64,000 bases of DNA, taken from contig ASKX01000003.1 of NCBI GenBank assembly GCA_000398025.1, positions 6,143 through 70,142 on the forward strand. Direction: 5' to 3'. How positions within the stretch are numbered: position 1 is the first letter of the stretch; each line of letters begins with the position of its first letter. The notes below the pieces were generated by a model, which saw only the letters and a list, made by a program, of their open reading frames with translations, was not told where the DNA came from and did no database searches. Position numbers and translations under genes: made by a program. Below, one piece after another: positions 1-64,000 of this stretch. This stretch comes from Candidatus Paceibacter normanii SCGC AAA255-P19. GTDB taxonomy: Bacteria; Patescibacteriota; Minisyncoccia; Minisyncoccales; Paceibacteraceae.

Positions 1-1
1 G

Positions 2-1417
2 GAAAGTGCTAACCAGTGGCAATTTGGCCAGGAATTTTTATATTATTCTGGAAATAACCTTGATAAAATATTGTTCCGGGCAAGACTCTCCATAGTTTTT
101 CTTTCAATCTTTTTAGGTTGGTTTCTTTTTCATTGGGCCAGAAAATTAGGAGGCAACAAAACAGCCCTTTTGGTTTTAACTCTTTTTTCTTTCTCGCCTA
201 CTTTTCTGGCTCACGGCCGTTTGGTAACCACTGACCTGGCTGCCACTTTAGGAGTAGTTTTAGCTGTTTATTTTTGGCTGAAGTTCTTAGAAAATCCTTC
301 AAGGAAGAATATAATTTTCGCCGGTCTAATTTTAGGCTTAGCCTTACTTTTTAAGTTTTCTTTGCTAATTTTAGTTCCCTTTTTGGGGTTAATTACTTTA
401 ATTTATGTTTTGTTGAAAACAAAAAAAATTAACCAAATTTTAAAATACGTTAGCCAAGCAATTTTGGCTGGAATAATTTCAATGTTAGTAATCTGGTTGA
501 TTTATCAATTCCAGATAACTTCTTATTTCTCCGGGGCTTTAATGGCAATAAAAAGAGCCACCTTGCCTTCCTGGTGGCCCACTTATCTTTTAGGCCAGAT
601 CTCTTCTTTCGGTTTCTGGTATTATTTTCCCGTCACCTATTTTTTGAAAATCCCTTTAGCTTTTCATATTTTAACTTTAATCGCTCTGTTTGGAGCGTTC
701 TGGAAGACAAAGAAACGATCTTTTTCAAAGCTAGGAGAAAAAATTCAAGGTTGGATTGCAGAACATTTTACAGAATTCACAATGATTGCTTTTTTAATAG
801 TTTACTGGTTAGTTGCCGTAAATAGTCGACTTAACATTGGAGTAAGGCATCTCCTTCCCACTTTCCCTTTTATTTATATTTTAGTCTCGCTGGGAATTAA
901 AAATTGGCTAAAGAATGTTAGGCTGCCCTTTAAAAAAATAGCCGTCTGTTCGATTTCAGTTCTTTTAGTTTGGTATGCCCTTTCTTCTTTGATAGCCTAC
1001 CCTTATTATTTGTCTTATTTTAATGAAATTGCTGGTGGTTCTGAAAATGGCTACAAATATGTTGTTGATTCTAATTGCGATTGGGGTCAAGACTTAAAGA
1101 GACTAGCTAGATGGGTAGATGAACAAGGAATTGAGAAAATTTACGTCGATTATTTTGGCGGAGGAAACGTAGAATATTATTTAGGGGAGAAAGCTGTTCT
1201 TTGGTATGGTTCCTCTTGGTGGAGCTGGTCTGGCTGGCAAACTTTGGAAAAGTTTCCTCGAGGAAATTATTTTGCTGTTTCAGCTACTTTTCTCCAAGGC
1301 GGTCGAGGAGAACCAGCTCCGGGTTTTAATTGGTCAGCTGGCGAATACAGCTGGCTTAATAGCTACCAGCCTCTTGTTCAGATTGGCAACTCCATCTTTG
1401 TTTACTACGTTTATTGA
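2..1417 (+). CDS. Polytopic membrane glycosyltransferase, GT39/ArnT-PMT-like (5' end outside window)
   Basis: Frame is open from nt 2 (ESANQWQFGQEFLYYSGNN) into ORF 71..1417. Many hydrophobic segments followed by a soluble C-terminal domain. Family call rests on general resemblance only. Confidence 0.55.
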   Translation, partial: ESANQWQFGQEFLYYSGNNLDKILFRARLSIVFLSIFLGWFLFHWARKLGGNKTALLVLTLFSFSPTFLAHGRLVTTDLAATLGVVLAVYFWLKFLENPSRKNIIFAGLILGLALLFKFSLLILVPFLGLITLIYVLLKTKKINQILKYVSQAILAGIISMLVIWLIYQFQITSYFSGALMAIKRATLPSWWPTYLLGQISSFGFWYYFPVTYFLKIPLAFHILTLIALFGAFWKTKKRSFSKLGEKIQGWIAEHFTEFTMIAFLIVYWLVAVNSRLNIGVRHLLPTFPFIYILVSLGIKNWLKNVRLPFKKIAVCSISVLLVWYALSSLIAYPYYLSYFNEIAGGSENGYKYVVDSNCDWGQDLKRLARWVDEQGIEKIYVDYFGGGNVEYYLGEKAVLWYGSSWWSWSGWQTLEKFPRGNYFAVSATFLQGGRGEPAPGFNWSAGEYSWLNSYQPLVQIGNSIFVYYVY

Positions 1418-1483
1418 ATAAAGTAAAATGAAATAATCATTATAATTAAAAGGTCGTTTTTGAACTTTTTATTTTCTAAAAAA

Positions 1484-1921
1484 ATGAACCAAAAAACCAT
1501 TTATATCATTCTAGGAATAGTGATAATTTTGGTGGTCGCTTTAGTTTTCATTATTGGAAAAGGAGAAAAAGCAGTCAAAGCCCCAGGAGCTACTTCCGGA
1601 GAGCTTTCTGGCCAAGAGAGCGAGGAAGTGGAAGAGATTGTTAACGAAGCAGTTAAAAAACAAGATACTTTTATTTGTCAGCAGCTGATAAAGGAAGAAG
1701 ACAAGAAAACTTGCCAGGAAAAGGTGATTAAAACCAAAGCTCTTAGCCAAAAAGATTTTAGTATCTGTGAGCAAATTGAAACTGAACAAGGGAGGGCTCA
1801 CTGTCGAGACAGCATCATTATGACTCAAGTTGTTGAAACCCAAGATGCTAGTCTTTGCGACCAGATGAGTAATTCCCATACGGTCAAACAGTGCCAAGAT
1901 TACATAGTTTCACTTAAATAA
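1484..1921 (+). CDS. Hypothetical N-terminally anchored protein with paired-Cys repeats
   Basis: ATG at 1484 gives MNQKTIYIILGIVIILVVAL as a TM anchor. Repeated Cys pairs: ICQQL..TCQEK, ICEQI..HCRDS, LCDQM..QCQDY. TTG 1460 is an alternative start. Confidence 0.5.
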   Translation: MNQKTIYIILGIVIILVVALVFIIGKGEKAVKAPGATSGELSGQESEEVEEIVNEAVKKQDTFICQQLIKEEDKKTCQEKVIKTKALSQKDFSICEQIETEQGRAHCRDSIIMTQVVETQDASLCDQMSNSHTVKQCQDYIVSLK

Positions 1922-2013
1922 AAACACTTTTTAAAAAATAATTAATAAATTAAATTAGGGGCTGGAGCTTAATTCAATTTTAAGCTCTACTTGCTAATTT
2001 AATTATAAAAAAA

Positions 2014-3723
2014 ATGGCTCAAAAAATTTTAAAATTTTCTTTATCAGTTTTTTTGATTTTAGGGATGACTTTGAACAGTCAGATAGTTCTAGCTTGGACC
2101 GGTCCCCCCGGTCCCCCGCCCAGTCCTTGTCCGGCTGACTGGCCCGGCTGTTCTCCTCCTCTTAATGTTAGCTCGGCTGACCAAACCAAAGAAGGAGCTT
2201 TAACCGTTAAATCCTTTATTTACGGTGATGATATTCGGTTAGGATATTGGTCAGAGTCGGGCGAGGTAACGGTAGCTGGTGATATTGAAATTCATGACGA
2301 CTCAGAAAACCAAACTTTTCTCTTAGATGGTGATACTGGTAGATTGACCATTGGCGAATCAATCATCCTTACCCCTCGTTCTTCGCCTCCGATTGCTACC
2401 TGTTCAGCTAGCATTAAGGGTATGGTTTATTTTGATAGCGATGATGACCAACCCTATTATTGTAACGGTTCCGACTGGGTAAACTCCAAAGGTCCCACCG
2501 GTCCCACCGGCCCGACTGGTCCTGCCGGTCCAACCGGAGAGGGTAGCGTGGTCCCAGGTCCCACTGGCCCGACTGGTGCTCCCGGTCCTCCCGGAGGATT
2601 AGGTCCTACTGGGTTAACCGGCGCCACTGGCTCCACTGGCCCGACCGGCCTCACTGGCCCGACCGGTCCTACTGGCCCAACTGGCGCTGACAGTACAGTG
2701 CCAGGCCCAACTGGTCCTACCGGTCCTACTGGCTCAACTGGCCCGACTGGCCCAAAAGGGGCTACTGGGAATACAGGAGCTATTGGGGCTACAGGAGTAA
2801 CCGGACCTACCGGCCCAACTGGTGCTGACAGCGTAGTGCCTGGTCCCACTGGCCCAACTGGATCTACCGGCCCTACTGGGCCAACTGGCGCAGACAGTAC
2901 TGCCCCTGGACCTACCGGGTCAACTGGTCCAACTGGGCCAACTGGCCCTACCGGCGCTGATAGTATAGTACCAGGGCCTACCGGACCGACTGGTCCAACT
3001 GGTCCCACTGGCTCTTCTGGTCCTACTGGCTCTACCGGCCCAACTGGACCAGTTAATCCCGACGATTACGGTCGCTATAACGTGTCCGCTACTCTTTATG
3101 AAGGCACTTCTACTCTTTCTTCCATATATCAAGAAGACATAGGTTCAGACTGCGAAAGCGATAATTATGTTTACGGTGTTTTTAATTCTGGTACTTTGAA
3201 GTGCCGGGCTGATCAAGGTATTACTTCTGAATCAGATCCCCAAGTAGGCACTCTTACTAGTGGAAAATGGTGTACCACCAATGGCAGTACAGTTAATTGC
3301 ACCAGTGATGCCCCCAGCGGTGGAGGATATGATAGCTGTTCAGATATTGAGACAGATTGTAATTATGTTAATGAAAGTGGAGACGATATGAGTGGAGATC
3401 TCAAATTTACCCACTCTGATGCTGATATAAAAGCCCCTTCTTCTACTCTTTGGCTTCAGTATGGCACCGGGCAAAAAACTCACATTGATGGCGGGCTGGA
3501 AGTTGATGAATATCTTGAGATCCCTACTATGTCCTCTCGATCAGGCGTAGATGAGTCTGCCTATGTTCACGGTGATCACGGTACTTATAATTTAGGCGTT
3601 ACTTGTAGCTCTAGCAATCGGGGGAGGATTGGACTTAGCTACAATAATGATAAAAGCACTCACTCTCTCTGTTTTTGCGGAAAATACGAAGGTAGTTACG
3701 AATGGATGTGTTTGGTTTGGTAA
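2014..3723 (+). CDS. Secreted collagen-like (Gly-X-Y) repeat protein with Cys-containing C-terminal globular domain
   Basis: Signal-like N-terminus [20 protein letters not shown]. Long run of [13 protein letters not shown]-type triplets, broken by one GEGSVVPG and four GADSxxPG motifs. Non-repetitive C-terminal domain of about 230 aa. Confidence 0.8.
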
Positions 3724-3764
3724 ATTTAAAGGTTGATTAAATTAAAATAAATTGAAGAAAAAAC

Positions 3765-4316
3765 ATGATTGAAGAAAAAAGTCAAAAATTCCTCAGAATC
3801 CAAAATTTAGTATTAATTATTGGGATAGCTATTTTTATTGGCGGGATTTTAGTAATATTTAACGGTTTAGATGAAAGAATAAAGAGTTTAGAAGAGACGG
3901 TGAATCAGTTTACCTTAGAAGAAGGAAAGATCGTTCCCATAGAAGGAATTTCCGGCACAGGAGAAGAAATTAAGAAAGAAGAAGAGGAAGAGACCCTCAA
4001 GACCTGGAACGAAGTAGCAACATTTAACGGGGTAGAGAGTCAAAAAACAGATTCTTTTTCCGTCCCTACTGAAGAATGGAAAATGAAATGGGAGTTAGAA
4101 AGATATCCTCAGAAAATTGGCCAATTTGCAGTAAAAATTCTCCAAGAAAAGGACAACGCTCTACTTGACTCACTTTCCCGAAGTATTTTGCCAGGAGAAG
4201 GTATTTATTCTGAATCGTTTTTCTATTATCAGGGAGAGGAAAAATTCTATTTTGACGTGACAGCAAATGATTTAAATAACTGGAAGATAAAAGTATACGA
4301 ATTAGAGGAAAAATAA
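3765..4316 (+). CDS. Hypothetical membrane-anchored protein
   Basis: Single N-terminal TM (LVLIIGIAIFIGGILVIF), an acidic linker (KKEEEEE), then a soluble domain. No family recognised. Confidence 0.5.
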   Translation: MIEEKSQKFLRIQNLVLIIGIAIFIGGILVIFNGLDERIKSLEETVNQFTLEEGKIVPIEGISGTGEEIKKEEEEETLKTWNEVATFNGVESQKTDSFSVPTEEWKMKWELERYPQKIGQFAVKILQEKDNALLDSLSRSILPGEGIYSESFFYYQGEEKFYFDVTANDLNNWKIKVYELEEK

Positions 4317-4317
4317 A

Positions 4318-4339
4318 ATACTCTGCTCTGGCAGAGTAT
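4318..4339. terminator. Bidirectional hairpin between convergent genes
   Basis: ATACTCTGC-tctg-GCAGAGTAT is a perfect 9-bp stem. It is flanked by an A-run upstream and a T-rich stretch downstream. Confidence 0.55.
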
Positions 4340-5088
4340 CATTTGAAGGTCAGTTGAATGTCTTGCAGTTCCCATTCTACTGATATCGAATTAATATCGA
4401 GTGCTCTTTCAAAACCATTGGCCGCATCGACTCTCAGAGTGAACTCAACTTTACTTTCTTCCTCTCCCTCGGACTTTTTAAGCTCTCTACTAGGATTAGA
4501 CAGGTATTGTTCTGCCTCAGGCAAAACCCATTTCTTAATCACTTGGCCATCTTTTTTCAATGTAATCAATGGAGTATAGGTAAAGCGAAGAGGTTGCTCA
4601 GTAAGGTTTTCTATAAAGCCAGGGATGGTCAGCACTCCTCGAATTTCTGGTTCACCAGGTCCGCCAGCTGAAACAACTCTGACGCCAAAGAGATACTTAG
4701 CCCGGATTTTCCCTTCAAACTCAGTTGGAACTTTGGCCAGATGGTAGTAATCTTGGTAACATTCGGGACCGGGGATCTCTCCTTTATACATTACTTCCTT
4801 CACCTGGGTTCTTGGGTCAGCTGGCATTTCATTGGGAAACAATATGTGTTCCGCTAAATCCTCTTTGGTGTAAAGAGAAACTGGCCTTTCCTGATCCAGG
4901 CCAAGAAGTTGTTCCACTCTGGTCACTCGCCACTCCAGTTGGGTTACTCTGTCAGTCAGAAGAGTTATTGCTTCCCAAGGATCGCTTATGGCAGCTGCCG
5001 CTCCGGTGGGAAAAGTAAATATAGCCACCAGAAAATAAACAACAAAGACAGTCACAGCGGTTATGCCGATATTCTTTATAGCTTTCAC
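4339..5088 (-). CDS. Hypothetical membrane-anchored protein
   Basis: N-terminal TM (ITAVTVFVVYFLVAIFTF), a coiled segment (LTDRVTQLEWRVTRVEQLL), then a soluble domain. No family recognised. Confidence 0.5.
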   Translation of the reverse strand: MKAIKNIGITAVTVFVVYFLVAIFTFPTGAAAAISDPWEAITLLTDRVTQLEWRVTRVEQLLGLDQERPVSLYTKEDLAEHILFPNEMPADPRTQVKEVMYKGEIPGPECYQDYYHLAKVPTEFEGKIRAKYLFGVRVVSAGGPGEPEIRGVLTIPGFIENLTEQPLRFTYTPLITLKKDGQVIKKWVLPEAEQYLSNPSRELKKSEGEEESKVEFTLRVDAANGFERALDINSISVEWELQDIQLTFK

Positions 5089-5164
5089 GGCTCACCCCCT
5101 ATTTAGTTGTTTGGTGCTTGAATACTGTTCCAATTATCAAATAAAATATAATTTTTGTCAAGTG

Positions 5165-6550
5165 ATGAAAAAATATTTAATTTTAACCCTTTTTGTCTTA
5201 ATATTTTTAACTATTTCTCCTGAAACCGTTCAGGGAGTTTGGATTTCTGGCGGGTGCTATAGCGCAGAAACTAATTGTGAGAGCAATTGCTATACTAACT
5301 GCACCACTCAAGGTTATGCGGCCGGTTATTGTTACGAGGGCTATCCTCAATGCGGCCCAGTTACGGAAAAAAGAACTTGCTGGTGCTGGAAAGAAACGGT
5401 AGCTGATTGCGCTACTGCCTGTTCTGGATACGATAGTTATTATTGTTACCCCTCTTCCAATTGGTGTGGTCAGTTCCCAACTTGTAGTGATTCTACCTTA
5501 TGGTCAGGCTGTGCTTACCAAGGAAGTAAAACTGAATGCCCGGGCGCTTCCCCTTATTGCTATTGTCTTAATTATGCTTACTCAATGACCTGTGCCGCCG
5601 CAGGAGAAACCGTTACCATTAATATTCTAGAAGATGCTGAAGTTCGAGCCGCTTCACCAAACAGTGTTTACAATCGAACCTACCTTTTAGCTTACGGTAA
5701 CGCTACTAACGTCTGGCGGCACTTTATAAAGTATGACCTTTCTTCTATTCCGGCCGGAGCAACTATTACTTCAGCAGTTCATTATGCCCACGTCGGCAGT
5801 GTTTACAGCGCAGTAGATGGAGAGTCAAATACTGATTATCATAAAATAGCCGATGATTCTTGGTCAGAAACAACTCTTACCTGGAGCAATCAACCTGCCT
5901 ACGGAGTTCTTATAGATTCAGCCCTTCCTACGGCATCCGGAGAATGGGCGAGCTGGGATATAACTGGTTATGCCCAAGAAGAATTTGGAGGCGATAAGGT
6001 TCTGAGTGTGTTGGGCAAAGCCAGATCTGAAGCTTGTTCAGGGGCTTGTGGCTATTGGTATCGCTCTTCTGAAAGCTCACCTCCACCCTATCTTGAAGTT
6101 ACCTATACTTCTGGTGCTGCTCCTTCTCCTTGCGGTGGCACAGCTAGCTATGTGACGCCCTTGAGCGCTACGGCAAGTTCAGAATATAGTTCATCATTCT
6201 CTGCCTCAAAAGCCATCGATGGCAATACTGGTTCAGGTTGGTATTCTCAATACAATGCTCCACCCCGCTGGATATACTTTGACTTAGGTAGCGAAAAGTG
6301 TATTAGTGGAATAAAGGGAATATTTTATACCTACGGTTATCCAATAATTATGGATATCCAAATTTCAAATGACACTATCTCTTGGACAACAGTGGTTTCG
6401 AGTTGGAGCGTGACAGATACTTCATACCAATGGAAAGAAGAACTCTTTACCGAAGCCCACGCTCGTTACCTTAGATTAAATGAAACGGCCTTTCAATATT
6501 ACGGAAATTGTTGTGAAATGCAAATTAAAACCCGAAATTACACTCCATAG
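5165..6550 (+). CDS. Secreted multidomain protein: Cys-rich N-domain, DNRLRE/CBM-like domain, F5/8 type C (discoidin)-like domain
   Basis: Start moved to ATG 5165, giving signal peptide MKKYLILTLFVLIFLTISPETVQG. About 140 aa densely packed with Cys. SWSETTLTWSNQP motif. C-terminal AIDGNTGSGWYS discoidin-like signature. Confidence 0.65.
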   Translation: MKKYLILTLFVLIFLTISPETVQGVWISGGCYSAETNCESNCYTNCTTQGYAAGYCYEGYPQCGPVTEKRTCWCWKETVADCATACSGYDSYYCYPSSNWCGQFPTCSDSTLWSGCAYQGSKTECPGASPYCYCLNYAYSMTCAAAGETVTINILEDAEVRAASPNSVYNRTYLLAYGNATNVWRHFIKYDLSSIPAGATITSAVHYAHVGSVYSAVDGESNTDYHKIADDSWSETTLTWSNQPAYGVLIDSALPTASGEWASWDITGYAQEEFGGDKVLSVLGKARSEACSGACGYWYRSSESSPPPYLEVTYTSGAAPSPCGGTASYVTPLSATASSEYSSSFSASKAIDGNTGSGWYSQYNAPPRWIYFDLGSEKCISGIKGIFYTYGYPIIMDIQISNDTISWTTVVSSWSVTDTSYQWKEELFTEAHARYLRLNETAFQYYGNCCEMQIKTRNYTP

Positions 6551-6554
6551 TTAA

Positions 6555-7769
6555 ATGAAAAATTTTTACGCCCCCATTATTTTAATAGCTAGTTTACTTA
6601 TTGTTACTTTTTTGGGCATTTCCGGCTTTTTAGAAATCAAAGAAGCCCAAACCGGAGCTAGCGATAACGCTCAAGGTTGGGCCTGGTCAGACAATATTGG
6701 CTGGATTTCCTTTAACAACCTGACTGACGGCTCGAGCTACAATTACGGAGTAAACATTTCGGATACAGGAATTTTTTCTGGTTATGCCTGGTCAGATAAT
6801 ATTGGCTGGATTAGCTTTAATCGGGTAGATACTGGAGCGCCGCCTGAAGCCCCAGATTATGGTACTCATTTAGCTGAGACAAGTTTAGATACCGGTCAGG
6901 TTTCCGGCTGGGCCAGAGCTTTAAGTTGTGGTGATGGCTGGGATGGCTGGATAAAGCTAAGAGATGCCGGTGATGGTTACGGAGTTTATATTGATAACGA
7001 CCCAGCCAGTGCCACTTATCAACAATTCTTTGACTGGGCTTGGGGCTCAAATGTGGTGGGTTGGATTAACTTTGATCAAGTAACTACTTCTTTTGAATTC
7101 ATTGCTGTTCCCAGCCTGACCAATCTTGATAGCTCCTTTGTTGAACCTTGCGCCCAATCTAGAGTCCCCATTCTTTCTTGGGATACTGACGCTGAGATAC
7201 CATACGATTATCAGCTTCAAATAGATAACAATAGCGACTTTAGTTCGCCCATTATCAGCGACCAAGAACTTTCTACTGATAGCACTTTCTGGGGGCCTGA
7301 GGGTTGTTATTATTGCTGCCAAGTGTCACCTTACGATAATATAGCTTGGGGCGGCAGCACTTACTATTGGCAGGTAAAAGCCAGGAATGCTGACGGCAAT
7401 TGGTCTGGTTGGGCAACCTCTAGTTTTGAAACTAAAGAGCATTGCTATCCTTATCCTGAATTCCTTTGCAATGACTTGGATTGTTCCACCGTCAAGCCCA
7501 CGGAAGAGGAAGCGATTACTTTAAGTGATGACTCTACCGTCTATGGGGGAGCAACTATTACCAATTGCGCTTGGGTCTTACCCTCTGGTTCCACACCAAT
7601 AAGCGGAGACCCAGCCCACGATTGCCAAATTACAGTTAAATTCGCTCAGGGAGCAAACCAGGAAATAATTTTAACCGTTACTGACTCCAGTGGTTATTCT
7701 TGTTCTGGCAGCCAAGAAATTGACGTTCGCCTGCCTCTGCCAGAATGGGAAGAAGTAACTCCCTTTTGA
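6555..7769 (+). CDS. Secreted repeat protein with three WSDNIGWISFN-type motifs
   Basis: N-terminal TM/signal sequence. Motifs GWAWSDNIGWISFNN, GYAWSDNIGWISFNR and DWAWGSNVVGWINFDQ. Cys-containing Ig/FN3-like C-terminal modules. Confidence 0.6.
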   Translation: MKNFYAPIILIASLLIVTFLGISGFLEIKEAQTGASDNAQGWAWSDNIGWISFNNLTDGSSYNYGVNISDTGIFSGYAWSDNIGWISFNRVDTGAPPEAPDYGTHLAETSLDTGQVSGWARALSCGDGWDGWIKLRDAGDGYGVYIDNDPASATYQQFFDWAWGSNVVGWINFDQVTTSFEFIAVPSLTNLDSSFVEPCAQSRVPILSWDTDAEIPYDYQLQIDNNSDFSSPIISDQELSTDSTFWGPEGCYYCCQVSPYDNIAWGGSTYYWQVKARNADGNWSGWATSSFETKEHCYPYPEFLCNDLDCSTVKPTEEEAITLSDDSTVYGGATITNCAWVLPSGSTPISGDPAHDCQITVKFAQGANQEIILTVTDSSGYSCSGSQEIDVRLPLPEWEEVTPF

Positions 7770-7884
7770 CAATTTTTGGAAAATTTGTTAGAATTCAACC
7801 ATAGGAAATTAACTTTGAATTTTTGGAAACCTCAAGCATTATTCAAAAAACCAATGCAAGATAGCCAATCATTCAACTTGAAAA

Positions 7885-9414
7885 ATGAACCAAATTATCC
7901 TTTTAGCACTGGGCGTTTTTGCCTTAGCTATTGGCTCTGTTTTAGGTTATTACGCCCGCCAATCAATTGCCAAAAGAAACTGGAAGACCATCGAAGCCAA
8001 GCTTCAAAAAAGAATAACTCGAGCCAAAGATGACTCAGAGCAAATTCTAATTGAAGCCAAGGAAAAAGCCAACAATTTAGTTGATGAGGCCAAACAAAAA
8101 GAAGACCAAAGAAGAACTGCTCTCTTAAAGACTGAACAACTTTTACTGAAAAGAGAAAATGTTTTAGACCAGAGAGCATCTGGCTTCGAACAAAAACAAA
8201 AAGAATTTCAAGACAAGGTAGAAAAACTGAAAGCAGTTAAAGAAAGCTTAGAAAGCTTAAAGGCCGAAGCCCTTGAGAATTTAGAAAGGGTTTCTGGGCT
8301 TCCTCGCGACAGGGCCAGAGCTGAACTTTTAGAAAATTTGGAGAAAGAATACCAAAAAGAGATTTTGGAAAAACTAAGAAAATTAGAAATGGAAGGGCAA
8401 GAAAAGTTTGAAAGGAAGGCCAAAGAAATTCTTTCTACAGTTGTTCAAAAGTTTGCCTTGTCTCAAGTTCAAGAAATTACTACCACCACTGTTTCTTTAC
8501 CCAACGAAGACATTAAAGGAAGAATTATCGGAAAAGAAGGAAGAAACATTAGGGCCTTAGAAAGCTTAACTGGAGTAGAGTTAGTAGTAGATGATACTCC
8601 GGAGGCAGTAGTTATTTCGGGATTTGACCCTATTCGAAGACAAGTAGCCAAGTCCGCCCTGGAAAAATTAATCCAAGATGGTAGAATTCAACCCGCCCGA
8701 ATTGAAGAAAAAGTTGAAGAAGCTCAAAGAGAAATAGTTGCTCAAATCAAAGAAGCCGGTGAGGCAGCAGTTTATGATGTAGGCCTGGTGACTCTAGACC
8801 CCAAATTAATCCAATTGCTGGGCCGGTTAAGATTTAGGACCAGCTACGGCCAGAACGTTTTGCTTCACTCAATTGAAGTTGCTCACTTAGCTTCAGCTTT
8901 AGCTAATGAAATCGGAGCCAACTCTTTTGTTTGTAAAAAAGCTGGGCTTTTGCACGATATTGGTAAAGCAGTAGACCAGCAGGTAGAGGGTTCTCACACC
9001 GATATTGGAATTCGCATTTTAGAAAAATTTGGAGCTGAGCCCGAAGTGATTACGGCTATGAAGTCCCATCACGAAGAGTATCCTTACGAAACCTTGGAAT
9101 CGGTATTAGTTCAAGCAGCTGACCAAATTTCTGGTGCCCGACCAGGAGCTAGAAAAGATACTTTAGAGAATTATCTAAAGAGGTTGGGAGACTTAGAGGG
9201 ACTTGCCCTTAGCTTTTCAGGAGTAGAAAAGGCCTGGGCCCTGCAAGCTGGCAGAGAGATAAGAGTTTTTGTTAAGCCAGAAGAGATTGATGATCTGCAG
9301 GCCAGAAAACTAGCCAAGGAAGTAGCTAACAGAATTCAAGAAGAGTTGAAATATCCTGGCGAAATAAAAGTTAATGTCATTAGAGAAAGCCGAGTGATTG
9401 AATATGCCAAATAA
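7885..9414 (+). CDS. rny: Ribonuclease Y
   Basis: N-terminal TM and a long coiled coil. KH motif (GRIIGKEGRNIRALE). HD domain (LLHDIGKA, HH at SHHEEY). Confidence 0.9.
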   Translation: MNQIILLALGVFALAIGSVLGYYARQSIAKRNWKTIEAKLQKRITRAKDDSEQILIEAKEKANNLVDEAKQKEDQRRTALLKTEQLLLKRENVLDQRASGFEQKQKEFQDKVEKLKAVKESLESLKAEALENLERVSGLPRDRARAELLENLEKEYQKEILEKLRKLEMEGQEKFERKAKEILSTVVQKFALSQVQEITTTTVSLPNEDIKGRIIGKEGRNIRALESLTGVELVVDDTPEAVVISGFDPIRRQVAKSALEKLIQDGRIQPARIEEKVEEAQREIVAQIKEAGEAAVYDVGLVTLDPKLIQLLGRLRFRTSYGQNVLLHSIEVAHLASALANEIGANSFVCKKAGLLHDIGKAVDQQVEGSHTDIGIRILEKFGAEPEVITAMKSHHEEYPYETLESVLVQAADQISGARPGARKDTLENYLKRLGDLEGLALSFSGVEKAWALQAGREIRVFVKPEEIDDLQARKLAKEVANRIQEELKYPGEIKVNVIRESRVIEYAK

Positions 9415-10163
9415 TGGAAATTAAAACAGTAAAAACTAGGCCGTTTATCCCTCCACGGGACGATCTGCTCTCCTTAATTAAGGAGAGCTTTTCGGATTTG
9501 AAATTGAAAGAAAAATCAATTTTTGTGATTGCCTCCAAAATAGTTTCTATTGGACAAGGAAGATGTATTAGAGCAGATAGAATAAAAGACAAAGACGAGC
9601 TTATCAGAAGAGAAGCTGATTTTTATCTAGAAAGAGAAAAAGTGCCTCACGGCTATGTCATGCTGACTATCAAAGAAAATCTTCTAATTCCTACTGCCGG
9701 GATAGATGAAAGTAATGCTAATGGTTATTTTATTCTCTGGCCAGAAAAACCGAACCTAGCAGCCAAAGAAATCCGCCAGTTTTTAAGAGAAAATTATCAT
9801 TTGAAAAAACTAGGGGTGATTATTGCTGATAGCCACTGCACGCCTTTAAGATGGGGCACCACTGGCATTGCCATTGCCTATTACGGCTTTTACCCTCTTA
9901 AAGATTACCGTGGAGCCAAAGATATTTTTGGTAGGATAATGAAAATCACTCAGTCCAATAAGGTAGATGGCTTGGCAGCCGCTGCCGTCAGCTGCATGGG
10001 AGAAGGAGATGAAATGACCCCCCTGGCCATTATTGAAGATATTGATTTCGTTGATTTTAAGGAATTCGATTCAACCAAATCTGATCCTTTGAAGATAGAC
10101 AGGCACGAAGACATTTATTCTCCTTTGATAGATAGCATTAAATGGAAAAAAGGGAGCGGATAA
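9414..10163 (+). CDS. CofE-like gamma-glutamyl ligase family protein (F420-0/folate-type)
   Basis: Motifs VIASKIVSIGQGR, PTAGIDESNA and ADSHCTPLRWGTTGIAI resemble CofE. The start overlaps the rny stop (TAATG). Confidence 0.6.
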   Translation: MEIKTVKTRPFIPPRDDLLSLIKESFSDLKLKEKSIFVIASKIVSIGQGRCIRADRIKDKDELIRREADFYLEREKVPHGYVMLTIKENLLIPTAGIDESNANGYFILWPEKPNLAAKEIRQFLRENYHLKKLGVIIADSHCTPLRWGTTGIAIAYYGFYPLKDYRGAKDIFGRIMKITQSNKVDGLAAAAVSCMGEGDEMTPLAIIEDIDFVDFKEFDSTKSDPLKIDRHEDIYSPLIDSIKWKKGSG

Positions 10164-10225
10164 CGGGATTTGAACCCGTGCTTAAACCTTGGAAGGGTTT
10201 CGTGCTGCCACTACACCATATCCGC
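10155..10225 (-). tRNA. tRNA-Gly(UCC)
   Basis: Minus-strand cloverleaf. Acceptor GCGGATA/TATCCGC, anticodon loop CTTCCAA, T-loop TTCAAAT. No encoded CCA. Confidence 0.9.
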
Positions 10226-10229
10226 AAAG

Positions 10230-10301
10230 TCGGGGTACCCAGATTCGAACTGGGACTAAATCCTCCCAAAGGACTCGTGCTAACCGTTACACTATACCCC
10301 G
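10230..10301 (-). tRNA. tRNA-Pro(UGG)
   Basis: Minus-strand cloverleaf. Acceptor CGGGGTA/TACCCCG, anticodon loop TTTGGGA, T-loop TTCGAAT. Confidence 0.9.
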
Positions 10302-10309
10302 TGAGCCTT

Positions 10310-10338
10310 ATTTTAGTAAAATTTCCTCTTCTGGTCAA
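10310..10338 (-). promoter_or_regulatory. Sigma70-like promoter of the tRNA-Pro/tRNA-Gly pair
   Basis: Minus strand reads TTGACC, 17 nt, TAAAAT. The -10 hexamer ends 9 nt before the tRNA-Pro 5' end. Confidence 0.55.
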
Positions 10339-10363
10339 CTTTTCAATGTGGTATACTTAGTTA

Positions 10364-11347
10364 ATGAAACTTAGAGAAATTCTGTCTCAGTTCAACATTT
10401 TTGCTCAGTGTAAAAAATACGGGCTTTCTCTTTGGCAGTGTCCCCAATTCCTCTTTTTCGTTATGGGGATAATAATTGTCGCCTCAACTCTCGCCGCTTA
10501 CCTTATTGGTAGCCGTTATGTTGAAGATCCCCAAATAGTTGCTTTAATGGTAATTGTCGTCACAGCCATTCTATTTATTATTGCCGTAATTATTACCCGT
10601 AGCTTTGAAAGATTAGCTGAGGCCAATCGCCTAAAATCAGAATTTGTCAGTGTGGTTTCTCATCAACTTCGCTCCCCCCTTTCTAATTTAAGGTGGGCGC
10701 TGGAGCTAATAATGTCAGGGAGATTAGGAAAAATCGAAGAAAAACAATTAGAATACTTTAAAATCCTCAAAGAAAACAGCAACCGAATGAGAGAGCTGGT
10801 TTCTGATTTATTAACCGTTTCCCGAATTGAAACCGCTAAGCTCCCCCTTGAAAAAGAAGAGTGTCAGCTGGAGGAAATAACCCAAAACATAATCAAGGAG
10901 TTTGAGCCTTTCGCTGAGGCTTCTAATGTTGAAATAATATTAAAACCTCAAAAAAAATTACCAAAAGTTTCAATTGATACCTCCCAGATTAAATTGGTAA
11001 TTGAAAACCTTTTGGATAACGCCATCCGTTATATTAAAGAAACCGGAAGAGTTGAAATAAAATTAGAAAAACAAGACAGAAGCTTATATTTTGAAATTAA
11101 AGACAGCGGCGTGGGAATTCCTAGGGGGGATCAAAGATATATATTTCAAAAATTCTTTCGTTCAGAAAACATTATGAGATATCAAACTCAAGGTTCGGGC
11201 CTCGGTCTCTACATTACCCGGGCCATTATCGAAAAATTAGGAGGTAAAATAGGCTTTAAGAGCCAAGAAGGCATTGGGTCGACCTTCTGGTTTACTCTAC
11301 CCATTAAAAAGCAAGATGAATTGAAAATTCATCGCAGCTCGAAATGA
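10364..11347 (+). CDS. Sensor histidine kinase (HisKA + HATPase_c)
   Basis: Two N-terminal TM segments. H-box VSHQLRSPLSNL. N/G boxes LLDNAIRY, DSGVGIP, GSGLGLYI. Confidence 0.85.
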   Translation: MKLREILSQFNIFAQCKKYGLSLWQCPQFLFFVMGIIIVASTLAAYLIGSRYVEDPQIVALMVIVVTAILFIIAVIITRSFERLAEANRLKSEFVSVVSHQLRSPLSNLRWALELIMSGRLGKIEEKQLEYFKILKENSNRMRELVSDLLTVSRIETAKLPLEKEECQLEEITQNIIKEFEPFAEASNVEIILKPQKKLPKVSIDTSQIKLVIENLLDNAIRYIKETGRVEIKLEKQDRSLYFEIKDSGVGIPRGDQRYIFQKFFRSENIMRYQTQGSGLGLYITRAIIEKLGGKIGFKSQEGIGSTFWFTLPIKKQDELKIHRSSK

Positions 11348-11365
11348 ATCTTTGATTCATTGAGC
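11337..11365. repeat. ATGAATC hairpin (GCTCGAAATGAATC-ttt-GATTCATTGAGC) spanning the kinase stop codon
   Basis: 12-bp stem with one mismatch. Near-identical stems recur at 37450..37477 and 22835..22864. It resembles hairpin 2 of the R1 repeats. Confidence 0.6.
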
Positions 11366-11374
11366 TTTAAACAC

Positions 11375-11746
11375 ATGAACAAAAAAATCTTATTTATAGA
11401 GGATGAGTCAGCCCTGCAAAAAACTTTTGGTGAGGTTTTAAGCCAAGAAGGTTACGAAATGATTTCAGCTTTGGATGGAGAGATTGGGTTAAGGTTGGCT
11501 AAAGAAAAGAAGCCGGATTTGATTTTACTCGATTTGATTTTGCCGAAAGTTAATGGCTTCGATGTTTTAAAGCAATTAAAAGAGGATAAAGAAACAAAAA
11601 GCATTCCAGTGGTTGTTTTAACTAATTTAGAGGGAATGAGAGATATAAATAAAGTAATTGAGCTGGGGGCCACTACTTATTTGGTTAAAGCTAATTATTC
11701 GCTGGGAGAAGTGGTAGAAAAAATCAAAAAAACCTTAGGCCAATAA
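11375..11746 (+). CDS. Single-domain response regulator (CheY-like receiver)
   Basis: MNKKILFIEDE, phospho-acceptor context DLILLDLILPKVNG, and conserved K in YLVKA. TTG 11360 is an alternative start. Confidence 0.85.
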   Translation: MNKKILFIEDESALQKTFGEVLSQEGYEMISALDGEIGLRLAKEKKPDLILLDLILPKVNGFDVLKQLKEDKETKSIPVVVLTNLEGMRDINKVIELGATTYLVKANYSLGEVVEKIKKTLGQ

Positions 11747-11747
11747 A

Positions 11748-13508
11748 ATGCGAGTTGAGCCGCAACAATTAAAAGCCTTTTTATTGGATGCCGGGCTGAT
11801 AACTAAAAAGCAGTTTGATTCAGCCCTGAAGAAGGCTGAAAAGACCGGCCAGAAAGTCGGTGATATTTTGGTTTCTGAAGGCTTAATCTCTGAAGAGGAG
11901 TTGATTAAGTTAGAGGCCTATATTTTAGGCATCCCCTTTGTTAATTTAGAAAAAGAGAAAATTGACTCGGAAGTTTTAAAAATAGTTCCAGAGCCCATTG
12001 CTCGTTCCCATAACATCGTCGCTTTTAGGAAAAAAGGAAATGAGTTAGAGGTAGCTATGCTTGACCCCGAAGATCTAAGAACGATTGAATTTATTAAAAA
12101 AACTGCCAACTTGAAAATTCTACCTCGTTTAACCACCCCCAGCAGTATAAAATATGTTTTGAGACAATATCAAAAAACTTTAGAGACTGAATTTGGAGAG
12201 ATTATCAAAAAAGAATCCAAAGGCATTAAAATTATTAAAGAAAAAAAAGAAGGGGGAAGGACTGACAAAGAAAGAGAAGATTTGAGAAAGGCGGCTAGCG
12301 AGCTACCGGTAATCAGAATTGTTGATACTCTCTTAAAACACGCCATTTTGCAAAGATCTTCTGATATTCACATTGAACCCACCGAAAAAGAAGTGGTTGT
12401 CAGATATCGTATCGATGGAATTCTGCGAGATGCCATGACCCTTCCCAAGCAAGCTGCCTCGGGAATAGTGGCCAGGATAAAAGTCCTTTCTGATCTAAAA
12501 CTAGATGAGCATCGTTTACCCCAAGACGGCCGATTCAAGGTGGAAACCGAAGACTATCGCTACTCGGTTCGAGTTTCTATTCTGCCAGTTTTTTATGGAG
12601 AAAAAATTGTTATGCGGCTTTTATCGGAAAAAACCAAAGCTTACACTTTAGAAGGCTTGGGACTGAGAGAAGAGTCCTTGGAAGCTGTCCAAGAAAACTT
12701 AAGAAAGCCAGTAGGTATGCTTTTAGTAACTGGTCCGACTGGCTGCGGTAAAACTACCACTCTTTATTCTATGATGGAGATCTTAAATACCCCGGCCGTC
12801 AATATTTCTACTGTTGAAGATCCCGTTGAATATCAAATGCCCAGAATTAACCAAACTCAAGTTAACTCTAAGATTGGTTTAACTTTTGCTTCCGGGCTCC
12901 GCTCTCTGGTCCGGCAAGACCCCGATATTATTATGGTGGGAGAAATCAGGGACACAGAAACTGCCAGTTTAGCCATTAACGCTGCCCTGACCGGTCACTT
13001 GGTTTTATCTACTTTGCACACTACCAACGCGGCCGGGGCCATCCCTCGCTTAATCGATATGAAAGCTGAGCCATTTTTAATTTCTTCCACCTTAAATCTT
13101 ATTTTAGCCCAGAGACTAGTTAGACGGCTTTGTCAGAATAAGGAAAAATATAACTTAACCGACTCAGAAATAAAAAATTTAAAAAAGTATTGCGATATCG
13201 AGCGGATTCTAGAAATTCTAAAAGAAGAAAAATTAGCTAAAGCAAGCCAAGGTTTTAAAAATATCACTTTTTACCGTCCCAAGCCCACCAAAGAGTGTCC
13301 CGAGGGCTATAAGGGAAGGATTGGTATTTACGAAGTATTACCGGTTACCGAAACCATTAAAGAATTAATTGTTAAAAAATCCACCGCTGACCAAATTCAG
13401 CAGCAATCGCAAAAAGAAGGCATGCGGACAATGATTGAAGACGGTTTTATCAAAGCCGCTCAAGGGGTAACCAGCATTGAAGAAGTCCTCCGGGTTATCA
13501 TAGAATAG
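11748..13508 (+). CDS. pilB: Type IV pilus assembly ATPase PilB/GspE family
   Basis: N-terminal GSPII_E-N-like domain. Walker A GPTGCGKTTT. VRQDPDIIMVGEIRD box. Cys cluster (CQN..C..CPEGY). Confidence 0.9.
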   Translation: MRVEPQQLKAFLLDAGLITKKQFDSALKKAEKTGQKVGDILVSEGLISEEELIKLEAYILGIPFVNLEKEKIDSEVLKIVPEPIARSHNIVAFRKKGNELEVAMLDPEDLRTIEFIKKTANLKILPRLTTPSSIKYVLRQYQKTLETEFGEIIKKESKGIKIIKEKKEGGRTDKEREDLRKAASELPVIRIVDTLLKHAILQRSSDIHIEPTEKEVVVRYRIDGILRDAMTLPKQAASGIVARIKVLSDLKLDEHRLPQDGRFKVETEDYRYSVRVSILPVFYGEKIVMRLLSEKTKAYTLEGLGLREESLEAVQENLRKPVGMLLVTGPTGCGKTTTLYSMMEILNTPAVNISTVEDPVEYQMPRINQTQVNSKIGLTFASGLRSLVRQDPDIIMVGEIRDTETASLAINAALTGHLVLSTLHTTNAAGAIPRLIDMKAEPFLISSTLNLILAQRLVRRLCQNKEKYNLTDSEIKNLKKYCDIERILEILKEEKLAKASQGFKNITFYRPKPTKECPEGYKGRIGIYEVLPVTETIKELIVKKSTADQIQQQSQKEGMRTMIEDGFIKAAQGVTSIEEVLRVIIE

Positions 13509-14729
13509 ATGCCTACTTATTCTTATATTGCTAAAACCCTAAAAGGAGAAGAAAAGACCGGAACTTTGGAAGCCGAAGATAAGTATCAGTTAGCCAGAAC
13601 CCTAAAACAACAGGGTTTAATTTTAATTAAGGCAGAAACAGAAGAGGAGGGGCCAAAAAGGAGAAAATTAGCTATTGCTATTCCTTTTTTTGGCGGAGTT
13701 TCTTTGACAGAAAAAATGTTCTTTACCAGGAATCTTCAGGTAATGGTAGCTGCGGGGCTTCCCTTGCCCAAGGCCTTGGAAACCTTATCTTCCCAAGTAA
13801 AAAGTAAAAAGCTTAAGGAAGCTTTGCTAGATATTAGAGAAAGAATTATTAAAGGTCATAATTTTTCAGAATCTTTAACCAAGTGGCCAGGTATCTTTTC
13901 TGAACTTTTCCAAAATATGATTAAGGTAGGCGAAGAAGCAGGAACTTTAGAAGAGTCCTTAAGGGTTTTATCTCAGCAAATAGAAAGAGAGCATAGTTTA
14001 AAGTCGCAGATAAAGGGAGCAATGATTTATCCGGCTGTAATTATTTGCGCCATGATTGGTATTGGTATTTTGATGCTGATTATGGTCGTGCCTCAATTAG
14101 CTGAAACCTTTGAAGAGTTGAGCATCGAACTTCCCATAACCACCAAAATTGTCATCGGTTTCGCCACTTTTTTAGTTGAGAAATGGTATTTGTTAATTCT
14201 AATTTTGGCCTTTCTCATTTTTCTTTTATGGCAAGCAATGAAAATTGAAAAGGGAAAGAAAATAACGGACAAGCTATTATTAAAAATTCCAATCATTTCT
14301 TCTATTATTAAAAAAACTAATTTAGCTTACACTGCCAGAACCCTCAGTTCTTTAATTTCCGCTGGCGTGCCAATCGTTAAATCGTTGGAAATTACTTCGG
14401 GAACTTTAGGAAATATTTATTATAAAGCAGCTATTACCGAGGCGGCTGAGAGAGTCAGGAAAGGAGAAAAGTTGTCCGAGATTTTAAAGCCTTACCGTGA
14501 CATTTATTCTCCAACTTTTATCCAAATGGTGGCGGTTGGTGAAGAAACTGGAGAAACTTCAACTATTCTAGCTAAGTTGGCTGATTTCTTTGAAGAAGAA
14601 GTAGGCCGGACCACCAAAAACCTAGCTTCGGTTATTGAGCCGGTTTTAATGATTATTATTGGAGCAGCCATTGGATTTTTTGCCGTTTCAATGATTCAGC
14701 CGATGTACTCTATGCTGGGAGCCATATGA
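13509..14729 (+). CDS. pilC: Type IV pilus platform protein PilC/GspF family
   Basis: 406 aa with two GspF repeats and three TM segments. Ends QPMYSMLGAI, as is typical of PilC. Confidence 0.9.
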   Translation: MPTYSYIAKTLKGEEKTGTLEAEDKYQLARTLKQQGLILIKAETEEEGPKRRKLAIAIPFFGGVSLTEKMFFTRNLQVMVAAGLPLPKALETLSSQVKSKKLKEALLDIRERIIKGHNFSESLTKWPGIFSELFQNMIKVGEEAGTLEESLRVLSQQIEREHSLKSQIKGAMIYPAVIICAMIGIGILMLIMVVPQLAETFEELSIELPITTKIVIGFATFLVEKWYLLILILAFLIFLLWQAMKIEKGKKITDKLLLKIPIISSIIKKTNLAYTARTLSSLISAGVPIVKSLEITSGTLGNIYYKAAITEAAERVRKGEKLSEILKPYRDIYSPTFIQMVAVGEETGETSTILAKLADFFEEEVGRTTKNLASVIEPVLMIIIGAAIGFFAVSMIQPMYSMLGAI

Positions 14730-16846
14730 GGAAATCAAACGGTTTTACTTTTATTGATGCAATGGTAGGCACATCACTTGTGCTTATTGTTTTTTTAGGT
14801 ATTTTCGGTGTTTATCAATTAGGTTTAAAAGTAGTGAGTCAGTCCAAGGCCAGAATAACTGCTACCGCTCTAGCTAATCAAAAAATAGAACTGGCTCATA
14901 ATTTACCTTATGATGACGTGGGAACAGTTGGCGGCATTCCCTCAGGCACCATCCTAGAAACTGAAGATGTCACCAGAAACAATATTGATTACACTGTTAA
15001 AACCACTGTTGTTTATATTGATGATCCTTTTGATGGCGTAGTACCCAACGATACCCTGCCGGCTGACTATAAAAGAATAAAAGTTAAAACCTCTTGGTCT
15101 GGTAGGTTTGAAGGAGAAGTCAACTTGGTAACTGATATTGTTCCCAAAGGAATAGAATCTGAGGCTGGCGGAGGGACTCTTTTGGTTTCAGTTTTTAATG
15201 CTGAAGGTCTGGGCGTCCCTCAAGCAGATCTTCACCTAGTTAATGAAGAAGTGACCCCTCCTATTGATGCTTGGTATCAAACCGATAATTTTGGCGATCT
15301 AGTTTTGCCGGGTGCTCCGGTTTCTGTTGAGGGCTATCAAATTACGGCCAGCAGAACCAGTTATAGCACTGCCCGAACTTATGGGTCCGAAGAAGTGGTT
15401 AATCCTTCAAAGCCCCATGCCTCAGTCTATGAAGGCGACTTGACGGAAATTAGTTTTTCCATAGATAAAGTAAGCAATTTATCAATTGATACTGTTTCGC
15501 CGGTGGGAGTGGCTAGCTTTTTTGATTCTTTTTTGGACGAAACAAAAATTGCTGAAAAATCCCATATAGTGGTAGCTTCAGGTCAGGTAGAGTTAGAACC
15601 AAGTCATTATTCCAACATAATTCTGCCGGTAGCGGGAAGAGTAAAAGTAGAATTTGTCAGCGAGGATGCTAGTCAGGATAATTCTTTCGGTCTTTACTTA
15701 CCCCATGAAGAAGAGATTTTTCCTTATGCTGATTCTGAGCATTTAAATCCCGGTGATTCTTATGATTTGGGTCTTTTTACTGAAGGGACAGAAATAGGTT
15801 TTTTTCTAGCCACTCAACCTGAATATCAAGGACCAAGGTGGTACACTGATTCCAGTTTGAATTCCGATGGTTACGATCACGTTAGAATAACCCAACCTGG
15901 TTCTTCTTCTTGGAAGCTGGAATGGGAAGATACTGAAGGGGGTGGCGATGAAGATTTTGATGATCTGATAGCACTGATGACTCTAACGGCTGAAGGTTAT
16001 TTTAGTTCTGGCTATTTAATTTCTACTACGGTTATTCCTGAAGAATTAACTGGTTGGGAAAAACTTTATTTTACTGATGAGGAGCCAGCTGCTACCCAAA
16101 TAAGTTATCAAATTTTATATTTTGATGGAGGAGGTTGGATTTCTATTCCCAACAGCGACTTGCCAGGCAACGAGGTTGGTTTTGGGCTAAGCCCGGTTGA
16201 TTTATCAGGCCTTTCCGTAATTACTTATCCTGAAATCAAATTAAAAGGAAACCTTTCTACTGTTGACCTCACTGTTTCCCCAATTCTTTACGATTGGCAG
16301 GTCAGTTGGAAAACCGCCAGTCCGGTTCCCGTAGCTAATACCCCCTTCAAGTTAGAAGGGGCAAAAACCATTGGCACCGACGGTGAAGGAGGGCCGGTTT
16401 TAAAATATTCTCAAAACTATATTACTAATGGCTTCGGTCACCTGGAAATTATTAATTTAGAGTGGGATTCTTATAGTTTTTATGTTGACAAAGCCGCCAC
16501 TGGCTTAGATTTGATTGAAACTCAACCCACCGAACCACTCGATCTTTTACCCGACACTACCCAACCTGTCACCTTAATCTTGGAAGCTGAAAACACTCTT
16601 TTGATTACTGTTCAGGATGCTTCTACTCTAGAACCAATTTTTGCTGCTTCCTGCCGAGTCTACAATTTCTCCTTATCTTATGATAAACAGCAGCCAACCG
16701 ACGAAGATGGACAATCTTTCTTTATTCCCTTGGAAGCGGCCACTTACGACTTAGAAATTGGAGCTTCCGGTTACCAAATTTATAATGGCCAAGTTTGGGT
16801 TTCTGGCGACGTCACCCTAACCGTTAACTTAACTAAATTACCATGA
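14726..16846 (+). CDS. Giant prepilin-type N-terminal domain protein (706 aa) with DUF4114-like and carboxypeptidase-regulatory-like modules
   Basis: MRKSNGFTFIDAMVGTSLVLIVFLGIF is a class III signal. GFFLATQ...DGYDHVRI...GGGDEDFDDLIALM resembles DUF4114. ATGA overlap with pilC. Confidence 0.7.
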   Translation: MRKSNGFTFIDAMVGTSLVLIVFLGIFGVYQLGLKVVSQSKARITATALANQKIELAHNLPYDDVGTVGGIPSGTILETEDVTRNNIDYTVKTTVVYIDDPFDGVVPNDTLPADYKRIKVKTSWSGRFEGEVNLVTDIVPKGIESEAGGGTLLVSVFNAEGLGVPQADLHLVNEEVTPPIDAWYQTDNFGDLVLPGAPVSVEGYQITASRTSYSTARTYGSEEVVNPSKPHASVYEGDLTEISFSIDKVSNLSIDTVSPVGVASFFDSFLDETKIAEKSHIVVASGQVELEPSHYSNIILPVAGRVKVEFVSEDASQDNSFGLYLPHEEEIFPYADSEHLNPGDSYDLGLFTEGTEIGFFLATQPEYQGPRWYTDSSLNSDGYDHVRITQPGSSSWKLEWEDTEGGGDEDFDDLIALMTLTAEGYFSSGYLISTTVIPEELTGWEKLYFTDEEPAATQISYQILYFDGGGWISIPNSDLPGNEVGFGLSPVDLSGLSVITYPEIKLKGNLSTVDLTVSPILYDWQVSWKTASPVPVANTPFKLEGAKTIGTDGEGGPVLKYSQNYITNGFGHLEIINLEWDSYSFYVDKAATGLDLIETQPTEPLDLLPDTTQPVTLILEAENTLLITVQDASTLEPIFAASCRVYNFSLSYDKQQPTDEDGQSFFIPLEAATYDLEIGASGYQIYNGQVWVSGDVTLTVNLTKLP

Positions 16847-17496
16847 GGCGAGGGTTTACCCCTCACCAATTTTCAATGAGGATAACAAGAATTTTAAAAA
16901 CTGCCACAAAAATTGGTGCGGGGTTTACCCTAATTGAGGTTATCGTTACCATTGTTATTTTTAGTTTGGCTTTGGGAGCTATTTCTAGCTTTGTGGTTTT
17001 GGGCTACAAAACCCAAAGCTATACCTTCCAGCAGTCAGTAGCTATTGGCGAGGCCAGAAAAGGAATAGAAACAATGGTTAAAGAAATAAGAGAAGCCAGA
17101 TTAGGAGACGACGGCTCTTATATTATTGAGATGGCTCAAGATTTTGAATTTATTTTTTACTCAGACATTGATAAAGACGAAGACACCGAAAGAATTAGAT
17201 ATTTTGTTGATGGAGAAAATTTTCAAAAAGGAGTAGTAGAGCCTACTGGCTGGCCAATTGAATACCCTTCAGCTAATGAAAAAATTTATACTCTGTCCCA
17301 ACATGTTAAAAACCTACCTCCCATTTTTCATTATTATGATGGCTCGGGTAACGAATTAACTGAGTTACCAGCTAGATTGAAAGACACTAAACTAATGAAA
17401 GTTTATTTGGTGATTAACGTTAATCCTAATCGGCCGCCTCAGGATTTTATTTTAGAATCAAGCGTCCAAATCAGAAACCTAAAAACCAACTTATGA
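16843..17496 (+). CDS. Prepilin-type pseudopilin with interrupted N-terminus
   Basis: The canonical GFTLIEVIVTIVIFSLALGAI follows a 23-codon in-frame insert after a first MRRGFT. Alternative start at ATG 16876 (MRITRILK). Confidence 0.75.
   Translation: MRRGFTPHQFSMRITRILKTATKIGAGFTLIEVIVTIVIFSLALGAISSFVVLGYKTQSYTFQQSVAIGEARKGIETMVKEIREARLGDDGSYIIEMAQDFEFIFYSDIDKDEDTERIRYFVDGENFQKGVVEPTGWPIEYPSANEKIYTLSQHVKNLPPIFHYYDGSGNELTELPARLKDTKLMKVYLVINVNPNRPPQDFILESSVQIRNLKTNL
16862..16920. mobile_element. 59-nt MITE-like insert inside the pseudopilin gene
   Basis: 10-bp inverted termini CACCAATTTT (16864..16873) and AAAATTGGTG (16909..16918). They are bracketed by the exact 10-bp direct repeat GGGTTTACCC (16852..16861 and 16921..16930). 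Confidence 0.5.
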
Positions 17497-17500
17497 GCTT

Positions 17501-18919
17501 ATGAGGGAAAAAGGAACTATTATTACTTTGGTTTTAGTCTTTGGGTCAATCTTTTCGCTTTTGCTAGCTGGCTTGATTGGTTTTGTCTTGCTTCAGCATC
17601 GTCAATCTCTTCAAAAAGTAGCCTGGACAGAATCTCTTCAAATAGCTGAGGCCGGAATAAACTATGCCAGGTGGCACTTGGCTCACGCTCCCTCAGATTT
17701 TAATTTTTCTGGAATTTACGATTATAGAGACCCCCAGGAAGCAGTTATCGGTCAATATCAATTAGAGATTACTGCTCCTTCTGGCTGTCATCCGCCAGTA
17801 ACCATAGAGTCTACCGGCTGGACTTCAAAATATCCTGAAGTAGAAAGAAAAATTCAGGTAAAGTATGCCAAGCCCGCTCTAGCTAAATACGCTTTTTTGA
17901 CCCACAGCAATGTTTGGTTTGGGCCCGATGAAGAGTTAAAAGGCCCATTCCACTCTAATGGTGGAATCAGAATGGATGGGATTCAAAACTCTCTTTCCGC
18001 TTCGGCCAAAGAAACCTACATTTGTGGGGCAGAGCATGGTTGTTCTTTTTGGGATTGTCCTTTTCCCTGTTCTTGGACTAGTTCTCATTGCGAGTGCCCG
18101 GGAATTTGGGGAGCGGGTGAAGGTCAAGCTCAAGGGCTTTGGGAATTCCCGGTGCCAGCAATTGATTTTGACAGTATAGTTCAGGATTTAGCTGTTTTAA
18201 AAAGCGAAGCTGAAGCAGCTGGTACTTTTTTTGGGCCCTCCGGCGCTTATGGCTGGCGAATTCAATTTGTTAATGACAGCACCTTCAATCTTTATAAAGT
18301 AACTGGTTTAAGGTCTAAGGTTTGGGGCTATGATGGAGAAGGGTGGGTTTATGAATCCAATGATATAAATACTGATGCTTTTCAGGTAAACTATTCTTTG
18401 CCGACTGGTTGCGCCCCAATTTTCGTTGAAGATACCCTTTGGGTAGATGGTGATGTTAAGGGGAGGGTAACGGCGGTAGCCGCCAAACTTCCAGAAACCC
18501 CAGCTTCAATGAAAAAAATCATTATAAATGGTAATATAGATTATGTAGATCAAGATTCAGTTTTGGGATTAATCGCTCAGAAAGACATTTTAATACCTCT
18601 TTATTCTCCCGATAATTTAGCAATTAAAGCTAGCTTACTAGCTAAAAATGGGCACGTCTTTCGCTACTACTACCCTCCTTGGTGGTGGGAGCCCTATAAA
18701 ACTTACGCCAAAAGAGATTATATTGAAACCTATGGTTCAATCATTACCAACGCCATCTGGACTTTTACTTGGGTGAAAAAAGAAGGCTGGATAGAGATTT
18801 TTGAGTCAGGCTATGAAAACACCAATATGATGTACGATTCCACTTTAACCTATAATCCTCCTCCCTATTTCCCCACCACTGGAAAATACGAATTTGTTTC
18901 TTGGGAGGAACTTCAATAA
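17501..18919 (+). CDS. PilX-N-like pilus-associated protein
   Basis: N-terminal anchor (IITLVLVFGSIFSLLLAGLIGFVLL) followed by an AEAGINYARWHL helix as in the PilX N-domain. Cys-rich patch. Lies within the pilus operon. Confidence 0.6.
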   Translation: MREKGTIITLVLVFGSIFSLLLAGLIGFVLLQHRQSLQKVAWTESLQIAEAGINYARWHLAHAPSDFNFSGIYDYRDPQEAVIGQYQLEITAPSGCHPPVTIESTGWTSKYPEVERKIQVKYAKPALAKYAFLTHSNVWFGPDEELKGPFHSNGGIRMDGIQNSLSASAKETYICGAEHGCSFWDCPFPCSWTSSHCECPGIWGAGEGQAQGLWEFPVPAIDFDSIVQDLAVLKSEAEAAGTFFGPSGAYGWRIQFVNDSTFNLYKVTGLRSKVWGYDGEGWVYESNDINTDAFQVNYSLPTGCAPIFVEDTLWVDGDVKGRVTAVAAKLPETPASMKKIIINGNIDYVDQDSVLGLIAQKDILIPLYSPDNLAIKASLLAKNGHVFRYYYPPWWWEPYKTYAKRDYIETYGSIITNAIWTFTWVKKEGWIEIFESGYENTNMMYDSTLTYNPPPYFPTTGKYEFVSWEELQ

Positions 18920-18936
18920 ATTTTTAATTTATTTTA

Positions 18937-20067
18937 ATGCTCACTTTGCTTAATTTAAAACCCGAAGCCTTTGGCCTAGATATTTCCGACCTATCTTTAA
19001 AGATTGTTAAACTCGGAAAAAAAGGAAAGTTTTTTAATCTGACTTCTTTCGGCGAAGAAAAAATAAAACCGGGAATAATCAAAGGAGGAGAAATAAAAGA
19101 CGAGAAGGCCTTAGCTAAAATTATTCAGCAAGCCTTAGTCAAAATTAAAGGAAAAGGGATGGGAACAAAATATGTAATGGTTTCTTTGCCAGAAGAGAAG
19201 GCCTTCTTGCAAGTAATCCAAATGCCCAGAATGTCAGAAGAAGAACTGAGGGCAGCGGTAATTTATGAAGCTGAGAATTATATTCCTCTGCCGATTGAAA
19301 AGATGTATTTGGATTCCCAGCTTATTCCTCCTGTCTACAATCACTTGGATCACGCCGACGTTTTAATCGCCGCTCTGCCCAAAAAGACAGTCGATCCTTA
19401 CGTTTCAATTTTGAAATTAGCAGGATTAAAACCCCTTGCTTTAGAGATAGAATCTCTGGCTATTGCCCGATCTTTAATTAAAAATGAGGTTACTACTTCT
19501 CCGGTTCTTTTGATTGATTTGGGAGCCACCAGGACCAGCTTTATTGTTTTTGCTGGTCACTCTTTGCGTTTTACTTCTTCTATTCCCGTATCTTCGCAGG
19601 GATTTACAGAAATTATTTCTAAAACTTTAAAGGTAAGCTTGGCCGAGGCTGAGAAACTAAAAATAAAACATGGCCTGGAGGAAAAAATTAAATTAGAAAT
19701 CAAAGATCAAAAATCAGAAAAAAGAGTAGAAAGGGGGAGAATTTTTGAGGCCTTAGTTCCTCCTTTAGTTGATTTAATTCAACAAATTAAAAGACATTTG
19801 GAATATTATCGAACTCACGCCTCTCATGAACATCTACCGCCCAACGGCAAGGAAGTAGAAAAAATTTATCTTTGCGGCGGCGGCGCCAACCTCAAAGGGC
19901 TTCCCGAGCTCCTTACCTTAGAGTTGAAAGTACCAGTTGAGCTGGGCAATCCTTGGATTAATATTCTACCTGAGTCTTTGAATGAAGCTTCCGGTTTACC
20001 TTTTGAAGAATCCTTAAGATATACTACTGCCTTAGGTTTGGCTCTCCGAGGAGGAAGAGAAGAATAA
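18937..20067 (+). CDS. pilM: Type IV pilus assembly protein PilM (actin-like ATPase)
   Basis: FGLDISDLSLKIVKL and DLGATRTSFIVF phosphate motifs, plus LCGGGANLKGL. Confidence 0.85.
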   Translation: MLTLLNLKPEAFGLDISDLSLKIVKLGKKGKFFNLTSFGEEKIKPGIIKGGEIKDEKALAKIIQQALVKIKGKGMGTKYVMVSLPEEKAFLQVIQMPRMSEEELRAAVIYEAENYIPLPIEKMYLDSQLIPPVYNHLDHADVLIAALPKKTVDPYVSILKLAGLKPLALEIESLAIARSLIKNEVTTSPVLLIDLGATRTSFIVFAGHSLRFTSSIPVSSQGFTEIISKTLKVSLAEAEKLKIKHGLEEKIKLEIKDQKSEKRVERGRIFEALVPPLVDLIQQIKRHLEYYRTHASHEHLPPNGKEVEKIYLCGGGANLKGLPELLTLELKVPVELGNPWINILPESLNEASGLPFEESLRYTTALGLALRGGREE

Positions 20068-20079
20068 ACCCAGATTATT

Positions 20080-20625
20080 ATGATAAACCTACTCCCCCAA
20101 CAACAAAAAGAAGAATTACGAAAGGAAGAAAGTTTTAAGTTGGTTTTGATTTTGGGAATAACTGTTTTAGCTTTTCTGGTTTGTTTGTCTTTGATTTTGT
20201 TTTCAATAAAAATTTTAATTGAGACCCAATTAGATGTTCAAAAAGTTTTTCTCAGCCAAAAAGAAGCTAAAACTTCTCAAACTAAAGATTTAGAAAAAAG
20301 GATTAAAGATTTAAACTTAACCCTTTCTCAATTAGATTATTTTTATCAGCATAAGCCAGATTGGCTGGAGATTTTAGAAACAATTCCTCAAACTCTTCCT
20401 TTGGGTACTTATTTAACCGCTATCAATCTGCGTCAGCCTTCTAGCGAAAAAGAAGAACATTTGGGAGAAATTTTTTTAGCTGGTTACTGTCCCTCCCGAG
20501 AGCTTTTAACTGATTTTAAGAAAAACTTAGAAGCAGAGGGAAGATTCCAAGAAGTCTTTTTCCCTTCCTCAAATTGGGTAGAACCTACGGATATCAATTT
20601 CACTGTCAACTTTAAGATTCAATGA
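20080..20625 (+). CDS. pilN: PilN-like pilus assembly protein
   Basis: MINLLPQQQKEE N-terminus, single TM, positioned after pilM. Confidence 0.75.
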   Translation: MINLLPQQQKEELRKEESFKLVLILGITVLAFLVCLSLILFSIKILIETQLDVQKVFLSQKEAKTSQTKDLEKRIKDLNLTLSQLDYFYQHKPDWLEILETIPQTLPLGTYLTAINLRQPSSEKEEHLGEIFLAGYCPSRELLTDFKKNLEAEGRFQEVFFPSSNWVEPTDINFTVNFKIQ

Positions 20626-21182
20626 GTATTTCAAATCAAATTAAAATATCGGCGGTTGTTTTTGTGATTTTGGGTGCCTGCTTTATTATGTTTTTAATCT
20701 ATCCTCTCTTTGAAGGGATTACGAAAAATTCAGAAGAGGTGCTAACTCAAAAGGCTGCCTTATTGGTTTTTGAAGCTAAAACCGAGAACGTCAAAGAATT
20801 TAAAAGTTATTCTCGGGAGATTGCGCCAAATTTAGAAAAAATCGAATCAATTTTTGTCGATCCCGAAGTGCCAGTAGAATTCATTAAATTTCTAGAAAAA
20901 ATCGCTAGAGACTGCCAAGTTTCCCTTAAAGTTTCTTCTATTTCCAGCCAGCCAGACAGAAAAGCTATTTGGCCAGCTTTAACCCTGCAGGCGACTTCCT
21001 TCAGTCCTTTGCCCGATTTGCTGAGGTTTTTGGATAAGGTTAATTCAAGCATTTACTTAATTGAAATTCAAAACATAAACATTAGCCGGTTAACTGAAGC
21101 TGAAGTAAAAACCCCAAAATTGGAAAACTTTTCCGTGGGTGACGCTCGAGCCAGTTTTTCTCTAAAAGTTTTTGCTAAATAG
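20622..21182 (+). CDS. pilO: PilO-like pilus assembly protein
   Basis: Single TM, coiled segment, ferredoxin-like C-terminal half. Overlaps the pilN stop. Confidence 0.65.
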   Translation: MSISNQIKISAVVFVILGACFIMFLIYPLFEGITKNSEEVLTQKAALLVFEAKTENVKEFKSYSREIAPNLEKIESIFVDPEVPVEFIKFLEKIARDCQVSLKVSSISSQPDRKAIWPALTLQATSFSPLPDLLRFLDKVNSSIYLIEIQNINISRLTEAEVKTPKLENFSVGDARASFSLKVFAK

Positions 21183-21197
21183 CCTACAAATAAAGAC

Positions 21198-21497
21198 ATG
21201 TTTAAGTTAAAACGACTAAAATTTAAAAAAATTAAAGATTTTTTGAAAGAATTACCCAAAGCTTTGGGGGAGCGCGCCTTTTTTACTTTTTTAGGTTTCT
21301 TAATTATTGCTCTGATTATCGGCGGTTTAATCTTTTATAATTTCTATATTTTAATAGAGAAAAAAGAGCCTCAGATTTCTGAAAGGCCTCTTCAATTTAA
21401 AGAGAAAACTTACCAGGGGGTTTTAAAAGCTTGGCAGGAAAAAGAAAAAAGATTTGAAGCGGCTGATGCCAAAGAATATCCCGATCCCTTCAGATAA
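21198..21497 (+). CDS. Small membrane protein, fourth member of the pilMNO operon
   Basis: Single TM (FFTFLGFLIIALIIGGLIFY). C-terminus is YPDPFR. An analogous protein sits at 52351..52632. Confidence 0.55.
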   Translation: MFKLKRLKFKKIKDFLKELPKALGERAFFTFLGFLIIALIIGGLIFYNFYILIEKKEPQISERPLQFKEKTYQGVLKAWQEKEKRFEAADAKEYPDPFR

Positions 21498-21512
21498 GGT
21501 TAACTTCGCTCG

Positions 21513-21541
21513 TTGACTAGCGAAGAAATTTTCTGTATAAT
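21513..21541 (+). promoter_or_regulatory. Sigma70-like promoter of tRNA-Arg/tRNA-His
   Basis: TTGACT, 17 nt, TATAAT, ending 13 nt before the tRNA. The -35 hexamer sits in the loop of hairpin CTTCGCT/AGCGAAG (21504..21525). Confidence 0.65.
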
Positions 21542-21554
21542 ATTTAAGTTAATT

Positions 21555-21628
21555 GCCCCTGTAGCTCAATTGGATAGAGCGAAGGGTTTCTAACCCTTAG
21601 GTTGTACGTTCGAGTCGTGCCAGGGGCA
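21555..21628 (+). tRNA. tRNA-Arg(UCU)
   Basis: Acceptor GCCCCTG/CAGGGGC, anticodon loop TTTCTAA, T-loop TTCGAGT. Confidence 0.9.
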
Positions 21629-21631
21629 CAT

Positions 21632-21703
21632 GGTGGTCGTAGCTTAATGGCAAAGCTCCTGACTGTGGCTCAGGTGATGGGAGTTCGATTCTCCTCGACC
21701 ACC
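21632..21703 (+). tRNA. tRNA-His(GUG) with encoded G-1
   Basis: G-1 plus acceptor GTGGTCG/CGACCAC and C73. Anticodon loop CTGTGGC. T-loop TTCGATT. Confidence 0.9.
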
Positions 21704-21753
21704 CAAGCTGTAAGCGAAGGGGAAAGAAGAGGTTTATCTCTTCGACCACCCAA
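21703..21753 (+). repeat. R1-like fragment plus a duplicated tRNA-His 3' end
   Basis: CCAAGCTgtaAGCGAAGGGGAAA, then hairpin GAAGAG-gtttat-CTCTTC, then CGACCACCCAA. The last segment repeats tRNA positions 21696..21706. Confidence 0.6.
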
Positions 21754-21778
21754 ACAAAAAACAGCCTTTTAAGCTGTT
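21751..21778 (-). terminator. Rho-independent terminator of the htrA-like gene
   Basis: Minus strand reads AACAGC-ttaaaag-GCTGTT followed by TTTTGTTTG. Confidence 0.6.
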
Positions 21779-21784
21779 CTTGCT

Positions 21785-22810
21785 TTACTTTTTTTCTCCG
21801 AGTTTCATTTTGATTATTATTTTCTTGCCGTTTCGTAAAACCTTTAAAAAAATTTCCTCGCCAATTTTGAATTTTTGCAATATATTAGCTAGAGGATTTT
21901 TATCAGTAATCTTTTCTTTCTGACACTCCAAAATAATATCAAACTCTTTCAGGCCAGCTTTGTCGGCTGCCGACCCTTTAACCACCGCCGACTCGCCCAA
22001 GGTCTGCCTCAAAATCAAAGCTCCGTAATCTACCGGCAGCTTATTTTTTTCAGCAACCTGTTTATTGATAAGAATATATCTTACTCCCAAAAACGGCCTT
22101 TTGATCTTTCCGTATTTCTTAATTTCTTCCAAATCTTTCTTGGCCGGATTAATGGGGATAGCGAACCCAATATTTTGAGCTCCCATAACCATAGCCGTAT
22201 TAATTCCAATAGCCTTACCTTCAATGTTTACTAAAGGGCCGCCTGAATTGCCAGGGTTAATGGCCGCGTCCGTCTGAATTAGCCCTCTTAAATGGGCAGC
22301 TTGGGTTGCCAAGCCAGAAAAAGCAGTAATCATCCTGCTCATTCCCGAAACCACGCCAGTACTGACCGTGTCGTGGAATTCTCCCAAGGCATTGCCTACC
22401 GCTACTACGGTTTGACCCAGCTCAATTTTTTCCGAATCGCCTAATTCTAAACAAGGGAATTTTTTTCCTTTGATTTTAAGAATGGCAATATCATTAATCG
22501 GGTCGCGAGATATTACCTTAGCCGGATATTTTTTCTCTGGCTCAAAAAGCACAGTATAGTCTGCTTCCGGGTCGCTGACCACATGAGAGCTGGTTAAAAT
22601 ATAGCCGTCAGAAGAAACAATAAAGCCAGACCCTCCCCCAATTTTTGTTCTCTCCCTTTTTTTGTTAAACTTTGGGACAACAAATTTCTGTCTGCCGAAA
22701 GGGAAAAGATAAAAACCCTCTATTTTGGGTAAATCTTTAGAAATAACCACAGTAATAACTGCCGGGCAGACCTTTTTAGCAATTTCAATAATGGGGGATT
22801 TTTCTGGCAT
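21785..22810 (-). CDS. HtrA/DegP-family serine protease with PDZ domain
   Basis: Catalytic contexts TSSHVV, DIAILKI and GNSGGPLVN. C-terminal PDZ-like region. Confidence 0.85.
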   Translation of the reverse strand: MPEKSPIIEIAKKVCPAVITVVISKDLPKIEGFYLFPFGRQKFVVPKFNKKRERTKIGGGSGFIVSSDGYILTSSHVVSDPEADYTVLFEPEKKYPAKVISRDPINDIAILKIKGKKFPCLELGDSEKIELGQTVVAVGNALGEFHDTVSTGVVSGMSRMITAFSGLATQAAHLRGLIQTDAAINPGNSGGPLVNIEGKAIGINTAMVMGAQNIGFAIPINPAKKDLEEIKKYGKIKRPFLGVRYILINKQVAEKNKLPVDYGALILRQTLGESAVVKGSAADKAGLKEFDIILECQKEKITDKNPLANILQKFKIGEEIFLKVLRNGKKIIIKMKLGEKK

Positions 22811-22834
22811 TTTAATAAATGAAAAATTTATTAA

Positions 22835-22864
22835 AAGGTGAAATGAATCGAAGATTCATTGACC
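22835..22864 (+). repeat. R1 half copy (linker plus hairpin 2)
   Basis: AAGGTGAA-ATGAATC-gaa-GATTCAT-TGACC. Confidence 0.5.
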
Positions 22865-22887
22865 ATACAATTAATTTTATCATAGAC

Positions 22888-22938
22888 GCAAGCCGCGTCA
22901 ATCGCGGTGAAGCGTGAAGATGAACAAAGTTCATCGCC
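22888..22938 (+). repeat. R1 double-hairpin repeat
   Basis: GCAAG-CCGCG-tcaat-CGCGG-TGAAGCGTGAA-GATGAAC-aaa-GTTCATC-GCC. Confidence 0.65.
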
Positions 22939-22989
22939 ATTTAACTTGTCAACAAGTGGAAAAATTGCTAAAATATTTCTATAATACTT

Positions 22990-23064
22990 GCCCCTATAGT
23001 TCAACGGATAGAACAAGAGACTCCTAAGCTCTAAATCTAGGTTCAATTCCTAGTGGGGGCACCA
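22990..23064 (+). tRNA. tRNA-Arg(CCU), CCA encoded
   Basis: Acceptor GCCCCTA/TGGGGGC, anticodon loop CTCCTAA, T-loop TTCAATT, 3' ACCA. Confidence 0.9.
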
Positions 23065-23066
23065 AG

Positions 23067-23140
23067 GGGCCCGTAGCTCAATTGGTAGTAGCGCCTCAAT
23101 GGCATTGAGGAGGTTAGGGGTTCGAGCCCCCTCGGGTCCA
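23067..23140 (+). tRNA. tRNA-Ala(GGC)
   Basis: Acceptor GGGCCCG/CGGGTCC with the G3:U70 pair. Anticodon loop ATGGCAT. T-loop TTCGAGC. Confidence 0.85.
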
Positions 23141-23141
23141 C

Positions 23142-24140
23142 ATGAAAATCGCAGTTTTGGAACCTGGCGCCTGGGGTACTGCCCTGGGAATTATTTTAAG
23201 CAAAGAAGTCGATGAACTAAGTTTTTGGTATGGAGATAGTAGATTAGTCAAGAAACTTTCTCAATTTAGAGAAAATGAAAGACTGCCCGGAATTAAAATC
23301 CCTCCAGAAATTTTCATTTCTCCAGACTTAAAAAAAACAATTGAAAAAGCTGATTTAATTATCATTGCTTCTCCTTCCTTCAATTTCCGTCAAACATTAG
23401 TAAATCTTAAAAAAATTAAAAATTTACCGCCTTTATTGGGTATTGCCAAAGGAATAGAAAAAAGAACCTTAAAAGTTCCTTCCCAAATTGTCAACGAGCT
23501 TTTAGCTAAAGTTCCCTACGCTCATTTATCAGGACCGGGCTTTGCTAAAGAAATTATTAGAGGAAAAACAGCCAAAGAAGTGATAGCTTCAGAAAGCCGA
23601 GATTTATTGAGGGAACTTAAAAAGATTTTTAAGACAAAACCCTTAAAAGTTTCTTTTACTACCGACCTAATGGGAGTTCAGTTGGCCGGCGCCTTAAAAA
23701 ATGCCATATCCATTGGTATTAGTTTGGTGGAGGCAAGCGTTGCCAATCCTGGGAAGAAAAAAATTGCTAAAAACTTAATTCGAGTTGGCTTAAGAGAAAT
23801 GATAGAGATTGGAGAAGCAATGGGGGGGAAGCGAAAAACTTTTTTAGGACCGGCTGGCTTCGGGGATTTAATCTTAACCTCAACTAATCCTTTGTCCCGG
23901 AACTTCCAATTTGGCAAAGCTCTCATTTTTGATGCTGACAAAATGAGAAAAGACATTGCTAAAAAGAAACTAACCGTGGAGGGATTTGACAATGTTTTCG
24001 CCCTTTATAAGTTAGGGAAAATTCATAATTTAGATCTGCCAATGATTGAAGAAACCTATAAAGCAATTTACAAAAAAACTTCTCCCCAAAGAACTGTTAA
24101 TAATTTAATTAATTTAACGGAGGCGTGCGAGAGTGGTTGA
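23142..24140 (+). CDS. gpsA: NAD(P)H-dependent glycerol-3-phosphate dehydrogenase
   Basis: MKIAVLEPGAWGTALG Rossmann motif and GVQLAGALKN. The last 22 nt run into tRNA-Ser. Confidence 0.85.
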   Translation: MKIAVLEPGAWGTALGIILSKEVDELSFWYGDSRLVKKLSQFRENERLPGIKIPPEIFISPDLKKTIEKADLIIIASPSFNFRQTLVNLKKIKNLPPLLGIAKGIEKRTLKVPSQIVNELLAKVPYAHLSGPGFAKEIIRGKTAKEVIASESRDLLRELKKIFKTKPLKVSFTTDLMGVQLAGALKNAISIGISLVEASVANPGKKKIAKNLIRVGLREMIEIGEAMGGKRKTFLGPAGFGDLILTSTNPLSRNFQFGKALIFDADKMRKDIAKKKLTVEGFDNVFALYKLGKIHNLDLPMIEETYKAIYKKTSPQRTVNNLINLTEACESG

Positions 24141-24208
24141 ATCGGGCAGTTTCGAAAACTGCTATAGCCAAAAGGCTATCGAAGGTTCGAATCCTTCCGC
24201 CTCCGCCA
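24119..24208 (+). tRNA. tRNA-Ser(CGA), CCA encoded
   Basis: Acceptor GGAGGCG/CGCCTCC, anticodon loop TTCGAAA, long variable arm TATAGCCAAAAGGCTATC, 3' GCCA. Confidence 0.9.
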
Positions 24209-24214
24209 AAATAT

Positions 24215-24575
24215 ATGGAATTCTTTAAAAAAGAAAAAAAAAGAACCCAAGGATTTAAAAGAAGTTTTGGCTCAATTTAAGGGTTTGGAGAAAAATTTGG
24301 AAAAGCTTTCCCAGGACCTAGAAACTCTAAAAAAAGAAAGCCAGTTTTCGGTTCAAAAAATGGGGGTGGTCAGATTTAATCCTTTTTCAGAAATTGGCGG
24401 CGACCAAAGCTTTTCTGCGGCTTTCCTAGATGGAAACGATAACGGATTGGTGATTACCAGCCTTTATACTCGGGAAGGAAATAGGGTTTACGGAAAACCA
24501 ATTAAAAAAGGAGCTTCTGAGCATTCTTTATCCCAAGAAGAAAAAGAAGCAATATCAAGAGCCAAGGGCTCGTAA
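24215..24575 (+). CDS. DUF4446-like protein with an apparent frameshift in an A9 run
   Basis: ATG 24215 gives MEFFKKEKK. Removing one A from 24234..24242 joins it to EPKDLKEVLAQFKG...VVRFNPFSEIGGDQSF...SLYTREGNRVY (ORF 24267..24575). Confidence 0.6.
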
Positions 24576-24690
24576 TTTCCAATTTCCAATTTCCAATTTT
24601 CAATAAATGTCACAATTTCCAAACCGTTTAATTGATAATTGATTCATTGAAAATTCATTGTAAATTGATAATTGTAAATTGATAATTTCA
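24574..24690. repeat. CAATTTY heptamer arrays in opposed orientation (R2)
   Basis: AATTTCC x3 plus AATTTTC at 24574..24601. Reverse-orientation units (ATAATTG, AAAATTC, TAAATTG) at 24631..24690. Contains the 14-mer TTGAAAATTCATTG. Confidence 0.7.
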
Positions 24691-24700
24691 GAGATGTTTT

Positions 24701-26215
24701 ATGGCTAGAAAGTCTGAACAACAAAATAAGGACAATTTACAGCCTCGCCCTCCTGTGGTTGTTATCTTGGGCCATGTTGATTCGGGCAAAACCTCAATTT
24801 TGGACTACATTCGGAAAACCCATGTGGCGGAAAAAGAGGCAGGCGGGATTACCCAACATATCGGTGCTTACCAAATTGAGAAAGATAACAAAAAAATTAC
24901 CTTCATTGATACCCCGGGGCATGAAGCTTTTTCAGCGATGAGGTCGCGGGGAGCCAAAGTGGCTGACATTGCTGTTTTAGTAGTAGATACTACTCAAGGC
25001 GTTCAACCTCAAACCAAAGAAGCAATTTCTCAGGCTAAGTTAGCTGGCCTGCCTATTATTGTTGCTTTAAACAAAATTGATAGGCCAGAGGCCGGTTTAG
25101 AAAAAGCCAAAGGAGAACTATCCAAAGAGGAGGTAGTGGTAGAAAGCTTAGGGGGCAAGGTTCCTTCAATTGAAACCTCAGCTCAAAACGGTCAAGGGAT
25201 CGAGGGGCTTTTAGAATTGATATTATTGGTAGCTGAGATGGAAGGACTGAAAGCAGATTTCTCTCAGCCTAGCCAGGGCGTAGTGATTGAATCTTATTTG
25301 GACCACCAAAAAGGCCCTTCCGCCACCCTGCTTTTAAATAAGGGATTTCTGAAATCGGGTGATATTATTGCTACTCCTTCCACGCTAGGAAAGATTAGAA
25401 GTTTAGAAGATTTTCAAGGAAAAATTATTTCTGAGGCTTTGCCTGCCCAGCCCGTAAAGGTAATTGGTTTTGAAGAAGCTCCTCGGGTAGGAGAAGATTT
25501 TCAAGTTTTCTCTAGCGCTGAGGAAGCTAAAAGTTATCTTAAGGCTCCGGAGAAAAAAGCCGTGAGTCCGCCAGCTGGCGGATTAAAAATAGAGGAGGGG
25601 CAGAAGGTTTTAAATTTAATTTTAAAAACCGACGTTCTAGGAACAGCCGAAGCCATTGAGGGAGTTTTGAAAAAGCTTCCTCAAGAGAAAATAGTTTTAA
25701 GAGTTCTAAAATCAGAAGCTGGTCAAATTTCTGAGTCAGATATCGAATTGGCTAAAGGAGGGCGGGCAGTTATTTTAGGTTTTCGGGTAAAACTTAACCT
25801 GGTGGCTCAAAGATTAGCCGAAAGAGAGAAAGTAAAAATAATGATTTTTGATGTTATTTACGAGTTGGCGGAAGGAGTCCGCAAGTTTATGGAGAGAATT
25901 TTAGAACCAGAAACAGTTAGAATAGAGTTAGGCAAGGTAAAAGCTTTAGCCATTTTCCTGTCTGAGAAAAATCGTCAAATTGTCGGAGGAAGGGTTATTG
26001 AGGGAGAAGTTCTCAAAGGAGCCTCAATCGAAGTTTTTAGGGCAGAAGAGTTAGTGGGTAAGGGGAAAATGGTTAATCTTCAAAGAAACAAAAAAGATGC
26101 GGACAAAGTAAACAAGGGCGAAGAATGCGGAATACTTTACGAGGGAGATACAAAAATTTCCGAGAATGACGTACTAGCCATTTATACTGAAGAAAAAAAG
26201 AAAGGCGAATTATGA
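24701..26215 (+). CDS. infB: Translation initiation factor IF-2 (short form)
   Basis: G domain begins at residue about 20 (GHVDSGKTS, DTPGHEAF, NKID). 504 aa, so the long N-terminal region of classical IF-2 is absent. Confidence 0.9.
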   Translation: MARKSEQQNKDNLQPRPPVVVILGHVDSGKTSILDYIRKTHVAEKEAGGITQHIGAYQIEKDNKKITFIDTPGHEAFSAMRSRGAKVADIAVLVVDTTQGVQPQTKEAISQAKLAGLPIIVALNKIDRPEAGLEKAKGELSKEEVVVESLGGKVPSIETSAQNGQGIEGLLELILLVAEMEGLKADFSQPSQGVVIESYLDHQKGPSATLLLNKGFLKSGDIIATPSTLGKIRSLEDFQGKIISEALPAQPVKVIGFEEAPRVGEDFQVFSSAEEAKSYLKAPEKKAVSPPAGGLKIEEGQKVLNLILKTDVLGTAEAIEGVLKKLPQEKIVLRVLKSEAGQISESDIELAKGGRAVILGFRVKLNLVAQRLAEREKVKIMIFDVIYELAEGVRKFMERILEPETVRIELGKVKALAIFLSEKNRQIVGGRVIEGEVLKGASIEVFRAEELVGKGKMVNLQRNKKDADKVNKGEECGILYEGDTKISENDVLAIYTEEKKKGEL

Positions 26216-26559
26216 CAACTAAACGCATTCAGCGTGTTAATCAGCTAATAAAAAAAGAACTAAGCCAGATCCTTTTAAGAGAAATTGAGTTTCCCAGAGA
26301 CGTTTTGGTAACCGTAACCAGAGTGGAAACTTCAGCGGATTTGAACCAGACTAAAGTCTTTATTAGCGCCTTGCCAGAAAACCAAAGTGAGAAAGTTTTA
26401 TCGTTACTTAATCGACAAATTTATGAAATTCAGCAAGAACTAAATAAACGGTTGAAGATGAAATTTATTCCCAAAATAGAATTTTGGGAAGAAAAGAGGA
26501 CTAAAGAGGCAGGCGAAATAGAAGAGATTTTAGAAGAAATTAAAAACCGAACGAAATGA
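26212..26559 (+). CDS. rbfA: Ribosome-binding factor A
   Basis: 115 aa. RVNQLIKKELSQIL... Follows infB with an ATGA overlap. Confidence 0.85.
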   Translation: MTTKRIQRVNQLIKKELSQILLREIEFPRDVLVTVTRVETSADLNQTKVFISALPENQSEKVLSLLNRQIYEIQQELNKRLKMKFIPKIEFWEEKRTKEAGEIEEILEEIKNRTK

Positions 26560-26597
26560 TTGAAAAAAGCTAAAAAAGTGTTAAAATGATGGCGCGC

Positions 26598-26670
26598 GGC
26601 CAGGTAGCCAAGTAGCTAAGGCGTCGGTCTGCAAAACCGATATACACGGGTGCAAATCCCGTCCTGGCCT
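26598..26670 (+). tRNA. tRNA-Cys(GCA) with atypical D/T loops
   Basis: Acceptor GGCCAGG/CCTGGCC, U73, A13:A22 mismatch, anticodon loop CTGCAAA. T-loop reads TGCAAAT and the D-loop AGTAGCTA lacks GG. Confidence 0.8.
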
Positions 26671-26676
26671 CAAAAA

Positions 26677-26727
26677 CCGAGCCCGCTTTGACGGGCGAAG
26701 GTGAAGAAGAAGAGAATCTTCTTCGAC
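26677..26727 (+). repeat. R1 double-hairpin repeat filling the tRNA-Cys/tRNA-Leu spacer
   Basis: CCGA-GCCCG-ctttga-CGGGC-GAAGGTGAA-GAAGAAG-agaat-CTTCTTC-GAC. Confidence 0.75.
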
Positions 26728-26728
26728 T

Positions 26729-26811
26729 GCCCGGGTGGTGGAATGGTAGACACGCAAGACTTAAAATCTTGTAAGCGTAAGCTTGTGCGGGTTCGACTCC
26801 CGCCCCGGGCA
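26729..26811 (+). tRNA. tRNA-Leu(UAA)
   Basis: Acceptor GCCCGGG/CCCGGGC, anticodon loop CTTAAAA, variable arm TAAGCGTAAGCTTGT, T-loop TTCGACT. Confidence 0.9.
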
Positions 26812-26813
26812 TC

Positions 26814-26843
26814 AAAAAACACCCTTTTGGGTGTATTTTTGTT
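26814..26843. terminator. Bidirectional rho-independent terminator
   Basis: A-run, then ACACCC-tttt-GGGTGT, then ATTTTTGTT. Lies between the plus-strand tRNAs and the minus-strand 3D-domain gene. Confidence 0.7.
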
Positions 26844-26878
26844 GAGGATTTTTTGTTGAAGATTATCTTCGGCAAATC

Positions 26879-27397
26879 TTAGTTTTCTAGGATTTCAATA
26901 TAAGTTCTTTTAGCTCCAAAGCTTTTAGCTTCTCCATAGGAAGCAAACCAAATATCAAAATGATAATTACCTTTTGTCCAGTGCATTCTGTCTTCGACGA
27001 CAAAGACTTTATCGCCATAAATTTCTGGCAATTTAATTTTGGTTCCAAAGGGAAGATAATTATTGGCGATGATGCCATCTCTTACCCAGGTACCAGCAGC
27101 TGTGATAAAGGGATCTTCATCGGTCTCCCAGGGAGAGCTAGAGTAGGCAGTAACAATTACCCTTAGCTTTCTAACTGGCTGTGAGGAAGGATTAAGAGGA
27201 TTGGAGGTAGCGACTAAGCTATTGCCTTCAATTATTGTTAGACCGTTTGAATCTTCGGAAGCTAAAAAATCAGCCAGAACAGCGCCTTGGCTTTTTGACT
27301 CAAATACCGGTATCAATCCCAATAAAAGACCAGAAACAACTAAGCCAATTAAGAATTTTTGCCCTGCCAGAACAGGGAAACTTAAATGATAATCCAT
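26879..27397 (-). CDS. 3D (Asp-Asp-Asp) domain protein, MltA/RlpA-like barrel
   Basis: N-terminal TM. VTAYSSSPWETDEDPFITAAG...GTKIKLPE...VEDRM...FDIWF is typical of 3D domains. Confidence 0.75.
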   Translation of the reverse strand: MDYHLSFPVLAGQKFLIGLVVSGLLLGLIPVFESKSQGAVLADFLASEDSNGLTIIEGNSLVATSNPLNPSSQPVRKLRVIVTAYSSSPWETDEDPFITAAGTWVRDGIIANNYLPFGTKIKLPEIYGDKVFVVEDRMHWTKGNYHFDIWFASYGEAKSFGAKRTYIEILEN

Positions 27398-27426
27398 CTC
27401 GAAACCCCGTTTTAAGGGGTTCTACT

Positions 27427-27455
27427 ATAATAACTTATTCAAAAGTCGATGTCAA
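27427..27455 (-). promoter_or_regulatory. Sigma70-like promoter of the 3D-domain gene
   Basis: Minus strand reads TTGACA, 17 nt, TATTAT. The leader contains hairpin GAACCCC-ttaaaac-GGGGTTT just upstream of the ATG. Confidence 0.55.
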
Positions 27456-27461
27456 GGGCAG

Positions 27462-27493
27462 AAATGAGCGGGCGAAGAGATAAAATGAGCGGG
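27462..27493. repeat. 11-nt direct duplication of the tRNA-Gly(GCC) 3' end
   Basis: AAATGAGCGGG occurs at 27462..27472 and 27483..27493. The 10 nt between are cgaagagata, whose complement is TATCTCTTCG. Confidence 0.7.
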
Positions 27494-27559
27494 AGACGGG
27501 GGTTGAACCCGCGATCTTCTCGTTGGCAACGAGACGTTCTACCACTGAACTACTCCCGC
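27488..27559 (-). tRNA. tRNA-Gly(GCC)
   Basis: Acceptor GCGGGAG/CTCCCGC, anticodon loop TTGCCAA, T-loop TTCAACC. Confidence 0.9.
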
Positions 27560-27570
27560 CAGCAATTTTG

Positions 27571-27642
27571 TGCCGCGGGCCGGGATCGAACCGGCGACCC
27601 CATCTTTTTCAGAGATGTGCTCTACCACTGAGCTACCGCGGC
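27571..27642 (-). tRNA. tRNA-Phe(GAA)
   Basis: Acceptor GCCGCGG/CCGCGGC, anticodon loop CTGAAAA, T-loop TTCGATC. Confidence 0.9.
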
Positions 27643-27647
27643 CTAAC

Positions 27648-27723
27648 TGGTGGGCACTGCAGGATTTGAACCTGCGACCTTCGCGATGTAAGCGCGACGC
27701 GCTAACCACTGCGCCAAGTGCCC
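27648..27723 (-). tRNA. tRNA-Val(UAC), CCA encoded
   Basis: Acceptor GGGCACT/AGTGCCC, anticodon loop CTTACAT, T-loop TTCAAAT, 3' ACCA. Confidence 0.9.
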
Positions 27724-27743
27724 CTATAAATTTCCCTCTTTTG

Positions 27744-27826
27744 TGCCCAGGGAGGGACTCGAACCCTCACGCTCTTACGAGCATGGCACCTCAAGCCATT
27801 GTGTATACCTATTCCACCACCTGGGC
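27744..27826 (-). tRNA. tRNA-Leu(GAG)
   Basis: Acceptor GCCCAGG/CCTGGGC, anticodon loop TTGAGGT, variable arm GCTCGTAAGAGCGT, T-loop TTCGAGT. Confidence 0.9.
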
Positions 27827-28186
27827 AGGCGCCTCAGATTCCCCTTTTTGTTTTAATTTGGCTTTTCTGCCTTTAGCTCCTCTCAAATAATAAAGTTTAG
27901 CTCTTCTGACTTTCCCCTTTTTTATTACCTCTATCTTTTCAATGGTTGGGGAATGGATAGGGAAAATTCTTTCCACGCCAATTCCCGAAACCACTTTTCT
28001 TACGGTGACAGTGGTAGTTATTCCTTTGCCGTGTTTTCTGGCAAGAACTATCCCTTCAAAAACCTGAACCCTTTCTTTCCCTTTTTCCGTAATTTTCTGA
28101 TGAACCCGAACCGTATCTCCCGGTCGAATGTCGGGTAAGTCAGTTTTTAATTGAGTTTTATTAAAAGTTTCTATTTTGGTAGGCAT
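27809..28186 (-). CDS. rplS: 50S ribosomal protein L19
   Basis: [35 protein letters not shown]...[18 protein letters not shown]. The last 18 nt overlap the tRNA-Leu(GAG) 5' end. Confidence 0.9.
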
Positions 28187-28776
28187 AACTTTAATTCTTC
28201 AGGTAATTCTGATTTAAATTCTTTAATTTTGCCACTGGGCAACTTTATCTTGAGCCAGCTGGCGTGGAGAAATTGCCTATTTAATCCCTTAGGGCAGGGC
28301 TGATTTTTGAAACCGTAAAGTTTATCACCCAAAATTGGGTGACCCAAATAGACAAAATGGGCTCTAATTTGATGTTTTCTGCCAGTTTTGGGCTCAATCT
28401 CAATCAAATCATAATCCTTGAATCTTTGCAATGTTCTATATTTGGTCACGGCTTCCCTTTTTCCTTCAGCTTGGGGGTCTTGAGCCAAATATACTTTCTG
28501 TTTCCTTCTGTCTTTAGGGGAGCGACCGAGCAAGGTTTTAATTTCTCCCTCTTTATTTTTCAAATTACCAACCACCAGGGCCAAATATTTCTTTTCAACT
28601 TTTCTTTCTTGGAATTGTTTTTGGAAAAATTCTAAACTTTCGTCGTTTTTAGCTACCAAGAGTATTCCTGAGGTGTCTTTATCTAATCTATGGACTCTTC
28701 TGGGAATTTCATCAGCATTTACTCCAGCCGGTTTATCAAAAACCCGTACATTCTCATCTTCATAAATAATTTTCAT
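28171..28776 (-). CDS. RluA-family pseudouridine synthase (short, catalytic domain only)
   Basis: Catalytic motif [16 protein letters not shown], plus KKYLALV and HQIRAHF. Confidence 0.8.
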
Positions 28777-28777
28777 G

Positions 28778-28851
28778 TGGGCGGTAGAGGACTTGAACCT
28801 CTGACCTCCTCAATGTCAGTGAGACGCTCTAACCAACTGAGCTAACCGCCC
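28778..28851 (-). tRNA. tRNA-Val(GAC)
   Basis: Acceptor GGGCGGT/ACCGCCC, anticodon loop CTGACAT, T-loop TTCAAGT. Confidence 0.9.
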
Positions 28852-28927
28852 CTTGGGCGATGAAGTTTACCTCTTCGGGTTTGCCTTCATCTAGGACCCG
28901 GCGTCCCGCAAGTGCGGGACTTGGGTG
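28852..28927 (-). repeat. R1-related double hairpin filling the tRNA-Ile/tRNA-Val spacer
   Basis: Minus strand reads CACCCAAG-TCCCGC-actt-GCGGGA-CGCCGGGTCCTA-GATGAAGG-(18 nt)-CTTCATC-GCCCAAG. Confidence 0.6.
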
Positions 28928-28999
28928 TGCGCGTGGAAGGGATCGAACCTTCTACTTCCTCTTTATAAGAGAGGCGTTCTACCAATGAACTACACGCGC
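28928..28999 (-). tRNA. tRNA-Ile(UAU)
   Basis: Acceptor GCGCGTG/CACGCGC, anticodon stem CCTCT/AGAGG, loop CTTATAA (anticodon TAT), T-loop TTCGATC. Confidence 0.8.
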
Positions 29000-29002
29000 T
29001 CG

Positions 29003-30892
29003 TTAAACACTTTTTACTTTTACTTTTACTGATCCTTTAGTCTTTGGCAAGGGCTTTTCTTTTGTTGTTTTCTTACCTCCTTTGATCAACTCCTCAAACT
29101 CTTCCCTTTCGATTGTCTCTTTTTCAATTAATCTTTTGGCAATTTTTTCCAGCAAAACCTTTCTTTTCATTAAAATTTTCTTTGCTTTAGTTTCAGCATC
29201 TTTAATAAATTTAGCCACTTCTTTATCAATTTGAGTAGCTATCTTTTCAGAATAGTTTCTCTGTTCAGAAATCTCTTTTCCCAAAAAGATCATTTCTTCT
29301 TTTTCGCCAAAAGAAACTGGACCCAGGGATGACATGCCATATTCTTTAACTAATTTTCTGGCTAATTCTGAAGCTCTTTTAAGGTCGTTGGCTGCTCCCG
29401 TAGTAATTTCGCCAAACTTCAGCTTTTCTGCGCAATAACCGCCCAATAAAGTAGCCATTTCAGCCAAGAATTCTGATTTGGTTCTGATTTTTCTTTCTTC
29501 TTTGGGAAGTTTCAAAGTATAGCCGGCAGCTACCCCTCTAGCCATAATAGAAATTTTCCTTACTGGTTCTGTCTCCATTAAAGAGGTGGAAACCAAAGCA
29601 TGGCCAGCTTCATGGAAAGCCGCAATTTCTTTTTCTTTTTTAGATAAAACATGACTTTTTCTTTCTGGTCCCAATAAAACTTTTTCGATTGATTCCAATA
29701 ATTCTTCTTGGAAAATTTGCTTTTTATTTCTTCTGGCTGCCAAAATAGCAGCTTCATTTACTACGTTAGCTAAGTCCGCCCCGGAAAACCCTGGAGTTCT
29801 CTCGGCCACCTCTCTTAAATTAATATTGAGAGCCAAAGGTTTTCCTCGGCAGTGAATTTTTAAGATCTCTTGCCGGTCATTAATATCTGGTAAATCCAAG
29901 ACTACTCTTCTATCAAACCTGCCCGGCCTTAATAAAGCTGGGTCTAAAACATCGGGCCGATTGGTAGCTGATATCACTATCCGGGTGTCATCTCTCTCAA
30001 AACCATCCATTTCCACTAAAATTTGATTCAAAGTTTGCTCTCTTTCATCGTGTCCCCCGCCAATTCCTGCCCCTCTCAATCGACCGACAGCATCTAGTTC
30101 GTCAATAAAAATTACCGCCCTCCCTGCCTTTTTAGCGGTAGAAAAAAGGTCCCGGACTCTGCTGGCTCCCACCCCGACGAACATCTCGACGAATTCTGAA
30201 CCAGAAATAGAGAAAAAAGGTACCCCGGCCTCAGAGGCGACAGCGCGGGATAAAAGGGTCTTGCCAGTTCCGGGTGGTCCGACTAGCAAGACGCCGCGGG
30301 GAATTCTGGCTCCCATTTGAAGATATTTTTTAGGGTTTCTTAGGAAATCAACTACTTCTTCCAGTTCCTCTTTAGCTTCTTTGAGGCCAGCTACGTCTTT
30401 GAAAGTAATTTTTTCTTTGGGATGGCCTTCGGCCCCAAAAAGGCGAGCTTTAGCCCTGGTAAAGTCAAAGGCCTGAGTGGCTCCGGTTTTGGCTTGGCGG
30501 AAAATCATCCAGAAGAAAAAACCAAAAAATAAAAGCGGCAACAAGATTAACAGAACTGGACCCAGCCAAACCATTGCCCCTCCTTCTTTTTTTGTTTTAA
30601 TTTCTACTTCCTTTAGCTTTTCTTTATCTACTCCGTAATTTATCAAAGACTGGGAGAGAGCCAGCTCCGTTTCTTTGCGAGAGCGGGCTTTAGAATCATC
30701 TTGATAGATAATTTGGAGTTCGTCGCCGGTGACGGTAATCTTTTTAATCTTTCCTTGGTTAACTTCTTCTGCCAACTGAGTAATTGATAATTCCTTCCCT
30801 TTTTCAAAGGGCTGGGAAAATAAGGTAAAAAGCCCGGAGATGACCAGAAAAATCAACAAAATAAAAACAAAATTTTTAACTAAATTCTTCAT
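29003..30892 (-). CDS. ftsH: ATP-dependent zinc metalloprotease FtsH
   Basis: Two TM segments. Walker [11 protein letters not shown], Walker [31 protein letters not shown], zinc site HEAGHAL. Confidence 0.95.
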
Positions 30893-30917
30893 CTACCAAG
30901 ATTTTAATTTATTAAAA

Positions 30918-30951
30918 TCGCAGGTGGAAATGAAACTTTAGTTTCATTAAC
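30918..30951 (+). repeat. Decayed R1 half copy
   Basis: TCGCAGGTGGAAATGAAAC-ttta-GTTTCATTAAC. Compare GGTGGAGATGAAGCTTTAGCTTCATCGAC at 35229..35256. The differences are transitions that keep the stem. Confidence 0.55.
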
Positions 30952-30989
30952 TATTCTTAATTTTAACTAAAAATTTTCTAAAAATCAAG

Positions 30990-31040
30990 GCAAAAAAGTG
31001 AAAACCCCGGGGAGAGATGCTTTTGTGAGCAGATCTCTCC
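30990..31040 (-). terminator. Hairpin terminator of the 297-aa gene
   Basis: Minus strand reads GGAGAGAT-(14 nt)-ATCTCTCC followed by CGGGGTTTTCACTTTTTTG. Confidence 0.5.
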
Positions 31041-31074
31041 GCCAGGGTTCTCTGAGTAGTTGAGCGATTGCGGG

Positions 31075-31968
31075 CTACTTGGCAGCGTTGGGCGCGTTGG
31101 AGCGTTGGTGTTCTCGCAGGATCCGTTGGACCTCTGGGCAATTCGATTCCATCTTTGCCCAGGCCTTGAAAAGGTGGGGTACCGGGTCAAGACTGCTCTG
31201 AGTCAGCCGACCCAGAGAAACCATTTGCCCTTCCCTTACCCCGAATTTATTTTCGGGGTCGAGCACCTTTTCGTAGATAGCCGTCTTCTCCTTTGGTTTG
31301 ATAAGGATGGTGATGCCGAATGATGCTTGGACGGTTTGTCCATTTGTCATCTTGTGGCGCAGGCTCAGGAAATACATCCTGATCCTGATTTCCTCCTCAA
31401 TGACGCCAAGGAGTACCTTTGTCGCGATGCCATCGTTCCAGGGGGTTATATCACCCTCCAAAGCATCAACAACCACTTGCCGATGGGCCCACCGCTTTTG
31501 GAACCAATCAGGGGTCTTGGAGAGTAAAAGCCAATCGTCTGGCAAATTCCCTTTCACCTTGTATCCACTATCAAAGTGGATTTTAGGTTCCCCTTTTGGT
31601 TCCTGGGATGGTATGACCTCTACCCGTATGATTTCACCAGGGACGAAATCCCCAATAATGTCTACGAGTCCGCCTTTTTCCAGTACTTCCGGGAAAGGCG
31701 TATGAGCCATAGTGCTGAAAAATTCGGCGGCGCCCTTCCAGTCGTCTGCTTGAGCGAAGATCAGCCTTTGGGTCGATGCCGACCCTGGTTGTGGTCTCTG
31801 GACTATTGGTCTCCGGACTGTTGGTTTCTGGACTGTTGTCCTCGGCGTGGTGACTGCCGGTTCTTTCACGCCAGTCTCTTCGGCTAGTGCCTGCTGAGCC
31901 AGCTTGTGTCCTTGCTCCTTTGCTTCCCTCGCTGTCTTTCTACCCCTTTTGTTATTGTTGTCGCTCAT
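31075..31968 (-). CDS. Hypothetical protein with basic Lys/Arg/Pro/Thr-rich N-terminal tail; no family recognised
   Basis: 297-aa ORF with visibly higher G+C than its neighbours. Strong SD GAAAGGAGGTAAC lies 9 nt before the ATG. It has its own promoter and terminator. Confidence 0.7.
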   Translation of the reverse strand: MSDNNNKRGRKTAREAKEQGHKLAQQALAEETGVKEPAVTTPRTTVQKPTVRRPIVQRPQPGSASTQRLIFAQADDWKGAAEFFSTMAHTPFPEVLEKGGLVDIIGDFVPGEIIRVEVIPSQEPKGEPKIHFDSGYKVKGNLPDDWLLLSKTPDWFQKRWAHRQVVVDALEGDITPWNDGIATKVLLGVIEEEIRIRMYFLSLRHKMTNGQTVQASFGITILIKPKEKTAIYEKVLDPENKFGVREGQMVSLGRLTQSSLDPVPHLFKAWAKMESNCPEVQRILREHQRSNAPNAAK

Positions 31969-31996
31969 TATAAGTTACCTCCTTTCATACTTACCA

Positions 31997-32069
31997 AACC
32001 CTTTGGGTTCGATAGCTAGCTGGCGGGGGACTATAAAATCCCTAACCAATTAGCTATCCCCAAAGGGTT
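31997..32069. promoter_or_regulatory. 73-nt extended hairpin in the leader of the 297-aa gene
   Basis: AACCCTTTGGG pairs with CCCAAAGGGTT (11 bp). GATAGCTAGCTGG pairs with CCAATTAGCTATC (11 of 13). Apical stem is GGGGA-ctataaaa-TCCCT. Confidence 0.5.
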
Positions 32070-32117
32070 ATCAATCATTTTAGAAACTTCGATTTTTAAA
32101 GGGCCTTCAATGGTTTT

Positions 32118-32146
32118 ATTATATACAATTATTTCGATTTTGTCAA
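32118..32146 (-). promoter_or_regulatory. Perfect consensus sigma70 promoter (minus strand)
   Basis: Complement of 32141..32146 is TTGACA. A 17-nt spacer follows. Complement of 32118..32123 is TATAAT. Confidence 0.7.
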
Positions 32147-32168
32147 TAGCTCTTGACAAAACCGAAAT
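32131..32168. promoter_or_regulatory. Palindromic operator-like element spanning both -35 boxes
   Basis: ATTTCGATTTTGTCAA-tagctc-TTGACAAAACCGAAAT, with arms complementary at 15 of 16 positions. The 9-mer TTCGATTTT recurs at 32088..32096. Confidence 0.6.
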
Positions 32169-32181
32169 AAATAATTATAAT
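32153..32181 (+). promoter_or_regulatory. Perfect consensus sigma70 promoter (plus strand)
   Basis: TTGACA at 32153..32158, 17-nt spacer, TATAAT at 32176..32181. Lies about 40 nt upstream of ATG 32220. Confidence 0.7.
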
Positions 32182-32219
32182 TTAGATACGTAATTTGTTA
32201 ATTGAATAAGGAGGTAAAG

Positions 32220-33737
32220 ATGGAAAAGGCTAGATTGCCGTTTTTCTTAGGCGACCCTCGGAAAAGATTTGACTTAATTTCTTCTTATAATCGCAGAGTC
32301 GTTGGTCTCTGTGATGGGCAGTTTTGTTTCTCCTGTAATCCTGATGAGAGGGGAAAATTAGTGGGCTTTGATGGAGGACCGTTAGAGGTAATGCTTCAGC
32401 TTCAGTCAAGGACAAACCCTTTTGGACCTCCAAGAGAATATTACCTTGCCCATTTAGTGTTTGTTCCGGAGCAGGAGAAGGAAGAAATAATTACAGGAGC
32501 AGCGTCCGATGAAGCAATTGAGTTCGACGCTTCCTACAATGCCGTTCTCTATATCTGCGGAGGGACAAGGGTTTTGGTAGATCCAGGATCGATGGCTCTT
32601 ACCAATGGAAGTGTAGAAGGGTTGGCTAAATTAATTGAGGTCTACCGTCCAACTGTGGTAATAATTACTCACGGCCACCAGGACCACTGGCGAAACTTAG
32701 ATCTGTTGGAAAAGTTGGGAATACCAGTTTACCTTACCCCTTTGCCCAATAGATTGATTTCCCACACCGCCAGGATAGAGAAGAATTACGCTTTGCAGAA
32801 GATATTAAGAAAGGGAAGAGCTCAGCTGATCGACCCAGGAGACACAATAGACCTGGGAGAGATGAAAATTTTCACCTTCCCAGTTCCTCATACTATCCCT
32901 GAAGCAATGGGTCTATTGCTAGCAGGGGAAAGGAGAGCCGTGCATCTTGGCGATTTCAGGTTAGGTGAAGGAGTGGAAAAGGCTGAAATAATAACCACTC
33001 TGCGAGCCATTGCCAAGAGAAAGGTTGACTTCGTTGCCGTTAACGTAGTCAACTGCCACCTGGAAGGTTACGCTGAGCCTGAGTCGATGGTCGTTAACTC
33101 TATCACCAATGTTATGGTAGAGGCGAAAGGGAGAGTGGTTGTAACTTGCTTTTCCACTAACGTGGAAAGGATAGGAAGTATAGCGGAAGTGGCCCAGGCC
33201 CAGGGAAGAAATGTGTATTTCTTGGGTACCGGCATGCGACGCGCTCACCTGGAGTTAGCCCGAGAAGGATTGGAGTACGGAGGTGATGAAAACGATATCT
33301 CCCAGCCCAACTCCCTAATTTTTGTCAGCGGCTGTCAAGCCGAGGAAAATTCTATCCTGGAAAGGACATTGGAAGAGAGACCGCCTTACCAACCACAGGA
33401 ATCGGATACGCTCGTTTTTTCGAGCAGAGACGTTCCAGGGAACGAAGTCCCCATCAGAGCACTGATCCAGAAACTTACTCCAAAAGTGAGCACAGTGTTC
33501 ATCTATAAAGGGGAGAGAATCAGGATCGGCTTGGAAGAGAACCAAAAGATTAAGGAAATTGATTGTCATGCCACCGGGCATGGAAAGGAAAAGGATACTG
33601 AGTTAGTGATTCTAGATACTCTTCAACCAAAAGAAGTTCTTCCTATTCCTCAAGAAGGGGAAGGATTTGAGGCCTTCAAGGAGATGGCTGAAGGAGTAGG
33701 GATTAAAATAATCAGTGAACGAGTTGTTGAAATTTAA
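32220..33737 (+). CDS. RNase J-like MBL/beta-CASP nuclease with ~110-aa N-terminal extension
   Basis: SD AAGGAGG lies 5 nt before ATG 32220. MBL motif THGHQDH, DPGD, beta-CASP-like middle, and C-terminal CHATGHG motif. N-terminal GLCDGQFCFSC patch. Confidence 0.75.
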   Translation: MEKARLPFFLGDPRKRFDLISSYNRRVVGLCDGQFCFSCNPDERGKLVGFDGGPLEVMLQLQSRTNPFGPPREYYLAHLVFVPEQEKEEIITGAASDEAIEFDASYNAVLYICGGTRVLVDPGSMALTNGSVEGLAKLIEVYRPTVVIITHGHQDHWRNLDLLEKLGIPVYLTPLPNRLISHTARIEKNYALQKILRKGRAQLIDPGDTIDLGEMKIFTFPVPHTIPEAMGLLLAGERRAVHLGDFRLGEGVEKAEIITTLRAIAKRKVDFVAVNVVNCHLEGYAEPESMVVNSITNVMVEAKGRVVVTCFSTNVERIGSIAEVAQAQGRNVYFLGTGMRRAHLELAREGLEYGGDENDISQPNSLIFVSGCQAEENSILERTLEERPPYQPQESDTLVFSSRDVPGNEVPIRALIQKLTPKVSTVFIYKGERIRIGLEENQKIKEIDCHATGHGKEKDTELVILDTLQPKEVLPIPQEGEGFEAFKEMAEGVGIKIISERVVEI

Positions 33738-33743
33738 TGTTTT

Positions 33744-33775
33744 GGGCGTCCAAGAAATTGGGCGCCCTTCTACGT
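33744..33775 (+). terminator. G+C-rich GNRA-loop hairpin after the RNase J-like gene
   Basis: GGGCGTCCAA-gaaa-TTGGGCGCCC is a 10-bp stem with one G.T pair. It is followed by TTCTACGTTT. Confidence 0.5.
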
Positions 33776-35200
33776 TTAATATATCCGCCACAGATAACGC
33801 CAAGAGGGCGAAGAAACGACATCAGAAAACTTATTTAAAATTTCTTCCAGAGAGGGTTGATTTAAATTGGCTTTGGTATCAATGGGGAGGTTAGAGAATT
33901 TCTTTGGAAAACTTCCCGAGACTAAATTAAATAAATGGGAGAGGAAAGAAGTCGCATAACAACCTTTGGCCAAATTGAAATTTAGAATTACGCCTTGAGG
34001 GAAAACCTTAAAATTCAAAATTTCTACTTTTTCTATGGTTTTAATTCCCCGCTGCCGGTGTTTTAACAAATCCAAATCCTCTAAGTTCTTAAGAGCAAAA
34101 GAAACAGAAAAAATTCCACATTTTTTGAGGAGTTCTTCATAAAACAACCAATTTTTTCTTTCTATCCCCAATATTAAAGGTAACATCTCTGGCGGTTTTT
34201 CATTTTTGGCTAAATAAGAGGAAAGTTTTTTGTTGTAAAGAAAAGAGGCTACGGATTCAACTTGAAGCTCAAGCTGCTTTGAAATTCTTTTTAAAGCCCC
34301 AATGTAATCTTTAGGATTTTCTTTTAAATAAGAAACGATTTTTATCTCATTCTGGAAAGTCAAAGGAAAACACTCTAAAAGTGCTTCAATCTCTTCCCAT
34401 CTTCCCCAGAGTTGTTCCATTTCTTTTCTTAAGTTTTGGAAATAAAATAGCTCTCGCTGTCCCGGTTTAAAAAGATAGGTGAATAACGCTTTTTCATAAT
34501 CTCCCTGCAAAAGATAGAAGCCACAGTAATGGGTTATTAATCTTGGCACGCCAAATCTCTGCAAATAGATAAAATTATAGAAGCCATTTTTTTTGATTTC
34601 TTTCAGTTGTTCCAAGAATTTTTTCTGGTCAAAGTTCGGGCCGATTCTAATTAAAATCGTAAATTGATTCCCCCTCAGGGCGCCACGATAGGTTTCTTTC
34701 TCTCCGGAAAAAACATTTTTCACAAAAAAATTTGGCGAAGAAACCAAATTTAGTTTCTCAACGTCAGTTCCTTTAATAGAAACTCGCTGAGAAGTAATAG
34801 CATGCTTATCTTTAATCCCGGCATACTTGATGCTTTTTGGCTCCAAATTTAGCCTCTTGGTTAGCTCTTCTGCTACCTCAATGGTGGAGAGGCCGCATTT
34901 GACTAAAGTGGCGTAAATAACCGGGTCTTCTCGATTGAAATCTTTTTTGGTGCTCAAAAATTTTTCTGGAAAAACATTTTCTACCTCTCCTCCAAGACTA
35001 ATTTCTTCAACAATAAAGTCCTGAGGCCAAAGCTTTAAATAACCTAAGGGCAGCCCTTTCTTTTTAGGAATCGAAATGCCATATTTCTCTAAGGTTTTTT
35101 GGTCATCGATAAAAGTTTGGCTCTCAAAAAAACGAGGCCATCTTTTAATCGCCTCTCTAAAATTTTCACTTTCAATTTTTTTTGCTTCTAAAATATTCAT
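33776..35200 (-). CDS. truD: tRNA pseudouridine(13) synthase TruD
   Basis: LKLWPQDFIVEE N-terminal motif and catalytic AGIKDKHAITSQ. Confidence 0.8.
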   Translation of the reverse strand: MNILEAKKIESENFREAIKRWPRFFESQTFIDDQKTLEKYGISIPKKKGLPLGYLKLWPQDFIVEEISLGGEVENVFPEKFLSTKKDFNREDPVIYATLVKCGLSTIEVAEELTKRLNLEPKSIKYAGIKDKHAITSQRVSIKGTDVEKLNLVSSPNFFVKNVFSGEKETYRGALRGNQFTILIRIGPNFDQKKFLEQLKEIKKNGFYNFIYLQRFGVPRLITHYCGFYLLQGDYEKALFTYLFKPGQRELFYFQNLRKEMEQLWGRWEEIEALLECFPLTFQNEIKIVSYLKENPKDYIGALKRISKQLELQVESVASFLYNKKLSSYLAKNEKPPEMLPLILGIERKNWLFYEELLKKCGIFSVSFALKNLEDLDLLKHRQRGIKTIEKVEILNFKVFPQGVILNFNLAKGCYATSFLSHLFNLVSGSFPKKFSNLPIDTKANLNQPSLEEILNKFSDVVSSPSWRYLWRIY

Positions 35201-35202
35201 AG

Positions 35203-35256
35203 ACCGAGCCCGCCCAAGGCGGGCGAAGGTGGAGATGAAGCTTTAGCTTCATCGAC
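35203..35256 (+). repeat. R1 double-hairpin repeat (full copy) filling the truD-rpsA gap
   Basis: ACCGA-GCCCGC-ccaag-GCGGGC-GAAGGTGGA-GATGAAGC-ttta-GCTTCATC-GAC. Confidence 0.8.
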
Positions 35257-36333
35257 TTATTGTACTAGTTCGAGACTCATTCGGTGTTCTTTGGGTTCAA
35301 TGGAGAGAATTCGAAATTTATATTCTTTGCCAATCGCCAAGGCCTCTTCCATTTTCGATTTTGTCCCGAATTCAGAAATATGACAAAGCCCTTGGATTTT
35401 AGAACTAATTTTGATGAAAGCACCAAAAGGATTAAATTTGGTAGCTTTTCCTTTGACCTTGTCTCCTTTTTTGTATTCTTTTTCAATGTCTGACCAAGGA
35501 TCTTTTTTCAGGGCTTTCAAAGAAAGAGAAACTTTATCGCCAGAAATTTCAATAATTTTCGTTTGCACTTTATCTCCCATTTTGACAATTTCAGCCGGGT
35601 CCTCTACCAATTGCCAATCTAATTCTGAGATATGAATTAGTCCTTCTAGCCATTCTACTTCTTCTCCCAAAGAATTTTTTAAAGGGAAGCGGACAAAGGC
35701 GCCAAAATCAGTAACTCCGGTGATTTCTCCTTCAACCACATCTCCTACTTTGCACCCTTCTAAAAGTTTTTTTATTTTCTCGGTAGCTTTGGCTTTTTCT
35801 GATAAAATAAGCTTTTCTTCCTTAGGAGACAAATCAAAAATTTTAACATCTAACTCCTCGCCAATAAATTTTTGAAGCTCTTTTAAAATTTTAGCTTGAT
35901 CCCCTTTTTCCACTCGGGGATAGTGGGAACTTTCCAATTGGGAAACTGGCAAGAAGGCCGGAATGTCAAGAACTTCAGCCAGCAGCCCGCCCTTGTTGGC
36001 GCCGGAAATTTTTACTGTTATGGTTTCTCCACTTTCTTTCTTTTGGGCTAGCTTAGCCCAGGTTATTTCTTTGGAAGCTCCTTTAACTGACAGCTCGACA
36101 TAACCTTCTTCGTTCTCCAGGTCTACTACTTTGGCAAAAATAGTATCGCCGGCTTTAACGTTTTTCAGTTGGGTTTTGGCTTCAGCAAATTCTCTTCCGT
36201 AAATTATGCCCGCCCCCACCTGACCTAAATCCAAAAAAATGGAGGACTTACCCTTACCAATAACTTTTCCTTCAATAATTTCTCCCACCTTCAAAGGCTT
36301 TAACAAATTGTTTTTATCTAGCAATTCTTTCAT
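35257..36333 (-). CDS. rpsA: 30S ribosomal protein S1 (four S1 domains)
   Basis: Repeated G.V..V...G.F..L motifs: GEIIEGKVIG, GDTIFAKVV, GDVVEGEITGVTDFGAFV, GDKVKGKATKFNPFGAFI. Confidence 0.85.
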   Translation of the reverse strand: MKELLDKNNLLKPLKVGEIIEGKVIGKGKSSIFLDLGQVGAGIIYGREFAEAKTQLKNVKAGDTIFAKVVDLENEEGYVELSVKGASKEITWAKLAQKKESGETITVKISGANKGGLLAEVLDIPAFLPVSQLESSHYPRVEKGDQAKILKELQKFIGEELDVKIFDLSPKEEKLILSEKAKATEKIKKLLEGCKVGDVVEGEITGVTDFGAFVRFPLKNSLGEEVEWLEGLIHISELDWQLVEDPAEIVKMGDKVQTKIIEISGDKVSLSLKALKKDPWSDIEKEYKKGDKVKGKATKFNPFGAFIKISSKIQGLCHISEFGTKSKMEEALAIGKEYKFRILSIEPKEHRMSLELVQ

Positions 36334-36336
36334 ATA

Positions 36337-36389
36337 TCGAGCCCGCCTTAGCGGGCGAAGATGAAGATGAGAACGAAGTTCTCATCGCC
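36337..36389 (+). repeat. R1 double-hairpin repeat (full copy) upstream of rpsA
   Basis: TCGA-GCCCGC-ctta-GCGGGC-GAAGATGAA-GATGAGAAC-gaa-GTTCTCATC-GCC. Confidence 0.8.
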
Positions 36390-36412
36390 TCCCTTGCAGT
36401 TTATAATAATCC

Positions 36413-36441
36413 TTGAATTTTTGCAATACTAATGATAAAAT
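36413..36441 (+). promoter_or_regulatory. Sigma70-like promoter of the MBL-hydrolase gene
   Basis: TTGAAT, 17 nt, TAAAAT, ending 9 nt before ATG 36451. The leader would be very short or absent. Confidence 0.45.
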
Positions 36442-36450
36442 TTTAGTAAT

Positions 36451-37152
36451 ATGCAGATTGTTTGGCATGGCCAATCCTATTTTCAAATCGAAGCTCGCCA
36501 TAATAAAAGCGAGCATACTTTAATTGTCATTGATCCTTTTTCTGAGGAAATTGGTCTGCGAGTCCCTAAACTTCAGGCCGATGTTTTATTAATTACCCAT
36601 CAGCATTATGACCATAACAATGTAAAAACGGTTTCAGGCACCCCCTTTTTAATTGATGGTCCCGGTGAGTACGAAATCAAAAAAGTTTTCATTCAAGGTA
36701 TTCCCGCCTGGCACGATCAAAAGCAGGGCAAAGAGCGAGGCTCCAACACCATTTATACCATTGAGGCCGAGGAGATGAAAATTTGTCACTTGGGAGATTT
36801 AGGCCAAAAAGAACTAACCGGAGAACAATTAGAGAAAATCGGCGATGTAGATATTTTAATGATTCCAGTCGGGGGCGTCTATACCATTTCAGCTAAAGAA
36901 GCCTTAGAAATAATGTCTCAACTTGAACCCAGAATAACCATCCCCATGCACTACCAACTTCCCAAATTGAAGATAAAATTAGACACCCGAGCGATAGCGA
37001 AGGGTGGAAAAGAAGATTTATCTTCTTTGAACGGCGTAGATAAATTTTTAAAGAGTTTAGGCATTAAATCAATGGAGCCCCTAAGCAAGCTTTCAATAAA
37101 AAGCAAAGATATTTCTCCAGAAGAGGCTAAAATAATTCTTTTAAGACCGTAA
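36451..37152 (+). CDS. MBL-fold metal-dependent hydrolase (UPF0173-like) carrying an in-frame R1 insert
   Basis: LITHQHYDHN motif, ICHLGDLG, and IPMHY. Confidence 0.75.
   Translation: MQIVWHGQSYFQIEARHNKSEHTLIVIDPFSEEIGLRVPKLQADVLLITHQHYDHNNVKTVSGTPFLIDGPGEYEIKKVFIQGIPAWHDQKQGKERGSNTIYTIEAEEMKICHLGDLGQKELTGEQLEKIGDVDILMIPVGGVYTISAKEALEIMSQLEPRITIPMHYQLPKLKIKLDTRAIAKGGKEDLSSLNGVDKFLKSLGIKSMEPLSKLSIKSKDISPEEAKIILLRP
36985..37029 (+). repeat. R1 45-nt unit in frame inside the hydrolase gene
   Basis: ACCCGAGCGATAGCGAAGGGTGGAAAAGAAGATTTATCTTCTTTG translates as TRAIAKGGKEDLSSL. Confidence 0.75.
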
Positions 37153-37157
37153 TCCCC

Positions 37158-37445
37158 ATGTCTAAAATCCAAGATTTGCCAGAATCTACCCGGAAAATAA
37201 TTTTTTGGATAGCTATAATTATTGTTGGTTTAGGATTGCTCTCTTGGTGGGCTCAAACCGCTCAGGAAAGAATGAGAAGCGTTCGAGGAGAAGAGATGAA
37301 GGAGGGCTTAGGAATTCCTTTTTTAGAAGAGCAGCTAAAAGAGATGCCCAAAATTGAAATGCCAGAGATTGATGAGGAAACCTTAAAAAAAATTGAACAA
37401 TTATTTAAAGAAGCAGAGCAGCAGGCAGAGAAACCAACCGAGTAA
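37158..37445 (+). CDS. Small membrane-anchored hypothetical protein
   Basis: Single TM (IIFWIAIIIVGLGLLSWW) and an acidic C-terminal tail. Confidence 0.5.
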   Translation: MSKIQDLPESTRKIIFWIAIIIVGLGLLSWWAQTAQERMRSVRGEEMKEGLGIPFLEEQLKEMPKIEMPEIDEETLKKIEQLFKEAEQQAEKPTE

Positions 37446-37449
37446 ATAT

Positions 37450-37500
37450 GCTCAATGAATCTTTGATTCATTTCGATCTTCAATAAATTTTCAATTTATC
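37450..37500. repeat. ATGAATC hairpin plus CAATTTY units upstream of gyrA
   Basis: GCTCAATGAATC-ttt-GATTCATTTCGA followed by CTTCAATAAATTTTCAATTTATC. Confidence 0.6.
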
Positions 37501-37503
37501 TCG

Positions 37504-39978
37504 ATGCCTAAAGAAAATCAAAAAATAAATAGAGAAACTGAAATAGGCTATATTAAACCCCGAGCCATTACCGAGGAAATGAAGGACTCGTACATTGACT
37601 ACGCTATGTCAGTGATTGTTTCTCGAGCTCTGCCTGATGTCAGAGATGGTTTAAAACCAGTCCATCGCCGGATTTTATACACGATGGGCGAGATGGGATT
37701 GGGGCACACAGCGAAATTTAGAAAGTCAGCAACAGTGGTGGGCGAAACAATGGGGAAACTGCATCCACATGGTGATGCAGCAATTTACGATGCCTTGGCT
37801 CGAATGGCTCAAGATTTCTCTTTAAGATATCCTTTAATTCAGGGTCAAGGCAATTTCGGTAGCATCGACGGAGATCCCCCGAGTGCGATGAGGTATAGCG
37901 AGGCGAAGCTTTCAGAAATCGGTGAGGAAACGCTCAAAGACATTGAGAAAAACACGGTTGATTTCGCTGACAATTACGACGGAACCCGTAAAGAGCCCAC
38001 TGTTTTACCTTCACCCCTTCCTCAATTGTTGCTTAATGGTTCTTTAGGAATTGCCGTAGGTATGGCTACCAATATTCCCACCCATAACCTTTCAGAAGTT
38101 TGCGAAGCCACCGACTATTTAATTGACCATCCCAAAGCCGATACTGAAGATCTCTTTCAGTTTGTCAAAGGACCCGATTTTCCTACTGGCGGCCAAATTT
38201 TTAATCAAAAAGAAATTATCGCTGCTTATTCTCAGGGTAAAGGACCAATTTTAACTCGAGGGAAAACGGAAGTTATAGAAAGGGAAAAGAGCGGCCGACT
38301 TCAGATTGTTATTACTGAAATTCCTTTCCAAGTTCAAAAGTCTTCTTTAGTTGAGCAATTTGCTCATTTAGTTCAAGAAAAAAAGATAGAAGGGATTAAA
38401 GATATTAGAGACGAATCTGACAAAGAAGGACTGAGAATTGTCATCGAGCTACAAAAAGATGCTTTTCCTCAGAAGATTTTAAACCGTCTTTATAAGTTTA
38501 CCGACCTCCAAAAAAGTTTTCATTTGAATATGTTAGCTTTGGTGGAAGGGATTCAGCCTCGAGTTTTAAACTTAGCCGATTTATTGAACTACTTTATTGT
38601 TCACCGTAAAGAAGTAGTTACCCGGAGAACAGAATATGAATTAGAAAAAGCCAAAGGAAGAGCTCATATTTTAGAAGGTCTACATAAATGCCTAGCTGAT
38701 ATAGATGCTGTAATAAAAACCATCAAAAACTCAGCCAATCGAGAGGAAGCCCAAAAGAATTTGATGAAGCGCTTTCGCTTAACTCAAATTCAAGCTAACG
38801 CCATTTTAGAAACCAAACTTTCAGCCCTGGCTAAGCTGGAAAGAAAGAAGATTGAAGACGAATTAAAAGAGCAGCGTTCCAGAATCAAAGAATTAACAGC
38901 CATTTTGAAGAGCCCTCAAAAAATCAAACAAGTTATTAAAAAAGAATTAAAAGAGCTAAAAGAAAGATTTGGTGACGAAAGAAGAACTAAAGTAGTTGTT
39001 CAAAAAGTTGGTGAGATAGCCGAAGAAGACCTAATTCCCTCCGAGGAAACAATCATTACTCTTACTCAAGGAGGTTACATTAAAAGAATTAACCCTTCTA
39101 TTTATCGTCTCCAAAAAAGAGGAGGCAAAGGAATTGCCGGCATGAAAACAGTGGGCGACGATGTGGTTGAGCATTTCTTGACCGCCAACACTCACGACAA
39201 CCTTTTATTCTTTACTGATTCAGGGAAAGTTTTTCGCACCCTAGTCTATGAAATTCCCGAAGGCGTCAGGGTGGCTAAAGGCCGGGGGTTGTTGAACTTT
39301 TTAGAAATTTCTCCTGAGGATAAAGTTCTGTGTATTTTGGCTTTGGGTAAGGAAGATGAAGTCTTGGGCACAAAATATTTAGTCATGGTCACCAAAAATG
39401 GTATAACCAAGAAAACTAGCTTGGAAGAGTTCGAGAATGTTCGCCGTTCAGGTTTAATAGCCATTAATCTAAGAAAAGGCGATGCCTTAAGAAAAGTAAG
39501 AAAGAGCGCTGACGAGGACGATATAATTTTAGCAACCAAGAAGGGCCAATCCATCCGCTTTAAAGAAAAAGAAATAAGGCCAATGGGTAGGCCAGCAGCT
39601 GGAATTAAAGGAATTAGATTAAAGAAAGGGGATGAGGTGATTGGCATGGATCCAATTCAAGCTAAAGACAAAAAGGAAAAACAGTATTTATTGGTCGTTA
39701 CAGAAAATGGCTATGGCAAAAGGACGGATTTGACAGAGTATCGACCCCAAGGAAAGGGAGGCTCAGGAATAAAAACAGCCCAGGTAACTCCCAAAACCGG
39801 CAACCTAATTACCTCTCGAGTTTTAACTGACGAGGAAGATTTAATTGTTATTTCTCAAAGAGGCCAAGTGATTAGAACAAAAATTTCTTCCATTCCCAAG
39901 TTGAGCCGGGCCACCCAAGGAGTAAGAATAATGGTCTTGGGAGAAGGAGATAAAGTGGCTTCCACTACCTGCCTATAA
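37504..39978 (+). CDS. gyrA: DNA gyrase subunit A
   Basis: [12 protein letters not shown], active-site region AMRYSEAKL, and C-terminal beta-pinwheel repeats. Confidence 0.95.
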
Positions 39979-39982
39979 TAGC

Positions 39983-40504
39983 ATGTCTGGATTTGTTAAC
40001 CCTCAAGAAGTTCTGGATCAGCTGAAATTAAAAGAAAGCCTAGTGGCGGCTGACTTTGGTTCAGGTTCGGGCGGCTGGGTAATACCTTTAGCTAAAAAGC
40101 TGGCAGAAGGAAAAATTTACGCCATAGATATTTTAGAAGAACCCCTGTCGGCCTTAAAAAGCCGGGCTAAATTAGAAAATATTTTTAATGTTGAAACTAT
40201 TCAGTCTAATGTTGAAGAAATTCGCGGCTCCAAACTAACCGACTCTTCTTGCGATTTGGTTTTAATGACCAATCTTTTATTTGAGTGCGACGATAAAAAA
40301 ATAGTTTTAGAAGAAGGTAAAAGAGTTTTAAAGCCCGGCGGTAAAATGTTGATTGTTGACTGGAAGAAAGATAATCCTTTGACTCCAGAAATAGAAAGAG
40401 TGCCGATAGAAGATATCAAGAAAATAGCCCAAGAACTTGATTTAGAGATTGAGAGAGAATTTGACGCTGGTATTTACCACTGGGGATTAATTTTGGTAGA
40501 ATAA
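39983..40504 (+). CDS. Class I SAM-dependent methyltransferase
   Basis: Motif I VAADFGSGSGGW. Motif post-II/III LVLMTNLL...LKPGGKMLIVDW. Confidence 0.75.
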   Translation: MSGFVNPQEVLDQLKLKESLVAADFGSGSGGWVIPLAKKLAEGKIYAIDILEEPLSALKSRAKLENIFNVETIQSNVEEIRGSKLTDSSCDLVLMTNLLFECDDKKIVLEEGKRVLKPGGKMLIVDWKKDNPLTPEIERVPIEDIKKIAQELDLEIEREFDAGIYHWGLILVE

Positions 40505-40510
40505 CCTAAT

Positions 40511-40963
40511 ATGAAAAATATATCAATAACATTTTTAATCTTATTTGTTTTATTCGGTGGGATAGGCTTTATCCAGGGTGCTCCTTGTGATTCCTGTGAT
40601 AGTTCGGTTGAATGTGGTAGCGGTGAGAATTGTGTCGGGGGGGATCCCAGTACTCTTGATGTCAAAGAAGGCGTTTGCCAAGATCCTGACAATGTGGTCT
40701 TTTGCTCTCCTATTACTCATACCACTTTTGGCAGTTTGATTGATGCTATTATTAATTTTATCTTTAATATTGCTATTGTAGTTGTGCCTTTGATGGTTAT
40801 TATTGGCGCTTTCAATCTTTTGACAGCGGCTGGCGATCCAAAGAAGATTACCACCGGCAAAAACATTATTACCTACACCCTAATTGGCTTTGCTATTATC
40901 TTGCTTGCCAAAGGTGTTATTGCTATGATAGAAGAAGTGATAGGCATAAGAGTAGGAGGATAA
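40511..40963 (+). CDS. TrbC/VirB2-like small pilin-type membrane protein, Cys-rich ectodomain
   Basis: Signal peptide and a Cys-rich segment of about 40 aa. Then two TM segments around LLTAAGDPKKITTGKN, as in VirB2/TrbC-type pilins. Confidence 0.55.
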   Translation: MKNISITFLILFVLFGGIGFIQGAPCDSCDSSVECGSGENCVGGDPSTLDVKEGVCQDPDNVVFCSPITHTTFGSLIDAIINFIFNIAIVVVPLMVIIGAFNLLTAAGDPKKITTGKNIITYTLIGFAIILLAKGVIAMIEEVIGIRVGG

Positions 40964-40995
40964 AAAGGCCGATAAAATAATCAACAATTCAATTG

Positions 40996-41559
40996 ATGAT
41001 GAAAAAAACCTTTTTAACTTCGTTAATAATCAGCATCTTGGCTATGCTTTTGGCTTCAGCTGCTTTAGCTGGGCCAGTCAAGTGTTGTAAATTGGGAGCT
41101 GACATCAAAGGTTGGACAGGAGGCTACGTATATAGTGGCACGCTAACGAACACAGCTACCGGCGGCAGTGTAGCCTGTACGGCTACTACTCCTTGTAAAT
41201 GTAGTGACCCATCCTCTTTTGCCCAAGGCTGCACTCTTATCAAAGCAAACACCGCTGGGCCCAATGAGGCCGGAGTAACTTGCGAGGATGGGAATGCCCC
41301 TTATTACAAGACTAATTCCTGGGGAATGGTTTGCCTGCTTAATGGAATTGAAGTGGCGACTAACTGGACTTTTATTTTCCTGATGGTTTTGGTGGCTCTT
41401 TTCATTCTTTGGGGTGCCTTTAACATCGTCACCGCTGGCGGTTCTCCAGAAAAAGTAGGCACCGGTAGAAGTTACATTATCTACGCCCTGGTTGGTTTAG
41501 CTGTTGCCCTTTTGGCCAAAGCCCTTCCTTCGATTGTCCAAGCTTTACTGGGCGTCTAG
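40996..41559 (+). CDS. TrbC/VirB2-like small pilin-type membrane protein, paralogue with larger Cys-rich ectodomain
   Basis: Signal peptide and a Cys-containing domain of about 100 aa. Then IVTAGGSPEKVGTGRS between two TM segments. Same C-terminal architecture as 40511..40963. Confidence 0.55.
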   Translation: MMKKTFLTSLIISILAMLLASAALAGPVKCCKLGADIKGWTGGYVYSGTLTNTATGGSVACTATTPCKCSDPSSFAQGCTLIKANTAGPNEAGVTCEDGNAPYYKTNSWGMVCLLNGIEVATNWTFIFLMVLVALFILWGAFNIVTAGGSPEKVGTGRSYIIYALVGLAVALLAKALPSIVQALLGV

Positions 41560-41592
41560 GGTAACGGGAAATAAATAAAAATTAAAAATAAA

Positions 41593-41625
41593 ATCAACCC
41601 TCCAGGTTGGGGGTTGATTTTTGTG
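41593..41625 (+). terminator. Rho-independent terminator
   Basis: ATCAACCC-(10 nt)-GGGTTGAT followed by TTTTTGTG. Confidence 0.7.
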
Positions 41626-41648
41626 TTAAGAAAGCTAAAATAATAGAG

Positions 41649-41730
41649 AGCCCTCGTGGTGGAACCGGTATACACGCATGGTTTAGGACCATGTCCCGAA
41701 AGGGTTGTGAGTTCGAATCTCACCGAGGGC
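41649..41730 (+). tRNA. tRNA-Leu(UAG)
   Basis: Acceptor GCCCTCG/CGAGGGC, anticodon loop TTTAGGA, variable arm TCCCGAAAGGGTT, T-loop TTCGAAT. Confidence 0.9.
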
Positions 41731-41735
41731 ACTTT

Positions 41736-42425
41736 TTATATTTTTACCTTAATTCTTCGCCTCTTTTCTCTTAAAATCTTGGGTATTCTAATGGTTAGAA
41801 TGCCTTCTTTCATCGTGGCTTCAGCTCGGTCGGGATCCACTTCTACTGGCAAGATTATTTCTCGAGAAAAGGAACCCCAATAACATTCTTGAGCAAAATA
41901 GTCACCTTCTTCTTCATAGGGTCTTTCTCGGCTGCCTTTGATAGTGATGATATCTTTTTCCAAAGCAATATCTAAATCTTCTGGCTTGACTCCGGCAATG
42001 GCTGATTGAACAACCAAATCAGTATCAGTTTGATAAACATCAATAGCTAATTCTCCTTCTGTCTCAAACCATTTTTCTTTAGTTTCCGCAGCTTTAGTAA
42101 AAGAGGGCTCCTCTTTAATTTCTTCTTTCGGCTCAGGTTCAAGTTCCGGTTCTGGCTCTGTTAAGTCTTCTTTTTGGGTAATTATTACCTTCTCCTCTTT
42201 TGGTTTTGTCAAAGAGGATAAATCCTCTTTTCCACCCTTCGCTGACACTCGGGTAAGCGATGAACTTCGTTCATCTTCACCCTTCACTGACGCTCGGGTA
42301 ACCGAAGTCTTCTGGCGAGAGATAGTTCCCCGCCTTCTTTTTGGTTTTTCTTCTCTTGCTTCTTCTACTTCTCCTTCTTCAATCCCCATTCCCTTTTTTA
42401 ATTTTTCAAAAAAAGAATCAGCCAT
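41736..42425 (-). CDS. Hsp20/alpha-crystallin family protein with extended N-terminal region containing two R1 units
   Basis: C-terminal ACD: LAIDVYQTDTDLVVQSAIAGVKPEDLDI...GILTIRIPK. The N-terminal ~130 aa are low-complexity. Confidence 0.8.
   Translation of the reverse strand: MADSFFEKLKKGMGIEEGEVEEAREEKPKRRRGTISRQKTSVTRASVKGEDERSSSLTRVSAKGGKEDLSSLTKPKEEKVIITQKEDLTEPEPELEPEPKEEIKEEPSFTKAAETKEKWFETEGELAIDVYQTDTDLVVQSAIAGVKPEDLDIALEKDIITIKGSRERPYEEEGDYFAQECYWGSFSREIILPVEVDPDRAEATMKEGILTIRIPKILREKRRRIKVKI
42210..42299 (-). repeat. Two tandem 45-nt R1 units in frame inside hsp20
   Basis: On the minus strand, unit 1 (42299..42255) translates as TRASVKGEDERSSSL. Unit 2 (42254..42210) translates as TRVSAKGGKEDLSSL. 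Confidence 0.8.
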
Positions 42426-42429
42426 ATTT

Positions 42430-43137
42430 TTATATTTTACACACCCCTTTAATTTTTTTTAACCTTTTAAATCCTAAAGAAACAAAAATAGCTAAGCCGA
42501 TTAAGATAATTGCCGGAATAAGCGCTTTTAAAAAACCCTCCATTTCCATTATAGAAAAATTGTAGAGGCCGTGCAAGAAAATACTTATCCCCAGACCCAA
42601 GCTGAGCAGTCGTAATCTTTTTTTTGTTTCAAAAAAAGATAAAGCCAGAAAATAACCTACTGTTGCTGAACACAAAACATGTAAAAAAGTCGCCCCTAAA
42701 AACCGGAAAGCGCTGATTGAGAGAACTCGACCAGCTAAAAAAGTTGGGCCCAAAGGAAGTAAAATTAGAATATTTTCCAAAGCAGCAAAACCCAGGGCAG
42801 CAATTATCATATAGAGCATGGCGTCTAATGGTTCATCAAACTCCGGACTCTTCAAGACTTTTTCTCTGACCACCAGATATTTCAAAAATTCCTCAACTAA
42901 AGCTACCCCAACAAAGGTGTTCAAGATAACAATCAAGGCAGGAGCAAGAGTTAGTTTCTCAATTTCTTGGAAAATTCCTACCTCTATAAAAACCGTTGGA
43001 ATGGCTATTAATAAACCGCAAAAGAATATTTTTAAAATCATTTGATTCGATTCTGGATGAGCATCCTTTCTTAAGTAAAACAAAAGCCAGATTATACTGG
43101 GAGCCAAACCAAAAAATATATAGAGAGGATACGTCAT
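42430..43137 (-). CDS. PrsW-family intramembrane protease
   Basis: Polytopic membrane protein with ALVEEFLKY (EE motif), GFAALEN and a HGLYN motif. Confidence 0.75.
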   Translation of the reverse strand: MTYPLYIFFGLAPSIIWLLFYLRKDAHPESNQMILKIFFCGLLIAIPTVFIEVGIFQEIEKLTLAPALIVILNTFVGVALVEEFLKYLVVREKVLKSPEFDEPLDAMLYMIIAALGFAALENILILLPLGPTFLAGRVLSISAFRFLGATFLHVLCSATVGYFLALSFFETKKRLRLLSLGLGISIFLHGLYNFSIMEMEGFLKALIPAIILIGLAIFVSLGFKRLKKIKGVCKI

Positions 43138-43156
43138 TAACCAAGTTTTTATTTAT

Positions 43157-43183
43157 GAGTTCGATGAGATAAATCTCATCGAC
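43157..43183 (+). repeat. R1 half copy spanning the valS stop codon
   Basis: GAGTTC-GATGAGAT-aa-ATCTCATC-GAC. Confidence 0.5.
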
Positions 43184-45254
43184 TACCGGGCCACTCTTCT
43201 ATTATTAAATATCTTTTATCTTTTATTGGAAGTTTTTGGTATATCTCTTCAGTGATGAAGGGGATAAACGGGTGTAGAAGTTTTAGAGAGGTTAGTAATA
43301 CATATAATAATACTTTTTGACTTTCAACTTTTGAACTTTGAACTTTGAACTTTTCTATGTAGATATCACAAAAATCATGCCAGAAAAAACTATAAAGCTG
43401 CCTAGCTGCCGCCCCAAACCTAAAACTCCCCAAATCCTTATTCACCGACTTAATTATTTTGTCTAACGCCTTCAGTATTTTTTTATCCGCCAAAGTTAAA
43501 TTTTTAGATTTGGAAATTGCCTGCCCCGTAGGAAGCCGAAGGCTTTCCTTCGGGGGAAATTGCATTAGCACAAACCGGCTGGCATTCCATACTTTATTAC
43601 AGAACTTCCTTCCCATCACAATGTTATCTTCCACAAATCGGATATCTTGCCCTCCCATTATTTGCCAGGCGATACCAAAACGAGTGGCATCAGCTCCATA
43701 TTTTTCACAAAGCACTAAAGGATCTATACCGGTTCCCAAAGATTTAGACATTCTTTTTCCTTCTCGGGTTAAAACTGTGGCGTGAATATAGACATCTTGA
43801 AAAGGAGCTTTTTTCATAAATTCTATTCCTGAAAATATCATTCTAGCCACCCATAAGTTTATAATTCCCCGGTCAGTAGAAAGCACATTGGTCGGATAAA
43901 ACGTTTTTAAATCTTTAGTTTTTTTAGGCCAGCCCAAAGTGGCAAAGGGCCAGAGAGCAGAAGAAAACCAAGTATCCAAAACATCATCTGCCCCTTTTAT
44001 TGGGATTTTATGGCCCCACCAGATTTGCCGGGAAATACACCAATCTCTAACGTTCTTTAACCAATTAAAATAAACTTTCTCCCAACGTTTAGGATGAAAC
44101 TTCACCTTTCCTGATTTTACTGCTTCAATCGCCGTTTTAGCTAATTGGTCCATTTTTAAGAACCGCTGTTCAGAAGGAATTAACTCCAAAGTGGTGCCAC
44201 AACGATAACATTTGGGCACTTGATGCGAATAGTCTTTGACTTTTTCTAAAAGTCCAAGTTTTTTTAAATCTTCAACTACTTTTTGCCGAGCTTCCAGCGC
44301 TTTCATTCCCTGATAAGGAAGAGGGGCAGCTTTGGTAATTTTCCCTTGCTCGTCGATCACCTGAACCTGCGGCAAATTATGCCTTTGAGAGATTTCATAA
44401 TCTGTTAAATCGTGAGCCGGAGTGATTTTTACTGCTCCCGTTCCAAATTCTGGATCAACTAATCTATCAGCAATAATAGGAATAACTCTATTAGCTAGAG
44501 GCAAAGTTACCTTTTCCCCAACCAATTTTTTATATCTTTTATCTTTAGGATTAACTGCTACAGCCGTATCTCCCAACATTGTTTCTGGCCTAGTCGTTGC
44601 GACGATAATAAAATTATCGTCGTCTTTTTTTATGGGATATTTTAGATACCAAAGTTTCCCTTTTTCTTCTTTATATTCTATCTCAAGGTCAGATAGTGAT
44701 GTTTGGCATCTTGGGCACCAATTAACCACCCTTTTTCCTTTATATATCCAGCCTTTTTTCTGATAATGCTGGAAGCAGGTTTGGACTGCTCTAACATATT
44801 CTTTATCCATAGTGAACCTGGTTCGCGACCAGTCACAAGAGCAACCCAACTTTTTGAATTGTTCTAAGATAATGTTGCCGTATTTCTCTTTCCATTGCCA
44901 AACTCTTTCAATAAATTGATCTTGGCCCAAATCAAACCTATTCTTCCCCTCCTTTTTTAATTCCCTTTCCACTACGTTTTGAGTGGCGATACCAGCATGG
45001 TCAGTGCCTGGCAACCATAAAGCCTTATATCCTTGAGTTCTCTTCCAGCGAATTAAAATATCTTGGCAGACAACATTTAAAGCGTGGCCCATGTGCAGGG
45101 AGCCAGTAATATTGGGCGGAGGAATCAAAATTGTGTAGGGCTTTTTCCTTTTGCCAGGTAGTTTATCTGGATTAAAAAAACTACCCTTTTCCCAAAGATT
45201 ATAAATTTTCCCCTCAACCTTTTTGGGCTCATAGATTTTTGGCAGTTTCGCCAT
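43176..45254 (-). CDS. valS: Valine--tRNA ligase (short, 692 aa)
   Basis: PPPNITGSLHMGHAL (HIGH), KMSKSLG (KMSKS), and an editing-domain TTRPETMLGD motif. Confidence 0.9.
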   Translation of the reverse strand: MAKLPKIYEPKKVEGKIYNLWEKGSFFNPDKLPGKRKKPYTILIPPPNITGSLHMGHALNVVCQDILIRWKRTQGYKALWLPGTDHAGIATQNVVERELKKEGKNRFDLGQDQFIERVWQWKEKYGNIILEQFKKLGCSCDWSRTRFTMDKEYVRAVQTCFQHYQKKGWIYKGKRVVNWCPRCQTSLSDLEIEYKEEKGKLWYLKYPIKKDDDNFIIVATTRPETMLGDTAVAVNPKDKRYKKLVGEKVTLPLANRVIPIIADRLVDPEFGTGAVKITPAHDLTDYEISQRHNLPQVQVIDEQGKITKAAPLPYQGMKALEARQKVVEDLKKLGLLEKVKDYSHQVPKCYRCGTTLELIPSEQRFLKMDQLAKTAIEAVKSGKVKFHPKRWEKVYFNWLKNVRDWCISRQIWWGHKIPIKGADDVLDTWFSSALWPFATLGWPKKTKDLKTFYPTNVLSTDRGIINLWVARMIFSGIEFMKKAPFQDVYIHATVLTREGKRMSKSLGTGIDPLVLCEKYGADATRFGIAWQIMGGQDIRFVEDNIVMGRKFCNKVWNASRFVLMQFPPKESLRLPTGQAISKSKNLTLADKKILKALDKIIKSVNKDLGSFRFGAAARQLYSFFWHDFCDIYIEKFKVQSSKVESQKVLLYVLLTSLKLLHPFIPFITEEIYQKLPIKDKRYLIIEEWPGSR
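43318..43355. repeat. ACTTTGA heptamer run inside valS
   Basis: TTGACTTTCA-ACTTTTGA-ACTTTGA-ACTTTGA-ACTTTTC, encoding KFKVQSSKVESQKV near the C-terminus. Confidence 0.6.
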
Positions 45255-45366
45255 ATATTAAATAATTTTATCCTTTTTCTTGATGGTTCGTCTATACTCA
45301 CCATCAATCCTGAGTATAACCGAAGGATTGATTTTTTTCAATTTTTTGTTAGAATAATCTTGATTT

Positions 45367-45438
45367 GGCCCCATCGTCTATCGGCCAGGACATTAGGTTT
45401 TCATCCTAAAAAGCGGGGTTCGACTCCCCGTGGGGCCG
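45367..45438 (+). tRNA. tRNA-Glu(UUC)
   Basis: Acceptor GGCCCCA/TGGGGCC, anticodon loop TTTTCAT, T-loop TTCGACT. Confidence 0.9.
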
Positions 45439-45439
45439 C

Positions 45440-46981
45440 ATGTCAAAAGATTACATTAATCTCAGCCGGGCCCAGGACCTTAAAAATCCCAAAGAGAGAA
45501 TTATTTACCGCTTTTTTGAAGCTCTTCCCGTCACTCTTTCTTTAGGAACCCTGGGCTTTGTTTTTCTTCTCTCTTGGCTAGCACCAGCAGTGATAGCCAT
45601 TTTTATTATTGCCTTTGATCTTTATTGGTTGTTAAGAATTAGTTATTTAGCTTGCCATCAAATAGTTAGCTACAAGCAAATGGAAAAAAACCTTATCACC
45701 GATTGGACAGCTAAACTCAACCAACTGCCAGCCAGAAAATGGCAAGACATCTATCATCTGATAATCCTCCCTATGTACAAAGAAGGCATTGAGATAGTTA
45801 AACCTACCGCCCAGTCTTTAGTCGAAGCTGATTATCCTAAAGATAAAATGATAGTGGTTTTAGCCACCGAAGAAAGAGCCGGTGAGGTGGCTCAAAAAGT
45901 AGCTAAAGAAATTAAAAAAGAGTTTGCCTCAAAATTTCCCCACTTTTTAGTAACCACTCATCCCCAAGACATTATTGGAGAGGTGGCCGGCAAAGGTTCT
46001 AACGAAGCTTGGGCAGTGAAAAAAACCAAAGAGGAGATTATTGACAAGCTAACTATACCCTACGAGAATATTATTGTTTCCGGATTTGATATTGATACCC
46101 GGCCCGAACCCCAATATTTTAGCTGTTTAACCTGGCATTATTTAACCGCTGAAAATCCTTTAAGGTCCAGTTATCAGCCTGTCCCTGTTTACAATAACAA
46201 TATTTGGGATGCCCCGGCTTTTTCTCGAGTCATCTCCAGCTCGGGTACTTTCTGGCAAATGATGCAGCAAGAAAGACAAGAACAACTGGTAACCTATTCA
46301 GCTCACTCCATGCCTTATAAAATTTTTGAAGAATTGGATTATCCTCGAAACATTGTGGCTGATGATTCCCATATCTTCTGGAAGGCCTACTTCCGCTACG
46401 ACGGAGATTATCGGGTCGTTCCTCTACATTATCCGGTTTCCATGGATGCGGTTATGGCTAAAAATTTATTTAGAACTGCTCTTAATCAATACCGCCAACA
46501 AAGGCGCTGGGCTTGGGGCTGCGTAGAAATACCTTATCTTCTTTATGGTTTTTTAAAAAATAAAAAAATCCCCCTTTGGAACAAGATTCGCCACTCTTTA
46601 ATTGTTATCGAGGGTTTTTGGTCTTGGGCGACGGCGGCTTTACTGATTTTCTTTTTGGGCTGGTTACCTCTAATGCTGGGAGGAGAAAGTTTCAACATCA
46701 CTTTACTCTCTTATAATTTGCCCAAAATTACCAGTTATATTATGACCGTAGCCATGATTGGCATGGTAATTTCGGCCATTGTCAGTATGTTGCTTTTGCC
46801 TCCTCGGCCTCCAGATTACTCTCGCTGGAAAAATTTATCTATGGTTTTACAGTGGCTCTTGCTGCCTGTTACCTTAATTATTTTTGGCACTTTTCCGGCC
46901 TTGGACGCTCAAATCAGGTTGTTAGCGGGAAAACATTTAGGTTTCTGGGTTACAGAAAAAGTCCGCAAAAAATCATTCTAG
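45440..46981 (+). CDS. Membrane-bound family 2 glycosyltransferase (processive, cellulose/chitin-synthase-like)
   Basis: Two N-terminal TM segments, a GT-A core (ILPMYKE, GFDIDT), QRRRWAWG-like QQRRWAWG motif, and C-terminal TM segments. Confidence 0.75.
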   Translation: MSKDYINLSRAQDLKNPKERIIYRFFEALPVTLSLGTLGFVFLLSWLAPAVIAIFIIAFDLYWLLRISYLACHQIVSYKQMEKNLITDWTAKLNQLPARKWQDIYHLIILPMYKEGIEIVKPTAQSLVEADYPKDKMIVVLATEERAGEVAQKVAKEIKKEFASKFPHFLVTTHPQDIIGEVAGKGSNEAWAVKKTKEEIIDKLTIPYENIIVSGFDIDTRPEPQYFSCLTWHYLTAENPLRSSYQPVPVYNNNIWDAPAFSRVISSSGTFWQMMQQERQEQLVTYSAHSMPYKIFEELDYPRNIVADDSHIFWKAYFRYDGDYRVVPLHYPVSMDAVMAKNLFRTALNQYRQQRRWAWGCVEIPYLLYGFLKNKKIPLWNKIRHSLIVIEGFWSWATAALLIFFLGWLPLMLGGESFNITLLSYNLPKITSYIMTVAMIGMVISAIVSMLLLPPRPPDYSRWKNLSMVLQWLLLPVTLIIFGTFPALDAQIRLLAGKHLGFWVTEKVRKKSF

Positions 46982-49060
46982 ATGTGTTCTCGTTTGAAGC
47001 TCTTCTAACTCCCTCTTTAGCGAGGGATATTTTTTTAATTCTGGATCCTCTTTCAGAATTTCTTTCGCCGCCGCTCGTGTTTTTTCAACTAGTTCAATAT
47101 CTCTTAGGGAAGCCATAACAAAATCAGGGATTCCCCACTGTCTTTGGCCGGTTAAATCCCCTGGCCCTCTCAATTTTAAATCTTTTTCTGCTAATTCAAA
47201 TCCGTCTTGAGACGACACCATTGCTTTCAGTCGAGGATTGCTTTGAAATTCACTGAAAAGAAAGCAGAATGACTGATGCTTTCCTCTTCCTACCCTTCCT
47301 CTAAATTGGTGCAGTTGAGCCAATCCAAATTTTTCTGCTCCCTCTATCATCATTAGTGTGGCATTAGGAAAATCGATACCTACTTCTATTACCGAAGTGG
47401 AAACTAAAACGCCTATTTTTTTATTTCTAAAACTTTTTAAGACATCTTCTTTTTCGTCAACTTTCATTTTTCCGTGAAGCATTCCGACGTTTAGGTCGGG
47501 AAAAATCTCTTTTGACAATTTTTCATATTCCTTTTTAACCGCTTTTACTTCTGCCCAACTCTCTTTTTCGGTGTCGGCCTCAATCCTGGGACAAATCACA
47601 AAGACCTGTCTTCCCGATTTGACCTCCTGTCTTATAAAATCATAGGACTCTCTTCTTTTTTCCGGCGGAACAATTCTGGTAATTATTTTTTTTCTACCTT
47701 TGGGGACTTCTTTGATTAAAGATAAATCTAGGTCGCCGTAAATGGTTAAGGCGAGCGTCCGGGGGATAGGGGTAGCTGACATTGAAAGAAGGTGGGGCAG
47801 AAAACTCTGTTTCCGGCAAAGTTTTGCCCTTTGTTCTATTCCGAAGCGGTGCTGTTCGTCAATTATTGCCAGCCCTAAGTTTTTAAATTCCACTTTTTCT
47901 CGGACTAAAGCATGAGTGCCTATTAAAATATCAATTTTCCCGCTCTTTGTTTTTTCTAAAAGATCGATTCTCTTAATTTTTTTTCCATTGAATAAATTTT
48001 CTTTCCCGGTAATTAAACCGATATTTAATTTAAAACCTTTCAGTAAGTCCTTTACTGTTTTTGAGTGCTGTTTGGTTAAAATCTCGGTTGGAGCCATAAA
48101 GGCAACTTGAAACCCGGCCCTAACCGTGTTTAAAGCCGCCATTACTGCCACCACCGTTTTGCCAGAGCCAACGTCTCCGTCCAAAAGGCGGTTCATTGGT
48201 TTTGGCTTCTCCAAATCTTTTAAAATTTGCCAGGCCGATTTTTTTTGATCGACAGTCAGTTTAAAAGGAAGCTTGGCAGTAAACTTTTTAATTAATTCAA
48301 GGTCTATGGGGATAGCTGTTGCTTTTTCTCTGGCTAATTTTAGTTTCTCTCTTAAGATTATAAGCGCTAATTCAAAAAGTTCTTCAAAGACAAATCTTTT
48401 TTTCGCCAAATCAGCTTTCTCTAAAACGTCGGGAAAGTGTATCTGCCAAACGGCCTCTTTTACTGGCATAAGATTATACTTTATTTTTATTTCTTCCGGC
48501 AGAAATTCGGGGATTTCATTTTTTAATTTGACTAAAAGCGGTTTTATTATAAATCTCAACCACCTTGAAGACATTCCTTCGGTTTCGGGATAAACCGGGA
48601 TTATTCTTCCTGTGTGAACAGAATCATATTTGGCTCCGTTTCCAATAAACCGAGGAGGAATTTTTTCATAAGCCGGGCTCGATAAATATTTTTTTCCGTT
48701 TTTTGAAGTTGTCTTTCCGGCCAGAAAAACAAAATCACCTTTTTTAAAGGTGTTTATTAAATAGGGCTGGTTAAACCAAGTGACTCTTGTGACTCCCGAC
48801 TCATCGGCAACCCGCGCCTCGGTTATGGTCATTCTTCTTTTAAAAATCCTGATATTCTTAATATCCGCAATTTCTCCCTGGACGCAGGCAGTTTTCCCGA
48901 CTTCCAAAACAGAAATAGGAGTTATATCTGAGAAATCTTCGTAGCGAAAAGGAAAATGAAAAAACAGTTCGCCGACTGTCTTAATTCCAAGCCGTTTTAA
49001 CCTTGCTTGGTATTGGGGACCAACCCGAGGAATTTCTTCAACTGGCGTAGTTAAATCCAT
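46973..49060 (-). CDS. recG: ATP-dependent DNA helicase RecG
   Basis: Wedge/OB N-domain. Walker A GDVGSGKT, DEQHRFG box, and the TPIPRTLA RecG signature. Confidence 0.9.
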   Translation of the reverse strand: MDLTTPVEEIPRVGPQYQARLKRLGIKTVGELFFHFPFRYEDFSDITPISVLEVGKTACVQGEIADIKNIRIFKRRMTITEARVADESGVTRVTWFNQPYLINTFKKGDFVFLAGKTTSKNGKKYLSSPAYEKIPPRFIGNGAKYDSVHTGRIIPVYPETEGMSSRWLRFIIKPLLVKLKNEIPEFLPEEIKIKYNLMPVKEAVWQIHFPDVLEKADLAKKRFVFEELFELALIILREKLKLAREKATAIPIDLELIKKFTAKLPFKLTVDQKKSAWQILKDLEKPKPMNRLLDGDVGSGKTVVAVMAALNTVRAGFQVAFMAPTEILTKQHSKTVKDLLKGFKLNIGLITGKENLFNGKKIKRIDLLEKTKSGKIDILIGTHALVREKVEFKNLGLAIIDEQHRFGIEQRAKLCRKQSFLPHLLSMSATPIPRTLALTIYGDLDLSLIKEVPKGRKKIITRIVPPEKRRESYDFIRQEVKSGRQVFVICPRIEADTEKESWAEVKAVKKEYEKLSKEIFPDLNVGMLHGKMKVDEKEDVLKSFRNKKIGVLVSTSVIEVGIDFPNATLMMIEGAEKFGLAQLHQFRGRVGRGKHQSFCFLFSEFQSNPRLKAMVSSQDGFELAEKDLKLRGPGDLTGQRQWGIPDFVMASLRDIELVEKTRAAAKEILKEDPELKKYPSLKRELEELQTRTHLE

Positions 49061-49061
49061 G

Positions 49062-49133
49062 TGCCCTCGAAGGGAATCGAACCCCTACCTGGAACTCCGC
49101 AAGTTCCCGTTCTGTCCATTAAACTACGAGGGC
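49062..49133 (-). tRNA. tRNA-Arg(GCG)
   Basis: Acceptor GCCCTCG/CGAGGGC, anticodon stem GGAAC/GTTCC, loop TTGCGGA, T-loop TTCGATT. Confidence 0.85.
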
Positions 49134-49139
49134 AAAAAG

Positions 49140-49226
49140 CGGTGGGAGAGGGATTCGAACCCCCGGTACTCTTCCGAGTACTCCGGTTTTCAAAACCGGT
49201 GCAATCGTCCACTCTGCCATCCCACC
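49140..49226 (-). tRNA. tRNA-Ser(UGA)
   Basis: Acceptor GGTGGGA/TCCCACC, anticodon loop TTTGAAA, long variable arm AGTACTCGGAAGAGTACC. Confidence 0.9.
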
Positions 49227-49238
49227 CCGAAGGACGGG

Positions 49239-49329
49239 CGGAGAGGGTGGGATTTGAACCCACGATACGAGTATTACCCCGCATAACGGGTTAGCAACCC
49301 GCCGCTTTCAACCGCTCAGCCACCTCTCC
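49239..49329 (-). tRNA. tRNA-Ser(GCU)
   Basis: Acceptor GGAGAGG/CCTCTCC, anticodon loop TTGCTAA, long variable arm, T-loop TTCAAAT. Confidence 0.9.
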
Positions 49330-49375
49330 AACTACTCCCTATTTTAGCTTCAAAATTGACTAAAGTCAACTTAAT

Positions 49376-50101
49376 TTATCCGCGAGCTACTGCTAAACCA
49401 ATAATTTCTTTGGAGCCGGCTTTTTTAAGGACTCGGGCGCACTCGGTCATGGTAGCGCCGCTGGTATAAACGTCGTTAATTAAAAGAATCTTTTTTCCTC
49501 TTACTGTCTCCGGGTTTTGGCAGAGAAACGCCCCTTTAATGTTCTCTTCCCTTTCCTTATCTGAAAGCTCTACCTGAGGTAGAGTATTTTTTATTTTTAC
49601 CAAAACATTATTCAACAGGGGGATTCCCCAAAATTGGGCTAAATTGTCACCAATCTCTTCTGCCTGGTTAAACCCTCGCCACCTTAATCTCTTTTTTCCC
49701 AGAGGCACAGGAACTAAAAAGAAATCAGTAAAGCTTGGCGGCTTCTCGATCAATTGAAAGTGTTCTATTATTAAAGAAGCTAAAGGTTCAGCTAGTTCCT
49801 TAATAAAGGGTTCGTATTTAAACTTTTGGATGAGTTTTCTAGTTAAAGGCTTTTGATAGTCGGCAGCAAAATATAAATCAGCCAGTTCAGCCGTGGAATA
49901 TGGTCGAAGAGGATAAATCCTCTTCTCCTCCCTTCGCTGTCGCTCGGGATTTTGATGAAAACCGGAAATCTCCAAGCATCCTTGGCAATCGTCGCAAAGA
50001 TAGCTACCTTCTTTTTGACAGCCAAGGCATTGTTTCGGAAAAAAGAGATCAAAAAGATAATTTTTAATTCCTTTCCCCATCGAAATAAATTGAAAATTCA
50101 T
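49376..50101 (-). CDS. comF: ComF-family phosphoribosyltransferase-like competence protein with in-frame R1 insert
   Basis: N-terminal zinc ribbon CLGC...CDDC. C-terminal PRT motif ILLINDVYTSGATM. Alternative start at M8 (50080). Confidence 0.8.
   Translation of the reverse strand: MNFQFISMGKGIKNYLFDLFFPKQCLGCQKEGSYLCDDCQGCLEISGFHQNPERQRREEKRIYPLRPYSTAELADLYFAADYQKPLTRKLIQKFKYEPFIKELAEPLASLIIEHFQLIEKPPSFTDFFLVPVPLGKKRLRWRGFNQAEEIGDNLAQFWGIPLLNNVLVKIKNTLPQVELSDKEREENIKGAFLCQNPETVRGKKILLINDVYTSGATMTECARVLKKAGSKEIIGLAVARG
49903..49950 (-). repeat. R1 unit inside comF, read in a different frame
   Basis: Minus strand reads ATCCCGAGCGACAGCGAAGGGAGGAGAAGAGGATTTATCCTCTTCGACC. It translates as PERQRREEKRIYPLRP. 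Confidence 0.75.
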
Positions 50102-50135
50102 TGAAGATTGAAATGAATTGAAAATTCATTGAATA
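50083..50135. repeat. R2-type AT-rich repeat/hairpin cluster in the comF/pilM2 divergent region
   Basis: The 14-mer TTGAAAATTCATTG occurs twice here and once at 24647..24660. Overlapping palindromes AATTCATT/AATGAATT. Confidence 0.65.
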
Positions 50136-50156
50136 TAGTATTTTTAATTGTATAAT
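50129..50156 (+). promoter_or_regulatory. Sigma70-like promoter of T4P locus 2
   Basis: TTGAAT, 16 nt, TATAAT. The SD AAAGGAG and ATG 50175 follow. Confidence 0.55.
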
Positions 50157-50174
50157 GATACAATAAAAGGAGCT

Positions 50175-51287
50175 ATGCTTTGGACGCCCTTAAAATTAAT
50201 TCCCAAAACATCTTTGGGAATAGACATTGGCACTTCTTCCATCAAGATAGTGGAATTGAGCAAATCTAGAGAAAGAGAGAGGTTAAAAAATTACGGAGAG
50301 ATAGAGGCCTCGGTCCTTTATCAGAAACCCTTTAGAACATTTGAAAAAAACACCCTTTTATTCTCTTCCCGAGATGTTGCCAAAGCCATAAAAGCAATAA
50401 TCGAAGAAGCAGGGATGAAGACCCGTCAGGCGGTTTTTTCCATCCCCGATTTTTCCAGTTTTTTTACCACTTTTGATCTGCCGTCCATGGCCAAAGAAGA
50501 ATTGTCTCAGGCCGTCACTTACGAAGCCAGGCGACACATTCCTTTACCTTTGGGAGAAGTAACCATTGACTGGGAAGTAATTGAAGGCCAGCTTTCCGAC
50601 CAGAAAAAGTCCTCTCTGAAGGTTCTTTTAGTTGCTGTTCCTAATGAGGTTATTAATCAATATCGAGAGATTGCCAAATTTTCTGAGCTTGAACTCTTTG
50701 CCCTAGAAGCCGAAGTGTTTGGTTTGGTAAGGTCGCTGGTTTCTGAAGATGAAAAAAGAGTAATCTTTTTGGTAGATATTGGCGCCCAAAGCACTACTTG
50801 TAGCATTATTGAAAAAAAGGTTCTTAAGAAGTCGCACAGCTTTAATGCTTCTGGAAACGAACTGACTGAACAGGTAGCTAAGAGTTTATCGGTTGGTTAC
50901 AAAACAGCCAAGGATCTCAAAGAGAAATATGGATTGGAGAATATTCCTCTTCCCCGAGCCCATCTCCCCGTTTCCTCTGAAAGTAAAAGCATTAGAGAAA
51001 TTCTTCTGCCCCTAATTGATATAATCTTAAGAGAAATTGAAAATGTAGCCAGTAATCTTTATCAGATAGAAGGAAAAGAGGTTCAAAAATTCATCATTGC
51101 CGGCGGCACAGCTCTTATCCCGGGATTGCCAGAATATTTCCAGGACTATCTCAAAAAGGAAGTAGAGGTGGCCGACCCTTTTGCTAAAATTTTTTACCCA
51201 CCAATTCTAGAAAAAACAATAAAAAAAATGGGGCCAGCTTATGCTATTGCCGTGGGTATGGCTCAGCGTGGGTTAGAACAAAAATAA
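50175..51287 (+). CDS. pilM: Type IV pilus assembly protein PilM (second copy)
   Basis: SLGIDIGTSSIKIVEL, VDIGAQSTTCSII and IAGGTALIPGL. Start set at the ATG that follows the SD. Confidence 0.85.
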   Translation: MLWTPLKLIPKTSLGIDIGTSSIKIVELSKSRERERLKNYGEIEASVLYQKPFRTFEKNTLLFSSRDVAKAIKAIIEEAGMKTRQAVFSIPDFSSFFTTFDLPSMAKEELSQAVTYEARRHIPLPLGEVTIDWEVIEGQLSDQKKSSLKVLLVAVPNEVINQYREIAKFSELELFALEAEVFGLVRSLVSEDEKRVIFLVDIGAQSTTCSIIEKKVLKKSHSFNASGNELTEQVAKSLSVGYKTAKDLKEKYGLENIPLPRAHLPVSSESKSIREILLPLIDIILREIENVASNLYQIEGKEVQKFIIAGGTALIPGLPEYFQDYLKKEVEVADPFAKIFYPPILEKTIKKMGPAYAIAVGMAQRGLEQK

Positions 51288-51289
51288 TC

Positions 51290-51820
51290 ATGGAAATTAT
51301 TCCCAAAGTAGCTCCCAAATTACCTCCTTGGCAAAATATTCTTTTTTATATTTCGCTAATCACCCTCTTGGTCGTCTTTTTGGGCTATTTTGTTTTGGAT
51401 TATTTTTTAAACAATGCTTCAAAAGCCCTGGAAGGCCTAGAGGAAACCTTGACTCAAGAGAAAACTTCTTCTGAAGTGGTTTTGGAAGAGAAAGTGTTTG
51501 GTTACCAGAAAAAAATTACTGATTTTTCCAAACTAATTGACGAACATCTTTTTACCTCCAATTTCCTTACTTTTCTAGAAGAAACTTGTCATCCTAAGGT
51601 TAAGTTTTCTCAACTTAGTTTAGACGCGGCAGAAAATAAAGCCGTTCTTTTGGGTGAAGCGGAAAATTTTTCCGCCTTGGGCCAACAGATTACAATTTTC
51701 AAGAAAGAGCCAGTTGTTGAAAATGTGAGTCTGTCAAATATCTTGATTGGCAAAATGGGAAAAGTTGATTTTGATTTAAAACTCTTCCTTCAACCCCAAC
51801 TATTTAGTTCAAATGAATAA
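51290..51820 (+). CDS. PilN-position single-pass membrane protein
   Basis: One TM (ILFYISLITLLVVFLGYFVL). Sits between pilM and the pilO-like gene. No INLLP motif. Confidence 0.55.
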   Translation: MEIIPKVAPKLPPWQNILFYISLITLLVVFLGYFVLDYFLNNASKALEGLEETLTQEKTSSEVVLEEKVFGYQKKITDFSKLIDEHLFTSNFLTFLEETCHPKVKFSQLSLDAAENKAVLLGEAENFSALGQQITIFKKEPVVENVSLSNILIGKMGKVDFDLKLFLQPQLFSSNE

Positions 51821-52337
51821 AATTATTACCATTTCCGTTTTATTTTTTCTCGCTTTAGCCTGGGGAATATTTTTTGTTGGCCCTAAGAATGAAGAATTTA
51901 GTTCAATAAAAAAAGAAATTGAGGCAAAGAAAACCGAGCTGCGGTATAAAGAAGAATATTTTACCAATTTAGAACAAGTTTCCCGAGAACTGGAAAATTA
52001 TGAAACCCAGCTCGCTAAAATTGATTCCACTCTTCCTGAAAGTCCGGAATTGCCCGCTCTCTTTGATTTTCTTCAAAAATCAGCTGCCCGTTCAGGACTG
52101 GTTCTAACAGGACTGAACGTGGTTTCGGCTATTTCTCTTCCGTCTGCCAAAGAAAAAACAGGGTTTAAAGAGACCCGTCTTGATTTAATTTTAACTGGTT
52201 CCTATTCAACGCTTAAAAGTTTTCTTTCTGAATTAGAAAAATCAGCTAGGCTGATTGAGGTGGAATTGCTTACTCTTGCTTCTGGCAAAGAGGGGATAAT
52301 TAGCTCTAAAATAAGAATAAAGGTCAACTCGTATTAA
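51813..52337 (+). CDS. pilO: PilO-like pilus assembly protein (second copy)
   Basis: One TM, a coiled coil (KKEIEAKKTELRYKEEYFTNLEQ), and LPALFDFLQKSA as in PilO. Confidence 0.65.
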   Translation: MNKIITISVLFFLALAWGIFFVGPKNEEFSSIKKEIEAKKTELRYKEEYFTNLEQVSRELENYETQLAKIDSTLPESPELPALFDFLQKSAARSGLVLTGLNVVSAISLPSAKEKTGFKETRLDLILTGSYSTLKSFLSELEKSARLIEVELLTLASGKEGIISSKIRIKVNSY

Positions 52338-52350
52338 AATTTAAATTATT

Positions 52351-52632
52351 GTGGCTGTCACTTTTCTCGAAAAAAGAAAAAGATTAAGATTTTTAATGCC
52401 GGTTTTGGCTGGAATAGTTTTAATTACAGCCGTTATTATTTGGCGAGGTTTTTTTGTCAAAGAAGAGCCCTTTCCTACTGAAGAACCTTCACGGCTAACC
52501 CACGAGGTAGAAATAAATTTCCAGGTCTTAGAAAGCACTAAACTGGAGAATTTACAAGTTTTTGAAAAAACCCCTCCCTTGGAAGAGGAAGCCGGTCGAG
52601 AAAACCCCTTCTTACCCTCTCAAAAAAAATGA
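52351..52632 (+). CDS. Small membrane protein, fourth member of the pilMNO operon (second copy)
   Basis: GTG start, one TM, C-terminal GRENPFLP. Compare YPDPFR in 21198..21497. Confidence 0.5.
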   Translation: MAVTFLEKRKRLRFLMPVLAGIVLITAVIIWRGFFVKEEPFPTEEPSRLTHEVEINFQVLESTKLENLQVFEKTPPLEEEAGRENPFLPSQKK

Positions 52633-54350
52633 GCTTAATTCAACAACTAGTCAAAAAAGGAGTTTTAGAAAAAGAGAAAGCCACCTCTTTAGAATTTGAG
52701 ATCAAAGAGAGTGGCAAGAAAGAAGAAGAAGTGATTTTGGAAAAGGGAATTACCAGCGAAGAGTCTTTGTTTAATCTAAAAAGTGAAAACTTAAAAATAC
52801 CCCTGAAAGAGGTAGCCGCTCAAGACATTTCTTTAGAAACTTTAGAGTTGATCCCTGAAGAAACCGCCAAGCATTATCAAATGATCCCCCTAAAGAAAAA
52901 AGAAAATCTTTTAGAGGTAGGAATGATTTATCCTGAAGATCTCAAAACCCAGGAAGCTCTGAAATTCTTAGCTCGCCGCGAGAGGTTTAGTTTCCGAGTT
53001 TTTCTAATTACCCCTACCACTTTTAACAACCTCTTAAAACAATACCGTACCTTAAGAAGAGAAGTTGGCCAGGCCTTAGAAGAGCTGGAGACCGAATTGA
53101 AGACTGAAAAGATTCGGCTTCCCAGAACAGCCGCTGAGTTTGAAAGGCTGGCTGAAGAAGCTCCGATCACCAAAATTGTGGCTGTAGTTTTAAGGCACGC
53201 CGTTGAAAGTAAGGCCTCGGATATCCATATTGAGCCCACTCGGAAGAAGTTAAGAGTACGTTTTAGATTATTAGGATTTCTTCATTCTTCCATCCTTTTG
53301 CCTTTAAGGATTCACCCCGCCGTAGTGGCTAGAGTTAAAATCCTTTCCAATTTAAAGATTGACGAAACTAGAATTCCCCAAGACGGGAGGTTTTCTACTA
53401 AAATAGATAATAAAGACATTGATTTTCGAGTCTCTACTTTCCCTACTACCTTAGGAGAGAAGGCAGCAATTAGAGTTTTAGATCCTTCGATGGGAATGAA
53501 AGAATTTGGAGAATTGGGGTTGGAAGGTAGAAATTATGAGACAACCAACCGAGCCACTAAAAAACCTTACGGCCTTATCTTGACCTGCGGGCCAACTGGC
53601 TGTGGCAAAACCACCACTCTTTATGCTTTCTTGACTCGCTTAAACAAAGAAGAAAAAAACATTGTTACCTTAGAAGATCCGGTGGAGTATTTTATTGAGG
53701 GAGTAAATCAATCCCAAATTAGGCCGGAAATCGGCTACGACTTCCCGATTGGCTTGCGGCACGTTCTTCGTCAAGACCCCGACATTATTATGGTGGGTGA
53801 AATCCGAGACGAAGAAACGGCTTCCTTAGTTATCCATGCAGCCTTAACCGGCCACTTAGTTTTGTCCACCCTTCATACCTCCAATGCTTTAGGAGCTATT
53901 CCCCGACTGATTGATTTGGGAATTCAACCTTATTTGATTTCTCCCACTTTGAATTGTATTGTTTCCCAAAGGTTGGTTAGAAGACTGTGTGATGATTGTA
54001 AAAAGAAGGTTAGGCCTAAAAAAGAGATTAAGGATTTAATCCTTAAAGAGGTAGAAAATCTTCCTCCCCAAGTTAAAAAAACAGTTAAAGTCCCCAAACC
54101 TTTAATGATTTGGGAGGCCCAGGGCTGTAAAAAATGTAACAATGAAGGTTTCAGCGGTCGGGTTGCTCTTTTCGAAGTTTTAGAAATGTCTGATAACTTA
54201 GAAGATATAATTTTAGAAATGCCTACTGTAGAAAAAATCGCTGGAGAGGCGAAGCTGCAAGGTATGGTTAATATGAAACAGGACGGCATCCTCAAGGTTT
54301 TAAGCGGAACAACGACTATTGAGGAAATTTTAAGAACAACCGAAGAATGA
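52629..54350 (+). CDS. pilB: Type IV pilus assembly ATPase PilB/GspE family (second copy)
   Basis: Walker A GPTGCGKTTT, LRQDPDIIMVGEIRD, and tetracysteine CDDC...CKKC. Confidence 0.9.
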   Translation: MSLIQQLVKKGVLEKEKATSLEFEIKESGKKEEEVILEKGITSEESLFNLKSENLKIPLKEVAAQDISLETLELIPEETAKHYQMIPLKKKENLLEVGMIYPEDLKTQEALKFLARRERFSFRVFLITPTTFNNLLKQYRTLRREVGQALEELETELKTEKIRLPRTAAEFERLAEEAPITKIVAVVLRHAVESKASDIHIEPTRKKLRVRFRLLGFLHSSILLPLRIHPAVVARVKILSNLKIDETRIPQDGRFSTKIDNKDIDFRVSTFPTTLGEKAAIRVLDPSMGMKEFGELGLEGRNYETTNRATKKPYGLILTCGPTGCGKTTTLYAFLTRLNKEEKNIVTLEDPVEYFIEGVNQSQIRPEIGYDFPIGLRHVLRQDPDIIMVGEIRDEETASLVIHAALTGHLVLSTLHTSNALGAIPRLIDLGIQPYLISPTLNCIVSQRLVRRLCDDCKKKVRPKKEIKDLILKEVENLPPQVKKTVKVPKPLMIWEAQGCKKCNNEGFSGRVALFEVLEMSDNLEDIILEMPTVEKIAGEAKLQGMVNMKQDGILKVLSGTTTIEEILRTTEE

Positions 54351-54402
54351 TGAGAACCTTGTCCTCATCATTACCTTCGCTTTTATAAATAAAAGCTCGG
54401 TG
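54340..54402 (-). repeat. R1 repeat (AT-rich hairpin 1 variant) between pilB2 and the receiver gene
   Basis: Minus strand reads CACCGAGCT-tttatttataaa-AGCGAAGGTAAT-GATGAG-gacaaggtt-CTCATC-ATTCTTCGG. Confidence 0.65.
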
Positions 54403-54423
54403 AATAATAAAAATATGGTGAAG

Positions 54424-54793
54424 ATGATGAAGAAAATTTTGCTAGTTGAAGACGACCCATTTTTAATAGATATTTACACCACTAAATTGAAAGAAGTGGG
54501 ATTTTCGGTAGAAGTGGCTACTGATGGGGAAGAAGGAGTGAAAAAAGCTAAAGAGCTTTCCCTCGATTTAATAGTTTTAGATATTGTCCTTCCTCAAATT
54601 GATGGTTGGGAGATTTTAAAAAAGATTAAAGCCCATGCTCCCCTAAAAAATACCCCGGTGGTTATCTTGTCTAATCTTGGCCAAAAAAAATGAAGTCGAA
54701 AAAGGAATTAAATTGGGAGCGGCTAAATATCTAATCAAAGCTCACTATACCCCGAGCGAAGTAATTGCGGAAATTAAAAAAGTTTTACATTAA
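54424..54793 (+). CDS. Single-domain response regulator, reading frame broken in an A8 run
   Basis: MMKKILLVEDD...DLIVLDIVLPQIDG. The ORF stops at 54693. Removing one A (54683..54690) restores NEVEKGIKLGAAKYLIKAHYTPSEVIAEIKKVLH and a stop at 54793. Confidence 0.7.
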
Positions 54794-54796
54794 TTT

Positions 54797-55867
54797 ATGA
54801 ACAATTATCAGAAACAACTAAAAGAATTGCTGTCGATTACTGTCCAAGAGCAATCCTCGGATTTACATTTTTCAATCGGTCACCCGCCGGTTTTACGTTT
54901 ATCAGGCAGATTGATTCCTTTAATGAAAAGAAAAAACCTCTCGCCAGAAGACCTAAAAGGTTTAGCTGCAGCTTTAATGGCAGATGACCAAAAAGCCAGA
55001 TTTGCCGCCCAAAAAGAAGTAGATTTTTCCTATAATTTCACTGAAAAAGGAGCTCGCTTCCGGGTAAATATTTTTCTTCAAAGCGGAGAAGTTTCTTGTG
55101 CTCTTCGTTTAATTCCAGCCAAAATCCGAACTGTTGAAGAGTTAAATCTTCCGCCGGTTTTGCATGAGTTCACCAGATCCTCTCAAGGGTTTGTTTTAAT
55201 TACCGGGCCTTCCTCTCAAGGAAAATCTACTACTTTAGCCGCCCTTGTCGACGAAGTCAATCATACTCGGACCGACCACATTATCACTATTGAAGATCCT
55301 ATTGAATATGTTTTTACTGACGACCGGGCCATCATTGACCAGAGAGAGGTTTATCAAGATACTCTTTCTTTCTCTCGGGCTCTGCGTTCTACTTTCCGCC
55401 AAGACCCCGACGTAATTATGGTGGGTGAAATGCGCGACCCTGAAACCATCGCCACCGCTATTACAGCTGCTGAAACCGGTCATTTAGTTTTTGCTACTCT
55501 TCATACTAATTCCGCTGCCCAAACCATTCACCGAGTAGTTGATAGTTTTCCTTCTTCCCAGCAAGACCAAATCCGAGCTCAATTGTCGGGTTCTCTTTTG
55601 GGAGTGGTTTCCCAACGACTCATCCCTAGAATTAAAGGCGGCTTGATTCCAGCCTGCGAGGTAATGATTTCCAGCCCCGCTGTAGCTAATCTAATCCGAG
55701 AGAACAAAATTCATGAGCTTCCCTTAGTAATTGAAACTTCAGCTGAAAGAGGAATGATCTCTTTGAACCGAGCTCTGGCTAATTTAGTAAAAAGAAAAGA
55801 AATTTCCCTAGAAAACGCCCTAACTTATTCCTTGAATCCAGCCGAGCTAAAGATGCTCATCCGCTAA
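54797..55867 (+). CDS. pilT: Twitching-motility retraction ATPase PilT
   Basis: 356 aa. Walker A GPSSQGKSTT, FRQDPDVIMVGEMRD, and GHLVFATLHT. Confidence 0.9.
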   Translation: MNNYQKQLKELLSITVQEQSSDLHFSIGHPPVLRLSGRLIPLMKRKNLSPEDLKGLAAALMADDQKARFAAQKEVDFSYNFTEKGARFRVNIFLQSGEVSCALRLIPAKIRTVEELNLPPVLHEFTRSSQGFVLITGPSSQGKSTTLAALVDEVNHTRTDHIITIEDPIEYVFTDDRAIIDQREVYQDTLSFSRALRSTFRQDPDVIMVGEMRDPETIATAITAAETGHLVFATLHTNSAAQTIHRVVDSFPSSQQDQIRAQLSGSLLGVVSQRLIPRIKGGLIPACEVMISSPAVANLIRENKIHELPLVIETSAERGMISLNRALANLVKRKEISLENALTYSLNPAELKMLIR

Positions 55868-57072
55868 TGAAGTTTAACTATCAGGCCAGAAACAAAAAAG
55901 GGGAAGTTCAATCAGGTACTGTTGAGGCCTCTTCCAGAGAAGCAGCCATTGTTCTTTTACAAAAACATGGATTATATGTCACCGTTTTAGAAAAAGCCGA
56001 AGCTCCTCCGGTTTATGCCAAAAGAATAAAAATTTTTGAAAAAGTTTCGGCTAAAGAACTAGTTTTATTTTCTCGGCAGCTCTCCATTCTTTTTAAATCA
56101 AAGGTTTCCTTAGTCGAATCCTTGCAGGTGCTAGCTATTCAAACCAAGAATGCTAGTTTTAAAGAAAAAATTTTTAGGTTAGCTGAAGATGTTGAAGGCG
56201 GCACTTCTCTTTCTGGTGCTCTTTCCCGTCATCCTAAAGTCTTCACCTCTTTTTATGTTGCTATGGTTAAAGCCGGGGAAACCTCGGGAAAATTATCTGA
56301 AGCTTTAAGCTATTTAGCTGAGCACTTAGAAAGAGAATATCACTTGGCTTCCCGAATAAAAGGAGCGATGCTTTATCCGGCGGTGATTGTTTTGGTAGCT
56401 GTGGTGGTGCTGGCTTTAATGATGTTTTTTGTTGTTCCCCAGCTTACCAAAGTTCTTACTGAGACCGGGGGAGAGCTGCCGGCCGTTACTAGAATGATTA
56501 TTGGCCTTTCTGACTTTTTAAAACACTGGGGTTGGACATTAATTTTGATAATTATTGGTATGACCATAGCCATCTTCAGGTATCATCGTACCAAAAAAGG
56601 CAAAGAATTTTTTGATAAGTTTTTTCTCCGGCTTCCTCTAATTAGCCCTCTGATAAAAATGGTTCATTTATCTCGTTTTGCTGAAAACCTTTCTACTCTA
56701 ATTTCCGGCGGCTTGCCCATCGCTCAGGCCTTAGAAACTACCGGTAATATTGTCGGCAATGCTGTTTATAAAGAAATTATTTTTAAAGCCAGAGACGAGG
56801 TAAGAAAAGGGGAGCCCATTTCTTCGGTGCTGGCTCGTTTTCCCGGCGCTTTCCCGCCAGTCTTTACTCAGATGGCTTTGGTCGGAGAAAGGACGGGTAC
56901 CTTAGATAAAACTTTGATGAATTTGGTTGATTTTTATCAAGAAGAAGTTGACAGAACAATTAATAATCTTTTGGGAATTTTAGAGCCGCTTTTGATCGTC
57001 TTTTTAGGATTGGTTGTGGCTGGTTTGATGGCGGCCATTTTGATGCCTCTTTACCGCATGGCCGGCATCTAG
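55867..57072 (+). CDS. pilC: Type IV pilus platform protein PilC/GspF (second copy)
   Basis: 401 aa, two GspF repeats, three TM segments. Ends MPLYRMAGI. Confidence 0.9.
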   Translation: MKFNYQARNKKGEVQSGTVEASSREAAIVLLQKHGLYVTVLEKAEAPPVYAKRIKIFEKVSAKELVLFSRQLSILFKSKVSLVESLQVLAIQTKNASFKEKIFRLAEDVEGGTSLSGALSRHPKVFTSFYVAMVKAGETSGKLSEALSYLAEHLEREYHLASRIKGAMLYPAVIVLVAVVVLALMMFFVVPQLTKVLTETGGELPAVTRMIIGLSDFLKHWGWTLILIIIGMTIAIFRYHRTKKGKEFFDKFFLRLPLISPLIKMVHLSRFAENLSTLISGGLPIAQALETTGNIVGNAVYKEIIFKARDEVRKGEPISSVLARFPGAFPPVFTQMALVGERTGTLDKTLMNLVDFYQEEVDRTINNLLGILEPLLIVFLGLVVAGLMAAILMPLYRMAGI

Positions 57073-57082
57073 TTTTCCACTT

Positions 57083-57165
57083 GCCCCGTTAGAGTGGAGC
57101 ATTATACAATAAAGTAACTTGATTATTTTTAGAGGGCCCGAGAATAAGGGTTACTCTAACGGGGC
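57083..57165 (+). promoter_or_regulatory. 13-bp long-range stem enclosing 57 nt, followed by a U-tract, upstream of the first pilin gene
   Basis: GCCCCGTTAGAGT (57083..57095) pairs perfectly with ACTCTAACGGGGC (57153..57165). CTTGCTTTTTTATTTT follows. Confidence 0.5.
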
Positions 57166-57200
57166 TTGCTTTTTTATTTTGATATATTAGAATAAATTAA

Positions 57201-57692
57201 ATGAAAAGAGGTTTCACTTTAGTTGAGCACGAACGCTTGAAAAGCGGAGGGCGAAACGAGGGGTTTACCCTCGTTGAGCTACTGGTAGTGATTACCATTA
57301 TTGGAATCTTATCCACTATGGTTTTGGTTTCTCTGGGCGGAGCCAGAGCTAAGGCCAGAGATGCTAAAAGAGAGTCAGATATTAGGCAGATTGTTTTAGC
57401 TATGGAATTAGATTACTCAGACGATGAGAAGTATTCTCAATATACTCCTGACGAATGGGGAACAGTCAGAAAAATTTCCAAAGCTACCGGAAACTATTTA
57501 AATCCTGTTCCTATAGACCCAAAAGGCGCAGCTTACAGCTGGATAGATAATATTTCTGGTACTACCGGTTGCGATAATCAGAGCTACTGTCTTTTTGCCG
57601 AATTGGAAGCTGAAGTTGGCTATTTTTTTGGCGGCTCCAAAAAAGGAACCAGAAAATTAGAGGAGGCGCCAACAGGTTGTCCTTGTTGGTAA
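57201..57692 (+). CDS. Type IV pilin with duplicated GFTLVE leader segment
   Basis: MKRGFTLVE-HERLKSGGRNE-GFTLVELLVVITIIGILSTMVLV. C-terminal Cys pairs. In-frame TTG 57237 is an alternative start. Confidence 0.8.
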   Translation: MKRGFTLVEHERLKSGGRNEGFTLVELLVVITIIGILSTMVLVSLGGARAKARDAKRESDIRQIVLAMELDYSDDEKYSQYTPDEWGTVRKISKATGNYLNPVPIDPKGAAYSWIDNISGTTGCDNQSYCLFAELEAEVGYFFGGSKKGTRKLEEAPTGCPCW

Positions 57693-57739
57693 AAACTTTT
57701 ATAAAGAAGGTCGAGAAATAATAATCAACTATTACTAAT

Positions 57740-58183
57740 ATGAAAAAGAAAAAGGGATTTACCTTAATTGAATTATTGGTGGTCATTGCTGTCATTGGTA
57801 TGCTGGCCTCCATTGTTTTGGTTCAGTTGGGGCCGGTCAGAGCCAAAGCCAGAGATGCTAAACGTCGTCAGGATTTCGCTCAGATAGCTCAAGCTATGGC
57901 TTTGTGCTATATAGATAAGGATTGCGGAGCCGGAGAAGACAAACACATTAAGCAGGCCGACATGCCAAGCTCAATTGATACCGATAACACTCCAGTCTTG
58001 TTAGGTTCAGTCCCCACTAAAACCGGTGACACAACTTATGCTTGGTGGACTAACGTTGGTGATGACCAAACCTATTGCATCTCTGTTGATTTGGAAACGG
58101 ATGGTTATCTTTGTGCCTCCCGAGCCGGAGTGGTGGAAGGCAGCACTGTGCCTACGGCAATAAAAACCGGTTGTTGCAAATAA
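57740..58183 (+). CDS. Type IV pilin
   Basis: [28 protein letters not shown] is a class III signal. C-terminal Cys residues. Confidence 0.85.
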   Translation: MKKKKGFTLIELLVVIAVIGMLASIVLVQLGPVRAKARDAKRRQDFAQIAQAMALCYIDKDCGAGEDKHIKQADMPSSIDTDNTPVLLGSVPTKTGDTTYAWWTNVGDDQTYCISVDLETDGYLCASRAGVVEGSTVPTAIKTGCCK

Positions 58184-58248
58184 GTTTTTCAAAAATAACA
58201 AAGGTCGAACCTAACTTGTTAATGATTATTAATCGGTAATTTGTTATC

Positions 58249-58764
58249 ATGATTCAACTATTCACTAGAAAACACCGCGGTTTTACTTTAATTGAATTAT
58301 TGGTAGTTATCGCTATTATTGGAATTTTAGCCGGGATTGTTTTGGTATCTTTGGGCGGCGCCAGAAGTAAAGCTAGAGATGCCGCCAGGCAATCTGATAT
58401 GCGCCAGGTGGTAACTGCCCAAGAAATGGTTTACGGCGACGATGAAGCTTATGAAACAGTAGCTGGCAGCACAACTGGAATTCCAGCCATTGCCAATAGC
58501 ACTGGTACAGAATACTTCCCAGCTACCAACGATCCCAAGTCAGGGTCTAATTATATCTGGCTGGATAATACCGTAGATTACGATGATACCGGTACCGCTT
58601 GCGTGATAGGGGAATATTTCTGTGGTTATGCTACCCTGGAAAATAAACCTGCCGAATGTACTGGTACTGCTTATTACTACGCCACCTCAGAGCAAGGAAG
58701 TAGGGTGGTTTGTGATACTGCCCCGGCCTACGATGCAGTTGCTAATGATTGCGCTTGCTACTAA
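58249..58764 (+). CDS. Type IV pilin
   Basis: [27 protein letters not shown] is a class III signal. C-terminal Cys residues. Confidence 0.85.
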
Positions 58765-58780
58765 GAGAGTTTAGGGAGTC

Positions 58781-58808
58781 AAAAAACCGGCGGAAGCCGG
58801 TTTTTTCT
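58781..58808 (+). terminator. Rho-independent terminator after the pilin genes
   Basis: AAAAA-ACCGGC-ggaa-GCCGGT-TTTTTC. Confidence 0.75.
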
Positions 58809-58841
58809 TTGAATTAAAAATGTTAAAATCTAAGAATAATC

Positions 58842-59610
58842 ATGATTATATTAATTCATCTTTTTTATTTTCCTTCTTGGCTTGGCAGCGGGATCCTTTT
58901 TAAACTGTATTATTTACCGCTTACAAACTGGTGAAGGGTTTTTAAAAGGCAGGTCTTTTTGCCCTTATTGTAAACACGAATTATCCTGGCCAGATTTAAT
59001 CCCCGTCTTTAGCTTTCTATTATTGAAAGGCAAATGCCGCTATTGCCAAAAACCCATCTCTATCCAATACCCCTTAGTAGAGCTCGCCACTGCCCTAATT
59101 TTTTTATTAATTTTCGTATTCAATATTCAATATTCTATATTCTACATTCTTATTTCCTGCTTTTTGATAATTATTTTTGTTTATGACTTAAAACACTACA
59201 TTATTCCCGACAAAATCGTCTATCCAGCCATCATTCTTACCTTAATTTTCAATTTCCAATTTACAATTTTCAATCAATTTTCAATTTTTCAATTTTCAAT
59301 TTTGAGCGCAGTTGGAGCAGCGGCCTTCTTTGGAGCATTGGTCTTAGTTTCCCGGGGAGAATGGATGGGTGTTGGCGATATAAAACTGGCCTTTTTGATG
59401 GGATTGGTTCTGGGTTGGCCGAACATTCTGGTGGCTTTGTTTTTGGCTTTTTTTATCGGCGCTATAATAGGATTAGGGTTAATCATTTTGGGAAAGAAAA
59501 CCTTAAAATCAGAAGTGCCCTTCGGCCCCTTTCTGGTTGCGGGCACATTCATTGCTCTATTTTGGGGAGAAAAGATTATTAATTGGTATATTGATTTATT
59601 TAGTCGATGA
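58842..59610 (+). CDS. pilD: Prepilin peptidase (A24 family) PilD, N-terminus out of frame at a T6 run
   Basis: ORF 58882.. begins LAAGSFLNCIIYRL, with zinc motif CPYC...CRYC and GVGDIKL. ATG 58842 (MIILIHLF) joins it if one T of 58861..58866 is removed. Confidence 0.8.
59116..59157. repeat. ATATTCN heptamer run inside pilD
   Basis: GTATTCA-ATATTCA-ATATTCT-ATATTCT-ACATTCT-TATTTCC, encoding VFNIQYSIFYILIS. Confidence 0.6.
59244..59304. repeat. CAATTTY heptamer array (R2) inside pilD
   Basis: AATTTTC, AATTTCC, AATTTAC, AATTTTC, AATC, AATTTTC, AATTTTTC, AATTTTC, AATTTTG. It encodes [18 protein letters not shown]. Confidence 0.75.
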
Positions 59611-60116
59611 ATAAAAAAGGATTTACTTTAGTAGAGTTATTAGTGGTGGTGGGAATTATTGTTATTTTATCATCCATTATTTTGTCAGACTATCAGACGG
59701 GCAGAAAGCAGCTTTCCCTTCAGCGCTCGGTTCATATGCTATCCCAAGATTTAAGAAGAGCAGAAGAGATGAGCATGTCAGCCACGGCTTATAATTGTCC
59801 AACCGGCTACAAAATGAAGGGTTACGGGATAAACCTAACTGCCGGGCAAGATTTTTATTGGTTAAAAGCTAGGTGCGAAAACACAACTACGCCCGGAGAT
59901 TATGACGACCAAACTGTTGGCGGTAAAATAGATCTAGAGGAGGGAGTACAGATATTATCAGCCACTTCTTCTTATGTCTTTTTTTATCCGCCAGACCCCG
60001 AAGTAGTTTTTGAAGATAGCGACCCAATGGAGGTAACCCTTTGTTTGAAAGCCGACGCGACTCAGGCAGGAACCGTTCAAATAAATAAAGCTGGTTTAAT
60101 CAATATCAATGAATAA
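59607..60116 (+). CDS. Prepilin-type minor pilin/pseudopilin
   Basis: MNKKGFTLVELLVVVGIIVILSSIIL. ATGA overlap with pilD. Confidence 0.8.
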   Translation: MNKKGFTLVELLVVVGIIVILSSIILSDYQTGRKQLSLQRSVHMLSQDLRRAEEMSMSATAYNCPTGYKMKGYGINLTAGQDFYWLKARCENTTTPGDYDDQTVGGKIDLEEGVQILSATSSYVFFYPPDPEVVFEDSDPMEVTLCLKADATQAGTVQINKAGLININE

Positions 60117-60591
60117 AGGTTTCACTTTAATAGAGGTTTTAACCGCTTCTTTTGTTATTACCCTGGGAGTAGTTGGGGTTTTAGCTATGGTTAATCAAAC
60201 TGTCGCCTACACCCAAGTACAATCCTCTCGCCTGACGGCTGCTTACCTTGCCCAAGAAGGAATTGAAATTGTCAAAAATATCAGAGATACCAATTTTCTT
60301 CAAATCCACAAAGGAATAGAAGGGGTTAGTTGGGATACTGGTTTAACCGATTGCGCTGAGGGCTGCGAAGCTGATTATAATGATTTAGATTTAGCCTCTA
60401 CCGATCGTTATCTTAAACTTAATGGCGGGTTTTACAATTACGATTCTAGCACCGATACCAAATTTAAAAGAAAAATTACCATTACTCCAGATACCGACAA
60501 ATTAGAAGTGGTAGTGGAAGTTTCTTGGCAGGAAAGAGGCAGAGAACACAAAGTTGCTGCTCAAGAAAATATCTATCGATGGTGGGAATAA
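60109..60591 (+). CDS. Prepilin-type minor pilin (PilV-like)
   Basis: MNKGFTLIEVLTASFVITLGVVGVLAM. Overlaps the upstream gene. Confidence 0.75.
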   Translation: MNKGFTLIEVLTASFVITLGVVGVLAMVNQTVAYTQVQSSRLTAAYLAQEGIEIVKNIRDTNFLQIHKGIEGVSWDTGLTDCAEGCEADYNDLDLASTDRYLKLNGGFYNYDSSTDTKFKRKITITPDTDKLEVVVEVSWQERGREHKVAAQENIYRWWE

Positions 60592-61118
60592 AATCAAAAA
60601 GAACAAAAGGATTTACCTTGGTTGAACTATTAGTGGCTATAGTGATTTTTTCTATTATTGGAGGAATTGCCGCCGGAGTTTTGCTGTCTGGTTTGCGAGC
60701 TCAAAGGCAATCTCTGGCTTATCAGGAACTTTTAGGCCAAACCAGTTATCTAATGGAATATATGAGCCGGGCTTTAAGGATGGCCAAAAAAGATTTAGAC
60801 GGCAGCTGTACCGGTGTCCTTAACTTAAATTATCGAGTGAGCGATAGCGAGGTTGAATTTGTAAATCACAGCGGCGATTGCCAAAAGTTTTATCTCTCTG
60901 AAAATCGGCTCAAAGAAGACAAAAACAAGGGATCGCAGATTTCTAATTTAACTTCAGCTAATCTGCGAGTTTCTCGGTTTGATATTGATCCTTTGGGCGG
61001 GCTTCAAACCGATGATTTTCAACCCAGAATAGCCATTTTTTTTGGCAATTGAAGGAAAAGAGAAGTCCAAAATTAACATTCAAACCACGGTTTCTCAAAG
61101 AAACCCTGACGTACCTAA

Positions 61119-61122
<4 letters not shown>
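60579..61122 (+). CDS. Prepilin-type minor pilin (PilW-like), frame broken in a T8 run
   Basis: MVGIKSKRTKGFTLVELLVAIVIFSIIGG. The ORF stops at 61052. Removing one T (61036..61043) extends it to ...IFLAIEGKEKSKINIQTTVSQRNPDVPK, with TGA 61120..61122 overlapping the next ATG. Confidence 0.7.
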
Positions 61123-63458
<2,336 letters not shown>

Positions 63459-63459
<1 letters not shown>

Positions 63460-64000
63460 TGTGGCAGCATTTTAAACAATTAGATTGGCTTTTAATTACC
63501 GTTGCTTTACTGTTGGTTGGCATCGGGCTTTCATCAATCTATAGTTCCTCCCTTGGCCAGGGGGATTTTTTGAATTTTAAGAAACAGATTATTTTTTTTG
63601 GCATCGCTATTCTTTTAATGCTTCTCTTGAGTTTCTTTGATTGGCGGGCTTTGAGAGAAGATCCTTATTTAATTTTAATTCTCTATTTTCTTTGCTTGGC
63701 GGGTTTAGCTGGACTTTTCTTTTTCGCTCCAGAAATCAGAGGAGTAAAAGGATGGTATAAAGTGGGGCCGATTTACGTGGACCCTATAGAATTTACCAAA
63801 ATTATTTTGATTGTTTTATTGGCTAAATACTTCTCTATGCGCCACATCGAAATGTATCGAGTGAGGCACATTTTACTTTCTGGTTTTTATGTTTTAATAC
63901 CAGCTTCCTTGATTTTTCTTCAGCCAGATTTGGGTTCAGTTTTAATTTTAGCTGCCCTCTGGGTAGGAGTGTTGATTATTTCTGGAATAAAACTTCGTCA
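63459..64000 (+). CDS. FtsW/RodA/SpoVE-family peptidoglycan polymerase (3' end outside window)
   Basis: ATG overlaps the ligA stop (TGATG). The frame is open to the window end. MWQHFKQLDWLLITVALLLVGIGLSSIYSS...LQPDLGS. Confidence 0.75.

Follow-up and report, generated by a model that had tools for sequence, protein, structure and literature searches.

Within the 64-kb window, the term used here for the whole stretch of DNA that was analyzed, the gap between rpsA and truD is taken up entirely by one copy of a dispersed double-hairpin repeat. This copy, designated A, occupies all of the sequence from the rpsA stop codon (35257) to the truD start codon (35200) and is antisense to both genes; the preliminary description was correct in stating that the gap is filled exactly. 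Hairpin 1 of copy A is GC-rich (GCCCGCC/GGCGGGC), hairpin 2 is formed by GATGAAGC and GCTTCATC, and the calculated fold has an energy of -32.2 kcal/mol (z -6.9). The name R1 is employed both for the repeat family and for its covariance model, which was built on 33 copies and run unfiltered over the window. The copies situated between genes are listed below with their R1 scores.

11306..11365, forward strand: AT-rich copy between histidine-kinase and response-regulator genes; 19.3 bits, E 7e-4
21698..21753, forward strand: copy E, short type, immediately after tRNA-His, with a 10-nt direct repeat, GACCACCCAA, on both sides; model match 21698-21747, 27.9 bits
22814..22872, forward strand: AT-rich copy adjoining an htrA-like start codon, in tandem with copy D, and the reference copy of repeat family D4; read from the sequence, with a partial model match of 9.6 bits
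22882..22939, forward strand: copy D, of the long type, its outer helix compensated (ACGC/GCGT), in the spacer between htrA and tRNA-Arg; 36.3 bits
26672..26728, forward strand: copy C, long type, filling the tRNA-Cys/tRNA-Leu gap, sense to both tRNAs; 60.6 bits
28852..28927, reverse strand: divergent relative in the tRNA-Ile/tRNA-Val spacer; 9 bits, E 0.7
30891..30952, forward strand: full copy with an AT-rich hairpin 1 (GATTTTAA/TTAAAATC), its P1 end 4 nt from the ftsH start codon; 37.9 bits
35199..35257, forward strand: copy A, long type; 65.2 bits, E 3e-17
36332..36390, forward strand: copy B, long type, in the spacer that separates the divergent MBL hydrolase and rpsA genes, its P1 end 4 nt from the rpsA start codon; 71.5 bits
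37450..37509, reverse strand: AT-rich copy filling the gap from the stop codon of a 95-aa ORF to the gyrA start, its CGAG end touching the ATG; 27.3 bits
43136..43184, forward strand: weak or decayed copy at the prsW-leuS junction, keeping hairpin 2 (GATGAGA/TCTCATC) and the CGAC tail; 13.9 bits, E 0.027
50075..50134, forward strand: AT-rich copy, its CGAA end touching the ComF start codon; 21.4 bits, E 2e-4
54345..54405, reverse strand: copy J, whose hairpin 1 is AT-rich (GCTTTTA/TAAAAGC), antisense to its two neighbors, pilB and the gene for a CheY-like response regulator, and providing the pilB stop codon; 50 bits

Five of the approximately 17 window copies were counted inside ORFs, and the genes named are those for an MBL-fold hydrolase, Hsp20 (two copies), and ComF.

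36981..37032, forward strand: short-type copy within the ORF of the MBL-fold hydrolase (36451-37152), in the sense orientation and in frame, encoding TRAIAKGGKEDLSSLN; 28.9 bits
42207..42258, reverse strand: copy G, short type, in the Hsp20 ORF (41736-42425), sense and in frame, with the ORF continuous through it and the Hsp20 domain downstream (aa 131-227); 31.4 bits
42259..42302, reverse strand: copy F, short type, in the Hsp20 ORF in tandem with copy G, corresponding to repeat D9; 15.6 bits, E 0.009
49902..49952, reverse strand: copy H, short type, in the ComF ORF, sense, in a reading frame other than that of copies F and G, encoding PERQRREEKRIYPLRP; 35.3 bits

Thirteen matches to the covariance model were obtained in the window at E<1e-3, in keeping with the original estimate of a dozen or more copies in 64 kb, and the number rises to approximately 17 if weaker or AT-rich copies are counted. 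Two further, weaker matches lie at 42259-42302 (reverse strand) and 43136-43184. The core motif GCGAAGRTGRAGATGA, with three or fewer mismatches, occurs eight times as opposed to the 1.3 expected from shuffles, and a regex-plus-hairpin scan yielded 10-11 full-plan copies versus 0.9 in Markov shuffles. Each copy folds far more strongly than its own shuffles (z -3.7 to -6.9). Copies are found in both orientations, at a density of approximately one per 4 kb, and account for ∼1.4% of the window sequence; the family is present in related Parcubacteria genomes as well. R1 is a real dispersed repeat family, and the observation that led to it is confirmed. The outcomes named beforehand as refuting it did not occur: the similarity among the copies outlasts shuffled controls, and the covariance model finds additional copies outside the window, in related Parcubacteria.

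The four copies first reported as full were verified in the sequence with respect to plan and position, and the related copy reported at 54340..54402 corresponds to the 50-bit model match of copy J (54345-54405, reverse strand). Several of the remaining assignments required revision. The supposed half copy at 21703..21753 is actually complete and of the short type, and the segments regarded as half copies or related hairpins at 30918..30951, 37450..37477, and 11337..11365 are pieces of full copies in which hairpin 1 is AT-rich. The proposed relative at 28852..28927, which scores 9 bits, matches the plan only by eye, in sequence and fold (CCAAG, the hairpin TCCCGC/GCGGGA, a long hairpin GATGAAG..CTTCATC, and GCC), and it is assigned to the family tentatively. 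Not included in the earlier list were the copies inside ORFs at 36981-37032, 42207-42302 (a tandem pair), and 49902-49952, and the copy outside ORFs at 50075-50134.

The overall architecture of the R1 unit, which is 45-60 nt in length, is that of three helices: an outer helix, P1a (ACC/GGT), and hairpins 1 and 2. The plan can be written as (N)ACC-GA-[hairpin 1]-GAA-GGT-purine linker-[hairpin 2 GAWGARRAC..]-G(A/C)C, with a conserved GA/GAA internal loop separating P1a from hairpin 1. The third helix, absent from the earlier description of the repeat plan, arises from pairing of the 3-6 nt that precede CGAGC with the bases that follow GCGAA, and it covaries among copies (ACC/GGT, TATC/GATG, ACGC/GCGT, TCCC/GGGA, and CACCC/GGGTG, for example). 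In the short type, hairpin 1 is reduced to GC-NNNA-GC. The AT-rich copy at 22814..22872 is built from hairpin 1 AATAAAT/ATTTATT, the linker AAAAGGTGAA, hairpin 2 ATGAATC/GATTCAT, and the tail TGACC. Directly 5' of hairpin 1 the tetranucleotide CGAG is nearly invariant; it is not a GTAG-type motif. The unit has a conserved single-stranded core of 12-14 nt, and its ends, ACCGAGC.. and ..TCGAC/TCGCC, have at most CGA in common. Note that the GA/GAA loop fails as a kink-turn when measured against the Kt-7 consensus, as position 2b would be G rather than A.

The preliminary description had held that structure, not sequence, is conserved, and the stems indeed covary beyond both shuffled and slid controls. 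In the 33 copies, 93% of the cells are paired, as compared to 79% in shuffles and 35-49% when the partners are slid, and 100 cells show double-sided changes versus 30 in shuffles. The corresponding values for 85 distinct model hits on metagenome contigs are 96% versus 78% paired and 265 versus 72 cells with double-sided changes. Compensatory changes are present in all three helices, and different lineages have their own versions of hairpin 1. Copies also decay and form tandem arrays of two to four units. Inverted mosaics with a common hairpin 2 occur at L131, L149, L091, L020, and L156, whereas the window has tandem pairs only.

Within genes, insertions of only 45 or 48 nt were seen, and the ORF is open through each, such that read-through is predicted. 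The MBL hydrolase, Hsp20, and ComF ORFs are unbroken by their copies, and orthologues are without the 15-16 residues contributed by each unit. Both orientations of R1 are used, in two reading frames or more, and the encoded peptides differ accordingly.

Syntenic relatives whose S1 protein is 76-77% identical to that of the window allowed filled sites to be compared with empty ones. The rpsA/truD junction measures 1 nt in L201 and 4 nt in L204 versus 56 nt in the window, and the spacer between the MBL hydrolase gene and rpsA measures 62 nt in L201, where only the terminal GCTCGGT is kept, versus 117 nt. The junction between the 95-aa ORF and gyrA is 2 nt in relatives and 58 nt in the window; in L201 it reads TAA-AT-ATG, to which the window adds 56 nt. 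The MBL hydrolase contains 219 aa in three relatives and 233 aa in the window, and alignment of the genes places a 48-nt insertion in the window directly after ..TTAGAC. Likewise, ComF contains 234 aa in the window versus a modal length of 218 aa in homologues, in which 16 residues are absent, and the 48-nt insertion in the window comF lies directly after CATCAAAA. Other comF genes carry insertions of their own: 48 nt, sense and in another frame, in L207; two 45-nt units in L209; and four 48-nt units in L208, antisense and 12 nt further downstream. L205 has its own copy at rpsA/truD, and upstream of ftsH, L203 contains a different copy in the opposite orientation within the same spacer. Since orthologous sites occur both filled and empty, the R1 copies are insertions.

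The junction between pilB and the response-regulator gene spans -3 to 20 nt in most relatives, others have unrelated palindromes there, a decayed orthologous copy is present in L003, and L032 carries an independent insertion of the short type. Given that most relatives are bare and others house unrelated palindromes, this is a permissive site rather than a conserved element, and the idea of an ancestral functional site was rejected. The conserved motifs have decayed in the copies of L205 and L003, and possible footprints, GTCG in L204 and GCTCGGT in L201, point to an early occupation of some sites followed by loss of the copy. As judged from these alignments, the comparisons show that copies arise by insertion and that they have landed independently and repeatedly in a few tolerated places, namely operon junctions of 1-20 nt, tRNA spacers, and permissive protein loops. 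Strains of a single species showed no insertion polymorphism, and the evidence therefore speaks for insertion as such rather than for recent movement.

The relationship to the flanking sequence appears to be fixed. A TTCAT-like motif lies 4 nt away from the copies and in many cases is an ATGAA start read in reverse; CAT occupies exactly -7 to -5 in 21 of the 111 unique copies. Of the 90 copies not located beside a start codon, 89 have a pyrimidine at position -8, and the flank is also biased at -9 (T) and -6 (A). By a crude ORF call, 48 of 134 model hits are inside ORFs, a few of them spuriously, with 24 sense and 24 antisense; at operon junctions filled exactly, 12 copies are antisense and none is sense. 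The three sense insertions in comF differ in start point by 3-4 nt. Direct repeats at the junctions measure 0-3 nt at the in-ORF sites (ComF and MBL), 4-5 nt at three start codons (gyrA, rpsA, and truD), and 9-10 nt at truD (extended) and tRNA-His; their lengths are inconsistent among sites, and there is no target duplication of fixed length. Hairpin 2 does not derive from the target by copying, given that agreement between its 3' arm and the 5' flank is not general. The genes of the window have essentially no Shine-Dalgarno sequence upstream. Shine-Dalgarno mimicry as a general role was rejected, given that many hairpin 2 stems are without GAGG/CCTC and that the genome has no such sequences. 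For 23 of 225 tRNAs in the clade, an ATG stands directly behind the tRNA (distance 0) and begins an ORF of 60 aa or longer. G.U pairs outnumber A.C pairs in hairpin 1 by 13 to 5, but 7 of the 13 come from a scan position that was allowed to wobble, and thus the counts favor neither RNA strand.

Beyond the window, the model made 90 hits in 295 kb distributed over 45 low-GC loci, 37 of which were from a metagenome scan and eight of which were fetched via protein neighbors. One locus (L008) has 14 copies in 15.5 kb, and another, L029, has two strong ones. The distribution among related Parcubacteria is patchy, with 68 of 80 related ComF neighborhoods lacking a copy. A phage origin was discarded: the bare pattern occurs in 107 viral contigs, and the full plan occurs in none. 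With Rfam 15, only tRNAs reach the gathering score across the window, and a permissive scan around copies A and B gave no credible overlap even at E<=10. No description of such elements was found in the literature on CPR, Patescibacteria, or Parcubacteria with REP, MITE, or palindromic repeats.

The window was initially reported to have no matching transposase, and Pfam scans of its approximately 60 ORFs indeed revealed neither a transposase nor an integrase. Likewise, no cognate IS or TnpA was found in the window or in the fetched loci. A tblastn search with IS200, IS608, and RAYT probes gave nothing below E = 0.18 in 1.9 Mb of related DNA; the test is weak, and in this DNA, made up of fragments of many genomes, a single-copy gene might readily escape. 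When 203 ORFs from 30 contigs bearing copies were compared all-against-all by BLAST, no recurrent transposase-like family emerged; the sole recurrent neighbor was a CheY-like receiver.

The preliminary description had likened the repeats to REP, Correia, and RPE elements, and the likeness holds for REP and RPE but fails for Correia. The REP/BIME elements of Enterobacteria and Pseudomonas, which are mobilized by RAYT, a Y1 transposase of the IS200/IS605 type, are imperfect palindromes tens of nucleotides long and present in many copies, as is R1. They too have stems that vary between lineages yet remain paired, inverted pairs and mosaics, and a location at operon junctions, and they are devoid of terminal inverted repeats or regular target duplication; the conserved tetranucleotide directly 5' of the REP stem (GTAG) may have its counterpart in the CGAG of R1. 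R1 differs from them in its fixed two-hairpin unit, its outer helix, and its GA/GAA internal loop, in having approximately one-third of its copies inside ORFs and hence not being "extragenic," and in its Parcubacterium host, with no RAYT in the window or in the 1.9-Mb fragment search, itself a weak test. MIRUs (mycobacterial interspersed repetitive units) are 46-100 bp repeats at operon junctions that overlap neighboring stop and start codons and are often in tandem, and R1 similarly fills junctions exactly, provides the pilB stop codon, and forms arrays of two to four units. MIRUs, by contrast, are defined by tandem variable-number arrays rather than by covarying hairpins, and none is known to be inserted in frame across housekeeping genes.

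The RPE comparison is stronger than was originally appreciated because five of the window copies lie in frame inside genes. RPEs (Rickettsia palindromic elements) are palindromic repeats of a reduced genome for which no transposase is known; they are inserted in frame in unrelated housekeeping genes, which are read through, and are found between genes and beside RNA genes as well (PMC10969869). R1, too, is found both in frame within unrelated protein genes and between genes. Whereas RPEs are ∼100-150 bp long with a conserved peptide per family, R1 is 45-60 nt and encodes various peptides in both orientations and at least two frames; there is no sequence similarity, and the phyla are unrelated.

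PATEs (palindrome-associated transposable elements) derived from IS200/IS605 resemble R1 in having a hairpin near each end, no terminal inverted repeats, and no regular target duplication; R1 may also share with them a short conserved motif in the 5' flank relative to which the orientation is fixed. The pairing in P1a of the 5' edge with internal sequence recalls the guide/cleavage-site pairing of IS608, but, from the filled and empty sites, most of P1a lies within the insertion and not in the flank. In addition, known PATEs are typically at least 100 nt and have ends in common with an identifiable IS, and none was found for R1. Correia elements and classical MITEs are also small, non-autonomous, high-copy elements tolerated between co-transcribed genes. 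The comparison with Correia elements, which have a TA duplication, fails because R1 has neither that duplication nor terminal inverted repeats; with respect to both groups, R1 is without a fixed-length target duplication and less than half the size.

On the basis of this evidence, R1 most likely represents very small, non-autonomous, modular palindromic mobile elements of the REP/BIME-RPE kind in Parcubacteria (Patescibacteria), and as such a previously undescribed family of an already known kind of element. The hairpins would be kept because a trans-acting enzyme must recognize folded single-stranded DNA. An HUH/Y1 transposase of the IS200/IS605-RAYT type would be the likeliest candidate; presumably encoded elsewhere in the genome, it would insert R1 in a fixed orientation beside a TTCAT-like motif. 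Because the reverse complement of TTCAT is ATGAA, the commonest gene start, such a target would explain why many copies are exactly 4 nt from a start codon and antisense to genes. Any influence of R1 on mRNA stability or translation is probably a side effect.

A function at the RNA level could alternatively lie behind the conserved GA/GAA loop and the placement of copies directly against start codons. In this event R1 would be mainly a functional structured RNA, its reverse complement serving at gene starts either to signal processing ("punctuation") or to stabilize mRNA as a 5' or 3' hairpin; with no Shine-Dalgarno sequences in the genome, it would sit at the base of the start codon and play the part that tRNA 3' ends appear to play for other genes. 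Such a function accords with the near absence of Shine-Dalgarno sequences upstream of window genes, the ATG at distance 0 after 23/225 tRNAs (ORF of at least 60 aa), the single fixed start-codon spacing in 21/111 copies, the 12-to-0 antisense excess at exact-fill operon junctions, the conserved internal loop with covariation in all helices, and the presence of RNase Y and RNase J genes in the window. We nevertheless consider it unlikely: R1 is sense in tRNA operons and lies inside ORFs in both orientations equally and in several frames, the same junctions lack it in close relatives, its conserved motifs decay in copies (L205 and L003), neither strand has an excess of G.U over A.C, and no Rfam family was matched. 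Moreover, the TTCAT preference accounts for spacing and orientation without any function, and the same flank bias is seen away from start codons. Also quite improbable is a more specific proposal, in which gene starts in Parcubacteria lacking Shine-Dalgarno sequences are "punctuated" by structured RNAs and R1 was co-opted as a mobile, tRNA-independent processing signal. Here tRNA 3' ends would fall exactly one base before the ATG of many genes, and antisense R1 would set a long helix with its base 1-2 nt upstream of the ATG codons of truD, rpsA, ftsH, gyrA, and comF; as a transposable "start-site cassette," R1 would free leaderless or near-leaderless mRNAs and uncouple adjacent cistrons.

Two further explanations dispense with a mobile element. 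R1 might be a DNA signal maintained by the host, either an uptake sequence for the type IV pilus/ComF or a nucleoid- or topoisomerase-type binding site, that accumulates because it is useful. The many type IV pilus and competence genes in the window, the spacing of about one copy per 4 kb, and the occurrence of copies in both orientations and within genes around a conserved single-stranded core of 12-14 nt would all fit, and E. coli BIMEs bind gyrase and IHF. Uptake sequences, on the other hand, originate by point substitution and not by insertions of 45-56 nt relative to orthologues, such as the R1 copies are; copies are missing from most related genomes that possess the same pilus genes, and a simple binding site has no need of two covarying hairpins. 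The idea is highly improbable. Scarcely credible is an origin of the hairpins in place, by template switching or replication slippage (quasi-palindromes), with nothing moving and the family look due to shared base composition. Hairpin 2 does often start with ATGAA, as does the neighboring start codon, several copies are flanked by short direct repeats, tandem arrays and mosaics are frequent, and self-correction of palindromes could produce "compensatory" changes without selection. Yet the non-palindromic CGAG, GCGAAGGTGRAGA, and G(A/C)C tail are conserved across unrelated sites and genomes, complete 48-nt units stand in comF and the MBL gene without a local template, and the model recovered 90 more copies in independent contigs. 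The conserved linkers have already largely refuted a local origin.

Bacteria of the candidate phyla radiation have tiny, streamlined genomes and are usually called poor in mobile DNA. R1 fills operon junctions to the base, provides a stop codon, and is predicted to add loops of 15-16 residues to ComF, Hsp20, and the MBL hydrolase. As mobile elements, the R1 copies would show that selfish palindromes of the REP/RPE kind arose in, or spread to, a third and very distant lineage, and they would set a lower bound of 45 nt on a unit still able to proliferate. With the covariance model, extensions and insertions derived from R1 can be marked in predicted Parcubacteria proteins and at gene boundaries, and the copies are potential markers for strain resolution. 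Should the mobilizing enzyme be found, it would constitute a compact system that recognizes hairpins and selects its target. Finally, the link to start codons, together with the tRNA/ATG arrangement, makes the initiation of translation without a Shine-Dalgarno sequence testable.

The window represents a compact genome with ~40% G+C, 20 tRNA genes and two type IV pilus clusters. Protein matches place it within the Parcubacteria/Patescibacteria, with Parcubacteria CG1_02_39_15 as the nearest named relative and the Nealsonbacteria close as well. An unfiltered scan of the window with the R1 covariance model, built from 33 copies of this 45-60-nt two-hairpin repeat, gave 15 hits, 13 of them at E<1e-3 and two weaker, the E-values being rough owing to a shortened calibration. 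When an AT-rich copy at 22814-22872 and a divergent one at 28852-28927 are counted, the total is ~17, or ~1.4% of the window. Several of the "half copies" of the preliminary description are full (21698-21753, 30891-30952, 37450-37509 and 11306-11365). It had also missed in-frame copies inside ORFs, counted as five: one in the gene for an MBL-fold hydrolase, two in tandem in that for Hsp20, and one in that for ComF, whose reading frame differs from that of the Hsp20 copies.

The sequence plan proposed from four "full" copies was borne out at those copies. The shared core occurs eight times in the window versus 1.3 expected, a regex-plus-hairpin scan of the window found 10-11 full-plan copies versus 0.9 in shuffles, and every copy folds far better than its own shuffles. 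Folding also revealed a third, previously unseen helix in which the 3-6 nt lying 5' of CGAGC pair with bases that follow GCGAA. One unit thus reads (N)ACC-GA-[hairpin 1]-GAA-GGT-purine linker-[hairpin 2]-G(A/C)C, and its GA/GAA internal loop is asymmetric. Three forms can be distinguished.

Long type: hairpin 1 of 5-10 bp
Short type: hairpin 1 cut to GC-NNNA-GC
AT-rich versions: both hairpins kept

In the 33 copies from the window and relatives, 93% of the cells are paired, as compared to 79% in shuffles and 35-49% with slid partners, and there are 100 double-sided changes versus 30 in shuffles. For 85 distinct model hits from other contigs, the corresponding values are 96 versus 78% and 265 versus 72. 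Compensatory pairs are present in all three helices. The claim that the stems vary yet stay paired is upheld by these counts, and R1 forms a family in which the linkers are conserved and the helices covary. Part of the apparent compensation may come from palindromes correcting themselves.

R1 copies arose by insertion, and permissive sites have been hit more than once independently. Gene order in window 33.7-41 kb is kept exactly in contigs whose S1 protein is 76-77% identical. A comparison with relatives follows (L-numbers denote related or metagenome loci).

Lengths in relatives and in the window
rpsA stop to truD start: 1 nt (L201) and 4 nt (L204) versus 56 nt
95-aa ORF/gyrA junction: 2 nt in relatives versus 58 nt
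Spacer between the MBL hydrolase gene and rpsA: 62 nt (L201) versus 117 nt
MBL hydrolase: 219 aa in relatives versus 233 aa (48-nt insertion)
ComF: modal 218 aa in relatives versus 234 aa

The comF gene of L207 carries its own 48-nt insertion in another frame, that of L209 two 45-nt units, and that of L208 four antisense 48-nt units, 12 nt further on. There is an independent, partly decayed copy between rpsA and truD in L205, and one of opposite orientation upstream of ftsH in L203. The junction of pilB with the CheY-like response-regulator gene, occupied in the window by copy J (54345..54405, minus strand), contains a short-type copy in L032 and is bare in most relatives. Some "empty" sites retain a terminal fragment, namely GTCG (L204) or GCTCGGT (L201), which means that some insertions at the least date from long ago and have since been deleted. 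R1 copies decay, and tandem and inverted mosaics have formed. Units inside genes are always 45 or 48 nt long, whereas those between genes measure 52-56 nt. These lengths agree with in-ORF copies being translated rather than excised from the RNA, and the host ORFs do continue through such copies.

Other inserts were observed at these loci. The pilB/response-regulator junction is a general landing site for lineage-specific palindromes: in L011, L037 and L070 a different palindromic repeat with ACGAATT/AATTCGT units lies where the window has copy J, and L048 and L050 contain yet other hairpin-rich inserts. The ComF homologues P0006 and P0046 (alignment A4, columns ~215-245) have a second, unrelated insertion encoding ..NPPTTHTPPP.. 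and flanked by duplicated LIPVPLD, perhaps another kind of small element, one that duplicates its target. A small HNH endonuclease gene (L208 2200-2586) lies directly downstream of the comF gene with four tandem units.

Comparison of junctions revealed neither terminal inverted repeats nor a regular target duplication for R1. The 5' flank is non-random. Of 90 copies that do not adjoin a start codon, 89 have a pyrimidine at -8, and there is also a bias to T at -9 and to A at -6. CAT occupies exactly -7..-5 in 21 of 111 unique copies; in the window this is the codon at which truD, rpsA and ftsH start, and the CGAG/CGAA end abuts the start codons of gyrA and comF with no spacer. By crude ORF calls, copies inside ORFs are 24 sense and 24 antisense, whereas those exactly filling operon junctions are 12 antisense and 0 sense. 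A fixed-orientation TTCAT-like preference would explain both the spacing from start codons and the junction orientation, since ATGAA, the commonest start, reads TTCAT in reverse.

The main, and attractive, rival is an RNA-level role, in which R1 would serve at start codons as a signal for processing or "punctuation". Shine-Dalgarno sequences are lacking from the genome, and tRNA 3' ends abut ATG: in 1.2 Mb of the clade an ATG opening an ORF of at least 60 aa lies at distance 0 from 23 of 225 tRNAs, other distances up to 30 nt having only 1-4 cases each. Several findings speak against such a role: copies within ORFs face both ways equally often, those in tRNA operons are sense, close relatives have bare junctions, and the conserved motifs decay. 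R1 matches no Rfam family, and on neither strand are G.U pairs in excess, as they would be in an RNA. As for the gene starts themselves, GGAGG-like sequences almost never occur in the 40 nt upstream of ~60 window genes, and the leaders, where present, are A/T-rich. In tRNA-Ala/gpsA, tRNA-Val/RluA-like, tRNA-Glu/ORF and tRNA-Arg/recG the protein gene begins with the base directly after the tRNA 3' end; the window sites are 23067-23144, 28774-28851 (minus strand), 45367-45442 and 49058-49133 (minus strand). The arrangement recurs in L003, L005, L007, L023, L027 and others, and it looks like mitochondria-style tRNA punctuation, which would give leaderless mRNAs.

Further features of the window were noted. 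The pilus clusters (11.7-21.2 kb and 50.1-61.1 kb) are paralogous, each with pilB, pilC, pilM, pilN/O and pilins; their pilB genes share DNA stretches 70-75% identical, and a small CheY-like receiver gene with an R1 copy just upstream adjoins each. The ORF at 2014-3723 encodes collagen-like triple-helix repeats (PF01391) with a 9-nt periodicity, 13 overlapping copies being found at 2489-3039 by repeat search. A tRNA-Ile with anticodon UAU, uncommon in bacteria, lies at 28927-28999 (minus strand). GyrA of the window (37504-39978) has 824 aa and no intein, and that of the closest named relative (L201 and L202, both 922-4974) has 1350 aa with an intein (PF14890) inside. Between RNase J and ftsH, where the GC content is locally higher (0.47), is a conserved ORF (270-310 aa) that matches no Pfam family (window 31075-31968, minus strand; L201 10260-11198; L203 5984-6802), and a strong hairpin at window ~31005-31050 is kept in L203.

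The distribution of R1 is patchy and lineage-specific. In 80 ComF neighborhoods of related genomes (1.09 Mb), the model gave 41 hits concentrated in 12 loci, with 14 in the 15.5 kb of L008 alone and none in the other 68. A pattern scan of metagenome contigs matched 120 stretches, ~40 of which are low-GC, CPR-like contigs with genuine copies; high-GC matches were rejected as chance or coding. In 45 low-GC loci (295 kb) the model gave 90 hits, most at positions unmatched by the pattern. The pattern also matched 107 viral contigs, none with the full plan. Hairpin 1 tends to a lineage-specific sequence: CCCGC(C) in the window, GCTTCC in L007 and L008, GCCACC in L023 and L029, and GCTTTCGC in L131, L149 and L157. 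No description of such repeats was found in open-access papers on CPR bacteria.

Of the REP, Correia and RPE elements suggested earlier as likenesses, the first and last hold. R1 works most like REP/BIME elements, being a tiny palindrome with mosaics, no terminal inverted repeats and no target-site duplication, and the conserved tetranucleotide at its stem foot may correspond to theirs; unlike them it is not extragenic. Rickettsia RPEs insert in frame into housekeeping genes (PMC10969869), as does R1, which is a third to half their size. R1 is a member of neither family: it has a fixed two-hairpin, three-helix unit, it is read in several frames, and its host belongs to an unrelated phylum. Classical MITEs and Correia elements were rejected, R1 failing their defining tests. 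R1 is a possible member of the IS200/IS605-derived palindrome-associated transposable elements (PATEs), a placement that hinges on its mobilizing enzyme.

The best-supported reading is that R1 is a non-autonomous palindromic mobile element. As previously stated, no transposase occurs among the window ORFs, nor does an integrase, and no transposase-like gene was found recurring next to R1 copies. A search of 1.9 Mb of related DNA for IS200, IS608 and RAYT homologues, a weak test, yielded none. The mobilizing enzyme would most obviously be an HUH/Y1 transposase (RAYT or IS200/IS605 kind), though this candidate is rather doubtful. A trans-acting enzyme would recognize folded single-stranded DNA, such that the hairpins are kept, and any effects of R1 on mRNA stability or translation would be secondary.

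Follow-up and report, generated by a model that had tools for sequence, protein, structure and literature searches.

In the window (the whole 64-kb stretch of DNA that was analysed), a plus-strand gene for an MBL-fold metal-dependent hydrolase carries a short, hairpin-forming repeat unit within its reading frame. The gene, the insert and its two hairpins are located as follows, with family members scored by means of the covariance model R1:

36451..37152, plus strand: host gene, MBL-fold metal-dependent hydrolase, 233 aa (217 aa minus the insert), from Pfam PF13483, the AF2 model and Foldseek
36985..37032, plus strand: repeat unit, in-frame insert TRAIAKGGKEDLSSLN, 16 codons, with no counterpart in homologues; R1 67.2 bits
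36984..37006, plus strand: hairpin 1 of the MBL copy, with outer stem CACCC/GGGTG, GA / GAA internal loop, 2-bp top stem GC/GC and loop GATA
37009..37028, plus strand: hairpin 2 of the MBL copy, with 8-bp stem AAAGAAGA/TCTTCTTT and loop TTTA, from the DNA fold

The insert and its host gene

The first-pass annotation had placed 45 bases of a dispersed repeat at 36985-37029, and they were indeed located there on the plus strand, in frame within the 233-aa ORF at 36451-37152 and starting at codon 179 (36451+178*3 = 36985). They translate to TRAIAKGGKEDLSSL, a peptide that agrees, as had been reported, at 13 of 15 residues with TRVSAKGGKEDLSSL from the Hsp20 ORF at 41736-42425 on the minus strand; as DNA, the pair forms inverted repeat I5, with an 89% match over 46 nt. 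The host protein is of the MBL fold previously assigned to it, with a match to Pfam Lactamase_B_3 (PF13483) at E = 3e-47 (161 bits, cut-off 24) and with 1vjn_A as the best Foldseek match (E = 9e-19). The label of UPF0173-type hydrolase was borne out as a relationship but not as membership, the match to NCBIfam NF001911 reaching 75.6 bits, under the curated cut-off of 144. As described, the insert lies C-terminal to the last conserved His motif, IPMHY (residues 164-168).

Comparison with homologues identifies 36985-37032 as an exact 48-nt insertion in the MBL-fold gene. The segment is missing from the ~100 closest homologues, which are mostly 217 aa long and read KLK[LIV]KLDGLDKFLK across the insert site, and the DNA of the closest relative (L138) has a clean empty site, in which AAATTAGAC directly adjoins GGCGTAGAT. 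The insertion is in frame, as first proposed, and its length is 48 nt or 16 codons rather than the 15 codons originally given, with an ambiguity of 2-3 nt (AC / GAC) at both ends. The junction peptides of the protein are predicted to be ...IKLDTRAIAK and GGKEDLSSLNGVDK. In an AF2 model (pTM 0.81), the insert is part of a loop that follows the last core strand and precedes the C-terminal helix; in this prediction, residues 170-191 have a pLDDT <50, with strand 162-166 on one side of them and helix 194-202 on the other, and the remainder of the modeled fold is intact.

The same loop of the MBL protein holds other palindromic families in other lineages. Lake-metagenome contigs with unrelated flanks stack on 36986-37030, at a depth of 130-300 versus 2-40 elsewhere in the MBL gene, and in the public sequence sets the MBL-insert sequence was found in DNA metagenomes only (word share 0.12-0.26).

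Copies in the window and architecture of the unit

The window holds a total of four canonical and seven variant copies. A search with the 22-nt 5' module, at no more than 3 mismatches, gave 4 sites against 0 expected (100 shuffles), and the 27-nt 3' part gave 2 sites against 0 expected. The copies other than that of the MBL gene, together with two further host genes, are:

41736..42425, minus strand: host gene, Hsp20/alpha-crystallin; Pfam PF00011 at residues 131-227
42207..42254, minus strand: 48-nt unit in the Hsp20 gene (TRVSAKGGKEDLSSL), the second of two in tandem; R1 71.6 bits
42255..42299, minus strand: 45-nt unit in the Hsp20 gene (TRASVKGEDERSSSL), with GATGAAC-GAA-GTTCATC as hairpin 2; R1 28.5 bits
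49376..50101, minus strand: host gene, ComF-family phosphoribosyltransferase with an N-terminal zinc ribbon; NCBIfam TIGR00201, Pfam DZR_2
49902..49949, minus strand: 48-nt unit in the ComF-like gene, sense frame 2 (PERQRREEKRIYPLRP); R1 74.2 bits
21689..21751, plus strand: divergent member adjoining the 3' end of tRNA-His, with the 12-nt direct repeat TCGACCACCCAA on both sides; R1 35.6 bits
22874..22943, plus strand: intergenic, upstream of tRNA-Arg; R1 27.4 bits, fold z = -4.8
26664..26732, plus strand: intergenic, long hairpin 1, between tRNA-Cys and tRNA-Leu; R1 38.3 bits
30883..30956, plus strand: hairpin 1 top stem AT-rich, beginning at the start codon of the minus-strand gene 29003-30892; R1 40.3 bits
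35191..35261, plus strand: intergenic, long GC-rich hairpin 1 (GCCCGCC...GGCGGGC), between two minus-strand genes; R1 51.7 bits, fold z = -5.2
36324..36394, plus strand: intergenic, long hairpin 1, in the region from which the S1 and MBL genes diverge; R1 32 bits, fold z = -5.0
54341..54413, minus strand: weak member, hairpin 1 AT-rich (ACCGAGC-TTTTAT..AAAAGC-GAAGGT), located where gene 52629-54350 has its 3' end; R1 19 bits

Metagenome contigs also stack up at the copy at 36324..36394.

The MBL, Hsp20 and ComF copies have all been shown to be insertions relative to homologues. Both Hsp20 units occupy the hypervariable N-terminal linker and are missing from 21 Hsp20 homologues (alignment A5), and the ComF-like copy is a net 16-aa insertion (alignment A2). 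Elsewhere, the same ComF site carries the unit in frame 1 (P0137), in frame 3 (P0126) or antisense (P0143), with 1, 2 and 4 units, respectively. Because one DNA unit thereby yields differing peptides, being read in frame 2 in the ComF-like gene but in frame 1, frame 3 or antisense at the site in these homologues, the insertion must have occurred at the DNA level.

The unit is composed of TAC, a conserved hairpin (CCGAGCG-NN-AGCGAAGGG), TGGA, a variable hairpin and GAC, for a total of 45 or 48 nt. In hairpin 1, the flanks CCGAGC...GCGAAGG form a GA/GAA internal loop beneath a variable top stem, and columns 13-33 of alignment A3 are almost invariant and 98.7% paired. Hairpin 2, which is 17-20 nt in length, varies in sequence and conserves its pairing through covariation: 5 of its 8 stem pairs show compensatory changes among 38 copies, and the MBL and Hsp20 copies differ by a compensatory pair (A->G plus T->C) in which both changes are synonymous. 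In the covariation test, 98.8% of cells were paired versus 23-49% in slid controls, and 7 pairs had changed on both sides, which was matched by none of 500 shuffles. The DNA fold in which hairpin 1 of the MBL copy forms has an energy of -10.8 kcal/mol (z = -4.2), and the copies tested have fold z-scores of -3.4 to -5.2. Both hairpins of a unit often carry an identical top sequence, GCGNNAGC, and the loop of hairpin 1 and the top of hairpin 2 often share one variable dinucleotide. GAA triloops closed by C-G form stable DNA mini-hairpins. A search of the whole window with Rfam 15 at gathering thresholds returned tRNAs only, and a permissive scan (E <= 1) of 36300-37600 gave nothing meaningful above noise. 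A K-turn was considered for the GA/GAA loop and set aside on our own inspection, its strand and bulge geometry being off the consensus.

Hosts, reading frames and insertion sites in public data

The exact 21-base motif was found in MAGs of Saccharibacteria and Parcubacteria, and the unit is also present on many groundwater and lake metagenome contigs, with at least 120 stretches in the metagenome scan. The loci that were fetched hold more than 200 copies, and they form a biased sample, having been retrieved by the exact 21-base motif. Motif matches in high-GC genomes (Hyphomonadaceae, Rhizobium, Solirubrobacterales and others) lack a hairpin and were taken as chance. Open frames of 100 codons or more contain 108 (64%) of 168 non-redundant copies: 62 are antisense, 40 in sense frame 1, five in frame 2 and one in frame 3. 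By hand count, ~56 of the antisense copies are read in the ..SSPPFANAR frame and ~6 in the hydrophobic ..HPSLRLG frame. Two frames that encode small/hydrophilic peptides (TRALAKGGDE..SS and VDE..SSPPFANAR) are used by 96 of the 108, and every intragenic copy found is open in its host frame, with stop-containing frames avoided.

Tandem arrays are common and run head to tail, with periods of 45 nt (6 cases) or 48 nt (15 cases), and the 47-nt arrays that were inspected (L062 and others) are outside open frames. The heuristic used for the length of solitary copies is noisy, with values of 46 and 49 nt inside ORFs, and the claim that the unit measures a multiple of three (3n) is therefore based on tandem periods and empty-site comparisons only. 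In-silico deletion of non-coding copies did not rebuild long ORFs, except in 2-3 cases that probably represent mis-delimited hairpins.

The sequence directly 5' of the unit conserves TTAC or TAC along with a TC-RAW motif. Across 110 solitary units, T occurs at -8 in 106 and C at -7 in 77, with TAC at -3..-1; the upstream motif holds ~4-5 bits of information, and the MBL copy is without most of it. TC-RAW resembles the unit's own 3' end (TC-GAC). At the ComF site, a motif of this type is supplied by the native sequence TTTCATCAAAA, which is conserved in insert-free homologues, and the antisense flank of L140 likewise supplies it. Alternatively, the upstream motif could be a 5' extension of the element and not a target preference. 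The ComF junctions, as opposed to those of the MBL copy, have no ambiguity, and no clear target-site duplication is seen. On the downstream side, TAC follows only ~40% of solitary units. Read on the antisense strand, tandem junctions give GTAGTC beside the stem, with the tag 2 nt from it.

Origin and spread of the unit

Protein homology between the MBL and Hsp20 proteins, or the shuffling of a functional linear motif, can be given next to no weight as the source of their common peptide. The identity at 13 of 15 residues and the same frame in both copies would be in keeping with it, but ComF reads the same DNA in a different frame and its homologues have it in frame 1, in frame 3 or antisense, 62 of the 108 intragenic public copies are antisense and specify an unrelated peptide, homologues of all three proteins lack the segment, and intergenic copies exist too. 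Homology was accordingly rejected on the strength of the alternative-frame and antisense copies, and the original contention that a dispersed DNA repeat had been inserted is sustained by the empty site, the homologues without the segment and the other-frame copy in ComF. Also very improbable is an intron-like excision of the 48 nt from the mRNA, or their bypass by the ribosome, that would leave the protein unaffected. The byp elements of yeast mitochondria and the insert of T4 gene 60 are mobile, GC-rich, hairpin-forming sequences of 27-55 nt in coding genes, and the unit is similar to the mitochondrial elements in being structured, mobile and GC-richer than its surroundings. Unlike byp elements, which are skipped by ribosomes and for which frame is not required, copies of the unit are always open, 3n in length and biased in frame, which points to translation. 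Moreover, their frame use is skewed to benign peptides, intragenic tandem periods are 45 or 48 nt, and deleting non-coding copies rebuilds no genes; to our knowledge, no bacterial mechanism excises 45-48 nt from mRNA.

An improbable explanation of another kind is that the unit is mainly host-selected, with the GA/GAA loop as a putative binding site, in RNA or ssDNA, for a conserved CPR protein (e.g., a factor in RNA processing or stability, or in replication or repair) and the intragenic copies as a by-product. The near-invariance of the CCGAGC...GCGAAGG flanks, set against two stems that vary and covary, would suit such a role, as would sequence conservation between Saccharibacteria and Parcubacteria, the strong conservation of module 1 across phylum-level lineages, the several window copies that adjoin tRNA genes, and a crude motif scan of ~950 kb in which no transposase was found. 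However, orientation inside genes is mixed (46 sense and 62 antisense), and an RNA motif would be lost in the antisense copies; in addition, copies turn up in loops across unrelated housekeeping proteins, tandem runs of 2-4 identical units resemble self-propagation, and no Rfam family matches. A DNA-uptake sequence was also considered and rejected, as uptake sequences build up by substitution and the unit is an insertion relative to homologues.

The segment at 36985-37032 is very likely one member of a dispersed repeat family, short, non-coding and non-autonomous, that propagates as DNA in CPR/Patescibacteria genomes and survives in genes when it lands in frame. The insert would be translated and tolerated as a disordered loop; for the enzyme it is presumably neutral or slightly harmful, not functional. 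The 3n length of the unit may reflect selection for compatibility with coding sequence.

No description of the unit was found in the literature. In its behavior, it is like the Rickettsia palindromic elements (RPEs) but shorter, modular and CPR-wide. RPEs are palindromic, non-coding selfish repeats, many of them in frame within unrelated housekeeping genes; their peptides are translated and judged fold-compatible, they are also found between genes, and no transposase is known for them (PMC10969869). Much like RPEs, the unit forms hairpins and sits in frame in unrelated genes (MBL, Hsp20, ComF and 108/168 public copies). Whereas RPEs measure ~100-150 bp and are confined to Rickettsia, the unit is ~3x shorter at 45-48 nt and occurs in CPR, a separation made by description rather than by sequence comparison. 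It further differs in its modular build of one conserved and one variable hairpin, its head-to-tail arrays, its use of several frames and both orientations, and its distribution over Saccharibacteria, Parcubacteria and other CPR lineages. REPs, imperfect palindromes of just 20-40 bp, carry a conserved unpaired tag (GTAG or CGTC) beside a family-variable stem, and some are intragenic (PMC3733652). The antisense junctions of the unit, with GTAGTC next to the stem, are reminiscent of GTAG-tagged REPs; unlike REPs and REPINs, which are mainly extragenic and often form inverted pairs, the unit is 64% intragenic and head to tail, has two different hairpins and a tag that is inconsistently GTAG, and yielded no RAYT in a crude scan.

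Bacterial MITEs, including QMITE1/2 of Coxiella, intragenic ERIC, BOX and the MITEs of Anabaena, are non-autonomous, overlap ORFs and sometimes add in-frame residues (PMC5896051, PMC10969869). The unit shares with them its many copies and its lack of coding capacity for a transposase, but it is smaller and mostly intragenic, whereas those MITEs are 150-400 bp long and mostly intergenic, with terminal inverted repeats and direct-repeat duplications. The ends of the unit read TAC... and ...GAC, and its palindromes are internal and mutually different, so that it has no terminal inverted repeats; with no clear target duplication seen either, it does not match the pattern of a classical MITE. PATEs derived from IS200/IS605 elements have subterminal hairpins at both ends and insert 3' of a short specific motif with no target duplication, the motif being TTAC for IS608; the unit likewise has a hairpin at each end and may insert in a similar way. 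In contrast to PATEs, the unit showed no TnpA in the crude scan and no evident gene-relative strand bias, and it is far shorter than their left-end plus right-end pairs.

With about even confidence, a broader proposal can be made, namely that the unit represents an undescribed, CPR-wide family of 45/48-nt double-hairpin mobile elements specialized for coding genes, with 3n lengths, two benign frames, a self-like target, arrays and use of the same permissive loops, moved by an enzyme or by the replication machinery. If true, such units would be a major source of lineage-specific loop insertions in CPR proteins. CPR/Patescibacteria have very small, gene-dense genomes with few recognized mobile elements. 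A repeat that colonizes coding rather than intergenic DNA illustrates how selfish DNA can last in genomes that leave hardly any room for non-coding sequence, and it offers a concrete source for many short lineage-specific insertions in CPR proteins, which make it harder to search for homologues, call genes, build alignments and predict structures. For annotation, the peptide common to the MBL and Hsp20 proteins is neither a domain nor a sign of relatedness. The conserved core, CCGAGCG..AGCGAAGGG, is a compact marker that could flag CPR contigs and trace horizontal exchange between CPR lineages.

As for its means of movement, new copies would be placed just 3' of a TC-RAW motif, and such targeting, if it occurs, would give rise to tandem arrays and to repeated insertion at one ComF site. 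Candidate movers are an IS200/IS605- or RAYT-like enzyme that would act in trans by recognizing single-strand hairpins, and replicative template switching from one hairpin repeat to another. Tentatively, the unit could be the minimal substrate of a trans-acting HUH/Y1 ssDNA transposase (IS200/IS605 TnpA or RAYT), inserting 3' of a short motif without duplication as REP- or PATE-like elements do. This possibility is consistent with a hairpin at each end, often with the same top GCGNNAGC, with TTAC/TAC and TC-RAW directly 5' of the unit, with the ComF and MBL junctions, where no target-site duplication is seen, and with the general stability of C-G-closed GAA triloops as DNA mini-hairpins. The antisense GTAGTC next to a palindrome also recalls GTAG-tagged REPs (PMC3733652). 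However, a regular-expression scan for HUH plus a downstream Tyr over ~950 kb of element-bearing loci, a test too crude to count as evidence of absence, gave 0 candidate ORFs; gene-relative orientation is nearly balanced, whereas lagging-strand-dependent elements are expected to be biased; REPs are mostly extragenic; and TAC follows just ~40% of solitary units.

Rather unlikely is a copy-choice mechanism of template switching in replication or repair, in which a nascent 3' end with the terminal sequence ...TC-RAW would pair wrongly with a hairpin 2 located elsewhere, at its 3' arm, copy exactly one unit and return. It would fit the likeness of the target motif to the unit's own 3' end, inserts of exactly one unit, the common tandem arrays and the crude ~950-kb scan in which no dedicated enzyme was found, and intra-element templated correction would be expected to produce the dinucleotide shared by the hairpin 1 loop and hairpin 2 top. 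Nevertheless, the upstream flank fits the copy's own hairpin-2 allele no better than it fits other alleles (4.09 matches versus 3.93 +/- 0.10, not significant), the homology is only 5-8 nt, an ectopic donor would be needed in close proximity, and sequence conservation across phyla is left unexplained. Together, the conserved internal-loop hairpin and the target motif make the mobilizing activity testable. Finally, GC skew, examined as a guide to replication direction, tracks gene strand only in the window.

Unit insertions in three unrelated genes

Three unrelated genes of the window, and many genes in other CPR genomes, contain an in-frame insertion of a dispersed and structured 45- or 48-nt DNA unit, whose scope reaches well past the metallo-beta-lactamase (MBL) fold gene in which it was examined. 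The host genes in the window are:

36451-37152 (+): MBL-fold gene, 233 aa, 45 bases of the unit at 36985-37029 (+), in frame from codon 179
41736-42425 (-): Hsp20 gene, two units (45 and 48 nt) within the hypervariable N-terminal linker
49376-50101: ComF-family gene, third canonical copy at 49902-49949 (-)

These 45 bases of the MBL copy lie exactly where the first-pass annotation placed them and encode TRAIAKGGKEDLSSL. The host product has an MBL fold (Pfam Lactamase_B_3, E = 3e-47; top structural match 1vjn/TM0207), and its proposed UPF0173-type label holds as kinship to the equivalog NF001911, but the score of 75.6 falls short of the 144-bit cut-off. The best 120 of 6975 homologues found are mostly 217 aa long, and the usual form across the site is IPKLK[LIV]KLDGLDKFLK (A1, an alignment of 27 homologues), with TRAIAKGGKEDLSSLN inserted between KLD and GVDKFLK in the window protein. 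Residues 179-193, suspected of being an insertion, are missing from this common form, and the closest relative, P0002 (locus L138), has a clean empty site, AAATTAGAC|GGCGTAGAT, with flanks near-identical to those of the window, which carries exactly 48 additional bases there. In an AlphaFold2 model (pLDDT 78, pTM 0.81), residues 170-191, situated between the final core strand (162-166, IPMHY) and helix 194-202, fall below pLDDT 50, so the insert would occupy a predicted flexible loop past the final metal-ligand motif, in keeping with its initial placement.

Different GC-rich palindromic inserts are found in the equivalent loop (window 36970-37035) of the homologues P0045, P0020 and P0028 (loci L144, L145 and L146), one example being a 63-nt hairpin, CACCCCGTTAAATCCCGCGAAGCGGG...AACGGGGTA. 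Their site, KLKI^KLDG, is three codons upstream of the window's insertion site, and in P0020 and P0036 a further insert follows IP. R1, a covariance model built from the aligned unit copies, matches none of these other palindromic inserts (L144, L145, L146, P0036), and this permissive loop appears to host several palindromic families. Given these unrelated inserts, in-frame palindrome insertion seems to be a general way in which protein lengths have changed in these genomes.

The Hsp20 protein has TRVSAKGGKEDLSSL, which does share 13 of 15 residues with the MBL peptide; at the DNA level, the copies agree at 89% across 46 nt. Four sites in the window carry the 5' module ACCCGAGCGWYAGCGAAGGGTG (≤3 mismatches) versus none in 100 shuffles, and the repeat shared by the two genes is real, beyond chance. 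Both Hsp20 units are missing from 21 homologues (alignment A5). In Hsp20 proteins of other CPR bacteria (P0263, P0273, P0280, P0284), this N-terminal linker contains other short inserts (A5 columns 40-70 and 100-140), namely ISSRAPLQNQPASRE, VSFPASLRGEPAGQE and SSPSLATVREVDEGRDE, which resemble translated copies of related or different repeat families.

The ComF copy is read one base out of register, giving PERQRREEKRIYPLRP; homologues have ISGFHQK-YST across the insertion point, where the window protein gains a net 16 residues (alignment A2). At the same place, the ComF homologue P0137 carries one unit in sense frame 1 (TRATAKGGDE...), P0126 two units in frame 3, and P0143 four tandem antisense units (EGEENRFSSFPFAVAR). 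Because identical DNA here encodes unrelated peptides, protein homology of the shared peptide is excluded; with the empty MBL site and the absence from homologues, the original reading as repeat insertion is borne out. Immediately downstream of the ComF gene with four tandem antisense units, in this single case, is a small HNH endonuclease gene (L140, 2200-2586; 128 aa, weak match to Pfam HNH).

Anatomy of the unit and its relatives

Across many aligned copies, the unit consists of TAC, CCGAGCG-NN-AGCGAAGGG, TGGA, hairpin 2 and GAC. In hairpin 1, the outer stem (ACCC/GGGT) is separated by a conserved GA/GAA internal loop from a top stem of 2 bp; hairpin 2 is typically 17 nt (GATGAAC-GAA-GTTCATC) or 20 nt (e.g. 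GAAGAGGA-TTTA-TCCTCTTC), which gives units of 45 or 48 nt. Standard pairs occupy 98.8% of cells in 38 copies versus 23-49% with the partners slid, and both-sided changes occur at seven pairs, five of them in hairpin 2; 0 of 500 shuffles reach the observed values. Both hairpin-2 differences between the MBL and Hsp20 copies are compensatory (A to G with T to C) as well as synonymous. Single-stranded DNA folding z-scores of the window copies range from -2.7 to -5.2, and that of a divergent tRNA-His copy is -1.6.

In the window, R1 recovers the four canonical copies plus seven variants with a long hairpin-1 top stem (GC-rich or AT-rich) and retained CCGAGC...GCGAAGG flanks; each of the seven is either intergenic or at the end of a gene, and several adjoin tRNA genes. 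No Rfam family matches the unit.

The variable hairpin-1 loop dinucleotide (GCG-NN-AGC) is often that of the hairpin-2 top in the same unit (GATGAA-GCGNNAGC-TTCATC), as in L018, L023, L052, L100, L108 and others, which suggests that sequence is copied between the two hairpins of one element. At 21689-21752, the divergent unit abuts the 3' end of tRNA-His; its own 5' end (CACCCAAG) imitates the acceptor end, so the tRNA remains intact. The 12-mer TCGACCACCCAA on both sides is either a true target duplication or a TCGAC coincidence. AT-rich hairpin pairs (ATGAATTGAAAATTCAT ... ATGAATCTTTGATTCAT) in intergenic spacers (11298-11369, 22799-22868, 37446-37523, 50057-50138) have stems resembling hairpin 2 (GATGAA...TTCATC) and R1 scores of 17-22 bits, and lake-metagenome contigs also accumulate on one of them (37448-37500). 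These pairs may be AT-rich family relatives that lack hairpin 1, or terminators.

Distribution, reading frames and insertion sites

Scanning one genome per species for an exact 21-base motif found the unit with its hairpin at ten low-GC loci in eight MAGs (six Saccharibacteria, Parcubacteria CG1_02_39_15 and one unclassified); seven high-GC matches had no hairpin and were treated as chance. Metagenomes, mainly from groundwater and lakes, yielded at least 120 stretches with the unit motif. Lake contigs with unrelated flanks pile up on 36986-37030 to a depth of 130-300, versus 2-40 elsewhere in the MBL gene, and thus delimit the repeat independently.

Among 168 non-redundant copies, 108 (64%) are intragenic, meaning that the open frame has 100 or more codons and extends for 15 or more on either side of the copy. 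Sixty-two of these are antisense, with about 56 reading V[DE]E..SSPPFANAR and about 6 ..HPSLRLG by the author's count; sense copies use frame 1 (TRALAKGGDE..SS) 40 times, frame 2 five times and frame 3 once. The other frames of common alleles contain TAG or TGA, and the open hydrophobic antisense frame is seldom used. Selection acting on a translated product would leave such a skew. Most tandem arrays have a period of 48 nt (15 cases) or 45 nt (6 cases), and the 47-nt arrays that were checked lie outside open frames. Proteins probably contain the translated unit and tolerate it in disordered loops or linkers, with copies persisting chiefly in the two benign frames. In-silico deletion of non-coding copies did not rebuild genes, and there is thus no sign of splicing or ribosomal bypass.

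The upstream flank of 110 solitary or first units is non-random, with T at -8 in 106, C at -7 in 77, C at -10 in 64, and TAC at -3 to -1. The consensus, TTCWTC-RAW-TAC, is similar to the 3' end of the unit itself, ...TTCATC-GAC(-TAC). Native sequence that insert-free homologues conserve, TTTCATCAAAA (FHQK in translation), provides the motif at the ComF site; the insert is preceded by CATCAAAA in the window, CATCAAA in L142 and TCATCTCAT in L141, and the L140 antisense array has its own upstream flank, ATCGTCAAGCTC, the native LDD read backwards. We infer a weak target preference for TC-RAW, which, with the target recreated by each unit, would explain both the repeated use of the ComF site and the head-to-tail arrays. 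The MBL site (AAATTAGAC) fits TC-RAW only partly, and the motif could alternatively be a 5' extension of the element itself. Flanks match the copy's own hairpin-2 allele no better than other alleles.

Mobilization and known systems

Several features point to a single-strand, hairpin-recognizing enzyme of the IS200/IS605 or RAYT type as the mover: the two hairpins often have the same top sequence (GCGNNAGC), TTAC/TAC is conserved at the 5' end, and GAA triloops, which form stable DNA mini-hairpins, are present. The lack of a clear target duplication at the MBL and ComF junctions points the same way. However, a crude test found no such gene in ~950 kb of loci, and orientation relative to genes is almost balanced. 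Template switching at the TC-RAW motif would explain why inserts are one unit long, why arrays form and why no enzyme was seen, but it would rely on very short homology. The conserved GA/GAA loop is also a candidate protein-binding site with a host function, which would be compatible with mobility.

The unit is a selfish palindromic repeat invading coding sequence. Its nearest known behavior is that of Rickettsia palindromic elements, palindromic repeats found in frame in many unrelated genes with fold-compatible peptides (PMC10969869); intragenic REPs (PMC3733652) and in-frame MITE fusions of Coxiella (PMC5896051) are further precedents. Unlike all three, the unit is at least threefold shorter, lacks terminal inverted repeats, is modular with one conserved and one variable hairpin, forms head-to-tail arrays, is used in both orientations, is mostly intragenic and is common to CPR phyla. 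Full-text literature searches (CPR/Patescibacteria with palindromic, MITE or in-frame; the consensus DNA; the peptides) found no description of it, which leaves absence unproven.

Other repeats also occur in the window. Low-complexity, AT-rich repeats with AATTTTCAATTTCCAATTT-like units are intergenic in both orientations (24573-24687, 59243-59301, 61959-61989). ORF 2014-3723 (569 aa) has an internal repeat at 2489-3039 with a 9-nt period, in which a 116-nt family is present in 13 overlapping copies, a sign that this part of the protein is repetitive and of low complexity. At least five small paralogous genes at 57200-60660 (repeat families D2, D3 and D9) have a 5' segment in common, whose product would be a prepilin N-terminus of the KGFTL[IV]ELLVV type, and three paralogous ATPase genes have conserved blocks (12466-12961, 53323-53818, 55382-55446); together, these paralogues point to a type IV pilus or competence cluster adjoining ComF.

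Follow-up and report, generated by a model that had tools for sequence, protein, structure and literature searches.

The Hsp20 gene studied here lies within a 64-kb window, by which we mean the whole stretch of DNA that was analysed, and encodes an alpha-crystallin-family protein of 229 aa that is recognized by the Pfam HSP20 profile with an E-value of 4.7e-20 (Table 1). Codons 43–72 of this gene consist of two head-to-tail units of 45 nt, with codon 43 starting at 42299 and codon 72 ending at 42210; the open reading frame and its translation bear out the preliminary description, which had placed two adjacent, in-frame units of a repeat termed R1 at these codons and had given their peptides. 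That description had also claimed that the R1 core and hairpin 2 are retained, and both units indeed carry the core ACCCGAGYGTCAGYGAAGGGTG with 0 mismatches and display both hairpins in their folds. Hairpin 1 is built alike in the two units: its ACCC/GGGU stem is followed by a GA/GAA internal loop and then by a second stem of 2 bp, which ends in a loop of 4 nt. Hairpin 2 distinguishes two subtypes: unit 1 has a 7-bp stem with a 3-nt loop (GATGAAC GAA GTTCATC, pairing as GAUGAAC/GUUCAUC), and unit 2 an 8-bp stem with a 4-nt loop (AAGAGGAT TTAT ATCCTCTT, pairing as AAGAGGAU/AUCCUCUU). The folding free energies are -14.2 kcal/mol for unit 1 (z -2.4) and -15.6 kcal/mol for unit 2 (z -2.9), and a covariance model of R1 scores the units at 54.6 bits (E 1e-14) and 65.4 bits, respectively. 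Two candidate identities for these hairpins were rejected: an RNA thermometer is ruled out by their location, 130–220 nt inside the ORF and not at the ribosome-binding site, and the GA/GAA internal loop of hairpin 1 is unlike the consensus motifs of the K-turn and loop E.

The extent of 90 nt originally given for the pair stands as far as its coordinates go; however, unit 2 probably reaches 3 nt further, to 42207, which would make the insert 93 nt (31 codons) long, because the 8-bp/4-nt subtype measures 48 nt where its limits can be set, as in the copies in two other genes of the window, and tandem spacings of 48 nt occur elsewhere; the variability of the Hsp20 linker prevents an exact placement of this boundary. 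In the AlphaFold model pLDDT is below 50 at aa 47–123 and secondary structure is absent between aa 13 and 126. The insert is thus predicted to sit in a linker that is disordered and joins the invariant N-terminal motif (SFFEKL..GM) to the ACD, in keeping with its earlier assignment to the N-terminal region ahead of the ACD. Since the conserved N-terminal motif and the ACD share one ORF across the insert, we infer that it is translated as part of the protein. Candidate tryptic peptides of the insert are GEDERSSSLTR and VSAKGGKEDLSSLTKPK.

Table 1. The Hsp20 gene, R1 copies of the window, and antisense R1 copies in Hsp20 linkers of two other loci (last two rows, numbered within their own loci)
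Feature	Position	Strand	Description
Hsp20 (alpha-crystallin family) gene	41736..42425	(-)	conserved N-terminal motif aa 4-16, predicted disordered linker ~aa 18-123, ACD aa 131-227
R1 unit 1 in Hsp20 gene	42255..42299	(-)	45 nt, aa 43-57, peptide TRASVKGEDERSSSL
R1 unit 2 in Hsp20 gene	42207..42254	(-)	45-48 nt (end at 42207 probable), aa 58-72(73), peptide TRVSAKGGKEDLSSL(T)
R1 in MBL-fold hydrolase gene, 36451..37152 (+)	36985..37032	(+)	48 nt, in frame, peptide TRAIAKGGKEDLSSLN
R1 in ComF-like gene, 49376..50101 (-)	49902..49949	(-)	48 nt, other sense frame, peptide PERQRREEKRIYPLRP
Intergenic long-form R1	35203..35256	(+)	42.7 bits; fills TruD / S1-protein gene spacer
Intergenic long-form R1	26675..26727	(+)	38.7 bits; flanked by two tRNA genes
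Intergenic R1	21701..21746	(+)	36.8 bits; begins at tRNA gene 3' end
Diverged intergenic R1	22886..22938	(+)	hairpin 2 nearly equal to that of Hsp20 unit 1
Diverged AT-rich intergenic R1-like copy	30895..30951	(+)	27.2 bits; 2 nt from start codon of minus-strand neighbour
Diverged intergenic long-form R1	36336..36389	(+)	25.9 bits; S1-protein gene / MBL gene spacer
R1 in Hsp20 linker, L121	10127-10173	antisense	61 bits
R1 in Hsp20 linker, L122	393-436 and 501-547	antisense	checked in DNA

To assess the family to which these units belong, the window was searched with the core and with the covariance model, which was built from 27 copies. Allowing at most 3 mismatches, the core matched four times, compared with 0 matches in 100 dinucleotide-preserving shuffles. 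The covariance model recovered ten copies, of which four are intragenic (55–71 bits), namely the Hsp20 pair and one each in the MBL-fold hydrolase and ComF genes, and six are diverged and intergenic (26–43 bits). Most of the six intergenic copies have a lengthened hairpin 1 stem, GC-rich in three, giving a long form with a unit of 53–57 nt; in the copy between the TruD and S1-protein genes, for example, hairpin 1 is extended to a GC-rich stem, ACCGAGC-CCGCC..GGCGG-GCGAAGGT.

Across the 27 copies the pairing of hairpin 2 is kept despite sequence change, 5 of its 8 pairs showing compensatory changes, and the closing pair of hairpin 1 alternates between A-U, U-A and U-G. In total, compensatory changes affect 6 pairs, and 98.6% of cells are paired, a fraction that is inflated by the pre-selection of copies for the hairpin; the compensatory changes stay informative despite this choice. 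G-T/U-G pairs occur on one strand of R1 only. A scan of the whole window against Rfam 15 at gathering score returned tRNAs only, and at the Hsp20 locus, with E up to 10, the best hit was RefA5 at 17.6 bits, against a gathering score of 91 bits (E 0.22). Phage GenBank records contained no match to the locus by blastn in distant mode. R1-like two-hairpin units were found in five low-GC IMG/VR contigs, which gives a weak hint at a route of horizontal spread.

Comparison with orthologues shows the repeats as discrete additions. Most of the 120 MBL-fold relatives listed are 217 aa long and the window protein is 233 aa; the closest of them (P0122, 82% identical) reads KLKTKTKLD|GVDKFLK where the window protein reads KLKIKLD-TRAIAKGGKEDLSSLN-GVDKFLK. 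At the DNA level, the two genes share 84% nucleotide identity over the aligned stretch. In the window, 48 additional bases separate TTAGAC from GGCGTAGAT; the orthologue is short of exactly 16 codons where R1 lies. The insert falls in a loop (aa 169–192) that is modelled with pLDDT <50. The ComF protein likewise has exactly 16 codons more than a 62% identical relative (P0241), with LEISGFHQN-PERQRREEKRIYPLRP-YSTAEL against LEISGFHRN|YSTQNL, and its insert is placed between the zinc ribbon and the PRT domain. A pair of TopA orthologues from other genomes differs by exactly one 16-codon R1, KVYPKK-GDESKDSSLPFANARV-FEETELP against KVYPMKFEETELP.

For Hsp20, the insert peptide is found in 0 of the 119 relatives listed, and the possibility considered at the outset, that the peptide is an ancestral part of the protein and its R1 likeness coincidental, is thus not borne out. 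The boundaries of the Hsp20 insert are only approximate, as the closest relatives are only ~60% identical and the linker varies in length. The best match (P0007) has RVRIASRQKASVGPEEKITINQP where the window protein has RGTISRQKTSV, the 30 aa of the insert and TKPKEEKVIITQKE.

The same linker has received R1 elsewhere. In three Hsp20 relatives (P0068, P0093 and P0111) the linker contains the peptide SSPFAVARE, which a check of the DNA identified as R1 on the opposite strand. Two of the loci with antisense copies are listed in Table 1, and one of them (L121) has the gene order of the window: class I aaRS, PrsW protease, Hsp20 and T4SS pilin. To obtain a sample blind to R1, 80 metagenome loci (422 kb) were fetched through the Hsp20 protein alone. 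Among the 45 non-duplicate matches of at least 30 bits in these loci, 15 lie within the Hsp20 ORF (12 antisense, 3 sense), an ORF estimated to make up about an eighth of the 422 kb.

The wider distribution was assessed with a 19-nt core in one genome per species, a scan in which many matches are chance occurrences in GC-rich genomes. About 35 matches combine the core with hairpin 2, and these come from MAGs labelled Nealsonbacteria, Parcubacteria and Saccharibacteria and include the complete chromosome CP179888. Several of the 'Saccharibacteria' labels look generic, the TopA of one such MAG (L093) being ~71% identical to that of a Nealsonbacteria MAG; homologues of the window proteins carry the source names Gribaldobacteria and Patescibacteria. 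Some 8-kb loci of other MAGs contain 5–8 copies. Well-conserved short copies of the window and other MAGs number 37, and 29 of them fall within ORFs of 100 aa or more; the genes that host R1 include TopA, UvrB, Mfd, a DHH/RecJ-like protein, TsaD, pol III delta, GpsA and FolD. Tandem copies are spaced at 45, 48 or 51 nt.

Frame usage among the 29 genic copies is strongly uneven. Twenty are read in the antisense frame SSSPFAxAR(V/E) and eight in the sense frame (T/S)RAxAKG, so that two of the six frames cover 28 of the 29; the remaining copy, that of the window's ComF gene, uses the sense frame PERQRR. A further antisense frame, LHPSLTLG, is open in 27 of 27 copies and hydrophobic, and is used by none of the 29. 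If each of the three commonly open frames were as acceptable as the others, such non-use would have a chance of ~(2/3)^29, roughly 8e-6. Lengths in multiples of three, together with stop-free hydrophilic frames, constitute the main indirect argument that the inserts are translated.

Considering these patterns, we favour, at a probability of about 0.75, the reading that R1 is a REP/RPE-like, two-hairpin, non-coding interspersed repeat of Patescibacteria that is tolerated in genes as a translated disordered peptide. R1 copies would arise at new genomic sites and, the genomes being gene-dense, most landing sites would lie inside genes. Copies there would survive only if their nucleotides divide evenly into codons (45, 48 or 51 nt), if they are read in a frame without a stop codon, and if the resulting peptide is hydrophilic and falls in a loop or disordered segment. 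In Hsp20, two subtypes would be read through as 30–31 extra residues between the N-terminal motif and the ACD, and the chaperone would probably be little affected.

Spread may proceed by non-autonomous transposition via the hairpins, perhaps with an enzyme of the HUH/Y1 type working on the element in the form of single-stranded DNA. Hairpin-dependent single-strand transposition of the IS200/IS605 and RAYT types involves no terminal inverted repeats and leaves no clear target duplication. The ends of R1 in the family alignment (A5) are not inverted repeats, and at the MBL site, the sole empty site readable in DNA, a target-site duplication of at most 2 nt (AC) is possible; these features and the one-strand G-T/U-G pairs fit such a mechanism. 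A Pfam scan of 24 window proteins, which make up about a third of the window ORFs, revealed no transposase. The motif 'TCAT-N2' recurs 5' of R1 copies.

Plain decaying junk is a poor description of the family, as copies have changed less than the genes that host them. The TopA genes of two loci (L013 and L093) share an R1 at the same codon; within it they agree at 43 of 45 bases (96%) and at each of the 15 third codon positions, compared with gene-wide identities of 72% of bases and 52% of third positions; at 52%, the chance of 15 identical third positions is ~5e-5. R1 relics in Hsp20 linkers are also more alike than their flanks, and other relics are plainly decaying. Such slow evolution may reflect nucleotide-level constraint, gene conversion between copies or parallel insertion.

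Two further readings take constraint as their starting point. The first regards R1 as a pan-Patescibacteria structured element specialized for genes and kept under nucleotide-level constraint through a dedicated enzyme or host function. The specialization for genes is suggested by the multiple-of-three lengths in both hairpin subtypes, the two hydrophilic frames (one per orientation) and the longer intergenic sister form, and the constraint by the frozen synonymous sites of the TopA insert and the reuse of the 19-nt hairpin core in distant phyla; we hold this reading to be tentative and rather doubtful. The second, that the host keeps R1 as a functional nucleic-acid motif, such as a DNA or RNA structure to which a conserved factor binds (for example for topology, replication, recombination, or RNA processing or stability), with the peptide as a by-product, draws on the same TopA insert and Hsp20 relics, on a hairpin-1 core that is nearly invariant across many MAGs with differing lineage labels and is also a module of other repeats in distant phyla, on a hairpin 2 that is constant in structure and variable in sequence, and on intergenic copies that exactly fill spacers beside start codons and tRNA genes. 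However, presence and absence differ between close orthologues, positions are scattered over unrelated genes in both orientations, some copies clearly decay, Rfam holds no matching family, and the conservation could equally be explained by gene conversion or by the requirements of mobility. We consider a host motif unlikely.

Removal of the insert by RNA-level excision or protein splicing, such that it would never be present in mature Hsp20, appears very improbable. R1 is strongly structured as RNA, and intervening sequences occur in rRNA genes of CPR genomes; but 45–48 nt is far too small for group I/II introns, as 15–16 aa is for an intein, and Rfam offers no match. Moreover, excision would not call for lengths in multiples of three, stop-free frames or two hydrophilic frames, yet all of these are seen.

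The two Hsp20 units could also be imagined as a local tandem duplication of a low-complexity linker by replication slippage, their likeness to other loci being coincidental or ancestral. The units are adjacent, head to tail and equal in length, the linker is of low complexity and variable in length, and genuine tandem duplicates of R1 are known, with identical units 45 and 48 nt apart in two other loci (L082 and L077). The Hsp20 units, however, are only 65% identical overall and 46% over the hairpin-2 half, whereas unit 2 is 85% identical to the MBL copy and 85% to the ComF copy, and over the hairpin-2 half unit 1 shares 88% identity with the intergenic copy at 22886. The two units belong to separate subtypes, each nearer to R1 copies at other places in the window than to the adjoining unit. 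This contradicts a tandem duplication; the pair represents either two separate arrivals or a composite of two subtypes. With the peptide missing from the 119 Hsp20 relatives listed and the core occurring four times in the window against 0 expected, we regard a slippage origin as highly implausible. A Nealsonbacteria chromosome (L079) shows the same order of subtypes in a RecJ-like gene of the DHH family. Finally, the window is taken to stem from a metagenome-type assembly, and repeats are classic sites of misassembly, but a collapsed or chimerically joined repeat in the Hsp20 contig, whether by assembly or by binning, can be practically dismissed, given the intact reading frame on either side of the insert and the in-frame occurrence of R1 in dozens of independent ENA, JGI and NCBI assemblies, including chromosome CP179888.

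The tolerated-repeat reading places R1 beside several known systems, first among them the Rickettsia palindromic elements (RPEs), whose behaviour the preliminary description had recognized in the Hsp20 insert. The comparison has held up: the same element occurs in unrelated genes of the window, in a second reading frame and in intergenic DNA, and orthologues lack the inserts. As with RPEs, the repeats are palindromic, interspersed and non-coding and are found, often in frame, in housekeeping genes unrelated to one another, in a host-dependent bacterium with a small genome; they add a peptide where the fold tolerates it, and copies are present or absent between orthologues. In the summaries given in PMC10969869 and PMC3733652, RPE-1 to RPE-10 (Ogata et al. 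2000) are described as ~100–150 bp long and as confined to Rickettsia, and RPE-4 and RPE-6 as REP-like. The units of R1, in contrast, measure 45–48 nt, a third of the length of RPE-1, and have two small hairpins; they occur in both orientations, each with its own preferred frame, and across many Patescibacteria MAGs. We do not assign R1 to the Rickettsia RPE families: length and host, the latter judged from Patescibacteria-type homologues, both differ, and sequence relatedness is not expected.

Similarities extend to intragenic REPs (GTAG/CGTC super-families) and REPIN/RAYT systems, which are likewise short, high-copy hairpin repeats, often in dimers or clusters, with G-T pairs in the stem, many copies just beyond ORF ends and some inside genes. 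Di Nocera et al. 2013 reported REPs inside genes of several species, many of them replication and repair genes, with dimers encoding 20–30 aa (PMC3733652). R1 differs in having two different hairpins per unit and in the location of its short form, which is found mainly inside genes, whereas REPs are found mainly outside them. Neither of the REP tags, GTAG or CGTC, is found at the R1 ends in alignment A5, CGTC being present only in some variable loops; the ends read A/TCCC at 5' and YG(A/C)C at 3' (reverse complement GTCG, GGCG or GTCA). PATEs, which derive from IS200/IS605, are small, non-autonomous elements with subterminal hairpins, without terminal inverted repeats and without target-site duplication; R1 resembles them in being small and apparently non-autonomous, and its MBL site fits the no-duplication pattern. 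MITEs are 70–300 bp long with TIRs and TSDs, whereas R1 is shorter and has neither.

Intragenic palindromic repeats are thus known well beyond Rickettsia, and what is new here is the R1 family and its lineage. A search of open-access full text linking Patescibacteria, CPR or Parcubacteria to palindromic elements, MITEs, REP, REPIN/RAYT or RPE returned nothing relevant, which agrees with the initial remark that no description for this lineage was known. R1 combines what marks the RPE-like class, that is, a multi-copy family, in-frame inserts missing from orthologues, hairpins and fold-tolerant sites, and these findings support placing it, as a new family from a new lineage, within a kind of element already known.

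Genomes of CPR/Patescibacteria are very small and generally regarded as streamlined; R1 would occur in them roughly once per 6–10 kb, mostly in essential genes, among them those for TopA, UvrB, Mfd, TsaD, aminoacyl-tRNA synthetases and Hsp20. The slow evolution of the copies raises the question of a conserved enzyme or host function acting on the hairpins. If our interpretation is true, R1 would explain many of the odd low-complexity CPR peptides that disturb alignments, orthology calls and structure prediction, and could serve as a marker with which to type strains and follow gene flow from one CPR lineage to another. Its copies would also amount to a natural experiment on the protein sites that tolerate insertions of 15–16 residues, and genome reduction and intragenic selfish DNA would be seen to go together outside Rickettsia.

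The two R1 copies at the Hsp20 locus syntenic with that of the window (L121) are identical, inverted relative to each other, and flank most of the Hsp20 gene. This identical inverted pair points to recent copying and is also a possible substrate for inversion. In the TopA genes of two other loci, L013 (1238-3418) and L093 (5691-7826), a common R1 insert retains 96% nucleotide identity, compared with 72% for the genes, and all of its third codon positions are identical. R1 copies evolve more slowly than their host genes.

Coordinates and loci of R1 copies, R1-core repeats and other hairpin repeats
Feature	Position or loci	Strand	Location
R1 copy, 47 nt	L121 10127-10173	(-)	linker (disordered stretch before the alpha-crystallin domain) of syntenic Hsp20 gene
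R1 copy, 47 nt	L121 10773-10819	(+)	just downstream of syntenic Hsp20 gene
GC-rich hairpin segment, other kind than R1	window 43505-43560	(-)	inside class I aaRS gene 43176..45254
AT-rich hairpin repeats, separate from R1 (families D4, I2-I4)	window 11316-11363, 22815-22862, 37447-37523, 50057-50137		intergenic
Core CCCGAGCGNNAGCGAAGGG in other repeats	L003, L005, L031, L042, L069, L108, L110		Thermodesulfatator autotrophicus
Core CCCGAGCGNNAGCGAAGGG in other repeats	L029, L035, L038, L041, L043, L071, L081		a Gammaproteobacteria MAG
Core CCCGAGCGNNAGCGAAGGG in other repeats	L049, L088, L097		Chloroflexota
Core CCCGAGCGNNAGCGAAGGG in other repeats	~10 loci		sphingomonads

The R1-hosting loop of the MBL-fold hydrolase is a hotspot for short inserts in general: at this position (alignment A2, columns ~213-245), relatives P0134, P0140, P0148, P0156 and P0165 carry other, unrelated inserts of 15-30 residues (e.g., PAGQAGIPVAKGG and GERRGRSPLRPP). 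The ComF relative P0241, which lacks the insert of the window's protein, has its own extra segment elsewhere (residues ~100-130, PEPQRRVEKNEHVLREAQAPRAS); it resembles R1 translated in the PERQRR frame, the sense frame of R1 in the window's ComF. The GC-rich segment in the aaRS gene (CCCCGAAGGAAAGCCTTCGG…CGGGGCAGGC) is read as the peptide PPKESLRLPTGQA, which recurs in Hsp20 relatives P0007, P0008, P0010 and P0046, within their N-terminal linker. This segment looks like a further intragenic repeat family besides R1.

Three intergenic R1 copies (window 35203, 36336 and 30895) start precisely 2 nt away from the initiation codon of the adjacent opposite-strand gene, giving the sequence …TTCAT-NN-ACCGAGC…; the intergenic copy at 22886 was noted alongside them. 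In other genomes, many R1 copies similarly have TCAT-N2/3 at their 5' side, which could represent a piece of R1, a preferred target or a start codon that the element donates. The AT-rich intergenic repeats (ATGAATTGAAAATTCAT…AATGAATCTTTGATTCATT), frequently found in pairs, are possibly terminators. Within ORF 2014..3723 the window also contains a collagen-like stretch of 9-nt repeats. It further carries a type IV pilus cluster, made up of PilM, PilO, PilB, PilT, PilC, pilins and prepilin peptidase, as well as two genes for T4SS pilins and 19 for tRNAs. All of this is content typical of CPR, with 2489-3051, 50148-61052 and 40511-41559 as the coordinates of the collagen-like run, pilus and T4SS-pilin content.

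Beyond Patescibacteria, the identical 19-nt core sits within quite different, lineage-specific repeats, in one example of which it adjoins GTCATTGCGA…GCAATC arms. The hairpin with this core may be a widely shared module. R1-like two-hairpin units (ATCCCGAGCGATAGCGAAGGGAT + AGATGAAC..GTTCATCT) were also found in five putative viral contigs of low GC from IMG/VR (L203, L204, L206, L207 and L208), where they occupy AT-rich spacers.
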